DNA of 64,000 nucleotides, from NCBI RefSeq assembly GCF_009914755.1, contig NC_060947.1; one strand, written 5' to 3'. The DNA comes from the human T2T-CHM13v2.0 reference genome, Homo sapiens. Of the stretch, positions 1 to 64,000 are shown in pieces (positions within the stretch are counted from its first letter, which is position 1; each line of letters begins with the position of its first letter). Below the pieces are notes generated by a model that was not told the DNA's origin, made no database searches, and saw only the letters and a list, made by a program, of their open reading frames with translations. Made by a program: the position numbers and the translations under genes.

Positions 1-1324
1 GCCTGTCTCTCTCAAGATTTTATAATACAATAGTTGCTTGTCCCATGACTTCAGTCTTCTGATGGTTTCTAATGGGTTATTAATTTCCAACTTATCCAGT
101 TTTTTCTTGTTGTAAGAATGGCAGTAATGTCTTTTCAGCTTTATATGACTCCAAGCTGAAACTGGAAGTCCTATAAAATTTTTTTGAAATTTATTACTGC
201 CCCACAAATCCCTTTTATCCCCCCATGCCTCAAGTCATCTCAATACTCCTTAGGTGCTAAACCTTTGAAACCTTGGATATCTTCCATGCAGTAGCACTAA
301 CTCCTACACTGAAAGCCGCTGTTACTTTGGGAGCTCACCCCTAGCACCACACCTTCTGAAGCTGTGGTTTTGCACATACTTAGGAACATTGACACCACAC
401 TTGGCCAACAGTCAGTATGGTACAGATAGTCTGTGTTTGGTCTCCATAAGTGGTGTTTGTGGGCAGGGAACATGGTAGAGTTTATGGGAGCTCCCCCATG
501 GGGGCTGCCTTCTTGGAAAAGTATCCATTACATACAGAGAAGGAAGCTGCCTTGCTTGTTTTAACAAAGGGTTCAGGGATTAGAGGTGTTGGCCTTCTCT
601 AGGCAGGATTCCTGGAGTAGGAGTGTTTAGATTTGAGCTATAGGGATCTGTGGTATTTATAGAAGCTTAAGTGTCCCCTCAGTTTATGGCATGGGGCAAG
701 GCAGATAAATGATCTCCTAAGAGATACAACTGTGGGACAAAGGTAAAAATTCGGGATAGAGCCATCCTCTTCTGAATGATATCACTGGAGAGAATGGGGA
801 AGTCAGAGAGGTACTGTAAACTACTGGGAAATACCACTGGAGAAGATGGGGGAGATGTCAGGGTGATATATATCCCTCTGGGTAAATAATCCTTGTGGTT
901 ATGAGTGAGTTCAGGGTAATACAGTCCCCATGTGGGTGTTACCACTGGGGGAGAGAGGGGAGAAGTCAAGATGGTAAAGTTCCACCCCTGAGTGCTACCA
1001 CAGGGAGATGGAAGGAGAAATCAAGGTGAAGGAGAAGCAAACGACCTCTGAGAATCTTAGGGACATGTCCACTATTCATCAAGCATTGACTGATTGCATG
1101 CATTGTTCTAAATGCTTTACATCTATTAACTAATTTATTTCTCTGAGATATCTGTACTTTAAGGCACAGCTAATCTGGGCTAGAAAGGAATATGCCCAAG
1201 TTTTTTTCTAATACTTGTATATTATTTCATTTTTACATTTAAATCTCTGATCCATATGGAGTTTGTTCTCGTGTATGGTGTGAGATGTGTATCCAATTTA
1301 ATCTGTTTCTAAATGGCCATGTCT

Positions 1325-1765
1325 AGTGGGTTGCTGTCTCCCTAAAAGATGTGTCCCCAGAACCTGGGAAAAGGATCTTTGCAAATATAATGAACTTAAG
1401 GATCTTGAGATGAGATCATCCTGGCTTAAGCCAGTGGGCCCTAAATCCAATAACAAGTGTTCTTATAACAGACAGAAGAGGAAAAAGAAACAGAGAGGGT
1501 GATGTAAAGACAGAGGCAGAGATTGGAGTGCTGCGTCTACAAATCAAGGAATGGCAAAGATCACTGGAGCTACCAGAAGCTAGGAGAGGCATGTAATAGG
1601 AGAGAGGCATAGAATAGATTCTCCCCCAGAGCCTCTAAAAGGAATCAGCTCTGATGACATCTTGATTTTTTGCTTCTAGCCTCCAGAGCTGTGAGAAAAT
1701 AAATTTCTGTTGTTTTAAGCCACCCAGTTTGTGGTAATTTGTTACTGCAATCCTAGGAAACAACA
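1325..1765 (+). mobile_element. MaLR LTR (MLT1-type)
   Basis: Typical MLT1 motifs: 'gggccctaaatccaat..gtgttcttataa', 'gagaaaataaatttctgttgttttaagccacccagtttgtggtaatttgttac'. Confidence 0.75.
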
Positions 1766-2859
1766 TCATTTATGTGAAAGTTCATCTTTGCCTCTTATGA
1801 TTTGAGATGCCATTTCAATCATATACAAAAATTTATTCTGTATTTGGATCTATTTCTGGACCTTTTACTCTATTTCACTGGCTTGTGTACTCATGTGACA
1901 TTACCACATAGTTTTAATTATAGAGGCTTTATAGTATGTTTTAATACCTGGTGGGGTTAATCACCATCATTACATTTTTTGGGGGGTGGCTTATAGTTAT
2001 TCCTTCATGTTTATTTTCCCTTATAAATCTTAGGCAATTTGGTTTCTGAGTTGATGCATTTAACTACTATGCTATGCTAACTTTCTAGGATATTTATTAG
2101 AAAAAAGTCAGGGAAAGGGGTGAGTGACCATTCATTGAGTTCTGGGAGATTGAATGATTGGTCCCAATTTTTCCCTCCTCCCTGTGTCCATACCCTTTCC
2201 CCCTTGGCTTTGTGCTTGCCCATGTGATTTGCTTTGCTTAATGGCATATGGGTAGAAGTAATATGTCATTTCTGAGGCTAGGCCTTACAAGGCTTTGCCT
2301 GTACTGGCTTGCCTTCTTGCCCCTTTGCACCACTATAAGAGGATACATAGGTAATTGCTGCCTCCCAGTCTCAGCTCCAGAATGGAAGACATGTAGAGCA
2401 TAGTTGCCTCAGCTGCAGTGCCAACAGTGGGGTGCAACTTAGATTAGACAAACCTCAGTCAGTTCTCTAAATACTGGAGAATAAATTTGGCACTTACCCA
2501 ACAGATAAATAATTGCAGGGAATGGAAAAATTCTACCATGTTGGAGTTTTCTGTCACTATTTAAAAAGTATTATTGAGTGAAAAAATCAAGTTGCAGAGA
2601 ATTGAGCATAATATAATCTCACTTTTGTAAAACATCCAAAAAGAATGTATGTATGTAATATAGGAGAAGTGTATGTGTGTGCACGTGTGTGTATTACAAA
2701 CATGAAAATAAGAGTGAAATGGTTCATACATGACGGTTTGCACTGGTGATCTGTAGGGAGGATTGCAGGTATTAGTGAAGGTAGAATAAAAGGATGAGGA
2801 AGTTGAGCAAATAAAAAGAAGATTAAAAGTACTACATATTAAAATCTAATAAGAATGAT

Positions 2860-3665
<806 letters not shown>

Positions 3666-4189
3666 TAATAGCATTGTGTTTAGGCATTCACATGAATGTC
3701 TACAGAAAGAAGAGAAAAAGTATTGTGAAATAAAAGCTAGTATGATAGGATTATATTTACACATTTACATAAAAACAGAACCTATATATATAAAGGAATC
3801 AAAATCATGGTTTTATTGTGGAATCTCTTGCTAGAAATACACACTAGGGAACATATTTGACAGGTACAATTATATCATATTACAAAAATATTTAAAACAC
3901 ATACTATACCTTCTGTTGTGCAGTGTATTATGAAACATATTCTCTTGAATTCAGGGTATGTCCATATCAGACATACTAGTTGGTTGTCCTACAACTTCGT
4001 TTGTTGACACTATAAAATACTTAAAATTTCACAGAAAACAGGAAAAGCATTTACATAATTTTCCATATTCCTTTTTTATAAGGAGTTTGGAATCAATTTA
4101 TGTTATAGCGCTTTTTGTGGGAAGTCTTTTCCTAAAGGATTAAACTTGAACAATTTCTCCTCAGTTGGGTTCTATGAATTCTATGATAC

Positions 4190-4660
4190 CATCTCAGGTC
4201 AGGTTCCCTTCTATACACAGAGGCTAAGAAAGGCATCTGGAAGCATATGATTTATGTGTTCTTCATGGTGGAACCTGTAAGGGAATAAGAGAAGGATAGG
4301 GAAAGAGGAGTCATCACAAGGACGTGGTTTCATGTAGAGTCAAGCCTTGGCCCCATGCAGGGCAGAGGAGTGTGGAGACGGGGAGGAGCCTCTGGATTGT
4401 AAATTTCACTGCAAAGTTGTTCTGCCTTGAGGGAGGAACTTGGGCTCTTGTATCCTTTTATAAATCACTCACTGGCTACTCCCTAGGAGGGTAGTATAAC
4501 CATCTCCAGGCATGTTGGCACTACGGAAAACCAAAGGCAATGCTCTGGAAAAAGTTACAGGTATAAGCTGTTTGCTACAGCACTTGCAGCAGTTAGAAAA
4601 TGGATGCCCTGGCCAGTCAAGGGGATCAGGGTGAGGCACCAACAGTGTATACTCCACATA
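4190..4660. mobile_element. Old MaLR LTR (MLT1-like)
   Basis: Ends 'ggggatcagggtgaggcaccaacagtgtatactccaca', which resembles an MLT1 terminus. Confidence 0.45.
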
Positions 4661-5041
4661 GTGAGGACGTGCAAATATGGAAAGATGCTGCTCTGATGCA
4701 TTCTTAGGGCTTCTCCTCTTAACTTGGCTCATGAATATATTCACATGGTTTTTCTGCTGCAGGCATTCTACAGCATACACTTAGATCCAACTTCTCTGAG
4801 AAGGCTTTCTCATATTCAAGAAACATGCAGATTTTCTTTTAGGTAGGAATACTTGGATGCATATTGAAAGCTAATCTCTGGGTGCAGCCTTTCCCACAGT
4901 CACTGCATTTATAAGGTTTAGCTGGAGAAAGAGTAATCTGGTGCTTATTCAAACTTGACTTGTTGGTGAAGGCCTTGTCACACTCGGTATATACATAGGG
5001 CTTTTCTCCTGTGTGAATTTGCTGCTGCTGCTGAAGCTAGT

Positions 5042-5042
<1 letters not shown>

Positions 5043-5080
<38 letters not shown>
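5043..5080. repeat. (GT)n microsatellite inside a zinc finger
   Basis: About 19 perfect GT units next to 'gaaggctttcccacagtcac' (CGKAF on the minus strand). Confidence 0.95.
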
Positions 5081-5083
<3 letters not shown>

Positions 5084-5203
5084 GGCTTTCCCACAGTCAC
5101 TCTACTCATAAGGCTTCTCTCCAGTGTAAATTCTCTTTGATATGTAATCAAAACTGACTTGCATGTGAAGGCCTTCTCACACTCAGGACATACATATATG
5201 GGA

Positions 5204-5629
5204 TGTATTAGTCCATTCTCGCGCTGCTATAAAGAAACACATGAGACTGGGTAATTTATAAAGAAAAGAGGTTTAATTGGCTCACAGTTCTGCAGTCTGT
5301 AGAGGAAGCATAATTCTGGCATCAACTCAGCTTCTAAAGAGGCCTCAGGAAACTTTCAATCATGATGGAAGGTGAAGGGGAAGCAGGCATGTCTTACATG
5401 GCCGGAGCAGGAGGAAGAAAGAACAAGTGGGGAGGAGCTACACACTTTTAAATAACCAGATCTCATGAGAACTCGCTCACTAGACAGTACCCAGCAGGGA
5501 TGGTGCTAAACTATTCATGAGAACTCTGCCCCCAATGATCCAATCACCTCCTACCAGGCCCCTCCTCTAACAGTGGGGATTACAATTCAACATGATATGT
5601 GGGTGGGGACACAGATCCAAACCAGATCA
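5204..5629 (-). mobile_element. MSTA-like MaLR solo LTR inserted into the ZNF exon
   Basis: tgtattagtcc...aaaccagatca termini; 5-bp TSD tggga (5199-5203 / 5630-5634). Confidence 0.9.
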
Positions 5630-5863
5630 TGGGATTTTGCTCCAATATGAGTTTTCTGACGTGCAAGGAGATGTGGTTTTTTGAAGGCCTTCCCACATTT
5701 AGTGCATGCATAGGGTCTCTCTCCTGCATGACTTTGTTGATTCTCATGGAGCTGTGACTTGAAAGAATTCCCACAATCACTGCATTCATTGAGTTTTTCC
5801 CTAACATGAACTTTTTAATGTGTGATTAAGTTTGACTTATGGTTGAAGGCTTTTTCATGTTCA

Positions 5864-5983
<120 letters not shown>

Positions 5984-7119
5984 TCAAGACCAATTTGTAA
6001 GTAAAGGTCTTTCCACATTCAGTACAGACATAAGCTCTCTACAGTATGAGTCTTCTGGTGTGCAAGGAGATTGGATCTTTTGGAGAAGACCTTCACACAT
6101 TTTGTGCCTGTATAGGGTTTTTCTCCTGTGTGGGTTTTCCCATGCTCATTCACTTGGGATTTGGAATGAAAGGTTTTCCCACAGTAACAGCATTCAAAAG
6201 GCTTCTCTCCACTATATATTCTCTGATGTGCAATCAAGTGTGTCTTTTGGATGAAGGCCTGCCCACATTCAGTGCATATATAGGGTTTCTCTTCGGTGTG
6301 AATTCTCTGTTGCAAACTGAATATTGACTACTGGGTGAAAGCGTTCTCATTTTCTCTGCATTCGTTGGGCTTTTCCCCAGAATGAAAAGTCTGATGTGTG
6401 AAGATGTGTGACTTCTGAGGGAAGACTTTTTCACATTCATTGCCTACATAGGCTATCCTCCCAGTGAGAAATTTTGGATGAAGAATGGACACATTCTTCA
6501 TCCAAATTTGTCACTGAGGACTTTTCTACATTGATTAGGTTCACAAAATTTCTCACCTGTATGAGAATTAACATAGTATAAGAAGCTGTAAGTAAAATTT
6601 GACTATAATTAATAATCTCAAGGTTTTTCTTGCATTGCTTCTATTGGGACTTATAAGTTTTAATTATGTTTCAAATCCTTTCCAAATGAATCATATTTAA
6701 GGGATGGCTTCTGTGAACTAATTAGATATGGGCTCATGTGAATTGTTTTTCCAATGTACTTATATTCATAATCTTTTTCATTATTCAATATGTTACTGTT
6801 GATGAAAGCAAATGACTCAAAGGTCTATTTTGGTTTTCCTTACATCTCTATCTGTTCATCATCTTGCCACAGTTTTCATTAAAAATGGAAACAATGAATT
6901 GTCCCTCTTGAATTCACCTACTCTCTTATTGTGAAATAAAGCTTTTAACAGAAATTTACTATTAAAGAATTTCAATCCCACACTTCCCTCCTAAAAGGAG
7001 AAAAAGAAGGTGAAATTGAAACATAGAACAGTTAGCTTAGTATAGAGAAGCCGTATGCAACTTATCCAGACTGAACACAGAGAAATCACATGATGATGAT
7101 GATAATGATGATTCTTATT

Positions 7120-7370
7120 ATATGCTGTACACTTAAACAGCACTTACAACATGCCAGGTACTTTTCTAAGTAATATAAAAGTATTAATACATAATACATA
7201 TATTTAAACTCATTTAACTTTCATAGCAACCCTCTGAGGTAGATATTATTATACATGCTTTCAGAAGAAACAGCTAAAGCTCAGAATGGGTAAATACTTT
7301 GCCCAAGATGACATGGGTCCTGTGTCAAGTAGACTGGATTTAAACCAAGCCAGCCTGTCTCCATTTACAT
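7120..7370 (-). mobile_element. MIR SINE
   Basis: Core-like 'aaacagctaaagctcagaatgggtaaatactttgcccaagatgaca'. Confidence 0.65.
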
Positions 7371-7531
7371 AGGCTATCTAGTACCCAGTTAGTTCTTATA
7401 GCAGCTCAGTTTTACCCTAAGTAATAAATAAATCAACTTACCAAGAAGAGGAAATCACTAATATTTCAATTATTTTTACAGAAGATGAACTATAGCAGGT
7501 TTTCAATATTTATAAAATGCATAAATTGCAC

Positions 7532-8068
7532 CAGCAGTCCCCAACCTTTTTGGCACCAGGGACTAGTTTTGTGGAAGACAATTTTTCCATGGACCAGGGA
7601 GGGGGGATGGTTTCGGGATGATTCCAGTGCATTAGATTCACTGTGCACTTTATTTCTATTCTATTATTATTACACTGTCATATATAATGAAATAATTATA
7701 AAATTCACCATAATGCAGTGGGAGCCCTGAGCTTGTTTTCCTGAAACTAGATGGTTCCATCTGGGGGTGATGGGAGACAGTGACAGATCATCAGGCATTA
7801 GATTCTCATAAGGAGTGCACAACCTAGATCCCTCGCATTCTCAGTTCACAATAGAGTTTGCACTCCTATGAGAATCTAATACCCCCACTGATCTGACAGG
7901 ACGGGGAGCTCAGGTGGTAATGTGAGTGATAGGGAGCAGCTGTAAATACAAATGAAGCTTCGCTTTCCGGCCCCACTGCTCACCTCCTGTTGTGCCGCCT
8001 GGTTCCTCACAGGCCACGGACTATCTTCCACTGGTACAAGTCTGTGATCTGGAGGTTGGAGACCCCTG
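7532..8068. mobile_element. MER1A hAT-Charlie DNA transposon
   Basis: TIRs 'cagcagtccccaacc' and 'ggttggagacccctg'; ~535 bp. Confidence 0.85.
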
Positions 8069-9719
8069 AATTACACCATTATTCTATTCTACCAAGTTTG
8101 AAGATACTGAGCATGATCTGATCATAAAATCCCATTTGTTTTCCTCTTGTAGCCCAGGCTAAAATACTGGCATCCAGCACCTTGTCCCCAAAACTCCACT
8201 ATACTTTCACTCTTATGCTATACTCTTATATCCATAAATCTCCTTTCATTTATTCTTAAGCATGTCAATTCATAGGCACAGATGAGGAACTTTTTTGAAC
8301 TTTGTACTTCATTTAGCATACACACACAAACACACATACATGCACACACACACACATATACACACACACACAAAAACACATGCACACAAACACAAACCTT
8401 TTACTGGAGCCAAAAATATTTAGTTACAGCTCCTACTCTTCAATGTAAAAAGTTCATGCCTGTGCTGAAAATGTTATCTTTAACACTCTTGAGCCCACCA
8501 ACTTCATAGGCCACACATACAGTCATTGGTCTGAAAAAATAGATAGTATATGTGAGTTTGCATTCCATTAGTAAGTAATATTTACTCAAAACTCCAGTGT
8601 ATTCCTAAATCCAATCATTATTCACATATTCTTCCCTCATTAAGCTTGCCTTTTCTGCCTTGTGACGATTCAAAATGTATATGTGATTCACAGATCAGTT
8701 AAGAGTCCTATGCTCTGAAAATTAATCTCATGATCTAACTACATTTCTAGGGAGACATGATTTTCTCTGAATTTTAAGAGCAGACACTATCTATGTTACC
8801 CAGTTTTATGCTTTTTAAATAATAGTTGTCCACATTGCTGGAATGATTAATGAATAAAGCCTGAATTCTTTTTGTTTTCAAGCCATGTTTTCCCTTCCCA
8901 CTAACAATCTGTTTCTTTGAACACTTTTCAACACACTGAAAACAATCCCACTGAAACAAAACACCCTGGTTTACCTATCTCCACAAAACCAAAAATTTTA
9001 GTACTTGAACTGGTTTATCCCTTTTTCCACTAAAAAATTAAGAATAAAATATTGCTATCACTTTTATTCTTAAGGATTTAGAAAAGCTCTAGGAGGGAAA
9101 TCATCATCTGTCATACAGTTTGAAAATATATAATTTGCATATAAATATTTCTGGAAGGAAACCGTTAATATTGGTAGTCCCTGGGGAGGGATATGGGAGG
9201 AAAGAGATGGGAGTGAGATTTTTCACTGTGTACTCTTTCATATTTTTGAATTTCAAACCTTGTAAATATATTATCTCTCCCAAAAATTTAAATTAAAAAC
9301 TAAAATAAAGGGGAAAAGTTATTAGTTTTGAAATTCTGAGGGATGGAAGGTGAAGAAAGGGAAAGATATTCAATGCTAGAGTAATTAAACACTAAATTTA
9401 ATAGAACTACTGAAACCTGTATCTGGAGAGAAACAGCCTTAAATAATCAACAGCCAAGATGCAGAGAGGAATTTCATATGTAGGAAACATTAAGGAAAAT
9501 GAGAAAAATGGAATAGAACATGAGTTATAGAATATATATAATGTTCAACTAGAAATTTGTGGACTGTTGTCACTGAGAAGAGTTTAATGATCATTTGCTA
9601 CATAATAGGGAGTAACTTCCATTTCATTTCATAAAGTGAGCATAAAATAGATGTCATGTTTTAGATAATAAAATCTGTCAGTAGTACTTAAAATAAACAT
9701 ATTAAAAAAAAAAAAACAA

Positions 9720-11577
9720 GGGGCTGGGGAGCCAAGATGGCTGAATAGGAACAGCTCCGGTCTACAGCTCCCAGCGTGAGCGACACAGAAGACAGGTGAT
9801 TTCTGCATTTCCGTCTGAGGTACCGGGTTCATCTCACTAGGGAGTGCCAGACAGTGGGCACAGGACAGTGGGTGCAGCACACCATGCATGAGCCGAAGCA
9901 GGGCGAGGCATTGCCTCACTCGGGAAGCGCAAGGGGTCAGGGAGTTCCCTTTCCTAGTCAAAGAAAGAGGTGACAGACGGCACCTGGAAAATCGGGTCAC
10001 TCCCACCCTAATACTGTGCTTTTCCGACGGGCTTAAAAAACGGCACACCAGGAGATTATATCCCGCACATGGCTCGGAGGGTCCTAGGCCCACAGAGTCT
10101 CGCTGATTGCTAGCACAGCAGTCTGAGATCAAACTGCAAGGCGGCAGCGAGGCTGGGGGAGGGATGCCCGCCATTGCCCAGGCTTGCTTAGGTAAACAAA
10201 GCAGCTGGGAAGCTCGAACTGGGTGGAGCCCACCACAGCTCAAGGAGGCCTGCCTGCCTCTGTAGGCTCCACCTCTGGGGGCAGGGCACAGACAAACAAA
10301 AAGACAGCAGTAACCTCTGCAGACTTAAATGTCCCTGTCTGACAGCTTTGAAGAGAGCAGTGGTTCTTCCAGCATGCAGCTAGAGATCTGAGAACGGGCA
10401 GACTGCCTCCTCAAGTGGGTCCCTGATCCCTGATCCCTGACCCCCGAGCAGCCTAACTGGGAGGCACCCCCCAGTAGGGGCAGACTGACACCTCACACGG
10501 CCCGGTACTCCTCTGAGTCAAAACTTCCAGAGGAACGATCAGACAGCAGCATTCACGGTTCATGAAAATCTGCTGTTCTGCAGACACCACTGCTGGTACC
10601 CAGGCAAACAGGGTCTGGAGTGGACCTCTAGCAAACTCCAACAGACCTGCAGCTGAGGGTCCTGTCTGTTAGAAGGAAAACTAACAAACAGAAAGGACAT
10701 CCACACCAAAAACCCATCTGTACATCACCATCATCAAAGACCAAAAGTAGATAAAACCACAAAGATGGGGAAAAAACAGAGCAGAAAAACTGGAAACTCT
10801 AAAAAGCAGAGTGCCTCTCCTCCTCCAAAGGAACGCAGTTCCTCACCAGCAACGGAACAAAGCTGGACGGAGAATGACTTTGACGAGTTGAGAGAAGAAG
10901 GCTTCAGATAATCAAACTACTCCGAGCTACAGGAGGAAATTCAAACCAAAGGCAAAGAAGTTGAAAACTTTGAAAAAAATCTAGACGAATGTATAACTAG
11001 AATAACCAATACAGAGAAGTGCTTAAAGGAGCTGATGGAGCTGAAAACCAAGGCTCGAGAACTACGTGAAGAATGCAGAAGCCTCAGGAGCCGATGCGAT
11101 CAACTGGAAGAAAGGGTATCAGTGATGGAAGATGAAATGAATGAAATGAAGCGAGAAGGGAAGTTTAGAGAAAAAAGAATAAAAAGAAATGAACAAAGCC
11201 TCCAAGAAATATGGGACTATGTGAAAAGACCAAATCTATGTCTGATTGGTGTACCTGAAAGTGACAGGGAGAATGGAACCAAGTTGGAAAACACTCTGCG
11301 GGATATTATCCAGGAGAACTTCCCCAATCTAGCAAGGCAGGTCAATGTTCAGATTCAGGAAATACAGAGAACACCACAAAGATACTCCTCGAGAAGAGCA
11401 ACTCCAAGACACATAATTGTCAGATTCACCAAAGTTGAAATGAAGGAAAAAATGTTAAGGGCAGCCAGAGAGAAAGGTCGAGTTACCCACAAAGGGAAGC
11501 CCATCAGACTAACAGCAGATCTCTCAGCAGAAACTCTACAAGCCAGAAGACAGTGGGGGCCAATATTCAACATTCTT
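9720..11577 (+). mobile_element. Host L1 (L1PA3/L1PA4-like), 5' part: long 5'UTR plus disrupted ORF1
   Basis: 'gggagccaagatggctgaatagg' 5' end; ~1045-bp 5'UTR; ORF1 ATG at 10765 with a premature TAA near 10908; cut at 11577 by a second L1. Confidence 0.95.
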
Positions 11578-11792
11578 TTTTTTTTTTATTATACTTTAAG
11601 TTTTAGGGTACATGTGCACATTGTGCAGGTTAGTTATATATGTATACATGTGCCATGCTGGTGCGCTGCACCCACTAACTCGTCATCTAGCCTTAGGTAT
11701 ATCTCCCAATGCTATCCCTCCCCACTCCCCCCACCCCACCACAGTCCCCAGAGTGTGATATTCCCCTTCATGTGTCCATGTGATCTCATTGT

Positions 11793-15644
<3,852 letters not shown>

Positions 15645-15680
15645 TTAGTTGATGCAGTATCTTCCTAGTCTCGATGGTCT

Positions 15681-16697
15681 TTACATTTTGGCATGATTTT
15701 GCCGCGGCTGGTACCGGTTGTTCCTTTCCATGTTTAGTGCTTCCTTCAGGAGCTCTTTTAGGGCAGGCCTGGTGGTGACAAAATCTCTCAGCATTTGCTT
15801 GTCTGTAAAGTATTTTATTTCTCCTTCACTTATGAAGCTTAGTTTGGCTGGATATGAAATTCTGGGTTGAAAATTCTTTTCTTTAAGAATGTTGAATATT
15901 GGCCCCCACTCTCTTCTGGCTTGTAGGGTTTCTGCCGAGAGATCCGCTTTTAGTCTGATGGGCTTCCCTTTGAGGGTAACCCGACCTTTCTCTCTGGCTG
16001 CCCTTAACATTTTTTCCTTCATTTCAACTTTGGTGAATGTGACAATTATGTGTCTTGGAGTTGCTCTTCTCGAGGAGTATCTTTGTGGTGTTCTCTGTAT
16101 TTCCTGAATCTGAACATTGGCCTGCCTTGCTAGATTGGGGAAGTTCTCCTGGATAATATCCTGCAGAGTGTTTTCCAACTTGGTTCCATTCTCCGCATCA
16201 CTTTCAGGTACACCAATCAGATGTAGATTTGGTCTTTTCACATAGTCCCATATTTCTTGGAGGCTTTGCTCATTTCTTTTTATTCTTTTTTCTCTAAACT
16301 TCCCTTCTCGCTTCATTTCATTCATTTCGTCTTCCATTGCTGATACCCTTTCTTCCAGTTGATCGCATTGGCTCTTGAGGCTTCTGCATTCTTCACGTAG
16401 TTCTCGAGCCTTGGTTTTCAGCTCCATCAGCTCCTTTAAGCACTTCTCTGTATTGGTTATTCTAGTTATACATTCTTCTAAATTTTTTTCAAAGTTTTCA
16501 ACTTCTTTGCGTTTGGTTTGAATGTCCTCCCGTAGCTCAGAGTAATTTGATCGTCTGAAGCCTTCTTCTCTCAGCTCATCAAAGTCATTCTCCATCCAGC
16601 TTTGTTCCGTTGCTGGTGAGGAACTGCGTTCCTTTGGAGGAGGAGAGGCACCCTGCGTTTTAGAGTTTCCAGTTTTTCTGTTCTGTTTTTTCCCCAT
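15681..16697 (-). CDS. LINE-1 ORF1p, uninterrupted 338 aa
   Basis: MGKKQNRK start; REKG, ARR and YPAKLS motifs intact. Confidence 0.95.
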   Translation of the reverse strand: MGKKQNRKTGNSKTQGASPPPKERSSSPATEQSWMENDFDELREEGFRRSNYSELREDIQTKRKEVENFEKNLEECITRITNTEKCLKELMELKTKARELREECRSLKSQCDQLEERVSAMEDEMNEMKREGKFREKRIKRNEQSLQEIWDYVKRPNLHLIGVPESDAENGTKLENTLQDIIQENFPNLARQANVQIQEIQRTPQRYSSRRATPRHIIVTFTKVEMKEKMLRAAREKGRVTLKGKPIRLKADLSAETLQARREWGPIFNILKEKNFQPRISYPAKLSFISEGEIKYFTDKQMLRDFVTTRPALKELLKEALNMERNNRYQPRQNHAKM

Positions 16698-17152
16698 CTT
16701 TGTGGTTTTATCTACTTTTGGTCTTTGATGATGGTGATGTACAGATGGGTTTTCGGTGTGGATGTCCTTTCTGTTTGTTAGTTTTCCTTCTAACAGACAG
16801 CACCCTCAGCTGCAGGTCTGTTGGAATACCCTGCCGTGTGAGGTGTCAGTGTGCCCCTGCTGGGGGGTGCCTCCCAGTTAGGCTGCTCGGGGGTCAGGGA
16901 TCAGGGACCCACTTGAGGAGGCAGTCTGCCTGTTCTCAGATCTCCAGCTGCATGCTGGGAGAACCACTGCTCTCTTCAAAGCTGTCAGACAGGGACATTT
17001 AAGTCTGCAGAGGTTACTGCTGTCTTTTTGTTTGTCTGTGCCCTGCCCCCAGAGGTGGAGCCTACAGAGGCAGGCAGGCCTCCTTGAGCTGTGGTGGGCT
17101 CCACCCAGTTCGAGCTTCCCAGCTGCTTTGTTTACCTAAGCAAGCCTGGGCA

Positions 17153-17368
17153 ATGGCGGGCGCCCCTCCCCCAGCCTCGCTGCCGCCTTGCAGTTTGATC
17201 TCAGACTGCTGTGCTAGCAATCAGCGAGATTCCATGGGCGTAGGACCCTCCGAGCCAGGTGTGGGATATAGTCTCGTGGTGCGCCGTTTTTTAAGCCGGT
17301 CTGAAAAGTGCAATATTCGGGTGGGAGTGACCCGATTTTCCAGGTGCGTCCGTCACCCCTTTCTTTGA
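17153..17368 (+). CDS. LINE-1 ORF0 (antisense 5'UTR ORF), 71 aa
   Basis: MAGAPPPASLPPCSLISDCCASNQRD...RCVRHPFL*; ATG at 17153. Confidence 0.8.
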   Translation: MAGAPPPASLPPCSLISDCCASNQRDSMGVGPSEPGVGYSLVVRRFLSRSEKCNIRVGVTRFSRCVRHPFL

Positions 17369-17600
17369 CTCAGAAAGGGAACTCCCTGACCCCTTGCGCT
17401 TCCCAGGTGAGGCAATGCCTCACCCTGCTTTGGCTCGCGCACGGTGCGCGCACCCACTGGCCTGCGCCCACTGTCTGGCACTCCCTAGTGAGATGAACCC
17501 GGTACCTCAGATGGAAATGCAGAAATCACCCGTCTTCTGCGTCGCTCACGCTGGGAGCTGTAGACCGGAGCTTTTCCTATTCGGCCATCTTGGCTCCTCC

Positions 17601-20214
<2,614 letters not shown>

Positions 20215-20737
20215 TGAAAATCCTAATGAAATAATGGACCTAGGCAATGATCATCAATGGATGCTAAACATTTAAGTGAAAGGCTGCAGGGAGCTTTATA
20301 ATCTATGGATCAGGTTCAACAACACCTGAACCCACTGATTAATCTTAGCACATAAAGAAAGATATTGAGGAATTATGCACCTCTCAGTGAGATGCAAGAA
20401 TATGTACGAAACACAACTTATGAATTATTCTATCAAAAAATTAAACCTGAATATGTTCAAGCCTCTGGAGCTAACAGCTTGCATTAAATATGAAGGATCA
20501 AGGAATATCTTCAGTGATATCACAAGGATGTCGTCAGCCAAATCCAGAATATGGGACATTCTACAGAACAAATGACCCAGTTTCTTTAACAAATAAATAG
20601 CAAGGGAAAATGTGAAGCTAATCTTTTATAGAGTAACATAAATTTAAGAACTATATCTCACAAATGCAACGTGTGGCCCTTGTTTGAATCCCAACTCATT
20701 TTTTTAAAAAGGCATTCATCAAATATGCCCAACTGAC

Positions 20738-20908
20738 TTTTTTTTTTTTTTTTTTTTTTGAGACAGGGTCTCATTCTGTCGCCCAGGCTGGATTGCAGTG
20801 CCATGATCACAGCCCACTGTAGCCTTGCCTTCCTGGGCTCAAATGATCCCCTCTTGCCTCAGTCTCCCAAAGTGGTGGGATTACAGGCATAAGCCACTGC
20901 ACCCAGCC
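20738..20908 (-). mobile_element. Alu monomer (FRAM/FLAM-like)
   Basis: T run followed by a single Alu arm, flanked by 'caactga' duplication. Confidence 0.75.
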
Positions 20909-21903
20909 TCAACTGATTTTTGAGGAAGATGTAAAAACAGTTCAATGGAAGAAGTACAGGCTTTTCAACAAGTGGTGTTGGTGCAATTAGACATTGTAAG
21001 CAAGTAAATAACCTCAACATAAACCTCACACCTTATACAAAATATAATTCAAAATGGATCATGAACTTAAATATAAAACATAAAACAATAAAACTTTTAT
21101 TGGACTTCATCAAAATTAAAAACTTTTGCTCTGTGAAAGATCATGTGAAGAGAATGAAAGACAAGCTATAGACAGGGAGAAAATATTTGGAAACCACATA
21201 TCTGACAAAAGACTGACATCTAGAATATATAAAGAACCTCAAAACTCCATGGTAAAAATCCAGACAATCCATTAGAAAATGGGCAAAATATATGAATAGA
21301 CATTTTGCCAAAGAGCATATAGAGATGACAAATAAGCACATGAAAAGATGTTCCACATCAGTAGACATTAGGGAAATGCAAATTAAAAACACAGTGAGAC
21401 ACCTATCAGAATGGCAAAATGAAAAGTGGTGACAATGTCAAATGCTGGTGAGGGTGTGGAAAAACTGGATTATTCAAGCATTGCTGGTGGCAGTGTAAAC
21501 TGTAAAGTACCACAGTCAGTCTAGAAAAGACTTTGGCAGTTCTTATAAAACTAAACATGAAATTACCATAAACCCAGCAACTGCACTCTTGGCTGTTTCT
21601 CTCAGAAAAATAAATGAAACTTGCGTTCACACAAAAACTTGTACACAAATGGTCATATCAACTTTATCTGTAATAGCTCCAAACTGGAATCAACCAGTTA
21701 TCCTTCAACAGGTGAATGGTTAAACAAACATGTACACCCATACTATGGAATACTACTGAGCAATGAAAAGGAATGAACTATTGATACCTGCAACAGCTTT
21801 TCATTCATTCATTCATTCATTCATTGAATTCATTCAATGAATGAATGAATCTCCAGGGAATTATGCTAGGTGAAAAGAGCCAATCCCAAAAGGTTACATA
21901 CTA

Positions 21904-22257
21904 CAGATGCTACTCGACATACATCCTGATAAATCCATCCTAAGTTGAAAATACGATAATTCAAAAATGCATTTAACACACCTAACCTACTGAACATCAT
22001 AGCTTAGCCTAGCCTACCTTAAATGTGCATAGAATACTTATATTAGCACAGTTGGACAACATAATCTAGCAAGAAGCTTATGTTATAATAAAGCATTGAA
22101 TATTTCATGTAATTTATTAAATACTGAACTGAATGTGAAAAAACGGAATGGTTGTATGGATACTTGAAGTACAGTTTCTACTGCATGTTTATCACTTTTG
22201 CACCATGGAAAAGTTAAATAATTTTAAGTCAAAACATTGTAGGCCAGAGACCATCTG
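21904..22257. mobile_element. MER47A-like TcMar-Tigger MITE
   Basis: TIRs 'cagatgctactcgac' and 'gagaccatctg'. Confidence 0.75.
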
Positions 22258-22598
22258 CACATGATTCCATTTATATAACATTTTTGAAATGATGAAATTT
22301 TAGAAATAGAGACTAGATTAGTTGTTGCCAGGGGTTTTAAGACAAAGGGGTAAGAAGAGAAGATAGTTATGGTTATAAAATCGCAACAATGAGGATCGTT
22401 ATGGTGACAGAACTGTTCTGTATCTTCACTGTGGTGGAGGATATAAAAACTTATACATGTGATAAAATTGTACAAAACTAAATACACAAATAAGTACAAG
22501 TAAAACAGGGAATCTGAAAAAGAACAGTATATAGTATCAACATCAATATTCTTATTTAAATTTAAACTAAAAGGACACTTATGAGACTATTAAGGAAA

Positions 22599-23300
22599 TG
22601 CTATGGTTTGAATGTGTCCCCCAAAGTTCATATGTTAGAAACTTAATCTCCAATGCAAAAGTATTGAGAGGTAGGGCTTTTAAGAGGTGATTAGGTCATG
22701 ACAGCTCTGCCTTCATGAATGGATTAATGTTGTTATTGTGGGAGTGGGTTCCTGATAAAAAGGATGAGTTTGGTCCCCTTCCTCTCTCACACACACATGC
22801 TCTTTTGCCATGCGATGCCTTCTGCCATGTTATGATGCAGCAGAAGTCTCTCAGCAGATGTGGCCCCTTGACCTTGGACCTCTTCTTCTTCTTTTTTTTT
22901 TTTTTTTGAGACAGAGTTCCCCTTTTGGTGCCTGGGCTGGAGTGCAATGGCATGATCTTGGCTCGCTGCAACCTCTGCCTCCTGGGTTCCAGTGATTCTC
23001 TCACCTCAGCCTCCTGAGTAGCTGGGATTATAGGTGCCCACCACCATGCCCAGCTAATTTCTGTATTTTTAGTAGAGATGGGGTTTCGCCATGTCAGCCA
23101 GGCTGATCTTGAACTCCTGACCTCAGGTGATCCACCCGCCTCGGCCTCCCAAAGTGCTGGGATTACAGGCGTGAGCCACCACGCCCAGCCAGACCTTGGA
23201 CTTCTCAGCCTCTAGAACTGTAAGAAGTAAATTTATTTTCTTTATAAATTATCCAGTCTGTGGTTTTCTGTTATAGCAACACAAAGTGGTCTAAGAGAGG
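22599..23300 (+). mobile_element. MaLR LTR (MST/MLT1A-like) with a minus-strand Alu at ~22880-23190
   Basis: 'tgctatggtttgaatgtgtcccc' start; Alu flanked by 'ccttggac(c/t)tct'. Confidence 0.85.
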
Positions 23301-23764
23301 AAATTTATACACAGTGTAGGAACAGATAATATTAAGAAATTATTTTCTTAATACTGTTAATATTTTCAGTGTGATAATGGCATTGTAGTTAAGCAGGGAT
23401 ACATACTAAAGAAAGTAAGGAAGAAATGATATTACTTCAGTGATTTTCTTTAAAATAACCCAGCAGTAGTAGATAAAACAAGATTGGTCGTATGCCCATA
23501 ACTATTGATAACTGTTGTATATTGATGATGGATACAAGGGGGTTCATTATACTATTTTTGTGTTTCTGAGTAGCTTGAATATTATAAATTACACATGGAT
23601 AAGTTCTGTAATATGAAAAAAATAGACAGTTTTTAAGAAAAAAGGAGGAAATGAACACAGAATGAGCTCCCATACGGTCTAAAATTGTACTAAAAATTAT
23701 ATATGTAACTAATTCCCCTTATAATTTTGATCTATCTGTGGCTCAAGCAGTGTCAAAAGACTGC

Positions 23765-24124
23765 TGTTATAGACTGAAAGTTTGTTCCCCCAAAATTCAT
23801 ATGTTGAAATCTTAACCCCCAATGTGATGGTATTAGAAGGTGGGTCCTTTTGGAGGTAATTATGTCATAAGGTCAGAGCCTTTATAAATGGGATTACTGC
23901 CCATATAAGAAAAGACACGAGAGAGAAGATCTCTTTCTCTCTCTCAGCCATGTGAGGATACAACAAGATGACCATCTGCAAACCAGGAAGAGGGCCCTCA
24001 CCAGCCAAAGATTTGCCAGCACCTTGATCTTGAACTTCCTAGCCTCCAGAACTGTGATAAATAAATGTTTGTTATTTAAGCCATCAGTCTATGGCATTTT
24101 GTTATGGCAGCCTGAACTAAGACA
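23765..24124 (+). mobile_element. MLT1A-type LTR
   Basis: 'tgttatagactgaa..ccccaaaattcatatgttgaaat' through 'aactaagaca'. Confidence 0.8.
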
Positions 24125-24509
24125 GCTGCCCAAGAAAACTATTACATGTCACTGAAATGCATTCAGTCCCTCCACTGAACATATAATTTAACTTTTTCTC
24201 TTTGTGTGAAATCAGGCCATCAGAAAGGTGTGTCCTCAAATACTCTTGGTTGCTTGTTATAATACATTTGCTGAGATTTGCTTTGACCCTAGGCCTTTTG
24301 CTGCCTCTGAAGAATGCTCTAGAACAGAGGTAGGCAGCCACCCTCATTTGTTTACACACAGTCTATGGCTGCTCTCATGCTACAACAGCCGAACTGAGTA
24401 GTTGCTACAGAGACCATATGACACACAAAGCCTAAAATATTTATTATCTGGCCCTGCAGACAAAGCTTGCCAAGTCCTGCTCTAGAAGATAGCAGAAGCA
24501 AACACAATA

Positions 24510-25111
24510 CAGTAGTCTCCCCTTATCCATGGTTTCATTTTCTGTGGTTTCAGTTACCCATGGCCAATCACTGTCCAAAAATATTAAATAGAACATTCCA
24601 AAAATAAACAATTCATGAGTTTTAAATTTTGCACTGTTCTGAGTACGTTGATGAAATCTTATACCATCCCACTCCATCCTGACTGGGACATGAATCATCC
24701 CTGTGTCCAGTGCATCCATGCTGTATACCCTATCTGCCTGTTAGTCACTTAGTAGCCATGTCAGTTATCAAATCAACTCCCGTGGAATCACAGTGCTTGT
24801 TTTCAAGTCACCCTTATTTTACTTTATAATGGCCCTGAAGTGCAAAAGTAGTGATGGTGTCAATTTGGATATGCCAAAGAGAAGCCATAAAGTACTTCTT
24901 GTAAGTGAAAAAGTGAAAGTTCTTGACTTAATAAAAGAAAAAACTTGTATGCTGAGGTTGTTAAGATCTACAGTAAGAATGAATTTTCCATGAAATTGTG
25001 AAGAAGGAAAAGGACATTCATGCACAGGATATGTAGGAATCAGTACTATCCATGGTTTCAAGCATTTACTGGGGGCCTTGGAACATATCCCCAGAGGATA
25101 AGGGGGGACTG
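24510..25111. mobile_element. MER44/Tigger7-like DNA transposon (MER58-like fragment just upstream, ~24320-24480)
   Basis: TIRs 'cagtagtctccccttatcc' and 'ggataaggggggactg'. Confidence 0.8.
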
Positions 25112-25164
25112 CCATACTACTACTATACACGTGATGGAGTTGCTATAAATAACAGTGTTATTTA

Positions 25165-25888
25165 TACCCTGGGGGATACATGACTTGCTGTCCTGGAGAA
25201 TTGAAGGACATCTTGTTTCTAGGCATGACTGGAACAGAGCCCCAGTGTTCCAGCCAGTCCCTGCCTATTTCAAGATGTTGCCTTCCCAGAATGTTCTACA
25301 GTTATCTTGAGAACTGCAAGTGAGAAAAGAGGGAGAACCGGGTCAGTCTAAGGCCACCCAGAGTTATTATATTGCTATAAATAACAACATTATATATTAG
25401 TCAATATATAGTCATATATTGAACATATAGTCAGCCTAATAATAGGGTTCTGTGACTAGTTGTTATAGCATAATTATGAACAGAACCCCCATGTATCAAT
25501 TTATATGAAGATTTATCAAAAATCTTTTGAAAACTCCATCCAGAGAGTCTTTACTATAGAGGAATTGTCACATTGTCCTTGTGACAATTAAATGTAAATT
25601 ATATAATTGCTTATATTTCTTTCATTCTATATCTGCCACAAAGAACACAACTTTATAGTTTAATTTTAATAACTATTGCAGGACACTTCTCTGGGTGGTC
25701 TTGGACTGACCCGGTTCTCCCTCTTTTCTCACTTGCAGTTCTCAAGATAACTGTAGAACATTCTGGGAAGGCAACATCTTGAAATAGGCAGGGACTGGCT
25801 GGAACAGCTGGGGCTCTGTTCCAGTCATGCCTAGAAACAAGATGTCCTTCAGTTCTCCAGGACAGCAAGTCATGTATCCCCCAGGGTA
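25165..25888. repeat. Inverted repeat with ~200-bp arms (25165-25363 / 25689-25888)
   Basis: Arms are reverse complements with 3 substitutions and one 1-bp indel. Confidence 0.92.
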
Positions 25889-26145
25889 CAAAACCCAGGG
25901 TGAGTTGCTTTCTGGGGTCCCTCAGCTGTGGGGCAAGTGAGGCATACACAGACAAGACTCCTTCCTTCTCTGGCAGCTTTCCTGAGCCTCAGGGGACCCG
26001 CTCATAATGATTCCTAGGCTTCCATTGTCCCTTGCTGCCTGTCTGTAAGTAATAAACCTGATTCATGTAACTTGTGTGTGTGTGGATGTTCTGTCCCACT
26101 GGACTCAGAGAAGTTGGTAATCAGTGCACAGTGAACCTGTTTCGT
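25677..26145 (+). mobile_element. ERVL-type solo LTR (MER73/LTR47-like)
   Basis: tgcagg start, aataaa at 26051, 'gtgcacagtgaacctg' terminus. Confidence 0.55.
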
Positions 26146-29100
26146 ATCTATGTTACTAAAATTCATTCAACACTGCATGAATATTTACAGTCCACTGATG
26201 CTCTGTTGTTGACTGTGTCAACATTGTCTGTGTTTTCCCTGATCATATTATAGATTCACATGTATTCATGTTACTATTCTGATTATTATAAACCTCCTAA
26301 ATCCAATGGTAAATGGAAGCAATAACTAAACAAAGAAACAAATGATGACTTAGCAGAGACCAGGTCTTTTCTGGTTCTTTTGTAGAGAAGAAAAGGGATC
26401 TATGAAGTCAGAGTTGGGGAAGTGAGGATGTACAAGTGAGGGGATACCTTGCAGAGTCTAGAATCAGCAGGGAGCTGCCTCCCTTCTCCTCTAGGCCATG
26501 GGGCTGAACCCTCCACATCCCCCCTCTCCTCCATCAACTACATTATATAGTCCACTGAAACACGCAGGTCTCTGGATAAGCTGCTGAAAGGGGACATAGA
26601 CATTGGAAGTCAGAATGGAACTGATCTATTTGGATTTGGAAATACTCATGAGTACCCAGACTTACAGATGATATTGTCTGGAGCATTATGGTGCAACATC
26701 CATAAGGTCTCTGGGAAAGCCTGCCTTATATTCCCACACAGAGGGTACAACAGCAGTAAACTCCACAACAGAGGGATATGCCTATCCCTGCGGTCCAGGT
26801 TAATGTTATAAGCAACTTTTGCCATTAGAATTGTCCTGACCTGAATCAGGATGCTAAGCATTAGTCTAGAGACAATGTGTGGCCAGACATAGCTTTGATT
26901 TGTTGGTGCATGTCTTGTGGGGCTATCTGAGGCATTTCCTGAATTCTTAATTATAAAGCAGTTTCCCCACTGCCAATCACAACCAGATATGATGATAGGT
27001 TGGCTAAGTATATATATTTAACAGGCTACAGAGAGAGCTATGAATACTCATGAAAGTAGTGATAAGCCCTGTCCAGTTCTTGAGACTGGATCAGCTTAAA
27101 TAGCTGTGTCTCATCCAGGAGGCGGCATTACAGATGGGCTAGGCCTCTGCCTCTGATGGAGACAAACAAATTTTTAATAAGAGGCATTTCTATGGAAACA
27201 GAAGAAAAACAAAGATTAATGTTGGGCACAATTTATTCAGATGTTAGACTCCAGGATCTTAATTATAGAGGAGGAAGGAAGAGGCAATCTGACACTTTTT
27301 TCTCACCTATGTTACAAGGAATAAGCTGCAGCTTGCAGGGCTTCAGGAAAAAGGTACTAGCAATTTCATTGAATCCAAGTCAGAAAAGTAAAAGAAAAAA
27401 TTGGAAAACATTAGTTTGGGGACTCATAGCCCGGAAATAATTTAGGATTCACTCCAAATTGTAGAAAATAATAAAAACTCAACAACAGTGAACAAAACTA
27501 GAATCTAACAATAAGTGTACTACATTTTTTTCCAAAACATACTTTTTCTCTCTCCAGTCCCTGTTTTTACTAAAGACAAATCACAGTAGGACAAATGTAT
27601 TTGCAAAATAAATTTTAGTCTTACTATTCTTGGCCTAAGTGTTTGCATAAAGTCAGCAGGAATAATTATTTGTCATATAGGCTCTTTTGAAAATTGGCTT
27701 TGCTGGAACTTTATTCCATAAGGAATCTTGGATTAGACTTTCAAAGCCTTGAGCCCAGCCATGGATTCATCTGTGCCTGCAATACTTGTATGATTTGGGT
27801 GAATTCCTCACTTCAGGTCCCAAGATAACTTGGAGCTCCTAGGCCTGTCAGAGAATGACATTCTTTACTTACCACAGGTCAAAAACCCTATACAGGGACT
27901 GCATAGACAATGCATGAGGCCAGTTTTTCCAAGGGGCTTTTATGGGCTTTATAAGTCAACTTTGATTCCTTAAAGCAGTATGAAAGTGTGCCATTCCAAC
28001 CAAAGCCTTGGTAAAGTAACCAGTATCTCCAGTTGTGTCTTGTTAGATAAGAAAACAGATTCTTATTGAACTTATGCAAATAACTTAAGTATACTAACAA
28101 ATGGTTTTAAAATTCTGGAGAAAGCAAGTAGAGGGAAAGAAATGTGTTTCAAGTTTTGCTCACAGGAGTGTACTTTATGCAATTGTTAAAAGCTGCAAAT
28201 AGCTCAAAAGAAAAAGTTTTTCTGGATTCTGAAAAACAAGAGTTAGCAATGTTTTAAACAAAATGCCATAAAAAGATTTTGGTCTTCTGTTGGTTCAGTC
28301 TATGTAATTAAGTCCTGTTCCACTCAATATTCATGAACACATTAGCTCTCTATGGGAGTCTTGGAAGTTTTGCCTCTATTCTGATGCCACAATCTCTGAA
28401 GTTATCAGAAACCTGCATTCAAGAGCAGCTCTCAGAGTCCTATAGCTGATTACAAAATCGTTTGAAAATAATCAAAGTAAAACAATTGTGGATGACAAAA
28501 GTCTTAGAATAACCATGATTAAAGTCTGAACATCTCTGTGGCATGCAGCAATTTAATATAACAATTATAATTATTACTTATATACTGAGACATAACAGAA
28601 TTGCAAGAATCATATACAATTTTGGAACACACACCAATAACACATTTATACAAATACAACCCAAAGAGATCTGAAAACCATTTTGTACTTGACAATACTT
28701 CCTGTATGATTTTAATATACAGAACAAGCTGAATATGTCCCTATTGGACTTTAGGGGACCCAATATCTAAAAGTGTTAACCAGATCAAAAAAGGGGGCTT
28801 AATTTAAAATCTGACTGTGGAAAGTTTGTCAAATATCAAAGGTTTAAACACTTAGTATTATAAAATAAAATTCTAGGTCACCATTAATAAAAGGGAAAAA
28901 TCTGTACTCATTAATAGAGGGGAAACAGCTTTCCAAACAGGACCCAATAAAGATGCATGAGGCCAGTTGAATCTGTCTCCTCTCCTCTCGCTTTTTTCTG
29001 TCATTTATTCCAAAGGTAAACAAAAATATTTCACTATCTTTTAATATTACATGCAAATCTTGTTCAAAAGAGAAAGCTAAATTTCACCTTTGTTTGCATT

Positions 29101-31046
29101 AGTGTACTATTAATGTTAAACCCAATTCTTAATAAAACCTTATAAACAAAATCTATCCAATCTTAATTAGTTTGACTATAAGGTAAAATTTCCAGAAACC
29201 TTTTATAATCCTTTACAGCTTTCTATTAAACAGCAGATCAATTCTCTAAGAAAACCCTGTTACTCAGACACAGGGGCCCAGATTCCGGCCCTGCATCAGT
29301 GTGCTTTCATTTCAATGTTCAACCCACAAAAAAACTAAATCATCCCTTTCAAATCTTAGGCAACTTGCTTATACCCACTGAACTTCGTTTATAAGATCCA
29401 CCCTTCACAAATTCTTCACAACTTGCTTAAACTTTCAGTTTTGTCCCATTACTCCTCTATGTTAGGACAATCTTAACCTCTGAACAAGACAAAATTACAT
29501 TCCCTTTAACAAAAACCATGTTTTCATGCCTTCTTATAATCTTTTACCAAAAACACATTCTACTTTCCTTACACACCTTGCATGTAAAACTATTTTTCCA
29601 GTAGTCGCAAGTACATATTACAATGTTAACTCTTAGCAACTTTTATTGTTGGTGAAAACCTGGCGAGTAAGCAATTTTAACCATGTATAAGATTGCAGAA
29701 CACATGACTTCCCAGCCTAGCCAGGGGGCCTGGCTAACTTCATATGTCCCCAGGCCTTACCTAGGATCTAATTGCTGTAAAACAGGCAAGTCAAGCAATT
29801 ACTAAAAGTCGTAGAAGCAGTTTATGACCTTAAAACATCTAGCAAACAGTATCCGATCCCCCCAATTTAGACCAAATATCTAAATTTTGAAGATATTTTT
29901 ATTTTACTTTACCAATAATCTTTAAGCTGTCTTTATTTTTCAAAGATTGTTAGAGACATTGTGACTTAAAAGGCATTAAAGTCTATTTTTCTGACAAAAT
30001 ATTTTATTTAAGTGCTTATCATTCTTAAGCCAATAAATTAGACCACTATCATATATTCTGGTAGCGAAACATCACACACATCATATATAAATACACAGAT
30101 ATGGAGATGATTTGGTAGGGTGACAAAAGATTAGATGCAAGAGGAAGGAGGAACAGACAGGAGCAGGTGCAGAATTAGACAGATATCCATCAACTGAGGA
30201 GGTTTTAGAGGCAGAGCAGGGGCTTTAAAACAATATCCATGCACATATAGTGCAAATATCAGCCTTAATTAAGTTGATTTCGAACTACAGAGCTCTCCAA
30301 AGGAGAATCATTTTAAAATATTTTATTACTAGATTTTAGTCAAGAGAAATGGCCAATATTTCTGGCTTTTGAATTCTTTTACCTCCTACATGAAATCAAT
30401 AAGCCTTAACTAATGGTATGACTTTACCACAGGTGCATGAAGTATCTTCAATGAGACAGCAAGCGGTTTTTACAAGATCTAGAATTGCTCCAAAGGTAGC
30501 TCAGAGAAAAGAAAATTTCAAGACAGGAAATCAGAAGCTGTCCATGGAAGGGAAAAGAACCAATAAATGGCAAAAAGTCACACACATAGCGAATGGGAAA
30601 GGACTAATTACCTAAGCTGGGAATTGAACCCAGGCTGCCAGTGTGAAAGGCCAGAATCTTAGCTCCTGAACTATTGCACAAGGTGACGACTACTGCTTCT
30701 TCCCAGGAGTCTAGAGCAGTCATTTTTGAGCTTGCAAATGATTTTAACTATTCAAGAAAATTTAGACTAGATATAACACAATCATGTGTCCTTTTTAGTC
30801 TCAAGAGTCAAAGCCCTGTAACTTAACGGCGCAAGGACTTTAAAGACAATACAGAAACTTACATGGATACAATAACCTTTTTAAGTCCATAATTTGAATT
30901 AGCTTTTAAATAACTTTTGAATTAGACAAAATTTTTTTTTGTCAATAAGAACATATTTTCCTTGTCACATTTTCTATAAAACTAGGAAGCAAGAAATTCT
31001 TTTTTTGAAAAAGTGAAAGCAATTTTATTAAGAAAGTAAAGGAATA

Positions 31047-34000
31047 GCCGGCTGTGTGGCAGCCCGCGAGGCGGTCCGCGGGAGCACACTCTGTGCAGAG
31101 ACTGGGCGGCCAGCCTGCCCTTGCTGTCGCTGACGGTGACTGCGGGAGGCCAGGTTGTTTTTCATCATTCAGAACATTGCCTGAAGCAGGTCCACCGTGC
31201 CGTTAGTAACGAGGAACATCGAGCCAAGGCACCTGTGCCGTCAGACGTTGCCTAGCGTTAGAAGCGAGCTGGAATGCGTGACCAACATCACCCTGGCAAA
31301 TGTCATCCGACAGCTGGGCAGCCTGAGTAAATATGCAGAGGACATTTTTGGAGAGCTCTTTACTCAGGCAAATACCTTTGCCTCTCCGGTAAGCTCCCTT
31401 GCTGAGAGGGTCGATGGACTACAAGTTAAAGTCACTCAGCTGGATCCCAAGGAAGAAGAAGTGTCACTGCAAGGAATCAACACCCGAAAAGCCTTCAGAA
31501 GCTCCACCATTCAAGACCAGAAGCTTTTTGACAGAAACTCTCTCCCAGTGCCTGTCTTAGAAACATACAATACCTGTGATACTCCTCCCCCTCTCAACAA
31601 TCTTACCCCTTACAGGGACGATGGAACAGAGGCACTCAAATTCTACACAGACCCTTCATACTTCTTTGATCTTTGGAAGAAGAAGATGCTGCAGGACACC
31701 AAGGATATCATGAAAGAGAAGAGAAAGCACAGGAAAGAAAAGAAAGATAATCCAAATCGAGGGAATGTAAACCCACGTAAAATCAAGACACGTAAGGAAG
31801 AGTGGGAGAAAATTAAGATGGGGCAAGAATTTGTGGAGTCCAAAGAAAAGCTGGGGCCTTTTGGGTATCCACCCACCTTGGTGTACCAGAATGGCAGCAT
31901 TGGCTGTGTTGAAAACGTGGATGCAAGTAGCTATCCACCACCATCACAGTCAGACTCTGCTTCTTCACCTTCTCCTTCCTTCTCCGAGGACAACTTGCCT
32001 CCTCCACCAGCAGAATTCAGTTACCCAGTGGACAACCAAAGAGGATCTGGTTTGGCTGGACCCAAAAGATCCAGTGTGGTCAGCCCAAGCCATCCACCAC
32101 CAGCTCCTCCTCTAGGCTCTCCACCAAGCTCTAAACCCGGGTTTGCTCCACCACCTGCCCCTCCACCACCCCCGCCTCCAATGATAGGCATCCCACCTCC
32201 ACCACCGCCTATAGGATTTGGGTCTCCAGGGACGCCTCCACCACCCTCAAGCCCATCTTTCCCACCTCACCCTGATTTTGCTGCCCCTCCACCTCTTCCT
32301 CCACCACCGGCAGCTGACTACCCAACTCTCCCACCACCTCCCTTGTCCCAGCCAACAAGAGGAGCACCTCCTCCTCCCCCTCCTCCTCCTCCGGGGCCCC
32401 CTCCTCCCCCTTTCACTGGTGCAGATGGCCAGCCTGCTGTACCACCACCGCTTTCTGACACCACCAAGCCCAAGTCCTCCTTGCCTGCCATAAGCGATGC
32501 CCATAGCGACCTGCTTTCAGCCATCTGTCAAGGTTTTCAGCTGCGCAGGGTTGAGGAGCAGCAGGAACAAGAGAAGTGGGATGTCGTGGGCAATGACGTG
32601 GCCACCATCTTGTCTCGTCGCATTGCTGTTGAGTACAGTGACTCAGAAGATGACTCCTCTGAATTTGATGGGGACGACTGGTCTAATTAACTCTTTCTGC
32701 CTGATGCCCACCTTCTTTTTCTTTCCTTCCTACTTGCCTTCTTTGATGCCAACCCCAACAGACCCATAGGGGAGAAAAGGGAGGAAAAACCTAATTTTAA
32801 GGGGCCGAAGCTTTCCCTGAAGCAACCAAAGCTATATCCAAGTGCTTCCTCCAAGTCACATGTATTTCCTCTTCCCATTGTCAGGCCCTGTGGGGCTCCT
32901 GAGATTCAGTAGCTGGGATGTTCCCTCTTTCCTTCAAGTGCCTGTTGCATGTTTAAAGGAAGGAGAAATCCCAAAGCAGATTCCTTTGATTGGGTTTCCG
33001 TTGGAGATGGGGCCTTCCCTTAGGAGCCATATTCAACTACAGTCTTCTAAAACCTGTGCCCTCAGCCACTTCGAATAATGCCAGCCACCTTCTGGTTCTA
33101 AAGCAGAGGGAGTGGCCTGAATGGACACAGCTGGCCCCTTTCCCGTACACTGAAAGGGCAGAGCAGGCCGAAGGCTCCAACGGCCAAACTGCCTCACCCT
33201 CTGCCCTAATCAGCAGGGTGGGCCTGCCTTTTGCTAAGCGATCTCTATGCCTGGGATTCCCTTTATTCCAGGAGACATTAAGCCTCTAAAGAATGTCTCA
33301 CCTCCTCTGCCCAAAAATGATGCTCTTCTGTAGGCTGGTGTTGTTGCTTCCCTCCCAGGATCCCTTTGGTGAGTGTGGTGTTCAGGATGCACCAGCACCA
33401 CCTCTACATGCTTTCAGGCAACACGGCCCAGTTTTAACCTCTAGTATCCATGACCAAACTATCCCTGACACATAAGGACAGGGGCCTCTTCTGGCTGTCA
33501 GGAGCAAAGCCTGAAGACTTGGAGCTGCAGGACTGGAAGAACAGTGGAGCCCCGTGGGTCCCACCCTTTAAGGATGCTGAGGCCTAGAGATGGGAAGTGA
33601 CTTGCTCAAGGTCACACAATTGGATAGTGACATAGCTAGAGCCCAGAGTTCCTGATTCCAAGTCACCTGTGCTTTCTGGGACCAAAGAATGGGCACCTGC
33701 TGGAGTCTTGGCAGAGCTTTCTTGGCTGTATTGCTACTCCAGACCTCACCATAGGTTGGGGTCCCAGTAGGAGGGCTCAGGGTCTGTGCCAGCCCTGTCA
33801 GTGCTGCTCAGATCTTCATAGCCTCTCTTGTCATTCTTTGTTGCCCCTTTTCTGTCACCAACCAACCACATAGCCTTGGGACCAGCCCCTCTGGGGGACC
33901 AGAAGTAGTGAGAGAAGGAAGGGGATAGGCAGCTTTGACAGGTGCTGTTTTCAATTCCTCTGCAACTCCTCCCCCTTTTATTTCCCCAATTTAAACAAAG

Positions 34001-36611
34001 ATTCTGCCAACTGTGGAAACTTCAGTCCCTCAGGCTGGCAGCTGTGCTGGTACCTGCCTGGGGGGGCCTGGCAGTCGTGAAGCAGGCTGAAAGGCAGAGG
34101 GGCTCCAGGTCCTGTTTCCAGCTCCCCTCACTGCACATGGTGAAGCTCCCTCCCTCCCCACTTTTCCCAGAGCTAATACACAGGTGCTATTATTCAGAAA
34201 AAAACTGGTCAGCTCTAACCAACAGTGAGGTTTCTTCTCTTCTGCCCTAACTATTGTGTAGCCTCTTATGCTGAAATTGGCTTCTGCCGGCTTATCTGGC
34301 TTTCAGAGCCCTGAAACAAAGAGAAACAGGATCTGTCCCTACCCAGCACAGCAAATGGTTGTAGTAATTGCCAAAGCCCTCGTAAAGCCCTCCGGCTTGA
34401 GGAGACAGTGTATAGTCATGAGTTCTGCCTCTGTGCCCTTGCTGGCCGCTTCCCCTTTGCCTTCTTTCCTGGAACTCAGGGTGTGGGGACTGAGCCTGTA
34501 GGGGCCAGCATGCCCTCCTGCTGTGGCCACTCCCAAGTGTGCCCTCTTCCCTCTCTCCAGATCAGGTGTCTCTAGCACAGGACTTGGCACCAAGCTCCAT
34601 GCTGAGACACCAGGCTATGTGGGCCCCCACCTTGTTTCCCAGCCTGTACCTTGGAAGCCGAAGGTGCTTTCATCAGAATCCTAAAATGGCCGTTGAAGGC
34701 GCCTGGGCCGCAGCCCAGCAGTAGCTGGAGAGGCAGGCAGAGGGCAGTGGTTCTCCCAAATAGGAGACCTGGGGCCTGGCCAGGCCAGGGTTTGGGCCTA
34801 ATGGCTTTGACTGAATTAACCCCATCCTCCTCCTTTCTGGAAAAGGGAGAGCTAGAGCCACTCACTGTCATTCTGCTCTGACCTTGAAGGGGGCGGTGTT
34901 GGCCTGGCTTCTGGAATGGACTGAGTCCATCGTGGAAAGGGCTGGGGGCAGGAGGAGGTGGGGAGGGGCACTGCCTGCGGAAGGTAGGATTAGATCATTA
35001 GCTCAGTGACCTCCTAGGGTTTCGATGTGCTGTGTTCTCATCCTACAGTTGGTTTGGTAATGATCTGCAAGTCCCGGAGAGCAACAGCAAAGCTCTGCCT
35101 GATGCTCTCATTAAAATCTATGCAGCCAAGTTCAGCACTTTGTCACAGCCGGCCTTGCGAAGCCTCCTCAGCTCGGGGGGCCGGGGACCCAGTGAGCTGG
35201 GAGGCCCTCTGGGCTCCACTTATGCATATGCACCAAAAAAAAAAAGGCTTCTTTAGACCCAGAGCCCTTTAAGATGATAAAGGACCCAATGCAGGTAATC
35301 CTGTTTTTGGACTCATGTAATGTAGAATGCTAAATTTAGTGATTATTTAATCTGGGCCTAAGCTAGTGAGAGTGTGGAACAATGGCCCATAATGACTCCT
35401 AAGCGGTGAAGCCAGGGGGCCTCCTCCCTTCCTGGTTCACCCCGCCCAGGGGACCTGCTCCCATTCCTATGGCCCTGGGGCCCAGCTTCCAATAGTGTCA
35501 GAAGTGACTTGTGGCTTTGCCTTGGTTGTGAGATGGGTACATTCTAAAGGAGCAGCCCGGGGGAGGGGGCAGGCTTAGCCAGCCCTTGGAGGCTCAGAGC
35601 AGCTGGCCCAGGCTCCAGCTCGCCTCCAGTGGAAGCCCGAGCGCCGTCAGAAACAACCCTGGCCAATGTCACCGCAGAGCCGAGGCGGTGTTGTCAGGGC
35701 TAATGTGAAATCTCTTCCCGTGGTGCTGATCCTCCGACTCTGCAGCACCAGCTTGGACAGACTGAGGTCTCTGTGGCTTTGCTGACTCTGCTTAAGCATT
35801 CCCACCGGGTCCCAGCTCTGCTCTAGGACTGCCTCCCACTGCGGCCCCTCACCTGACCTCAGGGCATGGGGAGGGAGGGAGCCAGTTCCCCAAGGCCAGG
35901 GGACTTTGCTCCTGAGAGATGTCAGGCTTCCTGGGGGCATCAGGCTTTGAGCTCTGCTGGGGTCCAGCTGACCTGGCACCAGGTGTTGCGCAGAGATGTG
36001 CCTCATTCTGTGCCTCCTGCCGTGTTCACTTTAACTGTGCCTCAGTGCGGGTTAGGGAATAATTTTGTCATTGTATTAAGTTTATCCAGTTAATTAACTT
36101 GAGGAACTAACCAATTTTTACCTTCTGTCTGGAATGATGTACATGTAGTAGAGTAAGCCATAATGTTCCCAAAGTGCCTTGTTTTCTCTGATACAAACAT
36201 ATTTATAAGGACGTATTCCAGTGGGTTCTTGGGTGTGTTTGCCACAACAAGATTTTAGGGAAGGGGTGTATGTGTAGTAGGGATGCCGTTTGAAAACAGG
36301 CCCTCTTCCCCTGAGGAAGGGAAAGGAACTCTTCAGTTGGAGATCTGGGCAGTGGGTTAAGCCAGACCCCTAAAGTGACCCTTTCCTCTTCTGCCCTATT
36401 CTTCTCAGACCCTCTGAAAGACATCCAATTTTTTTAAAGCCCTGTAGCTCCAAGCCTGGTCTCATTTGCTTCCCTGCCAGGCTCATTGTGTGTATACCAC
36501 ATTTGTGCCCCACTGACCTGAAGGTTCCATGTAACTGTATACACATGAATACTTAAATGCCAACATTTTAAATAATTTGATAAAGTCTTTGTAGCCACAA
36601 AAAAAAAAAAA
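31047..36611 (+). pseudogene. WASF4P: Processed pseudogene of WASF2 (WAVE2): 5'UTR, CDS, ~3.9-kb 3'UTR, polyA
   Basis: Intronless WAVE2-like ORF; A tail 36599-36611; TSD gtaaaggaata (31036-31046 / 36613-36623). Symbol is from recall of the X-linked WASF2 retrocopy. Confidence 0.85.
31197..32690 (+). CDS. Uninterrupted 497-codon WAVE2-like reading frame with GTG in place of the ATG (translation uncertain)
   Basis: WHD ([13 protein letters not shown]..), basic region, polyproline region, VCA ([22 protein letters not shown]). Confidence 0.55.
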
Positions 36612-36676
36612 CGTAAAGGAATAAAGAATGGCTACTTCATGGGTAAGAGCAGTGGCATGGGCTGCTCGACTGAGTA

Positions 36677-36684
36677 TATTTATA
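36677..36684 (-). promoter_or_regulatory. TATA box (TATAAATA) of the MER41 3' LTR
   Basis: Lies ~30 bp upstream of the position homologous to where the 5' R copy begins. Confidence 0.55.
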
Positions 36685-36704
36685 GTTATTTCTTGATTAT
36701 ATGC

Positions 36705-37070
36705 TGTATTAATCCGTTTTCACACTGCTATAAAAGAACTTCCCTGAGACTGGGTGATTTATAAAGGAAAGAGGTTTAATTGACTCAGTTTTGCGTGGCT
36801 GGAGAGGCCTCAGGAAATGTATAATTATGGCAGAAGGGGAAGCAGGCACCTTCTTCACAAGATGGCATGGGAGAAAAGAGCAGGGGAAACCGTCACTTAT
36901 AGAACCATCAGATCCTGTGAGAACTCACTCACTACCACGAGAACAGCATGGGGGAAACTGCCCCCATGATCCTGTCACCTCCCACCAGGTCCCTCCCTTG
37001 ACAGGTGGGAATTATGGGGATTACAATTAGAGATAAAATTTGGGTGGGGACACAGAGCCAAACCATATCA
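36705..37070 (-). mobile_element. THE1/MST-type MaLR solo LTR inserted in MER41 U3
   Basis: tgtatt...ccatatca termini; 5-bp TSD tatgc. Confidence 0.88.
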
Positions 37071-37103
37071 TATGCTAAACAACGGGTGGATTATTCATGA
37101 GTT

Positions 37104-37133
37104 TTCTGGGAAAGGGGTGGGGATTTCCCAGAA
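37104..37133. promoter_or_regulatory. Tandem GAS (STAT) motifs in the MER41 LTR
   Basis: TTCTGGGAA at 37104-37112 and TTCCCAGAA at 37125-37133, both TTCN3GAA. Confidence 0.65.
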
Positions 37134-40100
37134 CTGAGGGGTCCTCCTCTTTTTAGACCATATAGGGTAACTTCCAGACATTGCCATGGCATTTGTAAAC
37201 TGTCAAGGCACCGGTGGAAGTGTTTTTTAGCATGCTAATGGATTATAATTAGCGTATAATGAGCACTGAGGATTACCAGAGGTCACTTTCGCTGCCATCT
37301 TGGTTTTGGTGGGTTTTGACTGGCTTCTTTACTGTATGCTGTTTTATCAGCAGGGTCTTTGTGATCTGAATCTTGTGTGGACATTTTATTTCATCCTGTG
37401 AGATAAGAATGCCTAACCTCCTGGGAATGCAGCCCAGTAGGTCTCAGCCTTATTTTACCCAGCCCCTATTCAAGATGGAGTTACTCTGGTTCGAACACCT
37501 CTGACATATTCCCCCCTCCCTTTTACAAGGGAACCCTTAATCCTAGCAATTGTAGAGGGACAAAGATCCATCTTCTGTAATTTTCAGGCCAAACAGGGCG
37601 ATGACATTCCTGCCTAACTACTGGGGTGTCTTGTATCCAGGGTAGAGAGGAGCTCAGTGAGAAAACATCATTACACTGAGGGCCATTCATAACTCCGACT
37701 TCTGATCAAAGGTGATATCTGGAAGATTGGTATGTGTTCAATTTAAGAAAACATTGAGTAAGCTTACCTATCCAGCATTTCTACACAGAATACAGCAGGA
37801 ATATATTCCACAACAGTAAAGTAAAATAAGCAAAATTATTCTAAGTAAATGAAAAAAATAAGGCATTCAATGAACTGGGCAGCTGTTGGGACCAAACTGA
37901 TATGGGGTTGCTAGCCAATTCCAATATGTGCCCAGAATTAGAATATTGATCCAGATTTCTACAGTACCCATCCCTCTTGTTTCTTCTGAGCTCCAGTTAA
38001 AGATCACTGGTTGATTCACAGGAATAAGTAGGGTTAGTCTAAATTGCAGGAAAAAAAAAAACAAAAACAACTGATGAGACTAGAATCTAATAACAGGTGT
38101 GCCATAGTTCTTGAAACATAATTTTTCTCTTTCCAGTCTTCATTTTTATTAAAAACAAATCATAATAGGGCTAATTTGTTTATAAAATCAGCTTTAGTCT
38201 TATACTTGGCCTGTTTATTTGTATAAAGTGCAGCAAGAATAATTATTTTCACATAGGCTTTTTAAAAATTGGCTTTGATGAAACTTCGTTCCATAAAGAA
38301 TCTCAGATAAGACCTTTTTTAAAGCTGAGCCCCAGCCATGGGTTTGTACTGTCAAATGCCTATACGAGTCAGGTAAATTCCTCTCCTCTTGAGGTTCCAT
38401 AATTTTGGAACACATACCAATAACATATTTATTATAAATAAATAAATAAATAAATAAAACCTTTACTCATTAATACAGGGAAGACTTAGTTTTCCAAACA
38501 ATCTGTTTCTTTCCTTTCCTCTCTTTTTACTATAATTTATTCAAAAGGCAAACAAGAATCTTTCAATATTTTTAATATAACATGAAAATCTTGTTCAAGA
38601 GAGAAAGACAATTTCACCCTTTGCATTGGTGTGCTATTAATGTCAACCCCAATTCTTAATAAAACCTTATAGACAAATCTATCCAATTTTCATGCCTGAC
38701 CGTAAGGTAAGAGTCTCATAAACTTTTTATAACCCTTTACAGATTTTTGTTAAAGAACAGATCAGTGCTCTAAGAAAAACCTATTGTGCTTTTATTCCAA
38801 TGTTCAACTTATGAAAAAACTGAATACCCCTTTAACTTTAGCCAGTGTTCACACATAGAATTTCTTTTACAAGATTAATCCTTCATAAACCTTCCATAAG
38901 TTGCTCAAAAGTTTAGCTTTTTCCTATCAAACTTAAAACAAGACTTTAACCCTTTAATCTAGGCAAAAAAAAAAAAATCCACATTCCCATGCCTTCTTAT
39001 AATCTTTTATCAAAAACACATTTTACTTTCCTTACACACCTTGCATGTAAAACTGTTTCCTCAGTAGTTTCAATTACATGTTACAATATTAACTCTTAGT
39101 AACTTTTATTTTTGGTGAAAAACTTAGTAAGTAAGCAATTTTAATTATGTACTAGGTGTGGGGCTTAGGACACCAGACAGAAGTGCAGATAAAGTCTGAC
39201 TCTTTTCAGCATTGCTAGGGGTTATGGCTAACTCCACATGTCCCCAGGCCTTATGTAGAAACTAATGGCTCTAAAGCAGGTAAGTTGAACAATTTTCAAA
39301 AGTCAAAGAAATAACTTATGACCTTAAAGCATTCATCAAACCTAATATCTGACCTGCCTAATTTAGACCAAATGTCTAAATTTTGAAGACATTTTTATTT
39401 TACCAATAATCTTTAAAACTATCTTTATTTCTCAAAGATTACTAAAGTTATGTGAACTAAAAGGCATTACAGTTTTTATTTTTCTAACAAAATATTTGAT
39501 CACACATCACACACACACACAACACATATAAATACACAAACAGTCAGAAGATTCTGTAGTTGTAAGATTTTTCATTTGCCAGTTTTTGTTTCTCAATTGG
39601 ATTACTGGCTTCAGGGTAGAGCCCTTTGAGGAACAGGGCCAGGAAACCATTCAGTTTCAAGGGCCTAGTAAGCAGGCACAGCTGGAAGGCAAAACAGATC
39701 CCCCAAAATTAAGGGTCCCATTTTTATACCAGATCTTAGATCCCAAAGAGGAGGGAATCAGTCCATCTCCCATAAAAGCCCATAACTGCCATTAGCCAGC
39801 CCTAAAAGTATATTTCCTACTTAGTAATTAGACACCAAAGTTCTCTCATAATGCGAAGTAATTTCTGATACCCCCAAATGTCAAAAACATCAGACAACAC
39901 AATGTAAAACAGAACAGGGCCTTAGATTTTGGGAGAGATCTATCCACTTTCAATTCCTGGGGTTTCATGAGGAAAACAGAGGTTTTTCCCCAAACAGCGT
40001 GTGTGGCACCTCCTCTGTTTTCCCCAAAGAGTCCCAGCCTGTTAGAAATTTTCTTAGGTCCTCTCATGTATGCATCAAGAGTGGCAAGAAAACAAAATGG

Positions 40101-40863
40101 AGAAAAATGACTTTTCAGTTGACTGAAAAGAAAAACTTTTTCTCAAGAAAAACAAGATTTGAGAAAAAACCATAAAGGCCTTTTCAATATACCCATAGCT
40201 TGAATATCCACTTTTAATTAAGCTGACTTTTAACCATAGTGCTCTTTTTAAAAAAGTCTTTTAAAATTTCTTATTATCCAACTTTTAGCCAAGAAAAATG
40301 GTCAATATTTCTGGCTTTTGAACTTTACCAAAGATAACTTCCCAGGTGCTCAGAGAAAGGAAAATTCAAGAGGGAAGTCAGAAGTTGTTCATGGAGAGGA
40401 AGAGAATCAACAAGTGGCAAAGGTCACACAGATATCAACCAAAAAGTACTCATTCCCTAGACCGGGAATTGAGAGCCTGGGCTACCACTGTAAAATGGCA
40501 AAGCCTTAGCTACTGAGCTACAGCACTGAGCAGTTTTCATTGCTCTTCCTAGGAATCTAGAGTCAGCCAATTTTGAGCTTGCAAAGGTTTTTAACTGCTC
40601 TGGATAATTTTTAAGGCTAACTATAACATGAACTCCAAAATTCCTGTTCCCTTGATGGTGGAGACCAAGAGAAAGTACCACCCACCTGGTTACAAAGTCA
40701 AGCTCCCAAGGACATAAAACAAGATGAGAGGGAAACTTCATCCAGTTTTTTTTGTTTGTTTCACAGGTCTACAACCAGGAGTTTCAACATGTGGTCTTTG
40801 GGCAGGATGGTTGCTCTGAGTAACAGAAAATATAGGAAAGGGAAAGGAGAGAAAGAGAGAGAG

Positions 40864-41155
<292 letters not shown>

Positions 41156-43644
41156 AGAGAGAGAGAGAGAGAAAGCATTCCCTGCGGTGGGGAAGGTGAA
41201 GAGCTCAGGGAGGCCAGAGAAGGACCTACTCATTGAAGCAACACTGAATCAAAAGTTCAAATGGCCACTTGTCAGTTGTGAAGGGATCTTTTCCAGCAGT
41301 CCCATCAGCTCTCAAGTTTCCCCTTTTGGGAAGGAAGAAGTTCCCCATGTTCCACGGTCTTGTATATGCCTAATCCTGTCACCCACAGTCGTCAGCAAAG
41401 AGTATAAGACAGATTAATCCAAAGAGAATAGCGGTGGCATTAATCCATAATGCCAAATTCATTTTTAACCAAGAGGGACTTTACTGAGAGGGGCCTTTAA
41501 CCCTCTAAATCTTAGGAAGGACTCTAACCTTCCTAAATTGGGCCTGAGACCCAAGTTTGGTCAAGAAGCCTTGCCTTTTATTAAGATGGGCCTTTAACCC
41601 TCTCTATCTTAGGAGAGTCTATCCTAAGTTGGGCCTCTAACTCAATCCCACCCTTTACCCAGGTAAAATATACCCCACCACTTACCCAAAATCAGCCAGT
41701 TGGTGCTGCAGTCTATTTCCTCTGGATCAGGGGGTCTCCTCAGTAGAGTCCCTTTGTGGTTCACCAGGAAGATGTTAGTGGAAAGGGGTCCCAATCCAGA
41801 CCCCAAAAGAGGGTTCTTGGATCTCACACAAGAAAGAATTCAGGGCGAGTCCACAGAGTAAAGTGAAAGTTTATTGAGAAAATAAAGGGATAAAGAATGG
41901 CTACTCCATTGGCACAGCAGCCAGAAGCAAGAAGTTCTGAACTGCCTATCAGATATTACCATTTTATAAATGAGAACCAGTCCATAATTTTGGAACATGT
42001 TTCCTATATAATAACCCTTTCTTAGTTGGAAATGACCCAGACATTCAACAAGCATCTACAATGATTTTAAGAACTTAAATCATACAAAAAAGTTTTACTT
42101 AGAAGCATTTATCTCATTTATATGCATATAATTCTCCCATTTTTAACCGTTTACTTAGATTACTTCTGAAAACTGAGATCTTACCACAGAGGTAGTCATT
42201 ATTGAAAGTTAATTCCCTGTTAACCATTTTAAAGCTTGTGAACATCATGTGTTCATCTAAGTAAGAACCTTAAAGTTAAAACACATAGGCATTTTGTTGA
42301 TAACTCAGAAGGTTTAGCTATTTTCCTCAAACAATATTAAATGTCTTATCAAAAATTACACAAAGATCATTCTGTCTTGGGCTGGGTTTATAGTTTTGTA
42401 ACTCTTATGCCAAATTTTGGCACCTAATGATATCTGGCAGAGATAAATATGAAACCGCTTGATCAATAAGCTCAAATGAAAATGTATGTTGACAATTCTT
42501 AAGATATTTATAATATTATTTTACCAATAATGTAAAGCCAGCTTATTTATTAAAGATTTTACTTAATTTATGAGTATGTCTTAACTCTAAGGAATTTGGT
42601 TCCTTGTGACCACAATACATAACAAAATACATGTACATATGCATAAACACACACATACACACTCATATTAAGCAGGCCGAAAATAAACAGAGGAAGATAT
42701 CACCTGGCTGCCTTCTGCAAGGGTGGCATGAGGTAGGGGGAGAGAGGGGAAGAAAGAGATGAGAGAATAAAGCAATGGAAAGGGAGCTCAGGAGCCCTCC
42801 TGCAGACATTGAGTGGTGTGAGGTTGATACTTCCACCACCATCATTTATCTCCCATCAGGGAGAGCCTCAGCACCCTAAGTCTGCACAGTGTGGGATGGG
42901 TTCCTCCTACTTCTGCAAGTCACTGGTCAGGCAAACTGTTTCCAGCCAGAGGGAGCTAGAGCTGCCTGCAGCTGAGAAGAGTAAAGCTGTAAGCGGCTCT
43001 CCAAAGATAGAAGGGTGAAGTTGGAGGTAGAGAGGAAAGAAATCAGGGCCCATACACAAAGTCATATATTCATATATGCAAATAGACAGCATGCTTCCAC
43101 ATGAGTCCCCAACCAAGGGGGCTGGGTGAGGTCCTGAATCCCTCTCCCCAGTTCCAAATGGCTCCATGGGCTGTTAAGTCCAGTCCGAGCACAGGTCCCA
43201 TGGTGCCGCACATACAAATAAATACAAATGCATTAAAATGCTCAAATGATGTCACTAACAGCCAGGTCTTAAGTAGAGCAGGGCTTCAGTGACACCCCAA
43301 AAGAGACAGAGGGTGGTCAGGTGCACTGCCAACCAAATTACCCAGTTCCAAAGTTTGTCAGCTCTTTCTCTTTTTCTCCCAGAATTCACTTCCCTTGCAC
43401 AGGCAATGCATTGAAGGCAGCAAATGTTGTGCTGGGAGTGGGGAGCAAAAGGGAAATTTCCCCATAAGAAAGCATTTTTTGCAGCTGCTGGGAAGCTCCC
43501 TAATGCTTTCATCGTGGGACCTGATAGCCATGAGCAGCTGGCACTCACAGGTGACCCCATGTCTCATCTGATAGCGAAATTGGGTGGTCAGGCAGAAGCC
43601 TACCTGGAGCACAGAGCATGTCCCTGTATGGGCCACCAAAAATT

Positions 43645-44156
43645 GCAACCAAAAAGTGGGTTAGTTGCTTGCTGAATGTAGAGTCCAATTAACAAGAGTG
43701 AGTCCTGGTACTTTCCAGAAAAGTGATTTTATTTCCAAAGCTAGTTTGGGGGAGTGCACAAAGTGTCCAGCTTTAAATGTACTGCTTCACCTTTGGAAGA
43801 AAAAGTGGGCATTTATATAATGTAGGGGAGGAAATGAGCAAGGGCAGGGCTCTTCTGCTAGCCTTATCTGTACCTTATCTACTGGGCCGTTGTGTTGCCA
43901 CCTTCCTGGGCAGAAGTAAGTTGTAAAAGTGGCTAAGTGGGCATGCTCTGGGCATGTCCTCCTGAGGCAACACCCTGGAGGTGGGAGTTCCCTCTTGGAG
44001 CACACAGATGAACTTGCCCTGTAGGAAATGCCTGGAGAGGGGGAGGTGAGAAGTTATTTTGCACTTGAAAAAGGGCTAAATGGAAAGTAGGAGGAAAGGG
44101 GAAAGGCGAAAAGAGAAAAAAACTGTTGCTTAGGAAAACGGGAGTACTCAGTTACA
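43645..44156 (-). mobile_element. ERV1-type LTR, likely the 5' LTR of the host ERV
   Basis: Adjacent to the PBS; minus strand begins 'tgtaactgagtac'; polyA signal near 43728. Confidence 0.55.
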
Positions 44157-44160
44157 GTTG

Positions 44161-45121
<961 letters not shown>

Positions 45122-45599
45122 GTTGCACAACAATGTGAATATACTTAACACTACTGAACTATAAACCTCGAAATGGTTAAGATGCTAAATTTTATGTTAT
45201 GCATTTTTTACAATAAAAAATGGGATGTTACAATAAAAAATGGGATGCAACATATGCTCACCTTTGGGTGGTCCCCAGGTGTGCATACGTTGTGGCTGTA
45301 CATGCTAGTATATATGTTACATGTCTTACATCTCCACCCAGGGGTGTGTGTGTATATATATGTATATATATTTACTATTAAAATGAGCAAAACGTTACCT
45401 TGAGGGCAAGCCAAGTTGAAGTGCACATGCTTACTGCTGGGGAAAGTCCCTACTGAAGTTATGTCCTGCCAGGGCCAGATAAGTCCCAGTTAGGGCCAGA
45501 TAAGCCTAACTGCAAGTCCAGATATGGCCATTGTTTTTTCTGATTGCTAGTGGGGTAAGGTTTCCAGGGCTTCCTTACTTTGAGGCTGCCTTTCCTGCT

Positions 45600-45680
45600 C
45601 ATGTCTGTCTGTCTGTCTGTCTGTCCTGCTGTCTATCTATCTATCTATCTATCATCTATCTATCATCTATCTATCTATCT
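45600..45680. repeat. Compound (TCTG)n/(TCTA)n tetranucleotide repeat
   Basis: Directly visible. Confidence 0.9.
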
Positions 45681-45813
45681 ACTCTAACATCTGGAGGTTT
45701 TTTTTTTTTGTCTTGTGGATGGAAAGATCTTAAATAAAATTTTAGCAATTTGAATCCAGCAAGTATGGAAAGAAAAATTTACCCCATGACCAAATTGGAT
45801 TTTCCAGTAAGGC

Positions 45814-46349
45814 TGTTGATGGTGATTGTGAGTCCTCAGTTCTTGTCTTCTTGGTTTAAAGAATTTAAGCAAGAGACACACAGCAAGGGAGATACAGCCA
45901 TAAACCAGTTTATTACAAAATTGAAAGAGCACTCTGAGAGCTGAGTCAGAGTGGGCTGCTCAAGAGTGAGACACCCCTGGCTGACACTAGGGAAGCTCCC
46001 TTTAGGGGAGTTTTACATGATTATTCTTAAGAGGGTGGGAAAGGGCATTGCTAGTAAGTATGTTATGGGTGGTCCTCTAGGTGCACATGTTCGGTAACTG
46101 TACATGTTTGTTCATACATCACATCTCATTAGCATCTTAAATCTCCATCCAGCAGTGTGTTTTTCACTAGTATAATGAGCAAAAAGTCAGTCCAAGGACA
46201 AGTAAAATTAAAGTGCATGCTTTCTACTGGCTGAAGTCCCCACTGAAGTTAGGTCTTGCCTAAGCCAGAGGAGCATGACCACAAAGCAAGCATTGTGTTA
46301 ACACATCCTGATAGACATGGCTACTTTCTTGACTACGTCTCCTACTTCA
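45814..46349 (-). mobile_element. ERV1 MER4-group LTR (related fragment at ~45240-45560)
   Basis: tg...ca termini; shared motifs 'catctccacccagg' and 'aagtccc(t/c)actgaagtta'. Confidence 0.55.
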
Positions 46350-46832
46350 ACTTCAAGGTAAAGATGGTTAATGTTAATACATCTATCTGTTTATTTCACT
46401 ACATCAAGAAATAAAGGAGAAAACGACAAAATCACATCAATGGATACTAAAAAAGCATTTGACACAATTTGGCAGTATTCTCAAACTAAAACCAGACTAA
46501 AATGGGAATATGAAAATTCAGAAAAGATTACAGGCTCAAAATCACCAGGAAGCCTATTACTAAAAGGTAAAATGCTGAAGTTGCTACCAGTAAAACTAGT
46601 AATGACATACAGTTGTTCCTATCACAACGGTGTTTTGAAAAAGCTCTAGCTAATGCGATGAAATATGAAGATAAAATAAACTGATTATATATTAAGAAAG
46701 GAGAGGTAATCATTTTTATTTGCAGATGATATCATTGGAAGGGTGTTCATGCTATACAGTGAAAGAAGTTGTGGCTTCCCACCTCACAGAGCAGAACAGT
46801 GGTGCTTCCCTGGGAAGAAATGGCCTGCACTG

Positions 46833-47496
46833 CTGTTAGAGTAGGTAGATAGGCAGATATGAGCAGAAGAGGATAGGGCCCCAAAGAGTGTCAAGTGACT
46901 CTCAGTTGACTGTCAGGTGGTTGTCAGGTGGCTGGTGACAGGGAGGGGAAAATTTCCTAACAAACAAGAGACATCTTGAGCTTGTTGGCAACAATTTCCC
47001 AATAAGAACTTAAAATGGCAAAGTTTGATTTTCCTCTGGGAACATGTCCAGGCATGCACAGTAAGGGGCAAAATGGTGGAGTCTGACCTATATATGATCT
47101 TCCTCCAGGGGCACTAGACCAGTAAGTGAAAATTGCCCTAAGACAGCATGCACATAACTTCAATAATTAAATGGCTCATGCCGCCCCTCCCAGATACTGG
47201 CAAGTCACTGTGCCTGTGGTGATTAGCCAACAGCCTATCCAAGAGGAAGGTTGAGACTGGGAAGAATCAGGAAATAGTAACTCTATATTATAATTATTAT
47301 ATAAGAGCCCTGAGCCAACAATCAGGTGGGGCGTTCCATCTTTTGAGTTGCTTGCTTGGTTCCTTTCAAGTGTACTTTGCTTCAATAAACTCTCATTTCT
47401 GCCTTAAATCTACTTCTGTTTCTCAGCTGAATTCTTTCTCTCAAGAAGACAAGAATTGAGGACTGTAGACCCTGCCCAGACTCACTGCCAGTAACA
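46833..47496 (+). mobile_element. MER50-like solo LTR
   Basis: 'tgttagagtaggtagataggcagatatgagcag' start, aataaa, 'gtaaca' end. Confidence 0.7.
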
Positions 47497-48310
47497 CTTC
47501 TTTGGGTAGACTTCCTGGTGGACAGATTCATCCTCTCCTTGGTGATACTACTGGATGTGAAAGGATGCAGTGGGAGTGGTACAGTCCCCATCCAGGAGAT
47601 ACCATGAGGAGAGAGGGGAGATAAATCAGAGTGGTACTGTCCAGTCCCACTGTGTTGGTGATGGGAGGAGAGTGATGTGGTTGGAGTAAGAACCTAAACA
47701 TCCTCATAATCTCCATCAGCTCCCCCACAAGCCATCTCAACTGAAATAATAATAGGTATCAATTAAATAAGTCTTAAGTTGATATGGCTACTAGTTGTTT
47801 TCTTTAATATGTGTCAACAAAAACATCTTTTAGAAAATTTTATTGTTCATAATTCCTATGGAAGCATAGCATTAAGACACATTTCTGACCCTGCCCCACA
47901 ACCAGTTTGCTGCCTCTTAGCACCTCAAATAGAAAATTATGGAGATGCCAGTGCCCCTCTGGGAGATGTCAGAGGGGCAGAGGTAATAAGAATCCATATA
48001 TCCCCTCAATGGATGAACTGCTACATATTCTGCAACACCCAGTTCAAGTACCTCCTATGAGAAGCCCTACCTGACTGTGGTAGGAGACTCTATGCTAGCT
48101 GAAGAACCTTTTGACCCAGCAAGTAGGGAAGACTTTTTTAAAGGGCTTGTTCCTAAGCTCTGGTGTCCTCTATCTTTGTGCCCTCAGATCAGTCACACCC
48201 TTTTTGGAGCCCAGTTCAACATTCTAGACATTAGAGGGTTAGAATCTAATTATCACATAGTTCCCTGTCTTTCCTACAGCCCTGGATTGGATAATTTTTT
48301 ATTTGGTGAA

Positions 48311-48678
48311 TGATATGGTTTGACTGTGTCCCCACCCAAATCTCATCTTGAATTATAGCTCCCATAATTCCCATGTGTTGTGGAAGGACCTGGTGGGAGA
48401 TAATTGAATCACAGGGGCAGTTTCCCCCATATGGTTCTCATGGTAGTGAATAAGTCTCGCGAGAGCTGATGATTTTATAAGGGGTTTCCCCTTTCACTTG
48501 TCTCTCATTCTCTCTTGTCTGCCACCATGTAAGACGTGCCTTTTGCATTCCGCTTTCCACCATGATTGTAAAGCCTCCCCAGCCACATGGAACTGTGAGT
48601 TCATGAAACCTCTTTTTCTTTATAAATTACCCAGTCTCAGGTATGTCTTTATCAGCAGCATGAAAACAGACTAATATA
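48311..48678 (+). mobile_element. THE1 solo LTR
   Basis: 'tgatatggtttgactgtgtccccacccaaatctc'; TSD gtgaa. Confidence 0.9.
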
Positions 48679-50648
48679 GTGAACAAATAAAAGAAGAAAT
48701 TGAATCAGTGGAAGCTTGCTAACACACGTATACATATCTAAAAATGTTTCAGGCACAGGAGAGGAAGAGGAGAAAAAGAAAAGGAAAGTATCCTAATGTT
48801 ATGTTAGAGGTTTATACTGAAGTGTATGGATGAAATGATATGAAGTCTGGTATTGGCTTTAAAATACTGGGGCTGTTTAACTAGGGGTGGAGAAGTGAGG
48901 AAATAAAATAGAACGTTGATAACTGTTGCAGCTGAGTTTTGGGTACATAGGAAGTCACTATTCTATTTGATCTACTTTGGTGTATATATACAAAAAGTTT
49001 ACAGTGAAAAGGTTTTAAATGAAGAAAAGAAATGGATGGAAATATTCACAAGTAACAATATTAACATTAGACAAAATATATTTTGAAGTATAGAATTTAA
49101 AAAGGGATAAACAGAGGAAGTTCTTAATTTAAAACCATGCAAGCCACCAAGAAGACGCACCAATCGTGAGCATTTATATGTGTGTGTATGTGTGTGTGTG
49201 TGTGTATGTACTTTTGAAATACATAAAACAAAAACTGACACAAATGGGGAAAATTTTGCGAGTATTCAGTTACAAAGGAAGAATAATATATCTCACAGAA
49301 ACTGACAAGATCAAATAGATGAAATATGTAAGACACAAAGACTGGAATAATACAATCAATAAACTTGGTATTTGATATAGCTATATTCAATCTTTATTTT
49401 GTACTCAAGAGAATGCACATGTTTTAAACATGAACAAGACACCCTTAAAAATCCTTGCACTAGTGCAACAAAATAATAAATCTTTAAAATGATATCACAA
49501 GGCAATATTCATAACCCACAATGAAATAAAAATGGAGGTAAAAGCAAAGAGACAATAAATATTTCAAATACCTGGACATTAAAAGCACTCACATACAATT
49601 AATACTTGGGTTAAGGAGGAAATTAAAATGGATTACCAACTACCTAGTATTATGAGAGCGCTACATATAACATCTATGGGCTGGGAAAATTAATATACTT
49701 AAGATTATTTATATCATAAAATGCATTTATTAGTAAGCAAGAAATTCTGAAGATGAATTATCTAAACTTTTACTACACACTGTAGGAAAGGAAAATGAAA
49801 TACCCACAAAGGAAGTAAGTAAATGTTAAAAACAGAAATTAATAAAATAATGAGCAAAACATTACTAATCAGGGAATTGCCTATTGAGAACATAATGAAA
49901 TACTCTCTTATATCCATTCATTTGGTAAAAATAAAGCAGTTGGGCAAGATTAAATGTTGGTAAGGATCTCTTATACAGTTTTGGTGGGAATGTAAATTAG
50001 GGAAACCACTTTGGAAAGAAGTTTAGCATTTCCTTCTATAATTGGACATTCATACACCTCATCACACGGCAAGTCCACTCCCAGAAATAGCCCCAAGAGA
50101 AGCTCTTGCCCAGGTGCCCCACAAAATATGTAAAAGGACATTCATGAAAGCCTATTCATGTCATAAAAACCTGGACACAAACCAAATGCTCACCAAACGA
50201 GTAAAAATGAACAAACTACAGTAATATTTAACAACACAAAGGGATGCTAAGTGAAAAAGTGTAAATTGCCAAAGATTATATAAAGTATGATACATTCATT
50301 ACAACATTTTATTATGAACATTTTGGGACATAAAGAAAAGCTAAAAGAATTTTAAAGTGAGTATGCACAAAACCACAACCTAAAAATCTATAACAAATAT
50401 TTCAGTATATTTGCTTTATCTCATATCTATTCATACACATATCTTTCTTTTCATTCATCAACGCATCTTCTTTTTTTGATGCATTTCGAATTATGTCACA
50501 GTCATCAGCACACATCACCCCTAAAGTTTCAACATGCATATCATAAACTACAGTTTAGTATTTGTCTATATTCTAAGGCAAAATTTACACACAGTAAAAC
50601 ACACAAATCTTATGTGCACTATTTGATGAGATTTAACAAGTGAACACA

Positions 50649-53600
50649 GACTTCTAGTTTCAGCTCTGACATGTTAAGAGCTTGGAAGTAATCACTCCCA
50701 TCCTTGCAAAAATAATAAAGGCTGAACAAACTGAAACTCAATGACTTTTCATAGGCCGTCAGAGAGTTTAGGTCACAAGGCAAACTGCCACCCCCAAATC
50801 TGGAGAGACAGACAAATACAGAGAATCACAGCTGAGATCAGCTTACTTTACCTGGAGCAGAAGCTGCTGGATCCCTAAGCAGATAGGAACACTTCACTGG
50901 TGATTTTGACAAATTGCTAGAGGCTGAATATGAATAGCTTGAGAATGAGAAACCTCTTATGGAGGTCTCACGCTTTCCTGGGTTTTACCTCCAGAAAGCC
51001 AAGAAGGTCCTCAGATGAAGATCTAAAGACAATCCCCTCACGTTTCTGGCAAGAGGAGGGCAGGAGGGTAAGAGGGTTCAAGTTGCCATTTTGAAACACA
51101 CTCAGAGCTTTCTCTATAACGAAGGACTGCTCTCTAGGGGAAGAAATTTTTCCAGAGACTTGTCTACCTGGGTGAAGGGCACCCAGTCAAAAACATCCTG
51201 TATAATCTAAGGGGAGAAAAAAAGGCTAAGAAATACTTTTGAAGGTCACAGCCCAGAGACTAAGGCCCACAAAGAGAGTGAGATTTAATCATAAGATAAT
51301 GGAACATTTCCTCTCTTTCACTCCTTACTACTGCAGTATAATAACAGTGAATTAAAACTGAAAGAGCTGCAAGACACAGACCCTATTTAATGAAGGCGTT
51401 CTTAGGGAAACTCAAAGACACCAGGGGAGGGAAAAAATAAGAACACTGGAGAAACCTGAAGCCTCTGGCATCTAGAACTACAGCAAACATTAAACACAGA
51501 CCAGCTCCTAGATTAACATAAAACCTCATACTAAAGATCTGTATTTGTTAGATACCTGATACATCATGTCCAGCATTCAACAAAAAATTATAAAACCATG
51601 CTAAAAGACAAGAAAAAATATAGTCTGAAGAGGCAAAGCAAGCATCAGAACCAGACTCGGATATGACACAGATTTTGAAATTATCATGTAGCGCATTTAA
51701 GAGAACTATGATTAATATGTTAAAGGCTCTAATGTAAAATGTGGACAACATGTGAAAACAAATGGGTAATTTAAGAAGAGAGATAGGAACTCTAAGAAAA
51801 TCAAGAGGAAATGCTAGAAATAAAAAAACACTATAACAGAAATGAAAGAATGGCTTTTGTGGGCTTGTAAGTAGCCTGGACATAGCAGAGGAAAGAATCA
51901 GTGAGCTTGAAGAAAGGTCAATAGAAACGTCTCAGATTGAAAAGCAAGGATAAGAAAAAATGAAAAAAAAGCACAACAGAATTTCCAAGAACTGTGGGAT
52001 AATTACAAAGAGTGTAAAATATGCATAATTGGAAAGCAAAAAGAGAAGAGAGGAAGGAGCAGAAGAGAAATATTTGAAGAAATAATGGCAAGAATTCTAC
52101 AAAATTAATGGCAAACACCAAACTGCAGATCCAGTAAGCAGGATGTCTTAGTCCACTTAGTGTTGTTATAAAGGAATACCTGAGGCCGGGTTATTTATAA
52201 AGAAAAAAAGATTTATTTGGCTCATGATTTGGATGATTGGAAAGTTCAAGATTGGGTATCTGCACCTGGTGAGGGTCTCAGGGTGCCTCTACTCATAGTG
52301 GAAAGCTGGCATGTGCAGAGATCACATGGTGAGAGAAGAAGGAAGGGAGAGTGGGTAGGTGCCAGACTCATTTTAACAACCAGCTCTCCTGGGAACTAAT
52401 AGAGTATAAATTCACTCATCGATGAGAGAGAGCATTAATCTACTCATGAGGGATCCACCTCCATGACCCAAACACCTCCCATTAGGCCCCTCCCCCAACA
52501 CTGGGGATCAAATTTCAACACGAGGTTTGGAGGGAACAAACATCCAAACCATAGCACAAGATAAATACCAAAACAATCTACACTAGTCGTATGATAGTCG
52601 CACTGAAGAAAACCAACAACAGAGAAAATATTGAAAGAATCCAGAGGAGAGGGAATCTTACCACTAGAAGAACAAGATTAAGAATTACATTGGACTACTT
52701 GTTGGAAACCATGAAAACAGTAAGAGAGTGGAGAGGCACACTTAAAGTGTCAAAAGGAAAAACCCAACAACCTAAATTCTAGATCCAGTGAAATTATCCT
52801 TCGAAAATGAAGGAGAAATAAAGACTTTCAGATAAACGAACACTGAAGAAATTCATTGCCAGTAGATCTGCCTTGCAAGAAATGTTGAAAGGGGTTCCTC
52901 AGGGAGAAGGAAAATAATCTAGGTCAGAAACTCAGATCTACTAGGAAGGAAGAGGAAGAATAATTAAAGTTAAAATATTTTATTTTTCTTATCTTATTCT
53001 TAATTGATCTAATAGACAACTGTTCAAAGTAATGTATTATATATACGATTATAGCATATTTATAAGTGAAATAAATGACAGCAACATTATAAAGGATGAG
53101 AGGAAGGAATTGGGAATGCTCAGCTATAAAGTACCTGTACAACCCATGAAGCAGTATAGTGTTAGTTGAAAGTGGACTTAGATTAGTTGTAAATGTATAT
53201 TGAAAAGTCTACGGCAACTGCTAAAAAATATTTTTAAAAAGTGTAATTGATAGAGGAGAGAGGAGAGAAAATGGAATCATATAAAATGATTAATTAAAAC
53301 CAAAGAAGGCAGAAAAAAGGGGAAGATAAAAAAGGAAAAAGTACAAGTACAATAAATAGAAAACAGTTTAAAAGATGGTAGATAATTAAACTACATCAAT
53401 CATCGCCTTAAATGTATTAGTCTGTTTTCACACTGCTATAAAGAACTGCCCAACACTGGGTAATTTATAAAGGAAAGAGGTTTAATTGATTCACAGTTCA
53501 GCATGGTTGGGGAGGCCTCAGGAAACTTACAATCATGGCAGAAGGCAAAGGGGAAACAGGGAACCTTCTTCACAAGGCGGCAGGAAGGAGAATGAACACA

Positions 53601-53960
53601 GGAGGAACTACCACACACTTATAAAACCATCAGATCTTGTGAGAACTCACTCACTATCACGAGAACAGCAACCGGGGGAACCACCCCCATGATTCAATTG
53701 CCTCCACCTGGTCTCTCCCTTGACTGTGGGGATTATGAGGACTACAATTCAAGATGAGATTTTGGGTGGGGGACATAGCCAAACCATATCAAATGTGAAT
53801 CTTATAAATACACCAATTAAAAAACAGGGAGTGTCAGAGTGCATAAAAAACCAAGACCCAACTATATGCCAATCTATAAGCAGCCCACTTTACATATAAA
53901 TATACAGATAGTTTAAAAGCAAAGGGGATAAAGAAAGGTATATCCTGCTAACACTAAGTT
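50649..53960 (+). mobile_element. Ancient L1M 5'UTR/ORF1/ORF2 start, with MST (~52143-52557) and THE1/MST (~53413-53791) insertions
   Basis: 'gacttctagtttcagctc' 5' end; decayed ORF1 ('tccttcgaaaatgaaggagaaataaagact'); 'aagacccaactatatgc'. Confidence 0.7.
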
Positions 53961-56092
53961 TAGAGCATTCTAATTTAGGAACATTAAACAAAAACATTCC
54001 TAAATGAAATAATAGCAAATAGAATCCAATAGTACATTAAAATAATAATAATATATCTGTACATCTATTATATATCAATAATTTTTTTAAAGTATAATAC
54101 ATCATAACTAAGTAGGACTATATTAGGGTTAAAGGGAAGTTTTAAAATTTGGCAGTATATTAATGTCATGTTAACTGAATTAAACATAGGCAAAATTCAT
54201 TGAGAGAAAAACCAATACACAGGATTTTAATAACATGAAAGCATGCTCAACCACCCTCATACTAAGACAAAAGTAAATTAAAACTACACTTGAGATATCA
54301 TTTCCCACCTCCCAGATTGGCAAAATCTAAAAGCTTAACAACCCATACTTTTGGTGAAATTATGAGAAAACTAATACTCTCATCTATTGCTGGGGTGAGT
54401 CAAAACAATACAATCCTATGGAGATGAATATGGCAATATTCAATAGTTCAGTTGTTTCTCAGTAGAGCTCAAATAAATCAATGAAATCAAGTCATCAGCA
54501 TGATTCCAGTCACTAGAATCAAGAAGCATGAAGATATTAGATTAGAAGTAAGAAAAAAATGTGGTTTCAGAGCCAAGACAAACATCTGAGGACCAGTATA
54601 TCTGACATACTGCAATTGGGGAAGAAAACTGCAATTGATGAGTACAGATTATGTGTCCAGGAGTTCTAGTAGAATATTATAGCAGTACTTATCATTTATT
54701 CATTGCACTGATATTTCTTAAGCACTAATTGTGTGTTATACAATGTATCTGCAATCAGAAAAGCAGTAAATCTGATGCTGGGACATGACTATAATTATTC
54801 TAAAAAAAAACCCTACATGCACAGGGAAGGAAAATTCTTTAATAAAAAATGCCAGCTAATACAGAAAAATAATAGAATTAGAGAAGCACATTTTGCCACC
54901 CTAAAGTTAATGATTATTTTAGGCAAAGATCATCAATGGACCCAAATTAAGGTTGTCGAGGTACAAATAATTTGCAAAAGTTTTACTGGAAGCCAAATGT
55001 GAGGATCAACCCAGGAAGACACACCAACAAGGTTGATCATGTTCAAGTTTGCCACAGGCTGAAGGGCTTTTATGGGAAAATTTAGAAGAAGGGAGAAGGA
55101 CTCTTCATGTCAGAGTTGTCCTTTTTATTGGAGGGTGTAATATAGAGGTTATAATCATTAACTATAGATTATAACACATATGCTAAAATGTTCTACACGT
55201 AAGACAATCAGTAAAACTTTATGACTTAGCAAAAAATTTGTAAAACATCATGATTTGGAAACAAATTAGTGTCCTTTTTAGTGTCAGTAGGTTATGTATT
55301 AATCAGTTTGTCAATAGTTTGAGGAACTTATAAGATTTTTTACTCCAGGGACAGGAAGTAAGCCATGAATTCTAAGACTTCCCTGGGTGGGTTAATTTGG
55401 AAGCCTGCTAAATGTGACCTGTCAGTTATAAGTGCTAAAACCATTTTTGTGAATGCTTCTTGGGGAACAGATTATTCACAGGGTTCCCAAAGAATGACCC
55501 CACAGCTAAATACAAAGGGCAGAGGTGGCTTTTTTTGCAATGGAGAGATTTGGTGGTCCATCCCTTAACCAAGAAGTCAAACTTAGTATAATATTACCAA
55601 CAGAGTGAAGTGACACATGCCTCCAGATATGACTTACCGAGAGGGACACATCACCCATGTAGTTTTCTTTTCCAAGTCGTTTGGCCTGAATCCGTTTTTG
55701 AGAAAACAGAAATGCAGAACCATCTGTAACTGTAACCATCTGTAACAATTGACATAAGCCCTTCAAAAATATTAACATTGTGACAGACAAAAAAGGCTGG
55801 GAAACTATTATAGATTAAGACTAAAGAAGAGATTAGAGACTAAGGAGATACGACAACTAAATGCAATGCATGAACCCTGTTTGGATACAGGATTTTTTTT
55901 TTTAGTTGTAAAAAAAAAATTGGAGCTAACTAGAAACATATGGAATTTGGACTGCATAATATTTTTGTATCATTGTTAAATTTCTTAGGTGTGATGAGAT
56001 TTTTTTGGGGGGGAGGTGTCATGGAACTGTTCTGTATGCTGATGGTGGCGGTGGTTACACAAATCTACACATGAATTAAAATTTATGAAACT

Positions 56093-56564
<472 letters not shown>

Positions 56565-57483
56565 TTAATTAAACTGTACACCAAAAAGTCAATGTTACTA
56601 TATGATAATTTAAACATAAAATTTTAAATCGTTTAAAAAAACCTCTCAAATTTCTTAGGGGTGAGAATGGGTTTGTGGCTATGCAAGAAAATGTCCTTGT
56701 TCTTAGGAGAGTGGAAATCTACACAGATGATCCAATGAGAAAAAGCAGAGACTTTTCAGAGCTTACTACAGTAAGGTATTGGGCCATTATCACTTGGCGT
56801 TTGTCAAAGACTCAAAGGCAGGCAGAAGAATGGGAAAGCTTTATATGTAGTAGAAAAAGGGGAAGGCTTCAGGTGTGTCCTGATTGGAGGGTGTTGGAGT
56901 GCACAAGCTGGAGGTGGACTAACTGAAGTGGGGCATCCTATGCGATTGATTTGGGAAGTAGATTTGGCTTTTTCTGGTTGGCCCTGAGTTGGAAATTGGG
57001 TTAAAAAAATTGAGAAGCTAGATGTCATCAATCAAATCCTGACCATCTGGGCTGATTGCTACTGAGGTTGTGGTTTGGCTTCCCATGCTTATTGCTGTAG
57101 AGGTTGTAGGTCAGGATTCTATTGTTATATATGGTCTGGCCATTGCCTGTTTGTATATTCAGTCCCTCAGGAGATACATGCTGAGTATATATCCTGCTGA
57201 GTATAAGGAGCATGATGTCTGCAGCTTACTGTACAAAGGTATTGTAAAACAAACACGGTGGAGTCCTCAGTTTCTCTGTTGCCTTCTACCTTGCACCTTT
57301 CATCCTTTTTTGCTATCTCTCCCCTGCCCCCATGAGCTCTGACTAGCAGATAAGCCACAATGTTTGCAAAAGTAATCCTCTAAAAATACTGTCCTGAAGG
57401 GTTCTGATTGAGCAAGGGGCACAAAAACAGGAACGACCCTGCCACCAACTACGAGTTTCACTTAAAGTCAAAAACTGCTATCC

Positions 57484-57603
57484 AGGCCAGGCATGGTAGC
57501 TCACAACTATAATCCTAGCACTTTGGGAGGCTGAGGCAGGAGGATCGCTTGAGGACAGGAGTTTGGTATCAGCCTGGGCAACATAGCGAGACCCCGTCTC
57601 TCT

Positions 57604-57668
<65 letters not shown>
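57484..57668 (+). repeat. Alu left arm followed by (TG)n of ~30 units
   Basis: Directly visible. Confidence 0.9.
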
Positions 57669-57671
<3 letters not shown>

Positions 57672-58359
57672 CACACATACAGCTACCTAAGCCAAAAGCA
57701 AGAACACATATTCCACTTTCCCTCATAAAAACCCTGACCCTGCTTCAATCAGGACATCACCTGATGCACCTCAGCTGAATAAAGCCTTTAAGCTCTATAG
57801 CAGTCACTTCAATCATTTTCTTTTGACTCTGTTTTTAAATGATGGGGCCTGTATATATGCAAACAGAAATATAAGGCAAATGTGACATAGATGAACAATT
57901 GTTACTTCTAGGTGGAAGGTATTTGAATATTCATAGTGCAATTCTTTCAACTTTTGTGTAGGTGTGAAATTTTTCCATTAAAAAGCTGGGTGTAAAATAA
58001 ATAAGGTATTATTGCTTGCTATCTACTGAAGTATGTAAATGGTTGTGGTTATTGGTCCTGAGGTCCCTGCTCAGCCATTGAACCTGATACTTTTCACAAA
58101 GGTTTCTTTGACTTCTGTCAGTGGAAGACTTTGTAAAATGTTTTCCCCTACTAAAGGGAGGCACACAAGACAAGAGTGACCAGGAGACCTTGGCTGTGGA
58201 TTAATTTTTGCATCTGCTCTAGGACACAGGTGCTCATCATTATGTCCTTAGCTGCAGATATAAAAATACTCGAACTTTGCATTCTTCTTGGTTTTCAACT
58301 GGGTACCCACATAGATGTAAAGAATCCCGACTGACCTCTCTATTTAAAGTGGCAGTTCT

Positions 58360-59167
58360 GGAAATCAGTATATGGAAGAAATACCTGCACTCCTATGTTT
58401 GTTGCAGCACTGTTTACAATAGCTAAGATTTGGAACCCACCTAAAGGTCCATCAACAGATGAATGGATAAAGAAAACATTGTACTTATACATAATGGAAT
58501 ACAATTTAGCCATAAAAAGAATGAGACCAGTCATTTGCAACAACATGGATGGAACTGGAGATCATTGTTAAGTGAAATAAGCGAGGCACAGAAAGACAAA
58601 CATCGCATGTTCTCACTTATTTGTGGGAGCTATAAATCAAAACAATTACGGAGATAGAGAGTAGAAGGATGGTTACCAGAGGCTGGGAAGGATAATGGGG
58701 GGCTGGTGGGGAGGTGGGGATGGTTAGCAGGTACAAGAAATATAGTTAGAAAAAATGAATAAGATCTACTATTTGATAGCACGATAGGGTGACTATAGTC
58801 AATAATAACTTAATTGTGCATTTTAAAACATAATTTAAAACATAATTTTTTTTGAGATGGAGTCTCACTCTGTCGCCCAGGCTGGAGTGCAGTGGCACGA
58901 TCTTGGCTCACTACAACCTCCACTTCCCGGGTTCAAGCAATTCTCTGCCTTAGCTTCCCGAGTAGCTGGGATTACAGGAGTCCGCCACCACACCCGGCTA
59001 ATTTTTGTATTTTTAGTAGAGACGGGGTTTCACCATCTTGGCCAGGCTGGTCTTGAACTCCTGACCTCGTGATCCACCCGCCTCAGCCTCCCAAAGTGCT
59101 GGGATTACAGGTGTGAGCCACTGTGCCCAGCCAAAAATTTTTTTTTAAAATAAAAACTAAAAACATG
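58360..59167 (+). mobile_element. 5'-truncated L1 (L1MA/PB-like) with a minus-strand Alu (~58846-59132) in its tail
   Basis: L1 3' motifs; TSD aagtggcagttct (58347-58359 / 59168-59180). Confidence 0.85.
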
Positions 59168-59965
59168 AAGTGGCAGTTCTCCCAGCATTTCCAACTCATA
59201 CCACTCCCCTATAACATACCCTCTTTAGCGGTTGTCACCTTTGTAATTTGCTCTTTTAAAATGCTTATTGCCTCTATTCCCTGCTAGGATGTTAACTCCA
59301 TGAAGTTAGGGATTTGGGGGCTGTTTTGTTGAACCAAACATCAAGTACCAAGAACAGTGCCGGATGGTCAATTCATCAAGTATTTATAAGTTCTCCATCT
59401 CTTTGGTATTTCATACATTACTTATACCAAATTAATTTTATTATAGCAGTCATGTCGTCCAGAGATGCCTGCAGAGTCTTTTGGGGAAATCATTAATATT
59501 TTAAGAAAATGACTCTGAAGTGCGTATTTTGCTGCCCTCTACATTGTATAATAAAGATACTAGAAATAAAGCAGTTGATTACTCCATATATGTAAGAAGC
59601 AGAAATCACTGCAGTATCAGCATGAACAAGTAAATGAGCAAACAGTAAACAAATACAATAATTTCTGATACAAAGGAAGGCTATGAAGAAAACTGAAGCC
59701 TGGCGAAGAGCTCAAGTGTTGGGATAGACCAGGGAAGAAAGACCTCTGAAGACGAGACATTTGAGCAGGTAAGTGACTCGATAGAGTGACCCATGGAGCC
59801 AGGGGCAGCAGTAAATGTCAAGGCCATGGAGCACCTGCCTCCCTGTTCATCCCACCACTAGGTGGCATCTCTGGGCTGCAGCCAAATGTTTTCTTGCCCC
59901 ATTAAAGGGAGAGATGCCACTTTTCTCCATACAGATTTTTTCTTTTTATCAGTTAGATATTTATC

Positions 59966-60406
59966 TGTATTAGTCAGGGTTCTCTAGAGGGACAGAACTA
60001 GTAGGTGATATATATATGAGTTTATTAAGCAGTATTAACTCACACAGTCACAAGGTCCCACAATAGGCCATCTGCAAGCTGAGGAGCAAGGAAGCCAGTC
60101 CGAGTCCCCAAAGCTGAAGAACTTGGAGTCCGATGTTTGAGGGCAGGAAGCATCCAGCAGGGGTGAAAGATGTAGGCTAGGAAGCTAAGCCAGTCTAGCC
60201 TCTTCACGTTTTTCTACCTGCTTTATATCCTGGCTGCGCTGGCAGCTGATTAGATGGTGCCCACCCAGATTAAGGGTGGGCCTGCCTTTCCCAGCCCACT
60301 GACTCAAATGTTAATCTCCTTTGGCAACACCCTCACACACACACACAGGATCAATACTTTGCATCCTTCAATCCAATCAAGTTGACACTCAGTATTAACT
60401 ATCACA
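59966..60406 (-). mobile_element. MLT2A-type (HERV-L) LTR
   Basis: 'tgtattagtcagggttctctagagggacagaac' through 'attaactatcaca'. Confidence 0.88.
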
Positions 60407-60759
60407 TTATCTAACATCTTAATTTTCCCAATTAATTTAAATATGTAGTTACTTTTAATAATATAATTAGCTATGATCGTGCCACTGCACCCCAGCCTGG
60501 GTGCAGAGTGAGACTCAGTCTCTAAAATGAATGAATGAATGAATGAATATATGCACCTACCACCCAAAAGAAAAGGTACGGACTTGATGATAACCTCTAT
60601 CTATCCATGGAGTCCCCCAATTTGTTGCCTTGCCCCCACCCTCAACTGAGGTAAATATCATCCTGAATCCCAAGTTCGTCGTTTTTAAATTTCTTTTTAA
60701 TGTAATTTTATTGCAACTACACAAAATCCTAAATAGTTCATATCCTTTATATTAGTAGC

Positions 60760-61174
<415 letters not shown>

Positions 61175-61253
61175 TAGTTCATTCATTATGACTCCTGTTG
61201 ATGAGCATCCATTTTTTTTTCCAGGTTTTGCTGTTGTGAACAGGATGCCATGC

Positions 61254-61922
61254 TGGTATGGCTTGAATATTTGTCCCCTCCAAAACTCATGTTGAAATTT
61301 ATCCCCAATGTAGCAGTATTGAGAAGTAGGGCCTTCAAGAGGTGATTGAGTGTTGAGGTCTCTGCCCTGCCCTCATGAATGGATTACCCCATTAATGAGT
61401 TACCATGGGAGTGGAACTAGTGACTTTATAAGAAGAGGAAGAGAGGCCAGGTGCAATGGCTCATGCCTGTAATCCCAGCACAAGGTCAGGAGTTCGAGAC
61501 CAGCCTGACCAACATGGTGAAACCCTGTCTCTACTAAAAATACAAAAATTAGCTGGGCGTGGTGGCGCGCGCCTATAATCAGGAGGCTGAGGCAGGAGAA
61601 TCGCTTGAACCCGGGAGGCAGAGGTTGCAGGCAGCCGAGATCGCACCACTGGACTCTAGCCTGGGCGACAGAGAAAGAATCCGTCTCAAAAAAAAAAGGA
61701 GGAGCGACCTCAGCTAGCATGCTCAGCCCCTTCACTGTGTGATACCCTGTGCTACCTTGGGACTCTGCAGAGAGTCCCTACCAGAAAGAAGGCCCTCACC
61801 AGTTATTGCCCTTCAACCTTGGACTTCTCAGCCTCCGTAACTGTAAGAAATAAATTCCTTTTCTTTAGAAATTACCCAGTTTCAGGTATTCTGTTGTAAG
61901 CAACAGAAAACAGACTAAGAAA
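61254..61922 (+). mobile_element. MST-type LTR with an internally deleted Alu (~61445-61697)
   Basis: 'aatatttgtcccctccaaaactcatgttgaaattt' through 'cagactaaga'. Confidence 0.8.
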
Positions 61923-62476
61923 CATGCATATCCTAGGTTTCTTGTGCAAGTGTTTCTCTTGGTTACATTCATGAGAGTGGACTCACTGGATTGTTAAGGT
62001 ATGTATATATTCACTGTAGGAGAAAATGCAAAAATATTTTCTAAAGTGGTTGCACTGATTTACATTCCTTCAACAGGGCAAAAAGATCCTGTTGGCCCAC
62101 ATACTCTCCAACTCTTGGTATTGTCAGACTTTTATGTTTTTGCAATTTGAATGGGTATAAAATGTCATTTTTATCATGTCTTGATTTGTATTTCCCTTAT
62201 CACAAATGACTTTGAACATCTCTTTATATGTTTGCTGGCTCTATATTTCCTTCTTCTCTGAAGTGGTCTAACAGAACTTTCTTTTTTTTTTTTTTTTTTG
62301 GTACTATTATGACATCCAAGAACACTAACAGTGATTCTTGGCACTCTATTAGAAGTGTATGCATGCCAAATATGCTTCCACTGATTCCATTCTTCTTTCA
62401 TTTATTCATTCAACAAACATTTGCCCAGACCAGGGATGCAGGGGCAGAATGACAAGCTGGGATAATCAAAGTTCAA

Positions 62477-62868
62477 CTGCTATGGTTCAAATGTTTGTCT
62501 CCTCTGAAACTCATATTGAAATTGCCATTGTAACAGTATTAGGAGGTGGGGCCTTTAAAAAGTGAATAGGTCATGGAGGCTCCATTCTCATAAACTGATT
62601 AATGCTGTCACTGAGGGAATGGGTTAGTCACCTCAAGAGTGGGTTGTTATAAAGTGAGCCCAGTCCCTTGTGCTTTCTCTTTGTTCATACACTTGCTTGC
62701 CCTCTTGTCCTCTGCCATGGAATAATGCAGCAATAAGGCCCTCACCAGATGCTGGCACCAAGTTGGACTTCCCAATCTCCAGAACTATGAGCCAAATAAG
62801 CTTATTTTCTTTATAAATTACCCAATCTGTGATATTCTGTTACAGTAGCAGAAAATGGACAAAGATAC
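62477..62868 (+). mobile_element. MST/MLT1A-type LTR
   Basis: 'tgctatggttcaaatgtttgtc' through 'tttctttataaattaccc'. Confidence 0.8.
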
Positions 62869-64000
62869 CAACTCTCTAAAAAAATTAAAATGAAAATCGG
62901 ACTATAAAAATCTGCCTTGCTATTCATCAGGATGGAAGAACAGACACATATAAAGCCAAATGCAAAATTCACAGGAAACATTATTTCTTCTAAGGACAGG
63001 CTGCAGTTGTAATGCCATAAAGAACCCCTACTTTAAGTGCCTATTGCTTTCTTGGTCAATGAGAAACTTTGTTCTCTACAATCATAGACTATCAGAAACT
63101 TTGCTGTTTGAAATGATATCAGTAAGAGGGAAACATCTGATTCTCATGGGAGATTCTAAGTCACTTCCAGACAGAGAAGCAAGATTCAATTTTCAACCCA
63201 GGTGCAAAGCTTTAGGCAAGAGTTATCTGGGGACACAAAATTCTACATCTAAATTGTTTCCAAGGAAACAGCACTCTGGGTTCACTTCACAGTCCAGACC
63301 TGACAATTACCCTTTACATACAGCCCTGCTTTCCTTTGAGCCCACTAAAACACTGCTTCATTTAATTTCATCTGAACTCCACTATTCCTCAAAATCCTAT
63401 AAGAACTCTATCTTTTCCTTTGCTTAGTGAGCTGCCCATGGTGCCCCTGGTGTGCAGTCTCCCTTATTGATTGCTGGATCTGTCAGACTAAAAATTAGTT
63501 TGAGGCTAATTGGACTAGGACACCTCTAACCTTCGAGATTGTTAAACCGAGGGCCAGAGGGGATAAGACTGGATTGAGAGCCCCCAGCAAGTCCACACTT
63601 CAGCCTACACCAGGTCCTCTCAAAATATTTTTTTCACCTGAGGATTCAGAAAGGCTTTCAGGAGGGCACACAGGCTTCTAGCTCTGTCAGGATTCTCTGG
63701 AGGAGGAGATATTTGAACTTGATTTTGAAGGATGAATAGGCATTCTTAGGTGAAGGACTGCACGACTTCTTCCCCTTCTGCTCCAGTGACATCTCCCAGA
63801 GGGCAGGGGCATCTCCAGAATTTACACATTGGAGGTGATATGGAGCAGCAAACTGGTTGAAGGGTAGAAGCAGAGCCTTGTATTAAAGCTACATTTCCAA
63901 AGTAAGGGCACCATGACCACATATATTTTACTTCATGAGGAAATAAAAATAATAAAGTTTCCTAAAGATTTTTATTGACATATTGCATTGGACTAAGGAC

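What the first reader, a model, noticed from the sequence alone, without database searches (positions are those of the whole stretch)
30986..41938. MER41 ERV apparently integrated as an L1-made processed retrocopy rather than a provirus
Seen, on the minus strand: the element starts at a position matching ~30 bp after the LTR TATA (41923) and has only R-U5 at its 5' end. It has U3-R at its 3' end and stops ~17 nt after AATAAA (31024-31029) in a short A tail (T run 31000-31006). It is flanked by a 15-bp duplication, gaagcaagaaattct (30986-31000) / gaagcaagaagttct (41924-41938). Known: integrase gives two full LTRs with 4-6-bp TSDs, whereas R-U5..U3-R-polyA with a long TSD is the L1 TPRT signature described for HERV-W processed pseudogenes. 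Inference: MER41 genomic RNA was mobilised in trans by L1, which I do not recall being well described for MER41. The ends also map the ancestral TSS and polyA site.
Basis: partly seen in the sequence, partly recalled or inferred. Interest (0 to 1): 0.8.

Follow-up and report, generated by a model that had tools for sequence, protein, structure and literature searches.

The report
L1-made copy of MER41 RNA
A transcript of an ancient retrovirus-like element (MER41 type) was pasted into chromosome X by the LINE-1 copying machinery rather than by retroviral integration, and the same signature recurs at hundreds of other places in the human genome, although reviews credit this route to the HERV-W family alone.

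Summary
Confirmed. On the minus strand, 41923 to 31001 is a copy of a full-length, unspliced MER41B-type ERV transcript. It starts at the U3/R border with no U3 and runs R-U5-PBS-non-coding interior-U3-R. It ends 17 nt after AATAAA in A6-7 and is flanked by a 15-bp duplication (14/15). In six of seven paralogs of the host repeat both 15-mers map onto one shared 12-15-nt stretch and the flanks abut. So it is a true target-site duplication, and the nick site is TTCT/GA, the LINE-1 signature.

Two later insertions split the 3' LTR:
- a solo LTR with a 5-bp duplication;
- WASF4P, a processed pseudogene of a chr1 gene, which really spans 31048-36612.

The locus is not a one-off:
- 26 of 39 best relatives start within about 2 nt of the same base without U3.
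- All 7 with a visible 3' end stop in R, and 5 have 9-16-bp duplications.
- Three are copies of doubly spliced RNA.
- Genome-wide, R followed by an A-run occurs 203 times (at most 1 mismatch, control 0), against 1056 read-throughs into U5.

A 2017 review calls HERV-W the sole L1-mobilised HERV group. I found no paper describing this for MER41.

The parts
41924..41938 (.). Target-site duplication, copy on the 5' side of the element (GAAGCAAGAAGTTCT on +)
   Evidence: In paralogs of the host repeat this 15-mer and the one at 30986-31000 map onto one and the same stretch.
41923..41923 (-). One extra base (T on the minus strand) between the duplication and R; untemplated or a flank remnant
   Evidence: The base before GGCTGC varies (A, T, G, C) among 26 R-start copies, whereas proviral copies read G there.
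41860..41922 (-). R of the 5' end (about 63 nt), starting at the inferred transcription start GGCTGC and containing AATAAA
   Evidence: The R end is defined by where 7 relatives stop before their A-runs.
41773..41859 (-). U5, ending ...CCACTAACA
   Evidence: 3' LTRs of proviral relatives end at the matching position, 151 of the query (LTR ends ...GTAACA).
41750..41766 (-). Primer-binding-site-like TGGTGAACCACAAAGGG, 6 nt after the LTR end
   Evidence: with the same place in relatives. That it fits tRNA-Arg is recalled, not tested.
41680..41687 (-). Major splice donor GG|GTAAGT (exon ends at 41686); unspliced in this copy
   Evidence: Three relatives are joined exactly here to downstream exons.
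37507..41772 (-). Non-coding interior. Relative to other copies it lacks about 0.83 kb at about 38400 (TGGGA microhomology junction) and carries an Alu at 40865-41157 (+)
   Evidence: Collinear with 20 relatives. No Pfam family in 13 ORFs. Deletion junction, Alu.
37711..37721 (-). Last splice acceptor (..ccag|ATATCACC; exon starts at 37718), about 210 nt before U3
37071..37506 (-). U3, first part: LTR start TGTCAG, tandem GAS sites 21 bp apart (37104-37133), MER41B-like 'M2' motif from 37090
   Evidence: Motifs as printed in PMC2897888.
36700..37075 (-). Nested solo LTR 36705-37070 (TG..CA ends) with 5-bp duplication TATGC (36700-36704 and 37071-37075): a later integrase-type insertion
   Evidence: Four more copies of this repeat are in the window. 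The THE1/MST (MaLR) name is recalled only.
36655..36704 (-). U3, last part, with TATAAATA at 36684-36677
36625..36654 (-). 3' R, first part (up to the WASF4P insertion point)
   Evidence: family D9: 36614-36643 against 41883-41912, 90%.
31030..36624 (+). WASF4P. Processed copy of a 9-exon chr1 gene at 31048-36598, A14 at 36599-36612, own duplication GTAAAGGAATA (31037-31047 and 36614-36624; 15/17 if extended to 31030 and 36607). A later L1-made insertion into the antisense R
31008..31047 (-). 3' R, last part, with AATAAA at 31029-31024. Copy ends 17 nt after the hexamer
31001..31006 (-). Poly(A) remnant (A6, or A7 with the first base of the duplication)
30986..31000 (.). Target-site duplication, copy on the 3' side (GAAGCAAGAAATTCT on +). 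Inferred L1 nick on the + strand after 31000: TTCT/GA

Best explanation
A MER41B-type endogenous-retrovirus transcript was reverse-transcribed into chromosome X by LINE-1 target-primed reverse transcription, not by retroviral integrase.

The inferred course of events:
- The RNA started at the U3/R border of a source element's 5' LTR. It was left unspliced and was polyadenylated in the 3' LTR's R.
- L1 endonuclease nicked the + strand at TTCT/GA inside an older, related interspersed repeat.
- The T-rich 3' end primed on the poly(A) tail and the whole RNA was copied.
- Repair of the staggered second cut gave the 15-bp duplication.

The product (R-U5-PBS-interior-U3-R-An) has no promoter at its 5' end. 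It does carry a complete U3, with its tandem STAT1-type sites, at its 3' end.

Later a MaLR-like solo LTR, an Alu and a WASF2 mRNA copy (WASF4P) inserted into it.

Shown: the anatomy, the true target-site duplication, and the recurrence of the same ends in many relatives, including copies of spliced RNA.

Inferred: that the enzyme was L1 ORF2p.
For: **Ends**
- R-only 5' end and U3-R-A6-7 3' end.
- The 5' end lies about 30 nt after TATAAATA, and the 3' end 17 nt after AATAAA.

**Duplication**
- 14/15 identity, reached by 1 of 53,047 slid positions.
- Empty-site test: in 6 of 7 paralogs of the host repeat (L042-L046, L048) the left flank ends and the right flank begins on the same 12-15 nt. L047 has no informative left-flank match.

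**Nick site**
- TTCT/GA, four pyrimidines then two purines.

**Contrast within the data**
- The nested solo LTR has TG..CA ends and a 5-bp duplication.
- Proviral relatives L039 and L040 have full LTRs with TG..CA ends and 4-bp flanks matching at 3 of 4.

**Recurrence**
- Of the 39 best other matches to the R-U5-leader, 26 start at the same place with no U3 upstream, 12 have U3 and 1 is unclear.
- The upstream flanks of the R-start copies are unrelated to each other: 2 of 325 pairs are similar.
- All 7 R-start copies with a visible 3' end stop in R and none enters U5. 5 of the 7 have 9-16-bp duplications that start in A-rich sequence.

**RNA origin**
- L024, L028 and L037 lack two introns bounded by GT..AG in the long copies.

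**Genome-wide**
- R end plus A-run: 203 matches at up to 1 mismatch and 826 at up to 3 (reversed-pattern controls 0 and 9).
- Read-through into U5: 1056 and 2252 (controls 0 and 5).
- The first 10 exact R-plus-A matches all show A7-A15 followed by unrelated sequence.
Against: - The A tail is very short (6-7 nt). The duplication has one mismatch, and one unexplained base sits at the 5' junction.
- The nick site TTCT/GA is only a degenerate match to TTTT/AA.
- No orthologous empty site from another primate could be examined. The empty-site test rests on paralogs.
- Two of the 7 relatives with both ends in view (L026, L037) show no clear duplication. In L029 and L037 the A-run does not follow R directly.
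- The 39 relatives are the best-scoring matches to this window's own 5' end, so the 26:12 ratio is not an unbiased family estimate.
- Three of the 26 (L059, L061, L064) were classed from the printed junction, because BLAST gave no hit in the 260-nt pieces.
- At 3 mismatches the A-run pattern can cross-match some read-through variants.
- The MER41 name rests on published motifs, not on an alignment to Dfam or Repbase.
- That L1, and not another reverse transcriptase, did the copying is inferred from the signature only.
Confidence: 0.93

Rival explanations
1. An ordinary integrase-made provirus that later lost its 5' U3 and 3' U5 by deletions; the flanking 15-mers are a chance repeat or native to the host repeat.
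For: Old ERVs are often truncated, and this one has suffered other deletions and insertions.
Against: - Both truncations fall exactly at the R boundaries, and an A-run follows.
- The host repeat family holds the 15-mer once, with the flanks abutting, in 6 of 7 paralogs.
- 26 other copies share the same 5' end, with unrelated upstream flanks.
- There are no TG..CA termini and no 4-6-bp duplication.
Confidence: 0.02
2. An RNA-derived copy made by a reverse transcriptase other than L1's (for example a retroviral RT acting on its own polyadenylated RNA) and inserted at a chance chromosome break.
For: The RNA origin is well supported, but the enzyme is not seen directly. The nick site is an imperfect L1 motif.
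Against: - Break-repair insertions are not expected to give regular 9-16-bp duplications that begin in A-rich sequence next to a poly(A) tail, as seen here and in 5 relatives.
- WASF4P and an Alu in the same locus show the same signature.
- That L1 is the only known source of this signature in primates is recalled knowledge.
Confidence: 0.04
3. The locus is a DNA-level duplicate (segmental duplication or gene conversion) of another MER41 retrocopy, or a recombinant between the related host repeat and a MER41 element, rather than an insertion of its own.
For: The host repeat is about 70-74% similar to the interior and lies in the same orientation. One pair of relatives, L050/L051, is indeed a duplicated locus.
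Against: - The best other copy is only 84% identical.
- The junctions carry a poly(A) tail and a duplication of a single host 15-mer.
- The insertion point in the host does not correspond to the element's own ends.
Confidence: 0.01

Closest known systems
HERV-W processed pseudogenes made by LINE-1 (Pavlicek et al. 2002, not held here; Grandi et al. 2016, PMC5016936, passages read)
   Same: The same three marks as listed in PMC5016936:
- 5' LTR reduced to R-U5 and 3' LTR to U3-R;
- a poly(A) tail;
- a TT/AAAA-type site with a 5-15-bp duplication.

The excess over proviral copies is similar. ERV-W stands at about 2:1 (PMC5775608). Here it is 26 against 12 in a biased sample.

MER41 is placed in the same HERVW9 supergroup (PMC4724089 and PMC5753468).
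   Different: - The LTR and interior differ. The interior shows no gag, pol or env remnant that Pfam can see, whereas HERV-W copies carry those genes.
- Copies of doubly spliced RNA are present.
- The number of 3' ends (203 to 826) may exceed the 135 HERV-W pseudogenes.
- Reviews state that HERV-W is the sole HERV group moved by L1 (PMC5537654 abstract).
Ordinary processed pseudogenes of cellular mRNAs (WASF4P in this same locus is one)
   Same: An intron-free or full-length RNA copy, a poly(A) tail and an 11-17-bp duplication at an A-rich site.
   Different: The template is a retroviral-type transcript bounded by R repeats. The copy therefore deposits a complete LTR promoter/enhancer (U3) at its 3' end.
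Non-autonomous L1 passengers such as Alu and SVA (recalled)
   Same: Non-coding RNAs copied in trans by L1 many times over.
   Different: - MER41-type elements also exist as LTR-flanked proviral copies with TG..CA ends. They therefore used two routes.
- Nothing shows that an L1-made copy, which lacks a 5' promoter, could itself be a source.

Membership tests
L1-made processed pseudogene of an ERV (criteria of Pavlicek 2002 as quoted in PMC5016936) | 5' LTR consists of R-U5 only | tested here: met
   The element starts at 41922/41923. No U3 match lies upstream, while U3 precedes the same base in 12 proviral or solo relatives.
L1-made processed pseudogene of an ERV (criteria of Pavlicek 2002 as quoted in PMC5016936) | 3' LTR consists of U3-R only | tested here: met
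   U3 spans 37506-36655 and R ends at 31008. No U5 follows, whereas proviral 3' LTRs run on to U5 position 151.
L1-made processed pseudogene of an ERV (criteria of Pavlicek 2002 as quoted in PMC5016936) | Poly(A) tail after R | tested here: met
   A6-7 at 31001-31006, 17 nt after AATAAA. It is short.
L1-made processed pseudogene of an ERV (criteria of Pavlicek 2002 as quoted in PMC5016936) | Target-site duplication of variable length (5-15 bp) | tested here: met
   15 bp at 14/15. A single copy with abutting flanks is found in 6 of 7 host-repeat paralogs.
L1-made processed pseudogene of an ERV (criteria of Pavlicek 2002 as quoted in PMC5016936) | TT/AAAA-type insertion motif | tested here: met
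   TTCT/GA on the primer strand, a degenerate pyrimidine/purine version. In relatives the duplications begin AAAA..., AAAG....
Integrase-made provirus | Two complete LTRs with TG..CA termini | tested here: not met
   The termini are the R start and a poly(A) tail. Proviral relatives L039 and L040 do show TG..CA.
Integrase-made provirus | 4-6-bp target-site duplication | tested here: not met
   The duplication is 15 bp. The nested solo LTR shows what the integrase type looks like: TATGC, 5 bp.
MER41 (Repbase/Dfam LTR family, MER41B-like) | Two GAS sites in tandem, 21 bp centre to centre, as in the MER41B consensus (PMC2897888) | tested here: met
   There is one match in the 64-kb window, at 37104-37133 inside U3, against 0.01 expected. 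The feature is also present in 5 of 20 relatives' loci.
MER41 (Repbase/Dfam LTR family, MER41B-like) | The 26-nt motif that PMC2897888 derives from MER41B | tested here: met
   - In the window the motif matches at 22 of 26 from 37090. It is cut by the nested solo LTR, which is why (up to 3 mismatches) found nothing.
- It is found with 1-3 mismatches at 17 places in 14 of 20 relatives' loci, always at the end of U3.
MER41 (Repbase/Dfam LTR family, MER41B-like) | Alignment of the LTR and interior to the Dfam/Repbase models MER41B and MER41-int | not testable with these tools
No repeat library is on hand.

The most novel reading that the evidence does not exclude
MER41B-type elements are a second HERV group moved by LINE-1, possibly a larger one than HERV-W. 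At least about 200 and perhaps about 800 L1-made copies exist in the human genome, including copies of spliced RNAs.

U3 lies in the last 0.5 kb of the RNA, so even 5'-truncated L1 copies would carry it. A sizeable share (16-27% by the pattern counts) of the STAT1-binding MER41B 'LTRs' would then have been scattered by L1 rather than by retroviral integration.

The supposed restriction of L1 retroposition to HERV-W transcripts would not hold.
Probability: 0.55. Interest if true: 0.75.

Novelty: new member of a known kind. Interest (0 to 1): 0.64.

Why it matters
- **Literature.** A review states that HERV-W is the sole HERV group mobilised by L1 (PMC5537654, abstract). Another paper asks which determinants 'limited the L1-retroposition to (H)ERV-W transcripts' (PMC5775608, Discussion passage). 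A related family with the same signature, in hundreds of copies, turns that question into a comparison that can be made.
- **Immunity.** MER41B LTRs are known interferon-inducible STAT1-binding elements (PMC2897888). If many were spread by L1, the history of that regulatory network changes.
- **Transcript map.** The L1-made copies are fossil cDNAs. They fix the start site, the poly(A) site and two introns of an extinct element's transcripts.
- **Annotation.** WASF4P is about 1.2 kb longer than its RefSeq span, and it sits inside this element.

Tried and rejected
**Searches and tests that gave nothing**
- Pfam scans for gag, pol or env found no family:
  - window interior ORFs of 40 aa or more (13) and host-flank ORFs (41);
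  - 52 ORFs from L038-L040;
  - three-frame read-through with X at stops of the L039 and L040 interiors;
  - the host neighbourhood 20149-27500 and 41939-48200.
  
  So 'host ERV' could not be confirmed by coding evidence. The host is a repeat about 70% similar to the interior.
- The 26-nt MER41B motif at up to 3 mismatches gave no match in the window. The nested solo LTR cuts it, and 4 mismatches are needed.
- A tree of the first 245 nt of 21 copies is star-like. L1-made and proviral copies are intermingled (6 changes against 6.1 in shuffles), so no separate source lineage is shown.
- The automatic duplication finder gave nothing convincing for L021, L022, L030, L033, L034 and L036, whose 3' ends are missing or outside the 10 kb. 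It also gave nothing for L026 and L037.

**Readings considered and dropped**
- *A chimeric or twin-primed origin of the antisense WASF copy at the R boundary.* WASF4P has its own poly(A) tail and duplication, and the R sequence resumes after it.
- *Splicing as the cause of the 0.83-kb gap in the window's copy.* The junction is a TGGGA microhomology, not GT..AG.

**Resources not available**
- Chuong 2016 and Pavlicek 2002 are not held, so I could not check whether Pavlicek et al. examined other families.
- Supplements were not consulted.
Full report
**1. Observation**

Read on the minus strand, the element begins at 41923/41922 with T-GGCTGCTG directly after the 15-mer at 41924-41938. It ends at 31008-31001 with ...AATAAAATTGCTTTCACTTTTTC-AAAAAA, directly before the 15-mer at 30986-31000. 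The two 15-mers match at 14 of 15. When the same spacing is slid along the window, only this position of 53,047 reaches 14/15. Among 2,000,000 random pairs, 6 do.

**2. Anatomy (minus strand)**

| Feature | Coordinates |
|---|---|
| R | 41922-41860 |
| U5 (ends ...CTAACA) | 41859-41773 |
| Primer-binding-site-like TGGTGAACCACAAAGGG | 41766-41750 |
| Splice donor GG\|GTAAGT | 41686\|41685 |
| Interior | 41772-37507 |
| U3 start (TGTCAG) | 37506 |
| TATAAATA | 36684-36677 |

The interior is collinear with 20 other genomic copies. TATAAATA lies about 30 nt upstream of the base that aligns with 41922. The 3' R is in two pieces, 36654-36625 and 31047-31008.

**3.

- *WASF4P.*
  - From 31048 to 36598 the + strand matches nine exons of a chr1 gene in order and without introns, at 93-99% identity, followed by A14 to 36612. 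That the parent gene is WASF2 is recalled, not tested.
  - It has its own duplication, GTAAAGGAATA (31037-31047 and 36614-36624; 15 of 17 if extended). The MER41 R sequence resumes right after it.
  - RefSeq ends WASF4P at 35423, about 1.2 kb short.
- *Solo LTR.* A 366-bp solo LTR (36705-37070, TG..CA ends) lies in U3 with a 5-bp duplication, TATGC. This is the integrase-type footprint, for contrast.
- *Alu.* An Alu sits at 40865-41157.
- *Deletion.* The copy lacks about 0.83 kb that 5 other copies hold. The junction is a TGGGA microhomology, not a splice.

**4. Is the 15-mer a real target-site duplication?**

The right flank is itself a repeat: 716 first-look candidates, of which 40 were scored. 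In L042, L044 and L048 the window's left flank aligns up to locus position 1515 and the right flank from 1501. In L045 and L046 the figures are 1510 and 1496. In L043 they are 2444 and 2455 on the other strand. L047 has no informative left-flank match.

So in 6 of 7 paralogs the flanks abut and both 15-mers fall on one shared 12-15-nt stretch. The nick inferred on the + strand is TTCT/GA.

**5. Family**

No repeat library is on hand. Schmid and Bucher (PMC2897888, passages read) report two features of the MER41B consensus. It has two GAS sites 21 bp apart, and they print a 26-nt motif that resembles MER41B.

- The window has exactly one such GAS pair, inside U3 at 37104-37133, against 0.01 expected.
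- The motif starts at 37090 with 22 of 26 matches and is cut by the nested solo LTR.
- The motif recurs with 1-3 mismatches at the end of U3 at 17 places in 14 of 20 relatives' loci.

I therefore accept 'MER41B-like', with the Dfam alignment untested.

**6. The locus is one of many**

The window's first 244 nt (R-U5 plus leader) found 40 scored matches among 2794 candidates.

- Of the 20 loci fetched at 10 kb, 13 start at R with no U3 upstream and 7 have U3.
- Of 19 further junctions fetched at 260 nt:
  - 13 start at R. L050/L051 are a duplicated locus. L059, L061 and L064 were classed from the printed junction.
  - 5 have U3, and 1 is masked by an Alu.
- Together that is 26 R-start, 12 with U3 and 1 unclear.
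- All 26 begin (N)GGCTGC..., and their upstream flanks are unrelated: 2 of 325 pairs are similar. This excludes an alternative U3.
- Seven R-start copies have their 3' end in view, and none runs into U5.
  - An A-run or A-rich stretch follows directly in five (L024, L025, L026, L028, L038) and within 7 nt in two (L029, L037).
  - Duplications of 9-16 bp are clear in five (L024, L025, L028, L029, L038) and unclear in two (L026, L037).
- Proviral relatives L039 and L040 have TG..CA LTR ends and 4-bp flanks matching at 3 of 4.

**7. RNA origin**

L028 and L037 (different chromosomes) consist of three pieces:
- R-U5-leader up to the donor;
- a 125-nt internal segment;
- the last 210 nt of the interior plus U3-R.

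L024 uses the same donor and last acceptor with another small exon. In five long copies these borders read TTTGG|GTAAGT..cag|, |GTGAGT and ..tcttccag|. These are copies of doubly spliced transcripts. The window's copy is the unspliced form.

**8. Genome-wide count**

| Pattern | Up to 1 mismatch (control) | Up to 3 mismatches (control) |
|---|---|---|
| R end followed by five A | 203 (0), 72 of them exact | 826 (9) |
| Same R end reading on into U5 | 1056 (0) | 2252 (5) |

The control is the pattern read backwards. The first 10 exact A-run matches all show A7-A15 and then unrelated sequence. So 16-27% of such R ends are poly(A) ends.

Caveats: some matches are segmental duplicates, and at 3 mismatches a few read-through variants can cross-match.

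**9. Nature of the element**

- No Pfam family was found in the window's interior ORFs, in 52 ORFs of three long copies, or in three-frame read-through of two proviral interiors. The interior is non-coding as far as Pfam sees.
- A tree of 21 copies is star-like, with end branches near 0.1 (0.084 for the window). L1-made and proviral copies are mixed. This indicates one burst.
- Frith (bioRxiv 10.1101/2024.12.11.627920, passages read) dates MER41 entry to the simian ancestor.

**10. Mechanism**

The best reading is L1 target-primed reverse transcription of a polyadenylated LTR-to-LTR transcript (confidence 0.93). The anatomy, the true duplication and the RNA origin are shown. The identity of the enzyme is inferred from the signature.

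**11. Literature**

- Five searches touching MER41 or ERV processed pseudogenes found no description of MER41 copies made by L1.
- Grandi et al. [quoted passage not shown]
- Vargiu et al. 2016 did not separate processed pseudogenes from proviruses (passages).
- Pavlicek 2002 and Chuong 2016 are not held.

**12. Limits**

- No ortholog could be examined and no Dfam alignment made.
- The sample of relatives is biased.
The 5'-truncation spectrum of the poly(A) ends is therefore unknown.

Noticed in passing
window 31048-36612 (+): WASF4P extends about 1.2 kb beyond its RefSeq end (35423) to a poly(A) tail at 36599-36612. A 501-codon stop-to-stop frame (31185-32690) is still open. Coding exons are 96-99% identical to the chr1 parent, against 93-95% for the UTR exons.
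   Followed up: partly
L073 (G000:C1:202863270-202863359): Another MER41-type poly(A) end abuts the antisense R of a second MER41 LTR at GTAAAGGAATAAAG. This is the same spot where WASF4P entered the window's R, so it may be a recurrent L1 target in antisense MER41 R.
   Followed up: no
window 36700-37075: A solo LTR (TG..CA, 366 bp) with a 5-bp duplication TATGC lies inside the MER41 U3. Four more copies of this repeat are in the window (5197-5630, 48299-48712, 53413-53795, part at 62788-62897). It looks like a THE1/MST MaLR LTR from memory only.
   Followed up: partly
window 27436-30985 and 41939-about 43900: The host repeat is collinear with the MER41-type interior at about 70-74% identity and in the same orientation. 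No Pfam retroviral domain was found in it or around it, and its family is unnamed here.
   Followed up: partly
L029, positions 6933 and 7267 (oriented): An Alu entered at the 3' target-site duplication of a MER41 retrocopy and duplicated the same 14-mer again, giving three copies of one target.
   Followed up: no
L024, L028, L037: 1-kb 'mini' elements (R-U5-small exon-U3-R-An) are retrocopies of doubly spliced MER41 RNA. L028 and L037 share both junctions although they lie on different chromosomes.
   Followed up: yes
window about 38396-38410 (minus strand): A deletion of about 0.83 kb relative to five other copies has its junction at a TGGGA microhomology. It removes the 125-nt internal exon.
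   Followed up: partly
G000:C1 120.3-148.7 Mb and L050/L051 on C23: Six R-plus-A-run matches sharing the same AATAAG variant lie in pericentromeric chr1, and an inverted pair lies on chrX about 100 kb apart. These are probably segmental duplicates of single retrocopies, which slightly inflates the counts.
   Followed up: no

What the first reader, a model, noticed from the sequence alone, without database searches (positions are those of the whole stretch)
31001..37140. Possible interferon-inducible antisense-WASF2 transcription unit assembled by nested insertion
Seen: the whole 5.6-kb WASF2 cDNA lies in the R region of the MER41 3' LTR in the opposite orientation. It sits between the TATA/TSS (~36684/36654) and the LTR AATAAA (31024-31029). 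Two intact GAS motifs lie ~420 bp upstream of the TATA, pushed away by a THE1-type LTR. Known: MER41 LTRs with tandem GAS sites act as STAT1/IFN-gamma-responsive elements. Inference (untested): firing of this LTR would give a polyadenylated, full-length antisense copy of WAVE2 mRNA that could form dsRNA/siRNA or regulate WASF2 in trans.
Basis: partly seen in the sequence, partly recalled or inferred. Interest (0 to 1): 0.75.

Follow-up and report, generated by a model that had tools for sequence, protein, structure and literature searches.

The report
WASF2 pseudogene nested antisense in MER41 LTR
A dead copy of the WASF2 (WAVE2) messenger RNA sits backwards inside the promoter-bearing end of an old retroviral element, so an antisense WASF2 RNA is possible on paper, but nothing found here shows that it is made or does anything.

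Summary
The anatomy is confirmed almost to the base. A 5.55-kb WASF2 retrocopy (WASF4P, + strand, 31047-36598, A13 tail, 11-nt target-site duplication) lies in the R region of a minus-strand MER41-type U3-R. It is 43 nt below the inferred start site (~36655; TATAAATA at 36684-36677) and 17 nt above AATAAA (31029-31024). A 366-bp THE1-type solo LTR (36705-37070) separates two GAS motifs (37104-12, 37125-33; centres 21 bp apart) from the TATA box by 420 bp.

New here: the MER41 element (41923-31001) is not an integrated provirus. It is an L1-made processed copy of a MER41 transcript (R-U5-internal-U3-R-A7, 15-nt duplication). This maps the start and poly(A) sites independently and shows that U5 is missing.

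The functional claim remains untested, and the hints lean against it:
- The published list of 4,446 STAT1 sites in IFN-gamma-treated HeLa cells has no site here.
- The supplied annotation has no minus-strand gene.
- No paper found mentions an antisense WASF4P RNA.
- Three canonical poly(A) hexamers lie en route (1.3 expected).
- Keeping both GAS motifs is common (14 of 29 sampled copies).

Complementarity to WASF2 is real (96.2%). The most likely reading is an inert nested retroelement pile. LTR-driven antisense pseudogene RNAs are a known kind.

The parts
30986..31000 (.). 3' copy of the 15-nt target-site duplication of the MER41 processed element (minus strand AGAATTTCTTGCTTC)
   Evidence: 14 of 15 identical to 41924-41938; 0 of 300 shuffles reach this length
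31001..41923 (-). L1-processed copy of a MER41 transcript: R-U5 / internal / U3-R / A7. It is interrupted by a THE1-type LTR and by the WASF2 retrocopy, and is about 4.98 kb without the two insertions.
31000..31006 (-). A7 remnant of the poly(A) tail of the MER41 processed copy (T7 on the + strand)
31010..31046 (-). distal part of MER41 R, with AATAAA at 31029-31024. Homology to other copies ends 13-21 nt after the hexamer, and there is no U5.
31036..31046 (.). left copy of the retrocopy's target-site duplication GTAAAGGAATA
   Evidence: an overlap of about 11 nt between pieces B and C in other copies
31047..36598 (+). WASF2 processed retrocopy (WASF4P), from first-exon sequence to the end of the 3'UTR. 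It is 96.2% identical to the parent over 5,447 aligned positions.
31197..32690 (+). former WASF2 reading frame: 497 codons open, but the start codon is ATG->GTG; pairwise dN/dS is 0.60
36599..36611 (+). A13 poly(A) tail of the retrocopy
36613..36623 (.). right copy of the retrocopy's target-site duplication
36613..36704 (-). MER41 core promoter and proximal R: TATAAATA at 36684-36677, inferred start site ~36655 (+/-3)
   Evidence: the TATA box lies 29 nt upstream of the position matching the 5' ends of processed copies
36705..37070 (-). THE1-type (MaLR) solo LTR, 366 bp, TG..CA ends, 5-bp duplication TATGC (36700-04 and 37071-75), own ATTAAA on the minus strand at 36780
   Evidence: the family name and orientation are recalled, and are consistent with the position of the poly(A) hexamer
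37071..37506 (-). MER41 U3 upstream part, with tandem GAS motifs at 37104-37112 and 37125-37133
   Evidence: PMC2897888
37507..41779 (-). MER41 internal region (purine tract 37524-37507 next to U3). No Pfam domain in 12 of 12 ORFs of at least 70 aa.
41780..41923 (-). R-U5 at the 5' end of the processed MER41 copy (no U3 upstream)
41924..41938 (.). 5' copy of the 15-nt target-site duplication of the MER41 element
35346..35351 (-). first canonical poly(A) hexamer (ATTAAA) met by a minus-strand transcript, 1.3 kb from the start site
33977..33982 (-). internal AATAAA on the minus strand
33262..33267 (-). internal AATAAA on the minus strand

Best explanation
This is a three-layer pile of retroelements with no demonstrated function.

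First, L1 machinery copied a polyadenylated MER41 retroviral transcript into Xp11.3 (minus strand, 41923-31001). The 5' end of that copy has no promoter. Its 3' end carries a complete U3-R promoter cassette followed by a poly(A) tail and no U5.

Later, a THE1-type LTR element integrated into U3 and survives as a solo LTR. It split the tandem GAS pair from the TATA box.

Roughly 15-25 million years ago (inferred from 4.3% 3'UTR divergence and a recalled neutral rate), L1 inserted a full-length WASF2 mRNA copy into R, on the opposite strand.

On paper this places TATA, then start site, then 5.55 kb of antisense WASF2, then AATAAA. The retrocopy itself evolves as a neutral pseudogene.

The most likely state of the minus-strand 'unit' is silent, or only incidentally and weakly transcribed, with no selected role in WASF2 control. 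Shown: the anatomy, the insertion order, and neutral evolution of the retrocopy. Inferred: lack of function.
For: Anatomy and empty-site proof.

Processed nature of the MER41 copy:
- R-U5 lies at 41923-41780 with no U3 upstream.
- U3-R ends 13-21 nt after AATAAA in an A-run.
- A 15-nt duplication flanks the element; 0 of 300 shuffles reach it.
- The same architecture recurs in other copies. 17 of 29 end in A-runs after R, 10 of 29 continue into U5 and 2 are unclear. Duplications abut both ends in 4 of the 6 elements tested, the window's included.

Neutral pseudogene:
- The start codon is lost (ATG->GTG).
- There are 25.5 nonsynonymous and 13.5 synonymous differences, giving dN/dS 0.60. That is about what a neutral copy set against a constrained parent should give.

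No sign of selection for the antisense unit:
- The antisense body holds 3 canonical poly(A) hexamers against 1.29 expected.
- Keeping both GAS motifs is ordinary: 14 of 29 sampled copies keep two, 8 keep one and 7 keep none.

No sign of activity:
- The 4,446-site list for IFN-gamma-treated HeLa cells has no STAT1 site near this locus.
- The supplied RefSeq table has no minus-strand gene.
- Searches for WASF4P and WASF4 gave 3 and 5 papers, none on an antisense RNA.
- WASF is absent from the supplements of a survey of pseudogenes with antisense ESTs (PMC2984423).
- There is no Rfam family in 27000-43000.
Against: Every element needed for LTR-driven antisense transcription is present and looks usable:
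- The TATAAATA box is closer to the textbook TATA consensus (recalled) than the TATAAG or CATAAAAA seen at that place in most sampled copies.
- The start-site region is intact.
- Both GAS motifs keep the 21-bp spacing.
- The terminal AATAAA has the most U-rich downstream context of the four hexamers.
- A second LTR (THE1-type) in the same orientation sits 20 nt upstream of the TATA box.

The absence evidence is weak. It rests on one cell line, an old short-read ChIP-seq list with a 50-tag cut-off, and a gene table. I had no expression data, CAGE or chromatin data. MER41 LTRs can give rise to lncRNAs (BANCR is cited in PMC11905727, passage read).
Confidence: 0.75

Rival explanations
1. IFN-gamma/STAT1 activates the MER41 U3. 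Transcription starts at ~36655, runs antisense through the whole retrocopy and is polyadenylated at the LTR AATAAA. The resulting ~5.65-kb RNA pairs with WASF2 mRNA (as dsRNA, endo-siRNA or trans-NAT) and regulates WAVE2.
For: - The cassette is complete on paper.
- The tandem GAS motifs have the 21-bp spacing that marks IFN-gamma-induced STAT1 binding in MER41B (PMC2897888).
- Identity to WASF2 mRNA is 96.2%, with 2,476 of 5,427 21-mers shared exactly and runs of up to 193 nt.
- Retrocopy-derived trans-NATs and endo-siRNAs have precedents (PMC5408686, passages read).
Against: - There is no STAT1 site in the HeLa list.
- The GAS pair lies 420 bp from the TATA box.
- Three canonical poly(A) hexamers lie en route, and only one strong 5' splice-site-like motif precedes the first of them.
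- U5 is missing.
- No minus-strand gene is annotated and no paper was found.
- Recalled, not checked here: the robust oocyte endo-siRNA pathway depends on a rodent-specific Dicer isoform.
Confidence: 0.05
2. Enhancer only. The MER41 U3 with its GAS pair binds STAT1 in some cell types and acts at a distance on neighbouring genes (for example the ZNF cluster), not as a promoter. The retrocopy is a bystander.
For: In the papers read here, MER41 elements are described chiefly as inducible STAT1-binding or enhancer elements (PMC2897888; PMC11905727). The GAS pair is intact.
Against: The locus is not in the HeLa STAT1 list. In the supplied table, RefSeq functional elements fall at 34313-34943 and elsewhere, not on the GAS pair. 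The nearest gene listed, ZNF81, starts about 27 kb away.
Confidence: 0.1
3. Incidental, short minus-strand transcripts. In germ line, early embryo or hypomethylated tumours, the MER41 core promoter or the THE1-type LTR fires. The RNAs end early, at the THE1 ATTAAA (36780) or at the internal hexamers, and have no effect on WASF2.
For: Two same-strand LTRs lie in tandem, with TATA and poly(A) hexamers. A neighbouring full-length L1 is reported as active in bladder cancer (PMC7763009, table row read), so the region can be derepressed.
Against: No transcript data were seen. LTR activity of MaLR elements in oocytes and embryos is recalled, not checked here.
Confidence: 0.15
4. The sense WASF4P RNA matters instead. 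It would act as a decoy for microRNAs that target the WASF2 3'UTR, possibly driven from upstream, for example by the L1 antisense promoter about 13 kb away.
For: The 3'UTR keeps 95.7% of aligned bases. WASF4P reads are reported in iPSC and neuron RNA-seq (PMC3431331, passage read). The decoy mechanism is known for other retrocopies (PMC5408686).
Against: The retrocopy brought no promoter with it. At 96% identity, reads may be mis-mapped WASF2. PMC3431331 itself lists WASF4P among the odd exceptions. The L1 antisense promoter idea is inference only.
Confidence: 0.05

Closest known systems
Retrocopy-derived trans natural antisense transcripts (PTENP1 antisense RNA; the NOS pseudogene antisense RNA of Lymnaea; mouse oocyte pseudogene endo-siRNAs such as the Ppp4r1 retrocopy)
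   Same: A processed pseudogene lies next to a foreign promoter on its antisense strand, with high complementarity to the parental mRNA (96.2%). The mechanisms are as reviewed in PMC5408686.
   Different: Those cases have observed antisense RNAs or small RNAs and measured effects on the parent. Here no transcript has been seen. The putative promoter is an interferon-type LTR, which I did not find described for such a pair.
MER41B-type STAT1-binding LTRs (Schmid & Bucher 2010, PMC2897888)
   Same: There are two GAS motifs with centres 21 bp apart. The published MER41B-derived MEME motif M2 matches at 25 of 26 positions.
   Different: The M2 motif is split by the THE1-type LTR. The GAS pair lies 420 bp from the core promoter. 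This copy is not among the 4,446 HeLa sites.
HERV-W processed pseudogenes made by L1
   Same: The structure is R-U5-internal-U3-R-poly(A), with a 15-nt duplication and no 5' U3. MER41 is placed in the same HERVW9 supergroup in PMC4724089.
   Different: The family is different. The abstract of PMC5537654 (search listing only) calls HERV-W the sole HERV group mobilised by L1. Here 17 of 29 sampled MER41 copies show this form.
LTR-initiated lncRNAs (for example the MER41-derived BANCR)
   Same: An LTR would supply the promoter and first exon of a non-coding RNA.
   Different: BANCR is an observed RNA (cited in PMC11905727). Here the unit is hypothetical.

Membership tests
L1-mediated processed pseudogene (the WASF2 retrocopy WASF4P) | Colinear with the spliced mRNA, no introns | tested here: met
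   Nine parental exon matches on G000:C1 abut along 31048-36598
L1-mediated processed pseudogene (the WASF2 retrocopy WASF4P) | 3' poly(A) tail and flanking target-site duplication | tested here: met
   A13 at 36599-36611; 11 of 11 nt duplicated at 31036-46 and 36613-23; empty site in other LTR copies
L1-mediated processed pseudogene (the WASF2 retrocopy WASF4P) | Loss of coding constraint | tested here: met
   ATG->GTG; dN/dS 0.60 against the parent. The 497-codon frame is still open, as is plausible at 2.6% divergence.
L1-mediated processed pseudogene (the WASF2 retrocopy WASF4P) | L1 endonuclease-type target (TTTT/AA-like) | tested here: inconclusive
   The junction can be read with an 11- to 14-nt duplication, and an extra C lies at 36612. 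The motif depends on that reading. The consensus is recalled.
MER41 (MER41B-type) LTR | Two GAS sites with 21-bp centre-to-centre spacing | tested here: met
   Centres at 37108 and 37129; the criterion is from PMC2897888
MER41 (MER41B-type) LTR | Match to a published MER41B-derived sequence motif (M2, 26 nt) | tested here: met
   25 of 26 positions when read across the THE1 insertion and its duplication
MER41 (MER41B-type) LTR | Member of a multicopy LTR family joined to a shared internal sequence | tested here: met
   Over 40 genomic matches at 76-84% identity, of 4,030 first-look candidates with 40 scored; internal part matched
MER41 (MER41B-type) LTR | Assignment to a subfamily by Dfam or RepeatMasker | not testable with these tools
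   No repeat library was on hand, so the subfamily label remains provisional
L1-processed copy of a retroviral RNA (HERV-W-like processed pseudogene) | 5' end at R with no U3; 3' end at R with poly(A) and no U5; long duplication | tested here: met
   (15-nt duplication, 14 of 15 identical, 0 of 300 shuffles)
THE1-type MaLR solo LTR | TG..CA ends, 5-bp duplication, similarity to other copies | tested here: met
   366 bp; TATGC duplicated; 80.6% identical to 53416-53791 and 72% to 48311-48675. The family name is recalled.
IFN-gamma/STAT1-responsive element | STAT1 occupancy after IFN-gamma | tested here: not met
   No chrX site between 46,873,864 and 48,317,633 (hg18) among the 4,446 HeLa sites. 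This covers one cell line with a high cut-off. The hg18 position of the locus is estimated, not lifted over.
IFN-gamma/STAT1-responsive element | Interferon-induced transcription from the element | not testable with these tools
   No expression or CAGE data were on hand
Pseudogene-derived trans-NAT or endo-siRNA source | Observed antisense transcript | tested here: inconclusive
   None in the hub's RefSeq table. None in the 3 WASF4P papers (passages read). Nothing in the listing of the 5 WASF4 papers. WASF is not in the supplements of PMC2984423. No raw data were examined.
Pseudogene-derived trans-NAT or endo-siRNA source | Extensive complementarity to the parental mRNA | tested here: met
   96.2% over 5,447 nt; 84 perfect runs of at least 21 nt
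Pseudogene-derived trans-NAT or endo-siRNA source | Effect on the parental gene | not testable with these tools
   This needs an experiment

The most novel reading that the evidence does not exclude
In catarrhine primates, an interferon-type retroviral promoter (MER41 U3 with a tandem GAS pair) was wired by chance to a full-length antisense copy of WASF2. STAT1 activation, or derepression of the two tandem LTRs, would then produce a ~5.6-kb RNA 96% complementary to WAVE2 mRNA. That RNA would dampen WAVE2-dependent actin remodelling, or feed dsRNA sensors, during immune responses.

A second, independent novelty: MER41 RNA was mobilised by L1 on a large scale, so HERV-W would not be the only retroviral family with processed pseudogenes.
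Probability: 0.05. Interest if true: 0.7.

Novelty: new member of a known kind. Interest (0 to 1): 0.25.

Why it matters
If the antisense unit were active, it would be a primate-specific, interferon-linked regulator of WAVE2, a core actin-nucleation factor. It would also be a clean example of a regulatory RNA built purely from three chance retroelement insertions.

As it stands, it is a well-resolved example of nested retroposition around an annotated pseudogene. Its practical value is threefold:
- It gives exact coordinates and 206 substitutions plus indels that distinguish the paralogues, for anyone who wants to test it.
- It warns that WASF4P reads in RNA-seq are easily confused with WASF2.
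- It leads to a side observation that many MER41 copies are L1-processed. This gives a base-level map of the MER41 start and poly(A) sites, and it sits uneasily with the printed statement that HERV-W is the sole HERV group mobilised by L1.

Tried and rejected
- The search of earlier findings was not open.
- The paper I recalled as Chuong et al. 2016 was asked for under a PMC id given from memory and was not held. Its lists of STAT1-bound MER41 elements could therefore not be checked.
- Blast of the LTR pieces against the window found no second full LTR, only a 30-nt match at 41883-41912. That match led to the R-U5 end.
- Pfam gave nothing for 12 of 12 ORFs of the MER41 internal region. Rfam gave nothing for 27000-43000.
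- I looked for an ISRE in U3 and found none, only one GAAAGT half-site.
- PMC6473030 (MER41 in promoters of intellectual-disability genes) mentions neither ZNF81 nor WASF.
- PMC2584115 (retrocopy survey) does not mention WASF.
- Rejected: that the open 497-codon frame signals a protein-coding retrogene. The start codon is lost and dN/dS is 0.60.
- Rejected: that the AT-rich stretch 38030-39500 is a foreign insertion. It matches MER41 internal sequence in other copies.
- Of 12 upstream regions fetched to find the 5' ends of other processed copies, only 6 held an R-U5 match within 8 kb. One of these is masked by an Alu-like sequence at its end. Duplications were clear in 3 of those 5 usable copies, plus the window.
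- Splice-site strength was not modelled. Only a crude consensus search was done, and it gave one hit.


Full report
**1. What is there**

Reading 30400-38400 and scanning for motifs shows a GC-richer block from about 31050 to 36600. It ends in A13 (36599-36611) and is flanked by a perfect 11-nt direct repeat, GTAAAGGAATA (31036-46 and 36613-23).

A search of the window's own genome places the source on contig C1 at 27.245-27.331 Mb, minus strand. The hits are nine exon-sized matches that abut along the window sequence. The first 104 nt match the most upstream exon at 93%. The coding exons match at 96-99%. The last exon (3'UTR) matches at 94.5% over 4,114 aligned columns. The only other matches of more than about 100 nt are two distant ones, on C13 (75%) and C6 (67%), which I take to be paralogues. 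The remaining 20 rows are 43-45-nt matches (86-89%) to one short repetitive stretch.

This is therefore a single, full-length processed retrocopy of WASF2, the annotated WASF4P. RefSeq ends WASF4P at 35423. Homology to the parental 3'UTR continues to 36598, so the annotation is 1,175 nt short.

**2. State of the retrocopy**

The former reading frame (31197-32690) is open for 497 codons, but it begins with GTG where the parent has ATG. Against the parent there are 39 substitutions and one in-frame 3-nt gap in 1,494 coding positions. Of the substitutions, 13.5 are synonymous and 25.5 nonsynonymous, giving dS 0.0385, dN 0.0229 and dN/dS 0.60. That is about what a neutral copy compared with a constrained parent should give.

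The 3'UTR differs at 166 of about 3,900 aligned sites (4.26%), plus 54 gap bases. With a recalled neutral rate of about 1-1.2 x 10^-9 per site per year per lineage, the insertion would be roughly 15-25 million years old. This is an inference. No other primate genome was available.

Overall identity is 96.2% over 5,447 positions. There are 84 perfect runs of at least 21 nt, the longest 193 nt, and 2,476 of 5,427 21-mers are shared exactly.

**3. The host element**

Right of the retrocopy, the minus strand reads as an LTR.

First, a genome search with 37071-38030 gave more than 40 matches at 76-84% identity, from 4,030 first-look candidates of which 40 were scored. It is therefore a multicopy LTR joined to a shared internal sequence.

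Second, PMC2897888 (passages read) states that the MER41B consensus carries two high-scoring GAS sites 21 bp apart, centre to centre. The window has TTCNNNGAA at 37104-12 and 37125-33, with centres at 37108 and 37129.

Third, Table 1 of that paper prints a 26-nt MEME motif (M2) that resembles MER41B. The window matches 25 of 26 positions when read across the THE1 insertion and its duplicated 5 nt.

Subfamily assignment by a repeat library was not possible.

**4. Empty-site proof of the nesting**

I blasted the three window pieces of the LTR separately against 29 other copies. The pieces are A (37520->37071), B (36707->36612) and C (31047->~31000). They were never joined.

In the other copies the end of A and the start of B overlap by about 5 nt. 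The end of B and the start of C overlap by about 11 nt. These overlaps equal the duplications TATGC (36700-04 and 37071-75) and GTAAAGGAATA. Piece A matched in 29 of 29 copies, B in 27 of 29 and C in 27 of 29.

The 366-bp insert between A and B (36705-37070) has TG..CA ends on the minus strand. It is 80.6% and 72% identical to two other copies in the window, at 53416-53791 and 48311-48675. The name THE1-type MaLR LTR and its minus orientation are recalled. They are consistent with an ATTAAA hexamer on the minus strand 75 nt from the LTR's 3' end.

**5. New: the MER41 element is itself a processed copy**

Piece C stops matching other copies 13-21 nt after AATAAA. On the minus strand it is followed by A7 (31006-31000).

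At 41923-41780 lies an R-U5 segment with no U3 upstream, followed by internal sequence. The internal sequence matches other elements along its whole length. It has no Pfam domain in 12 of 12 ORFs of at least 70 aa.

The two ends are flanked by a 15-nt duplication, 14 of 15 identical (41924-38 and 30986-31000). None of 300 shuffles reached that length. The structure R-U5-internal-U3-R-poly(A) plus a long duplication is that of an L1-made copy of a retroviral transcript.

The form is common among the sampled copies. 17 of 29 end in an A-run right after R, 10 of 29 continue into U5 and 2 are unclear. Of 12 upstream regions fetched, 6 held an R-U5 start within 8 kb and 5 of these were usable. Duplications abut both ends in 3 of those 5, plus the window.

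The sample is the top of a similarity ranking, not a census.

**6. Start site and poly(A) site**

The 5' ends of the processed copies fall within about 3 nt of one another. In the window's U3-R that position corresponds to ~36655. This is 29 nt downstream of the first T of TATAAATA (36684-36677).

Most sampled copies have TATAAG or CATAAAAA at that place. A loose TATA-like pattern was present in 22 of the 27 copies that aligned.

The retrocopy sits 43 nt below the start site and 17 nt above AATAAA, that is, inside R as claimed.

**7. Would the unit work?**

A minus-strand RNA from 36655 to about 31006 would be 5,650 nt long. On the way it meets ATTAAA at 35351, AATAAA at 33982 and AATAAA at 33267. 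That makes 3 canonical hexamers, against 1.29 +/- 1.13 expected from first-order Markov simulations, so there is no depletion.

None of the three has a U- or GU-rich downstream region (13, 8 and 7 U in 45 nt). The terminal AATAAA has the most U-rich context. This copy lacks U5, where (recalled, for retroviruses in general) the downstream element lies.

Only one strong 5' splice-site-like motif (35855) precedes the first hexamer. Full-length read-through is therefore possible but not favoured by anything in the sequence.

The GAS pair meets the minimal pattern. It is the same pair (TTCTGGGAA and TTCCCAGAA) as in three other sampled copies. Keeping both motifs is ordinary: 14 of 29 copies keep two, 8 keep one and 7 keep none. 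U3 has no ISRE.

**8. External evidence**

The File S1 list of 4,446 STAT1 sites in IFN-gamma-treated HeLa cells (hg18; PMC2897888 supplement) has 93 chrX rows. I read rows 1-60. None lies between 46,873,864 and 48,317,633. I estimate, without a liftover, that the locus lies at about 47.5 Mb in that assembly. This is one cell line, with short reads and a 50-tag cut-off.

The supplied RefSeq table lists no minus-strand gene between 31 and 37 kb.

Three papers name WASF4P. One lists it only as a neighbour of an active L1. One lists it as an odd allele-biased X-linked call in iPSC and neuron RNA-seq. One names it in a network listing. Five papers name WASF4 (listing only), and none appears to deal with an antisense RNA. 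WASF does not occur in the supplements of a survey of pseudogenes with antisense ESTs.

Retrocopy-derived trans-NATs, PTENP1 antisense RNA and oocyte endo-siRNAs are established kinds (PMC5408686, passages read).

**9. Verdict**

The most likely reading is an inert nested pile of retroelements: a MER41 processed copy, then a THE1-type solo LTR and a WASF2 retrocopy. The order of the last two is not resolved.

I put about 5% on the full interferon-antisense model. I put about 15% on incidental short minus-strand transcripts and about 10% on an enhancer-only role.

The side observation may be worth a census. Many MER41 copies are L1-processed, while an abstract (PMC5537654, listing only) calls HERV-W the sole HERV group mobilised by L1. 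A search for 'MER41' together with 'processed pseudogene' gave 14 papers. I read passages in two of them, and neither states it.

Noticed in passing
L011-L039 and L040-L051 (own genome); window 31001-41923: Many MER41 internal-plus-LTR copies are L1-processed copies of the viral RNA. Of 29 sampled copies, 17 end in an A-run right after R and 10 continue into U5. Duplications of 12-16 nt abut both ends in 4 of the 6 elements tested. An abstract (PMC5537654, listing only) calls HERV-W the sole HERV group mobilised by L1. I did not find MER41 processed copies described in the two papers I checked, out of 14 that hold both terms.
   Followed up: partly
window 11793-16697 (minus strand): This is a full-length L1 with both reading frames open: ORF1 of 338 aa at 15681-16697 and ORF2 of 1,274 aa at 11793-15617. 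It is probably the element listed next to WASF4P (UID-135) as expressed in bladder cancer in PMC7763009 (table row). The RefSeq 'enhancer' at 16741-17303 falls in its 5' region. Its antisense promoter, if active, would point towards WASF4P in the sense direction; this is inference.
   Followed up: partly
window 31048-36598 against the annotation 31048-35423: RefSeq's WASF4P span ends 1,175 nt before the end of the homology to the WASF2 3'UTR and before the A13 tail.
   Followed up: yes
window 31197-32690: The WASF4P frame is still open for 497 codons despite 39 substitutions and a 3-nt gap, but the start codon is GTG. A dN/dS of 0.60 points to neutral drift rather than a retrogene.
   Followed up: yes
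window 27443-30007: This stretch is 72-75% identical, in the same orientation, to part of the MER41 internal region (38029-39500). It lies just beyond the 3' end of the processed copy. It may be a fragment of a second, related element.
   Followed up: no
window 34313-34943: A RefSeq functional-element 'enhancer' lies inside the retrocopy's 3'UTR-derived part, in a stretch with perfect runs of 84-193 nt shared with WASF2. Signals there may be affected by cross-mapping with the parent gene.
   Followed up: no
window 5207-5629, 48311-48675, 53416-53791: Further THE1-type LTR copies or fragments lie in the window, 72-81% identical to the one at 36705-37070.
   Followed up: no
PMC3431331 (passage): In iPSC and neuron RNA-seq, WASF4P was one of three X-linked exceptions to maternal-only expression. 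With 96% identity to WASF2, this looks like paralogue cross-mapping rather than true expression; this is inference.
   Followed up: no
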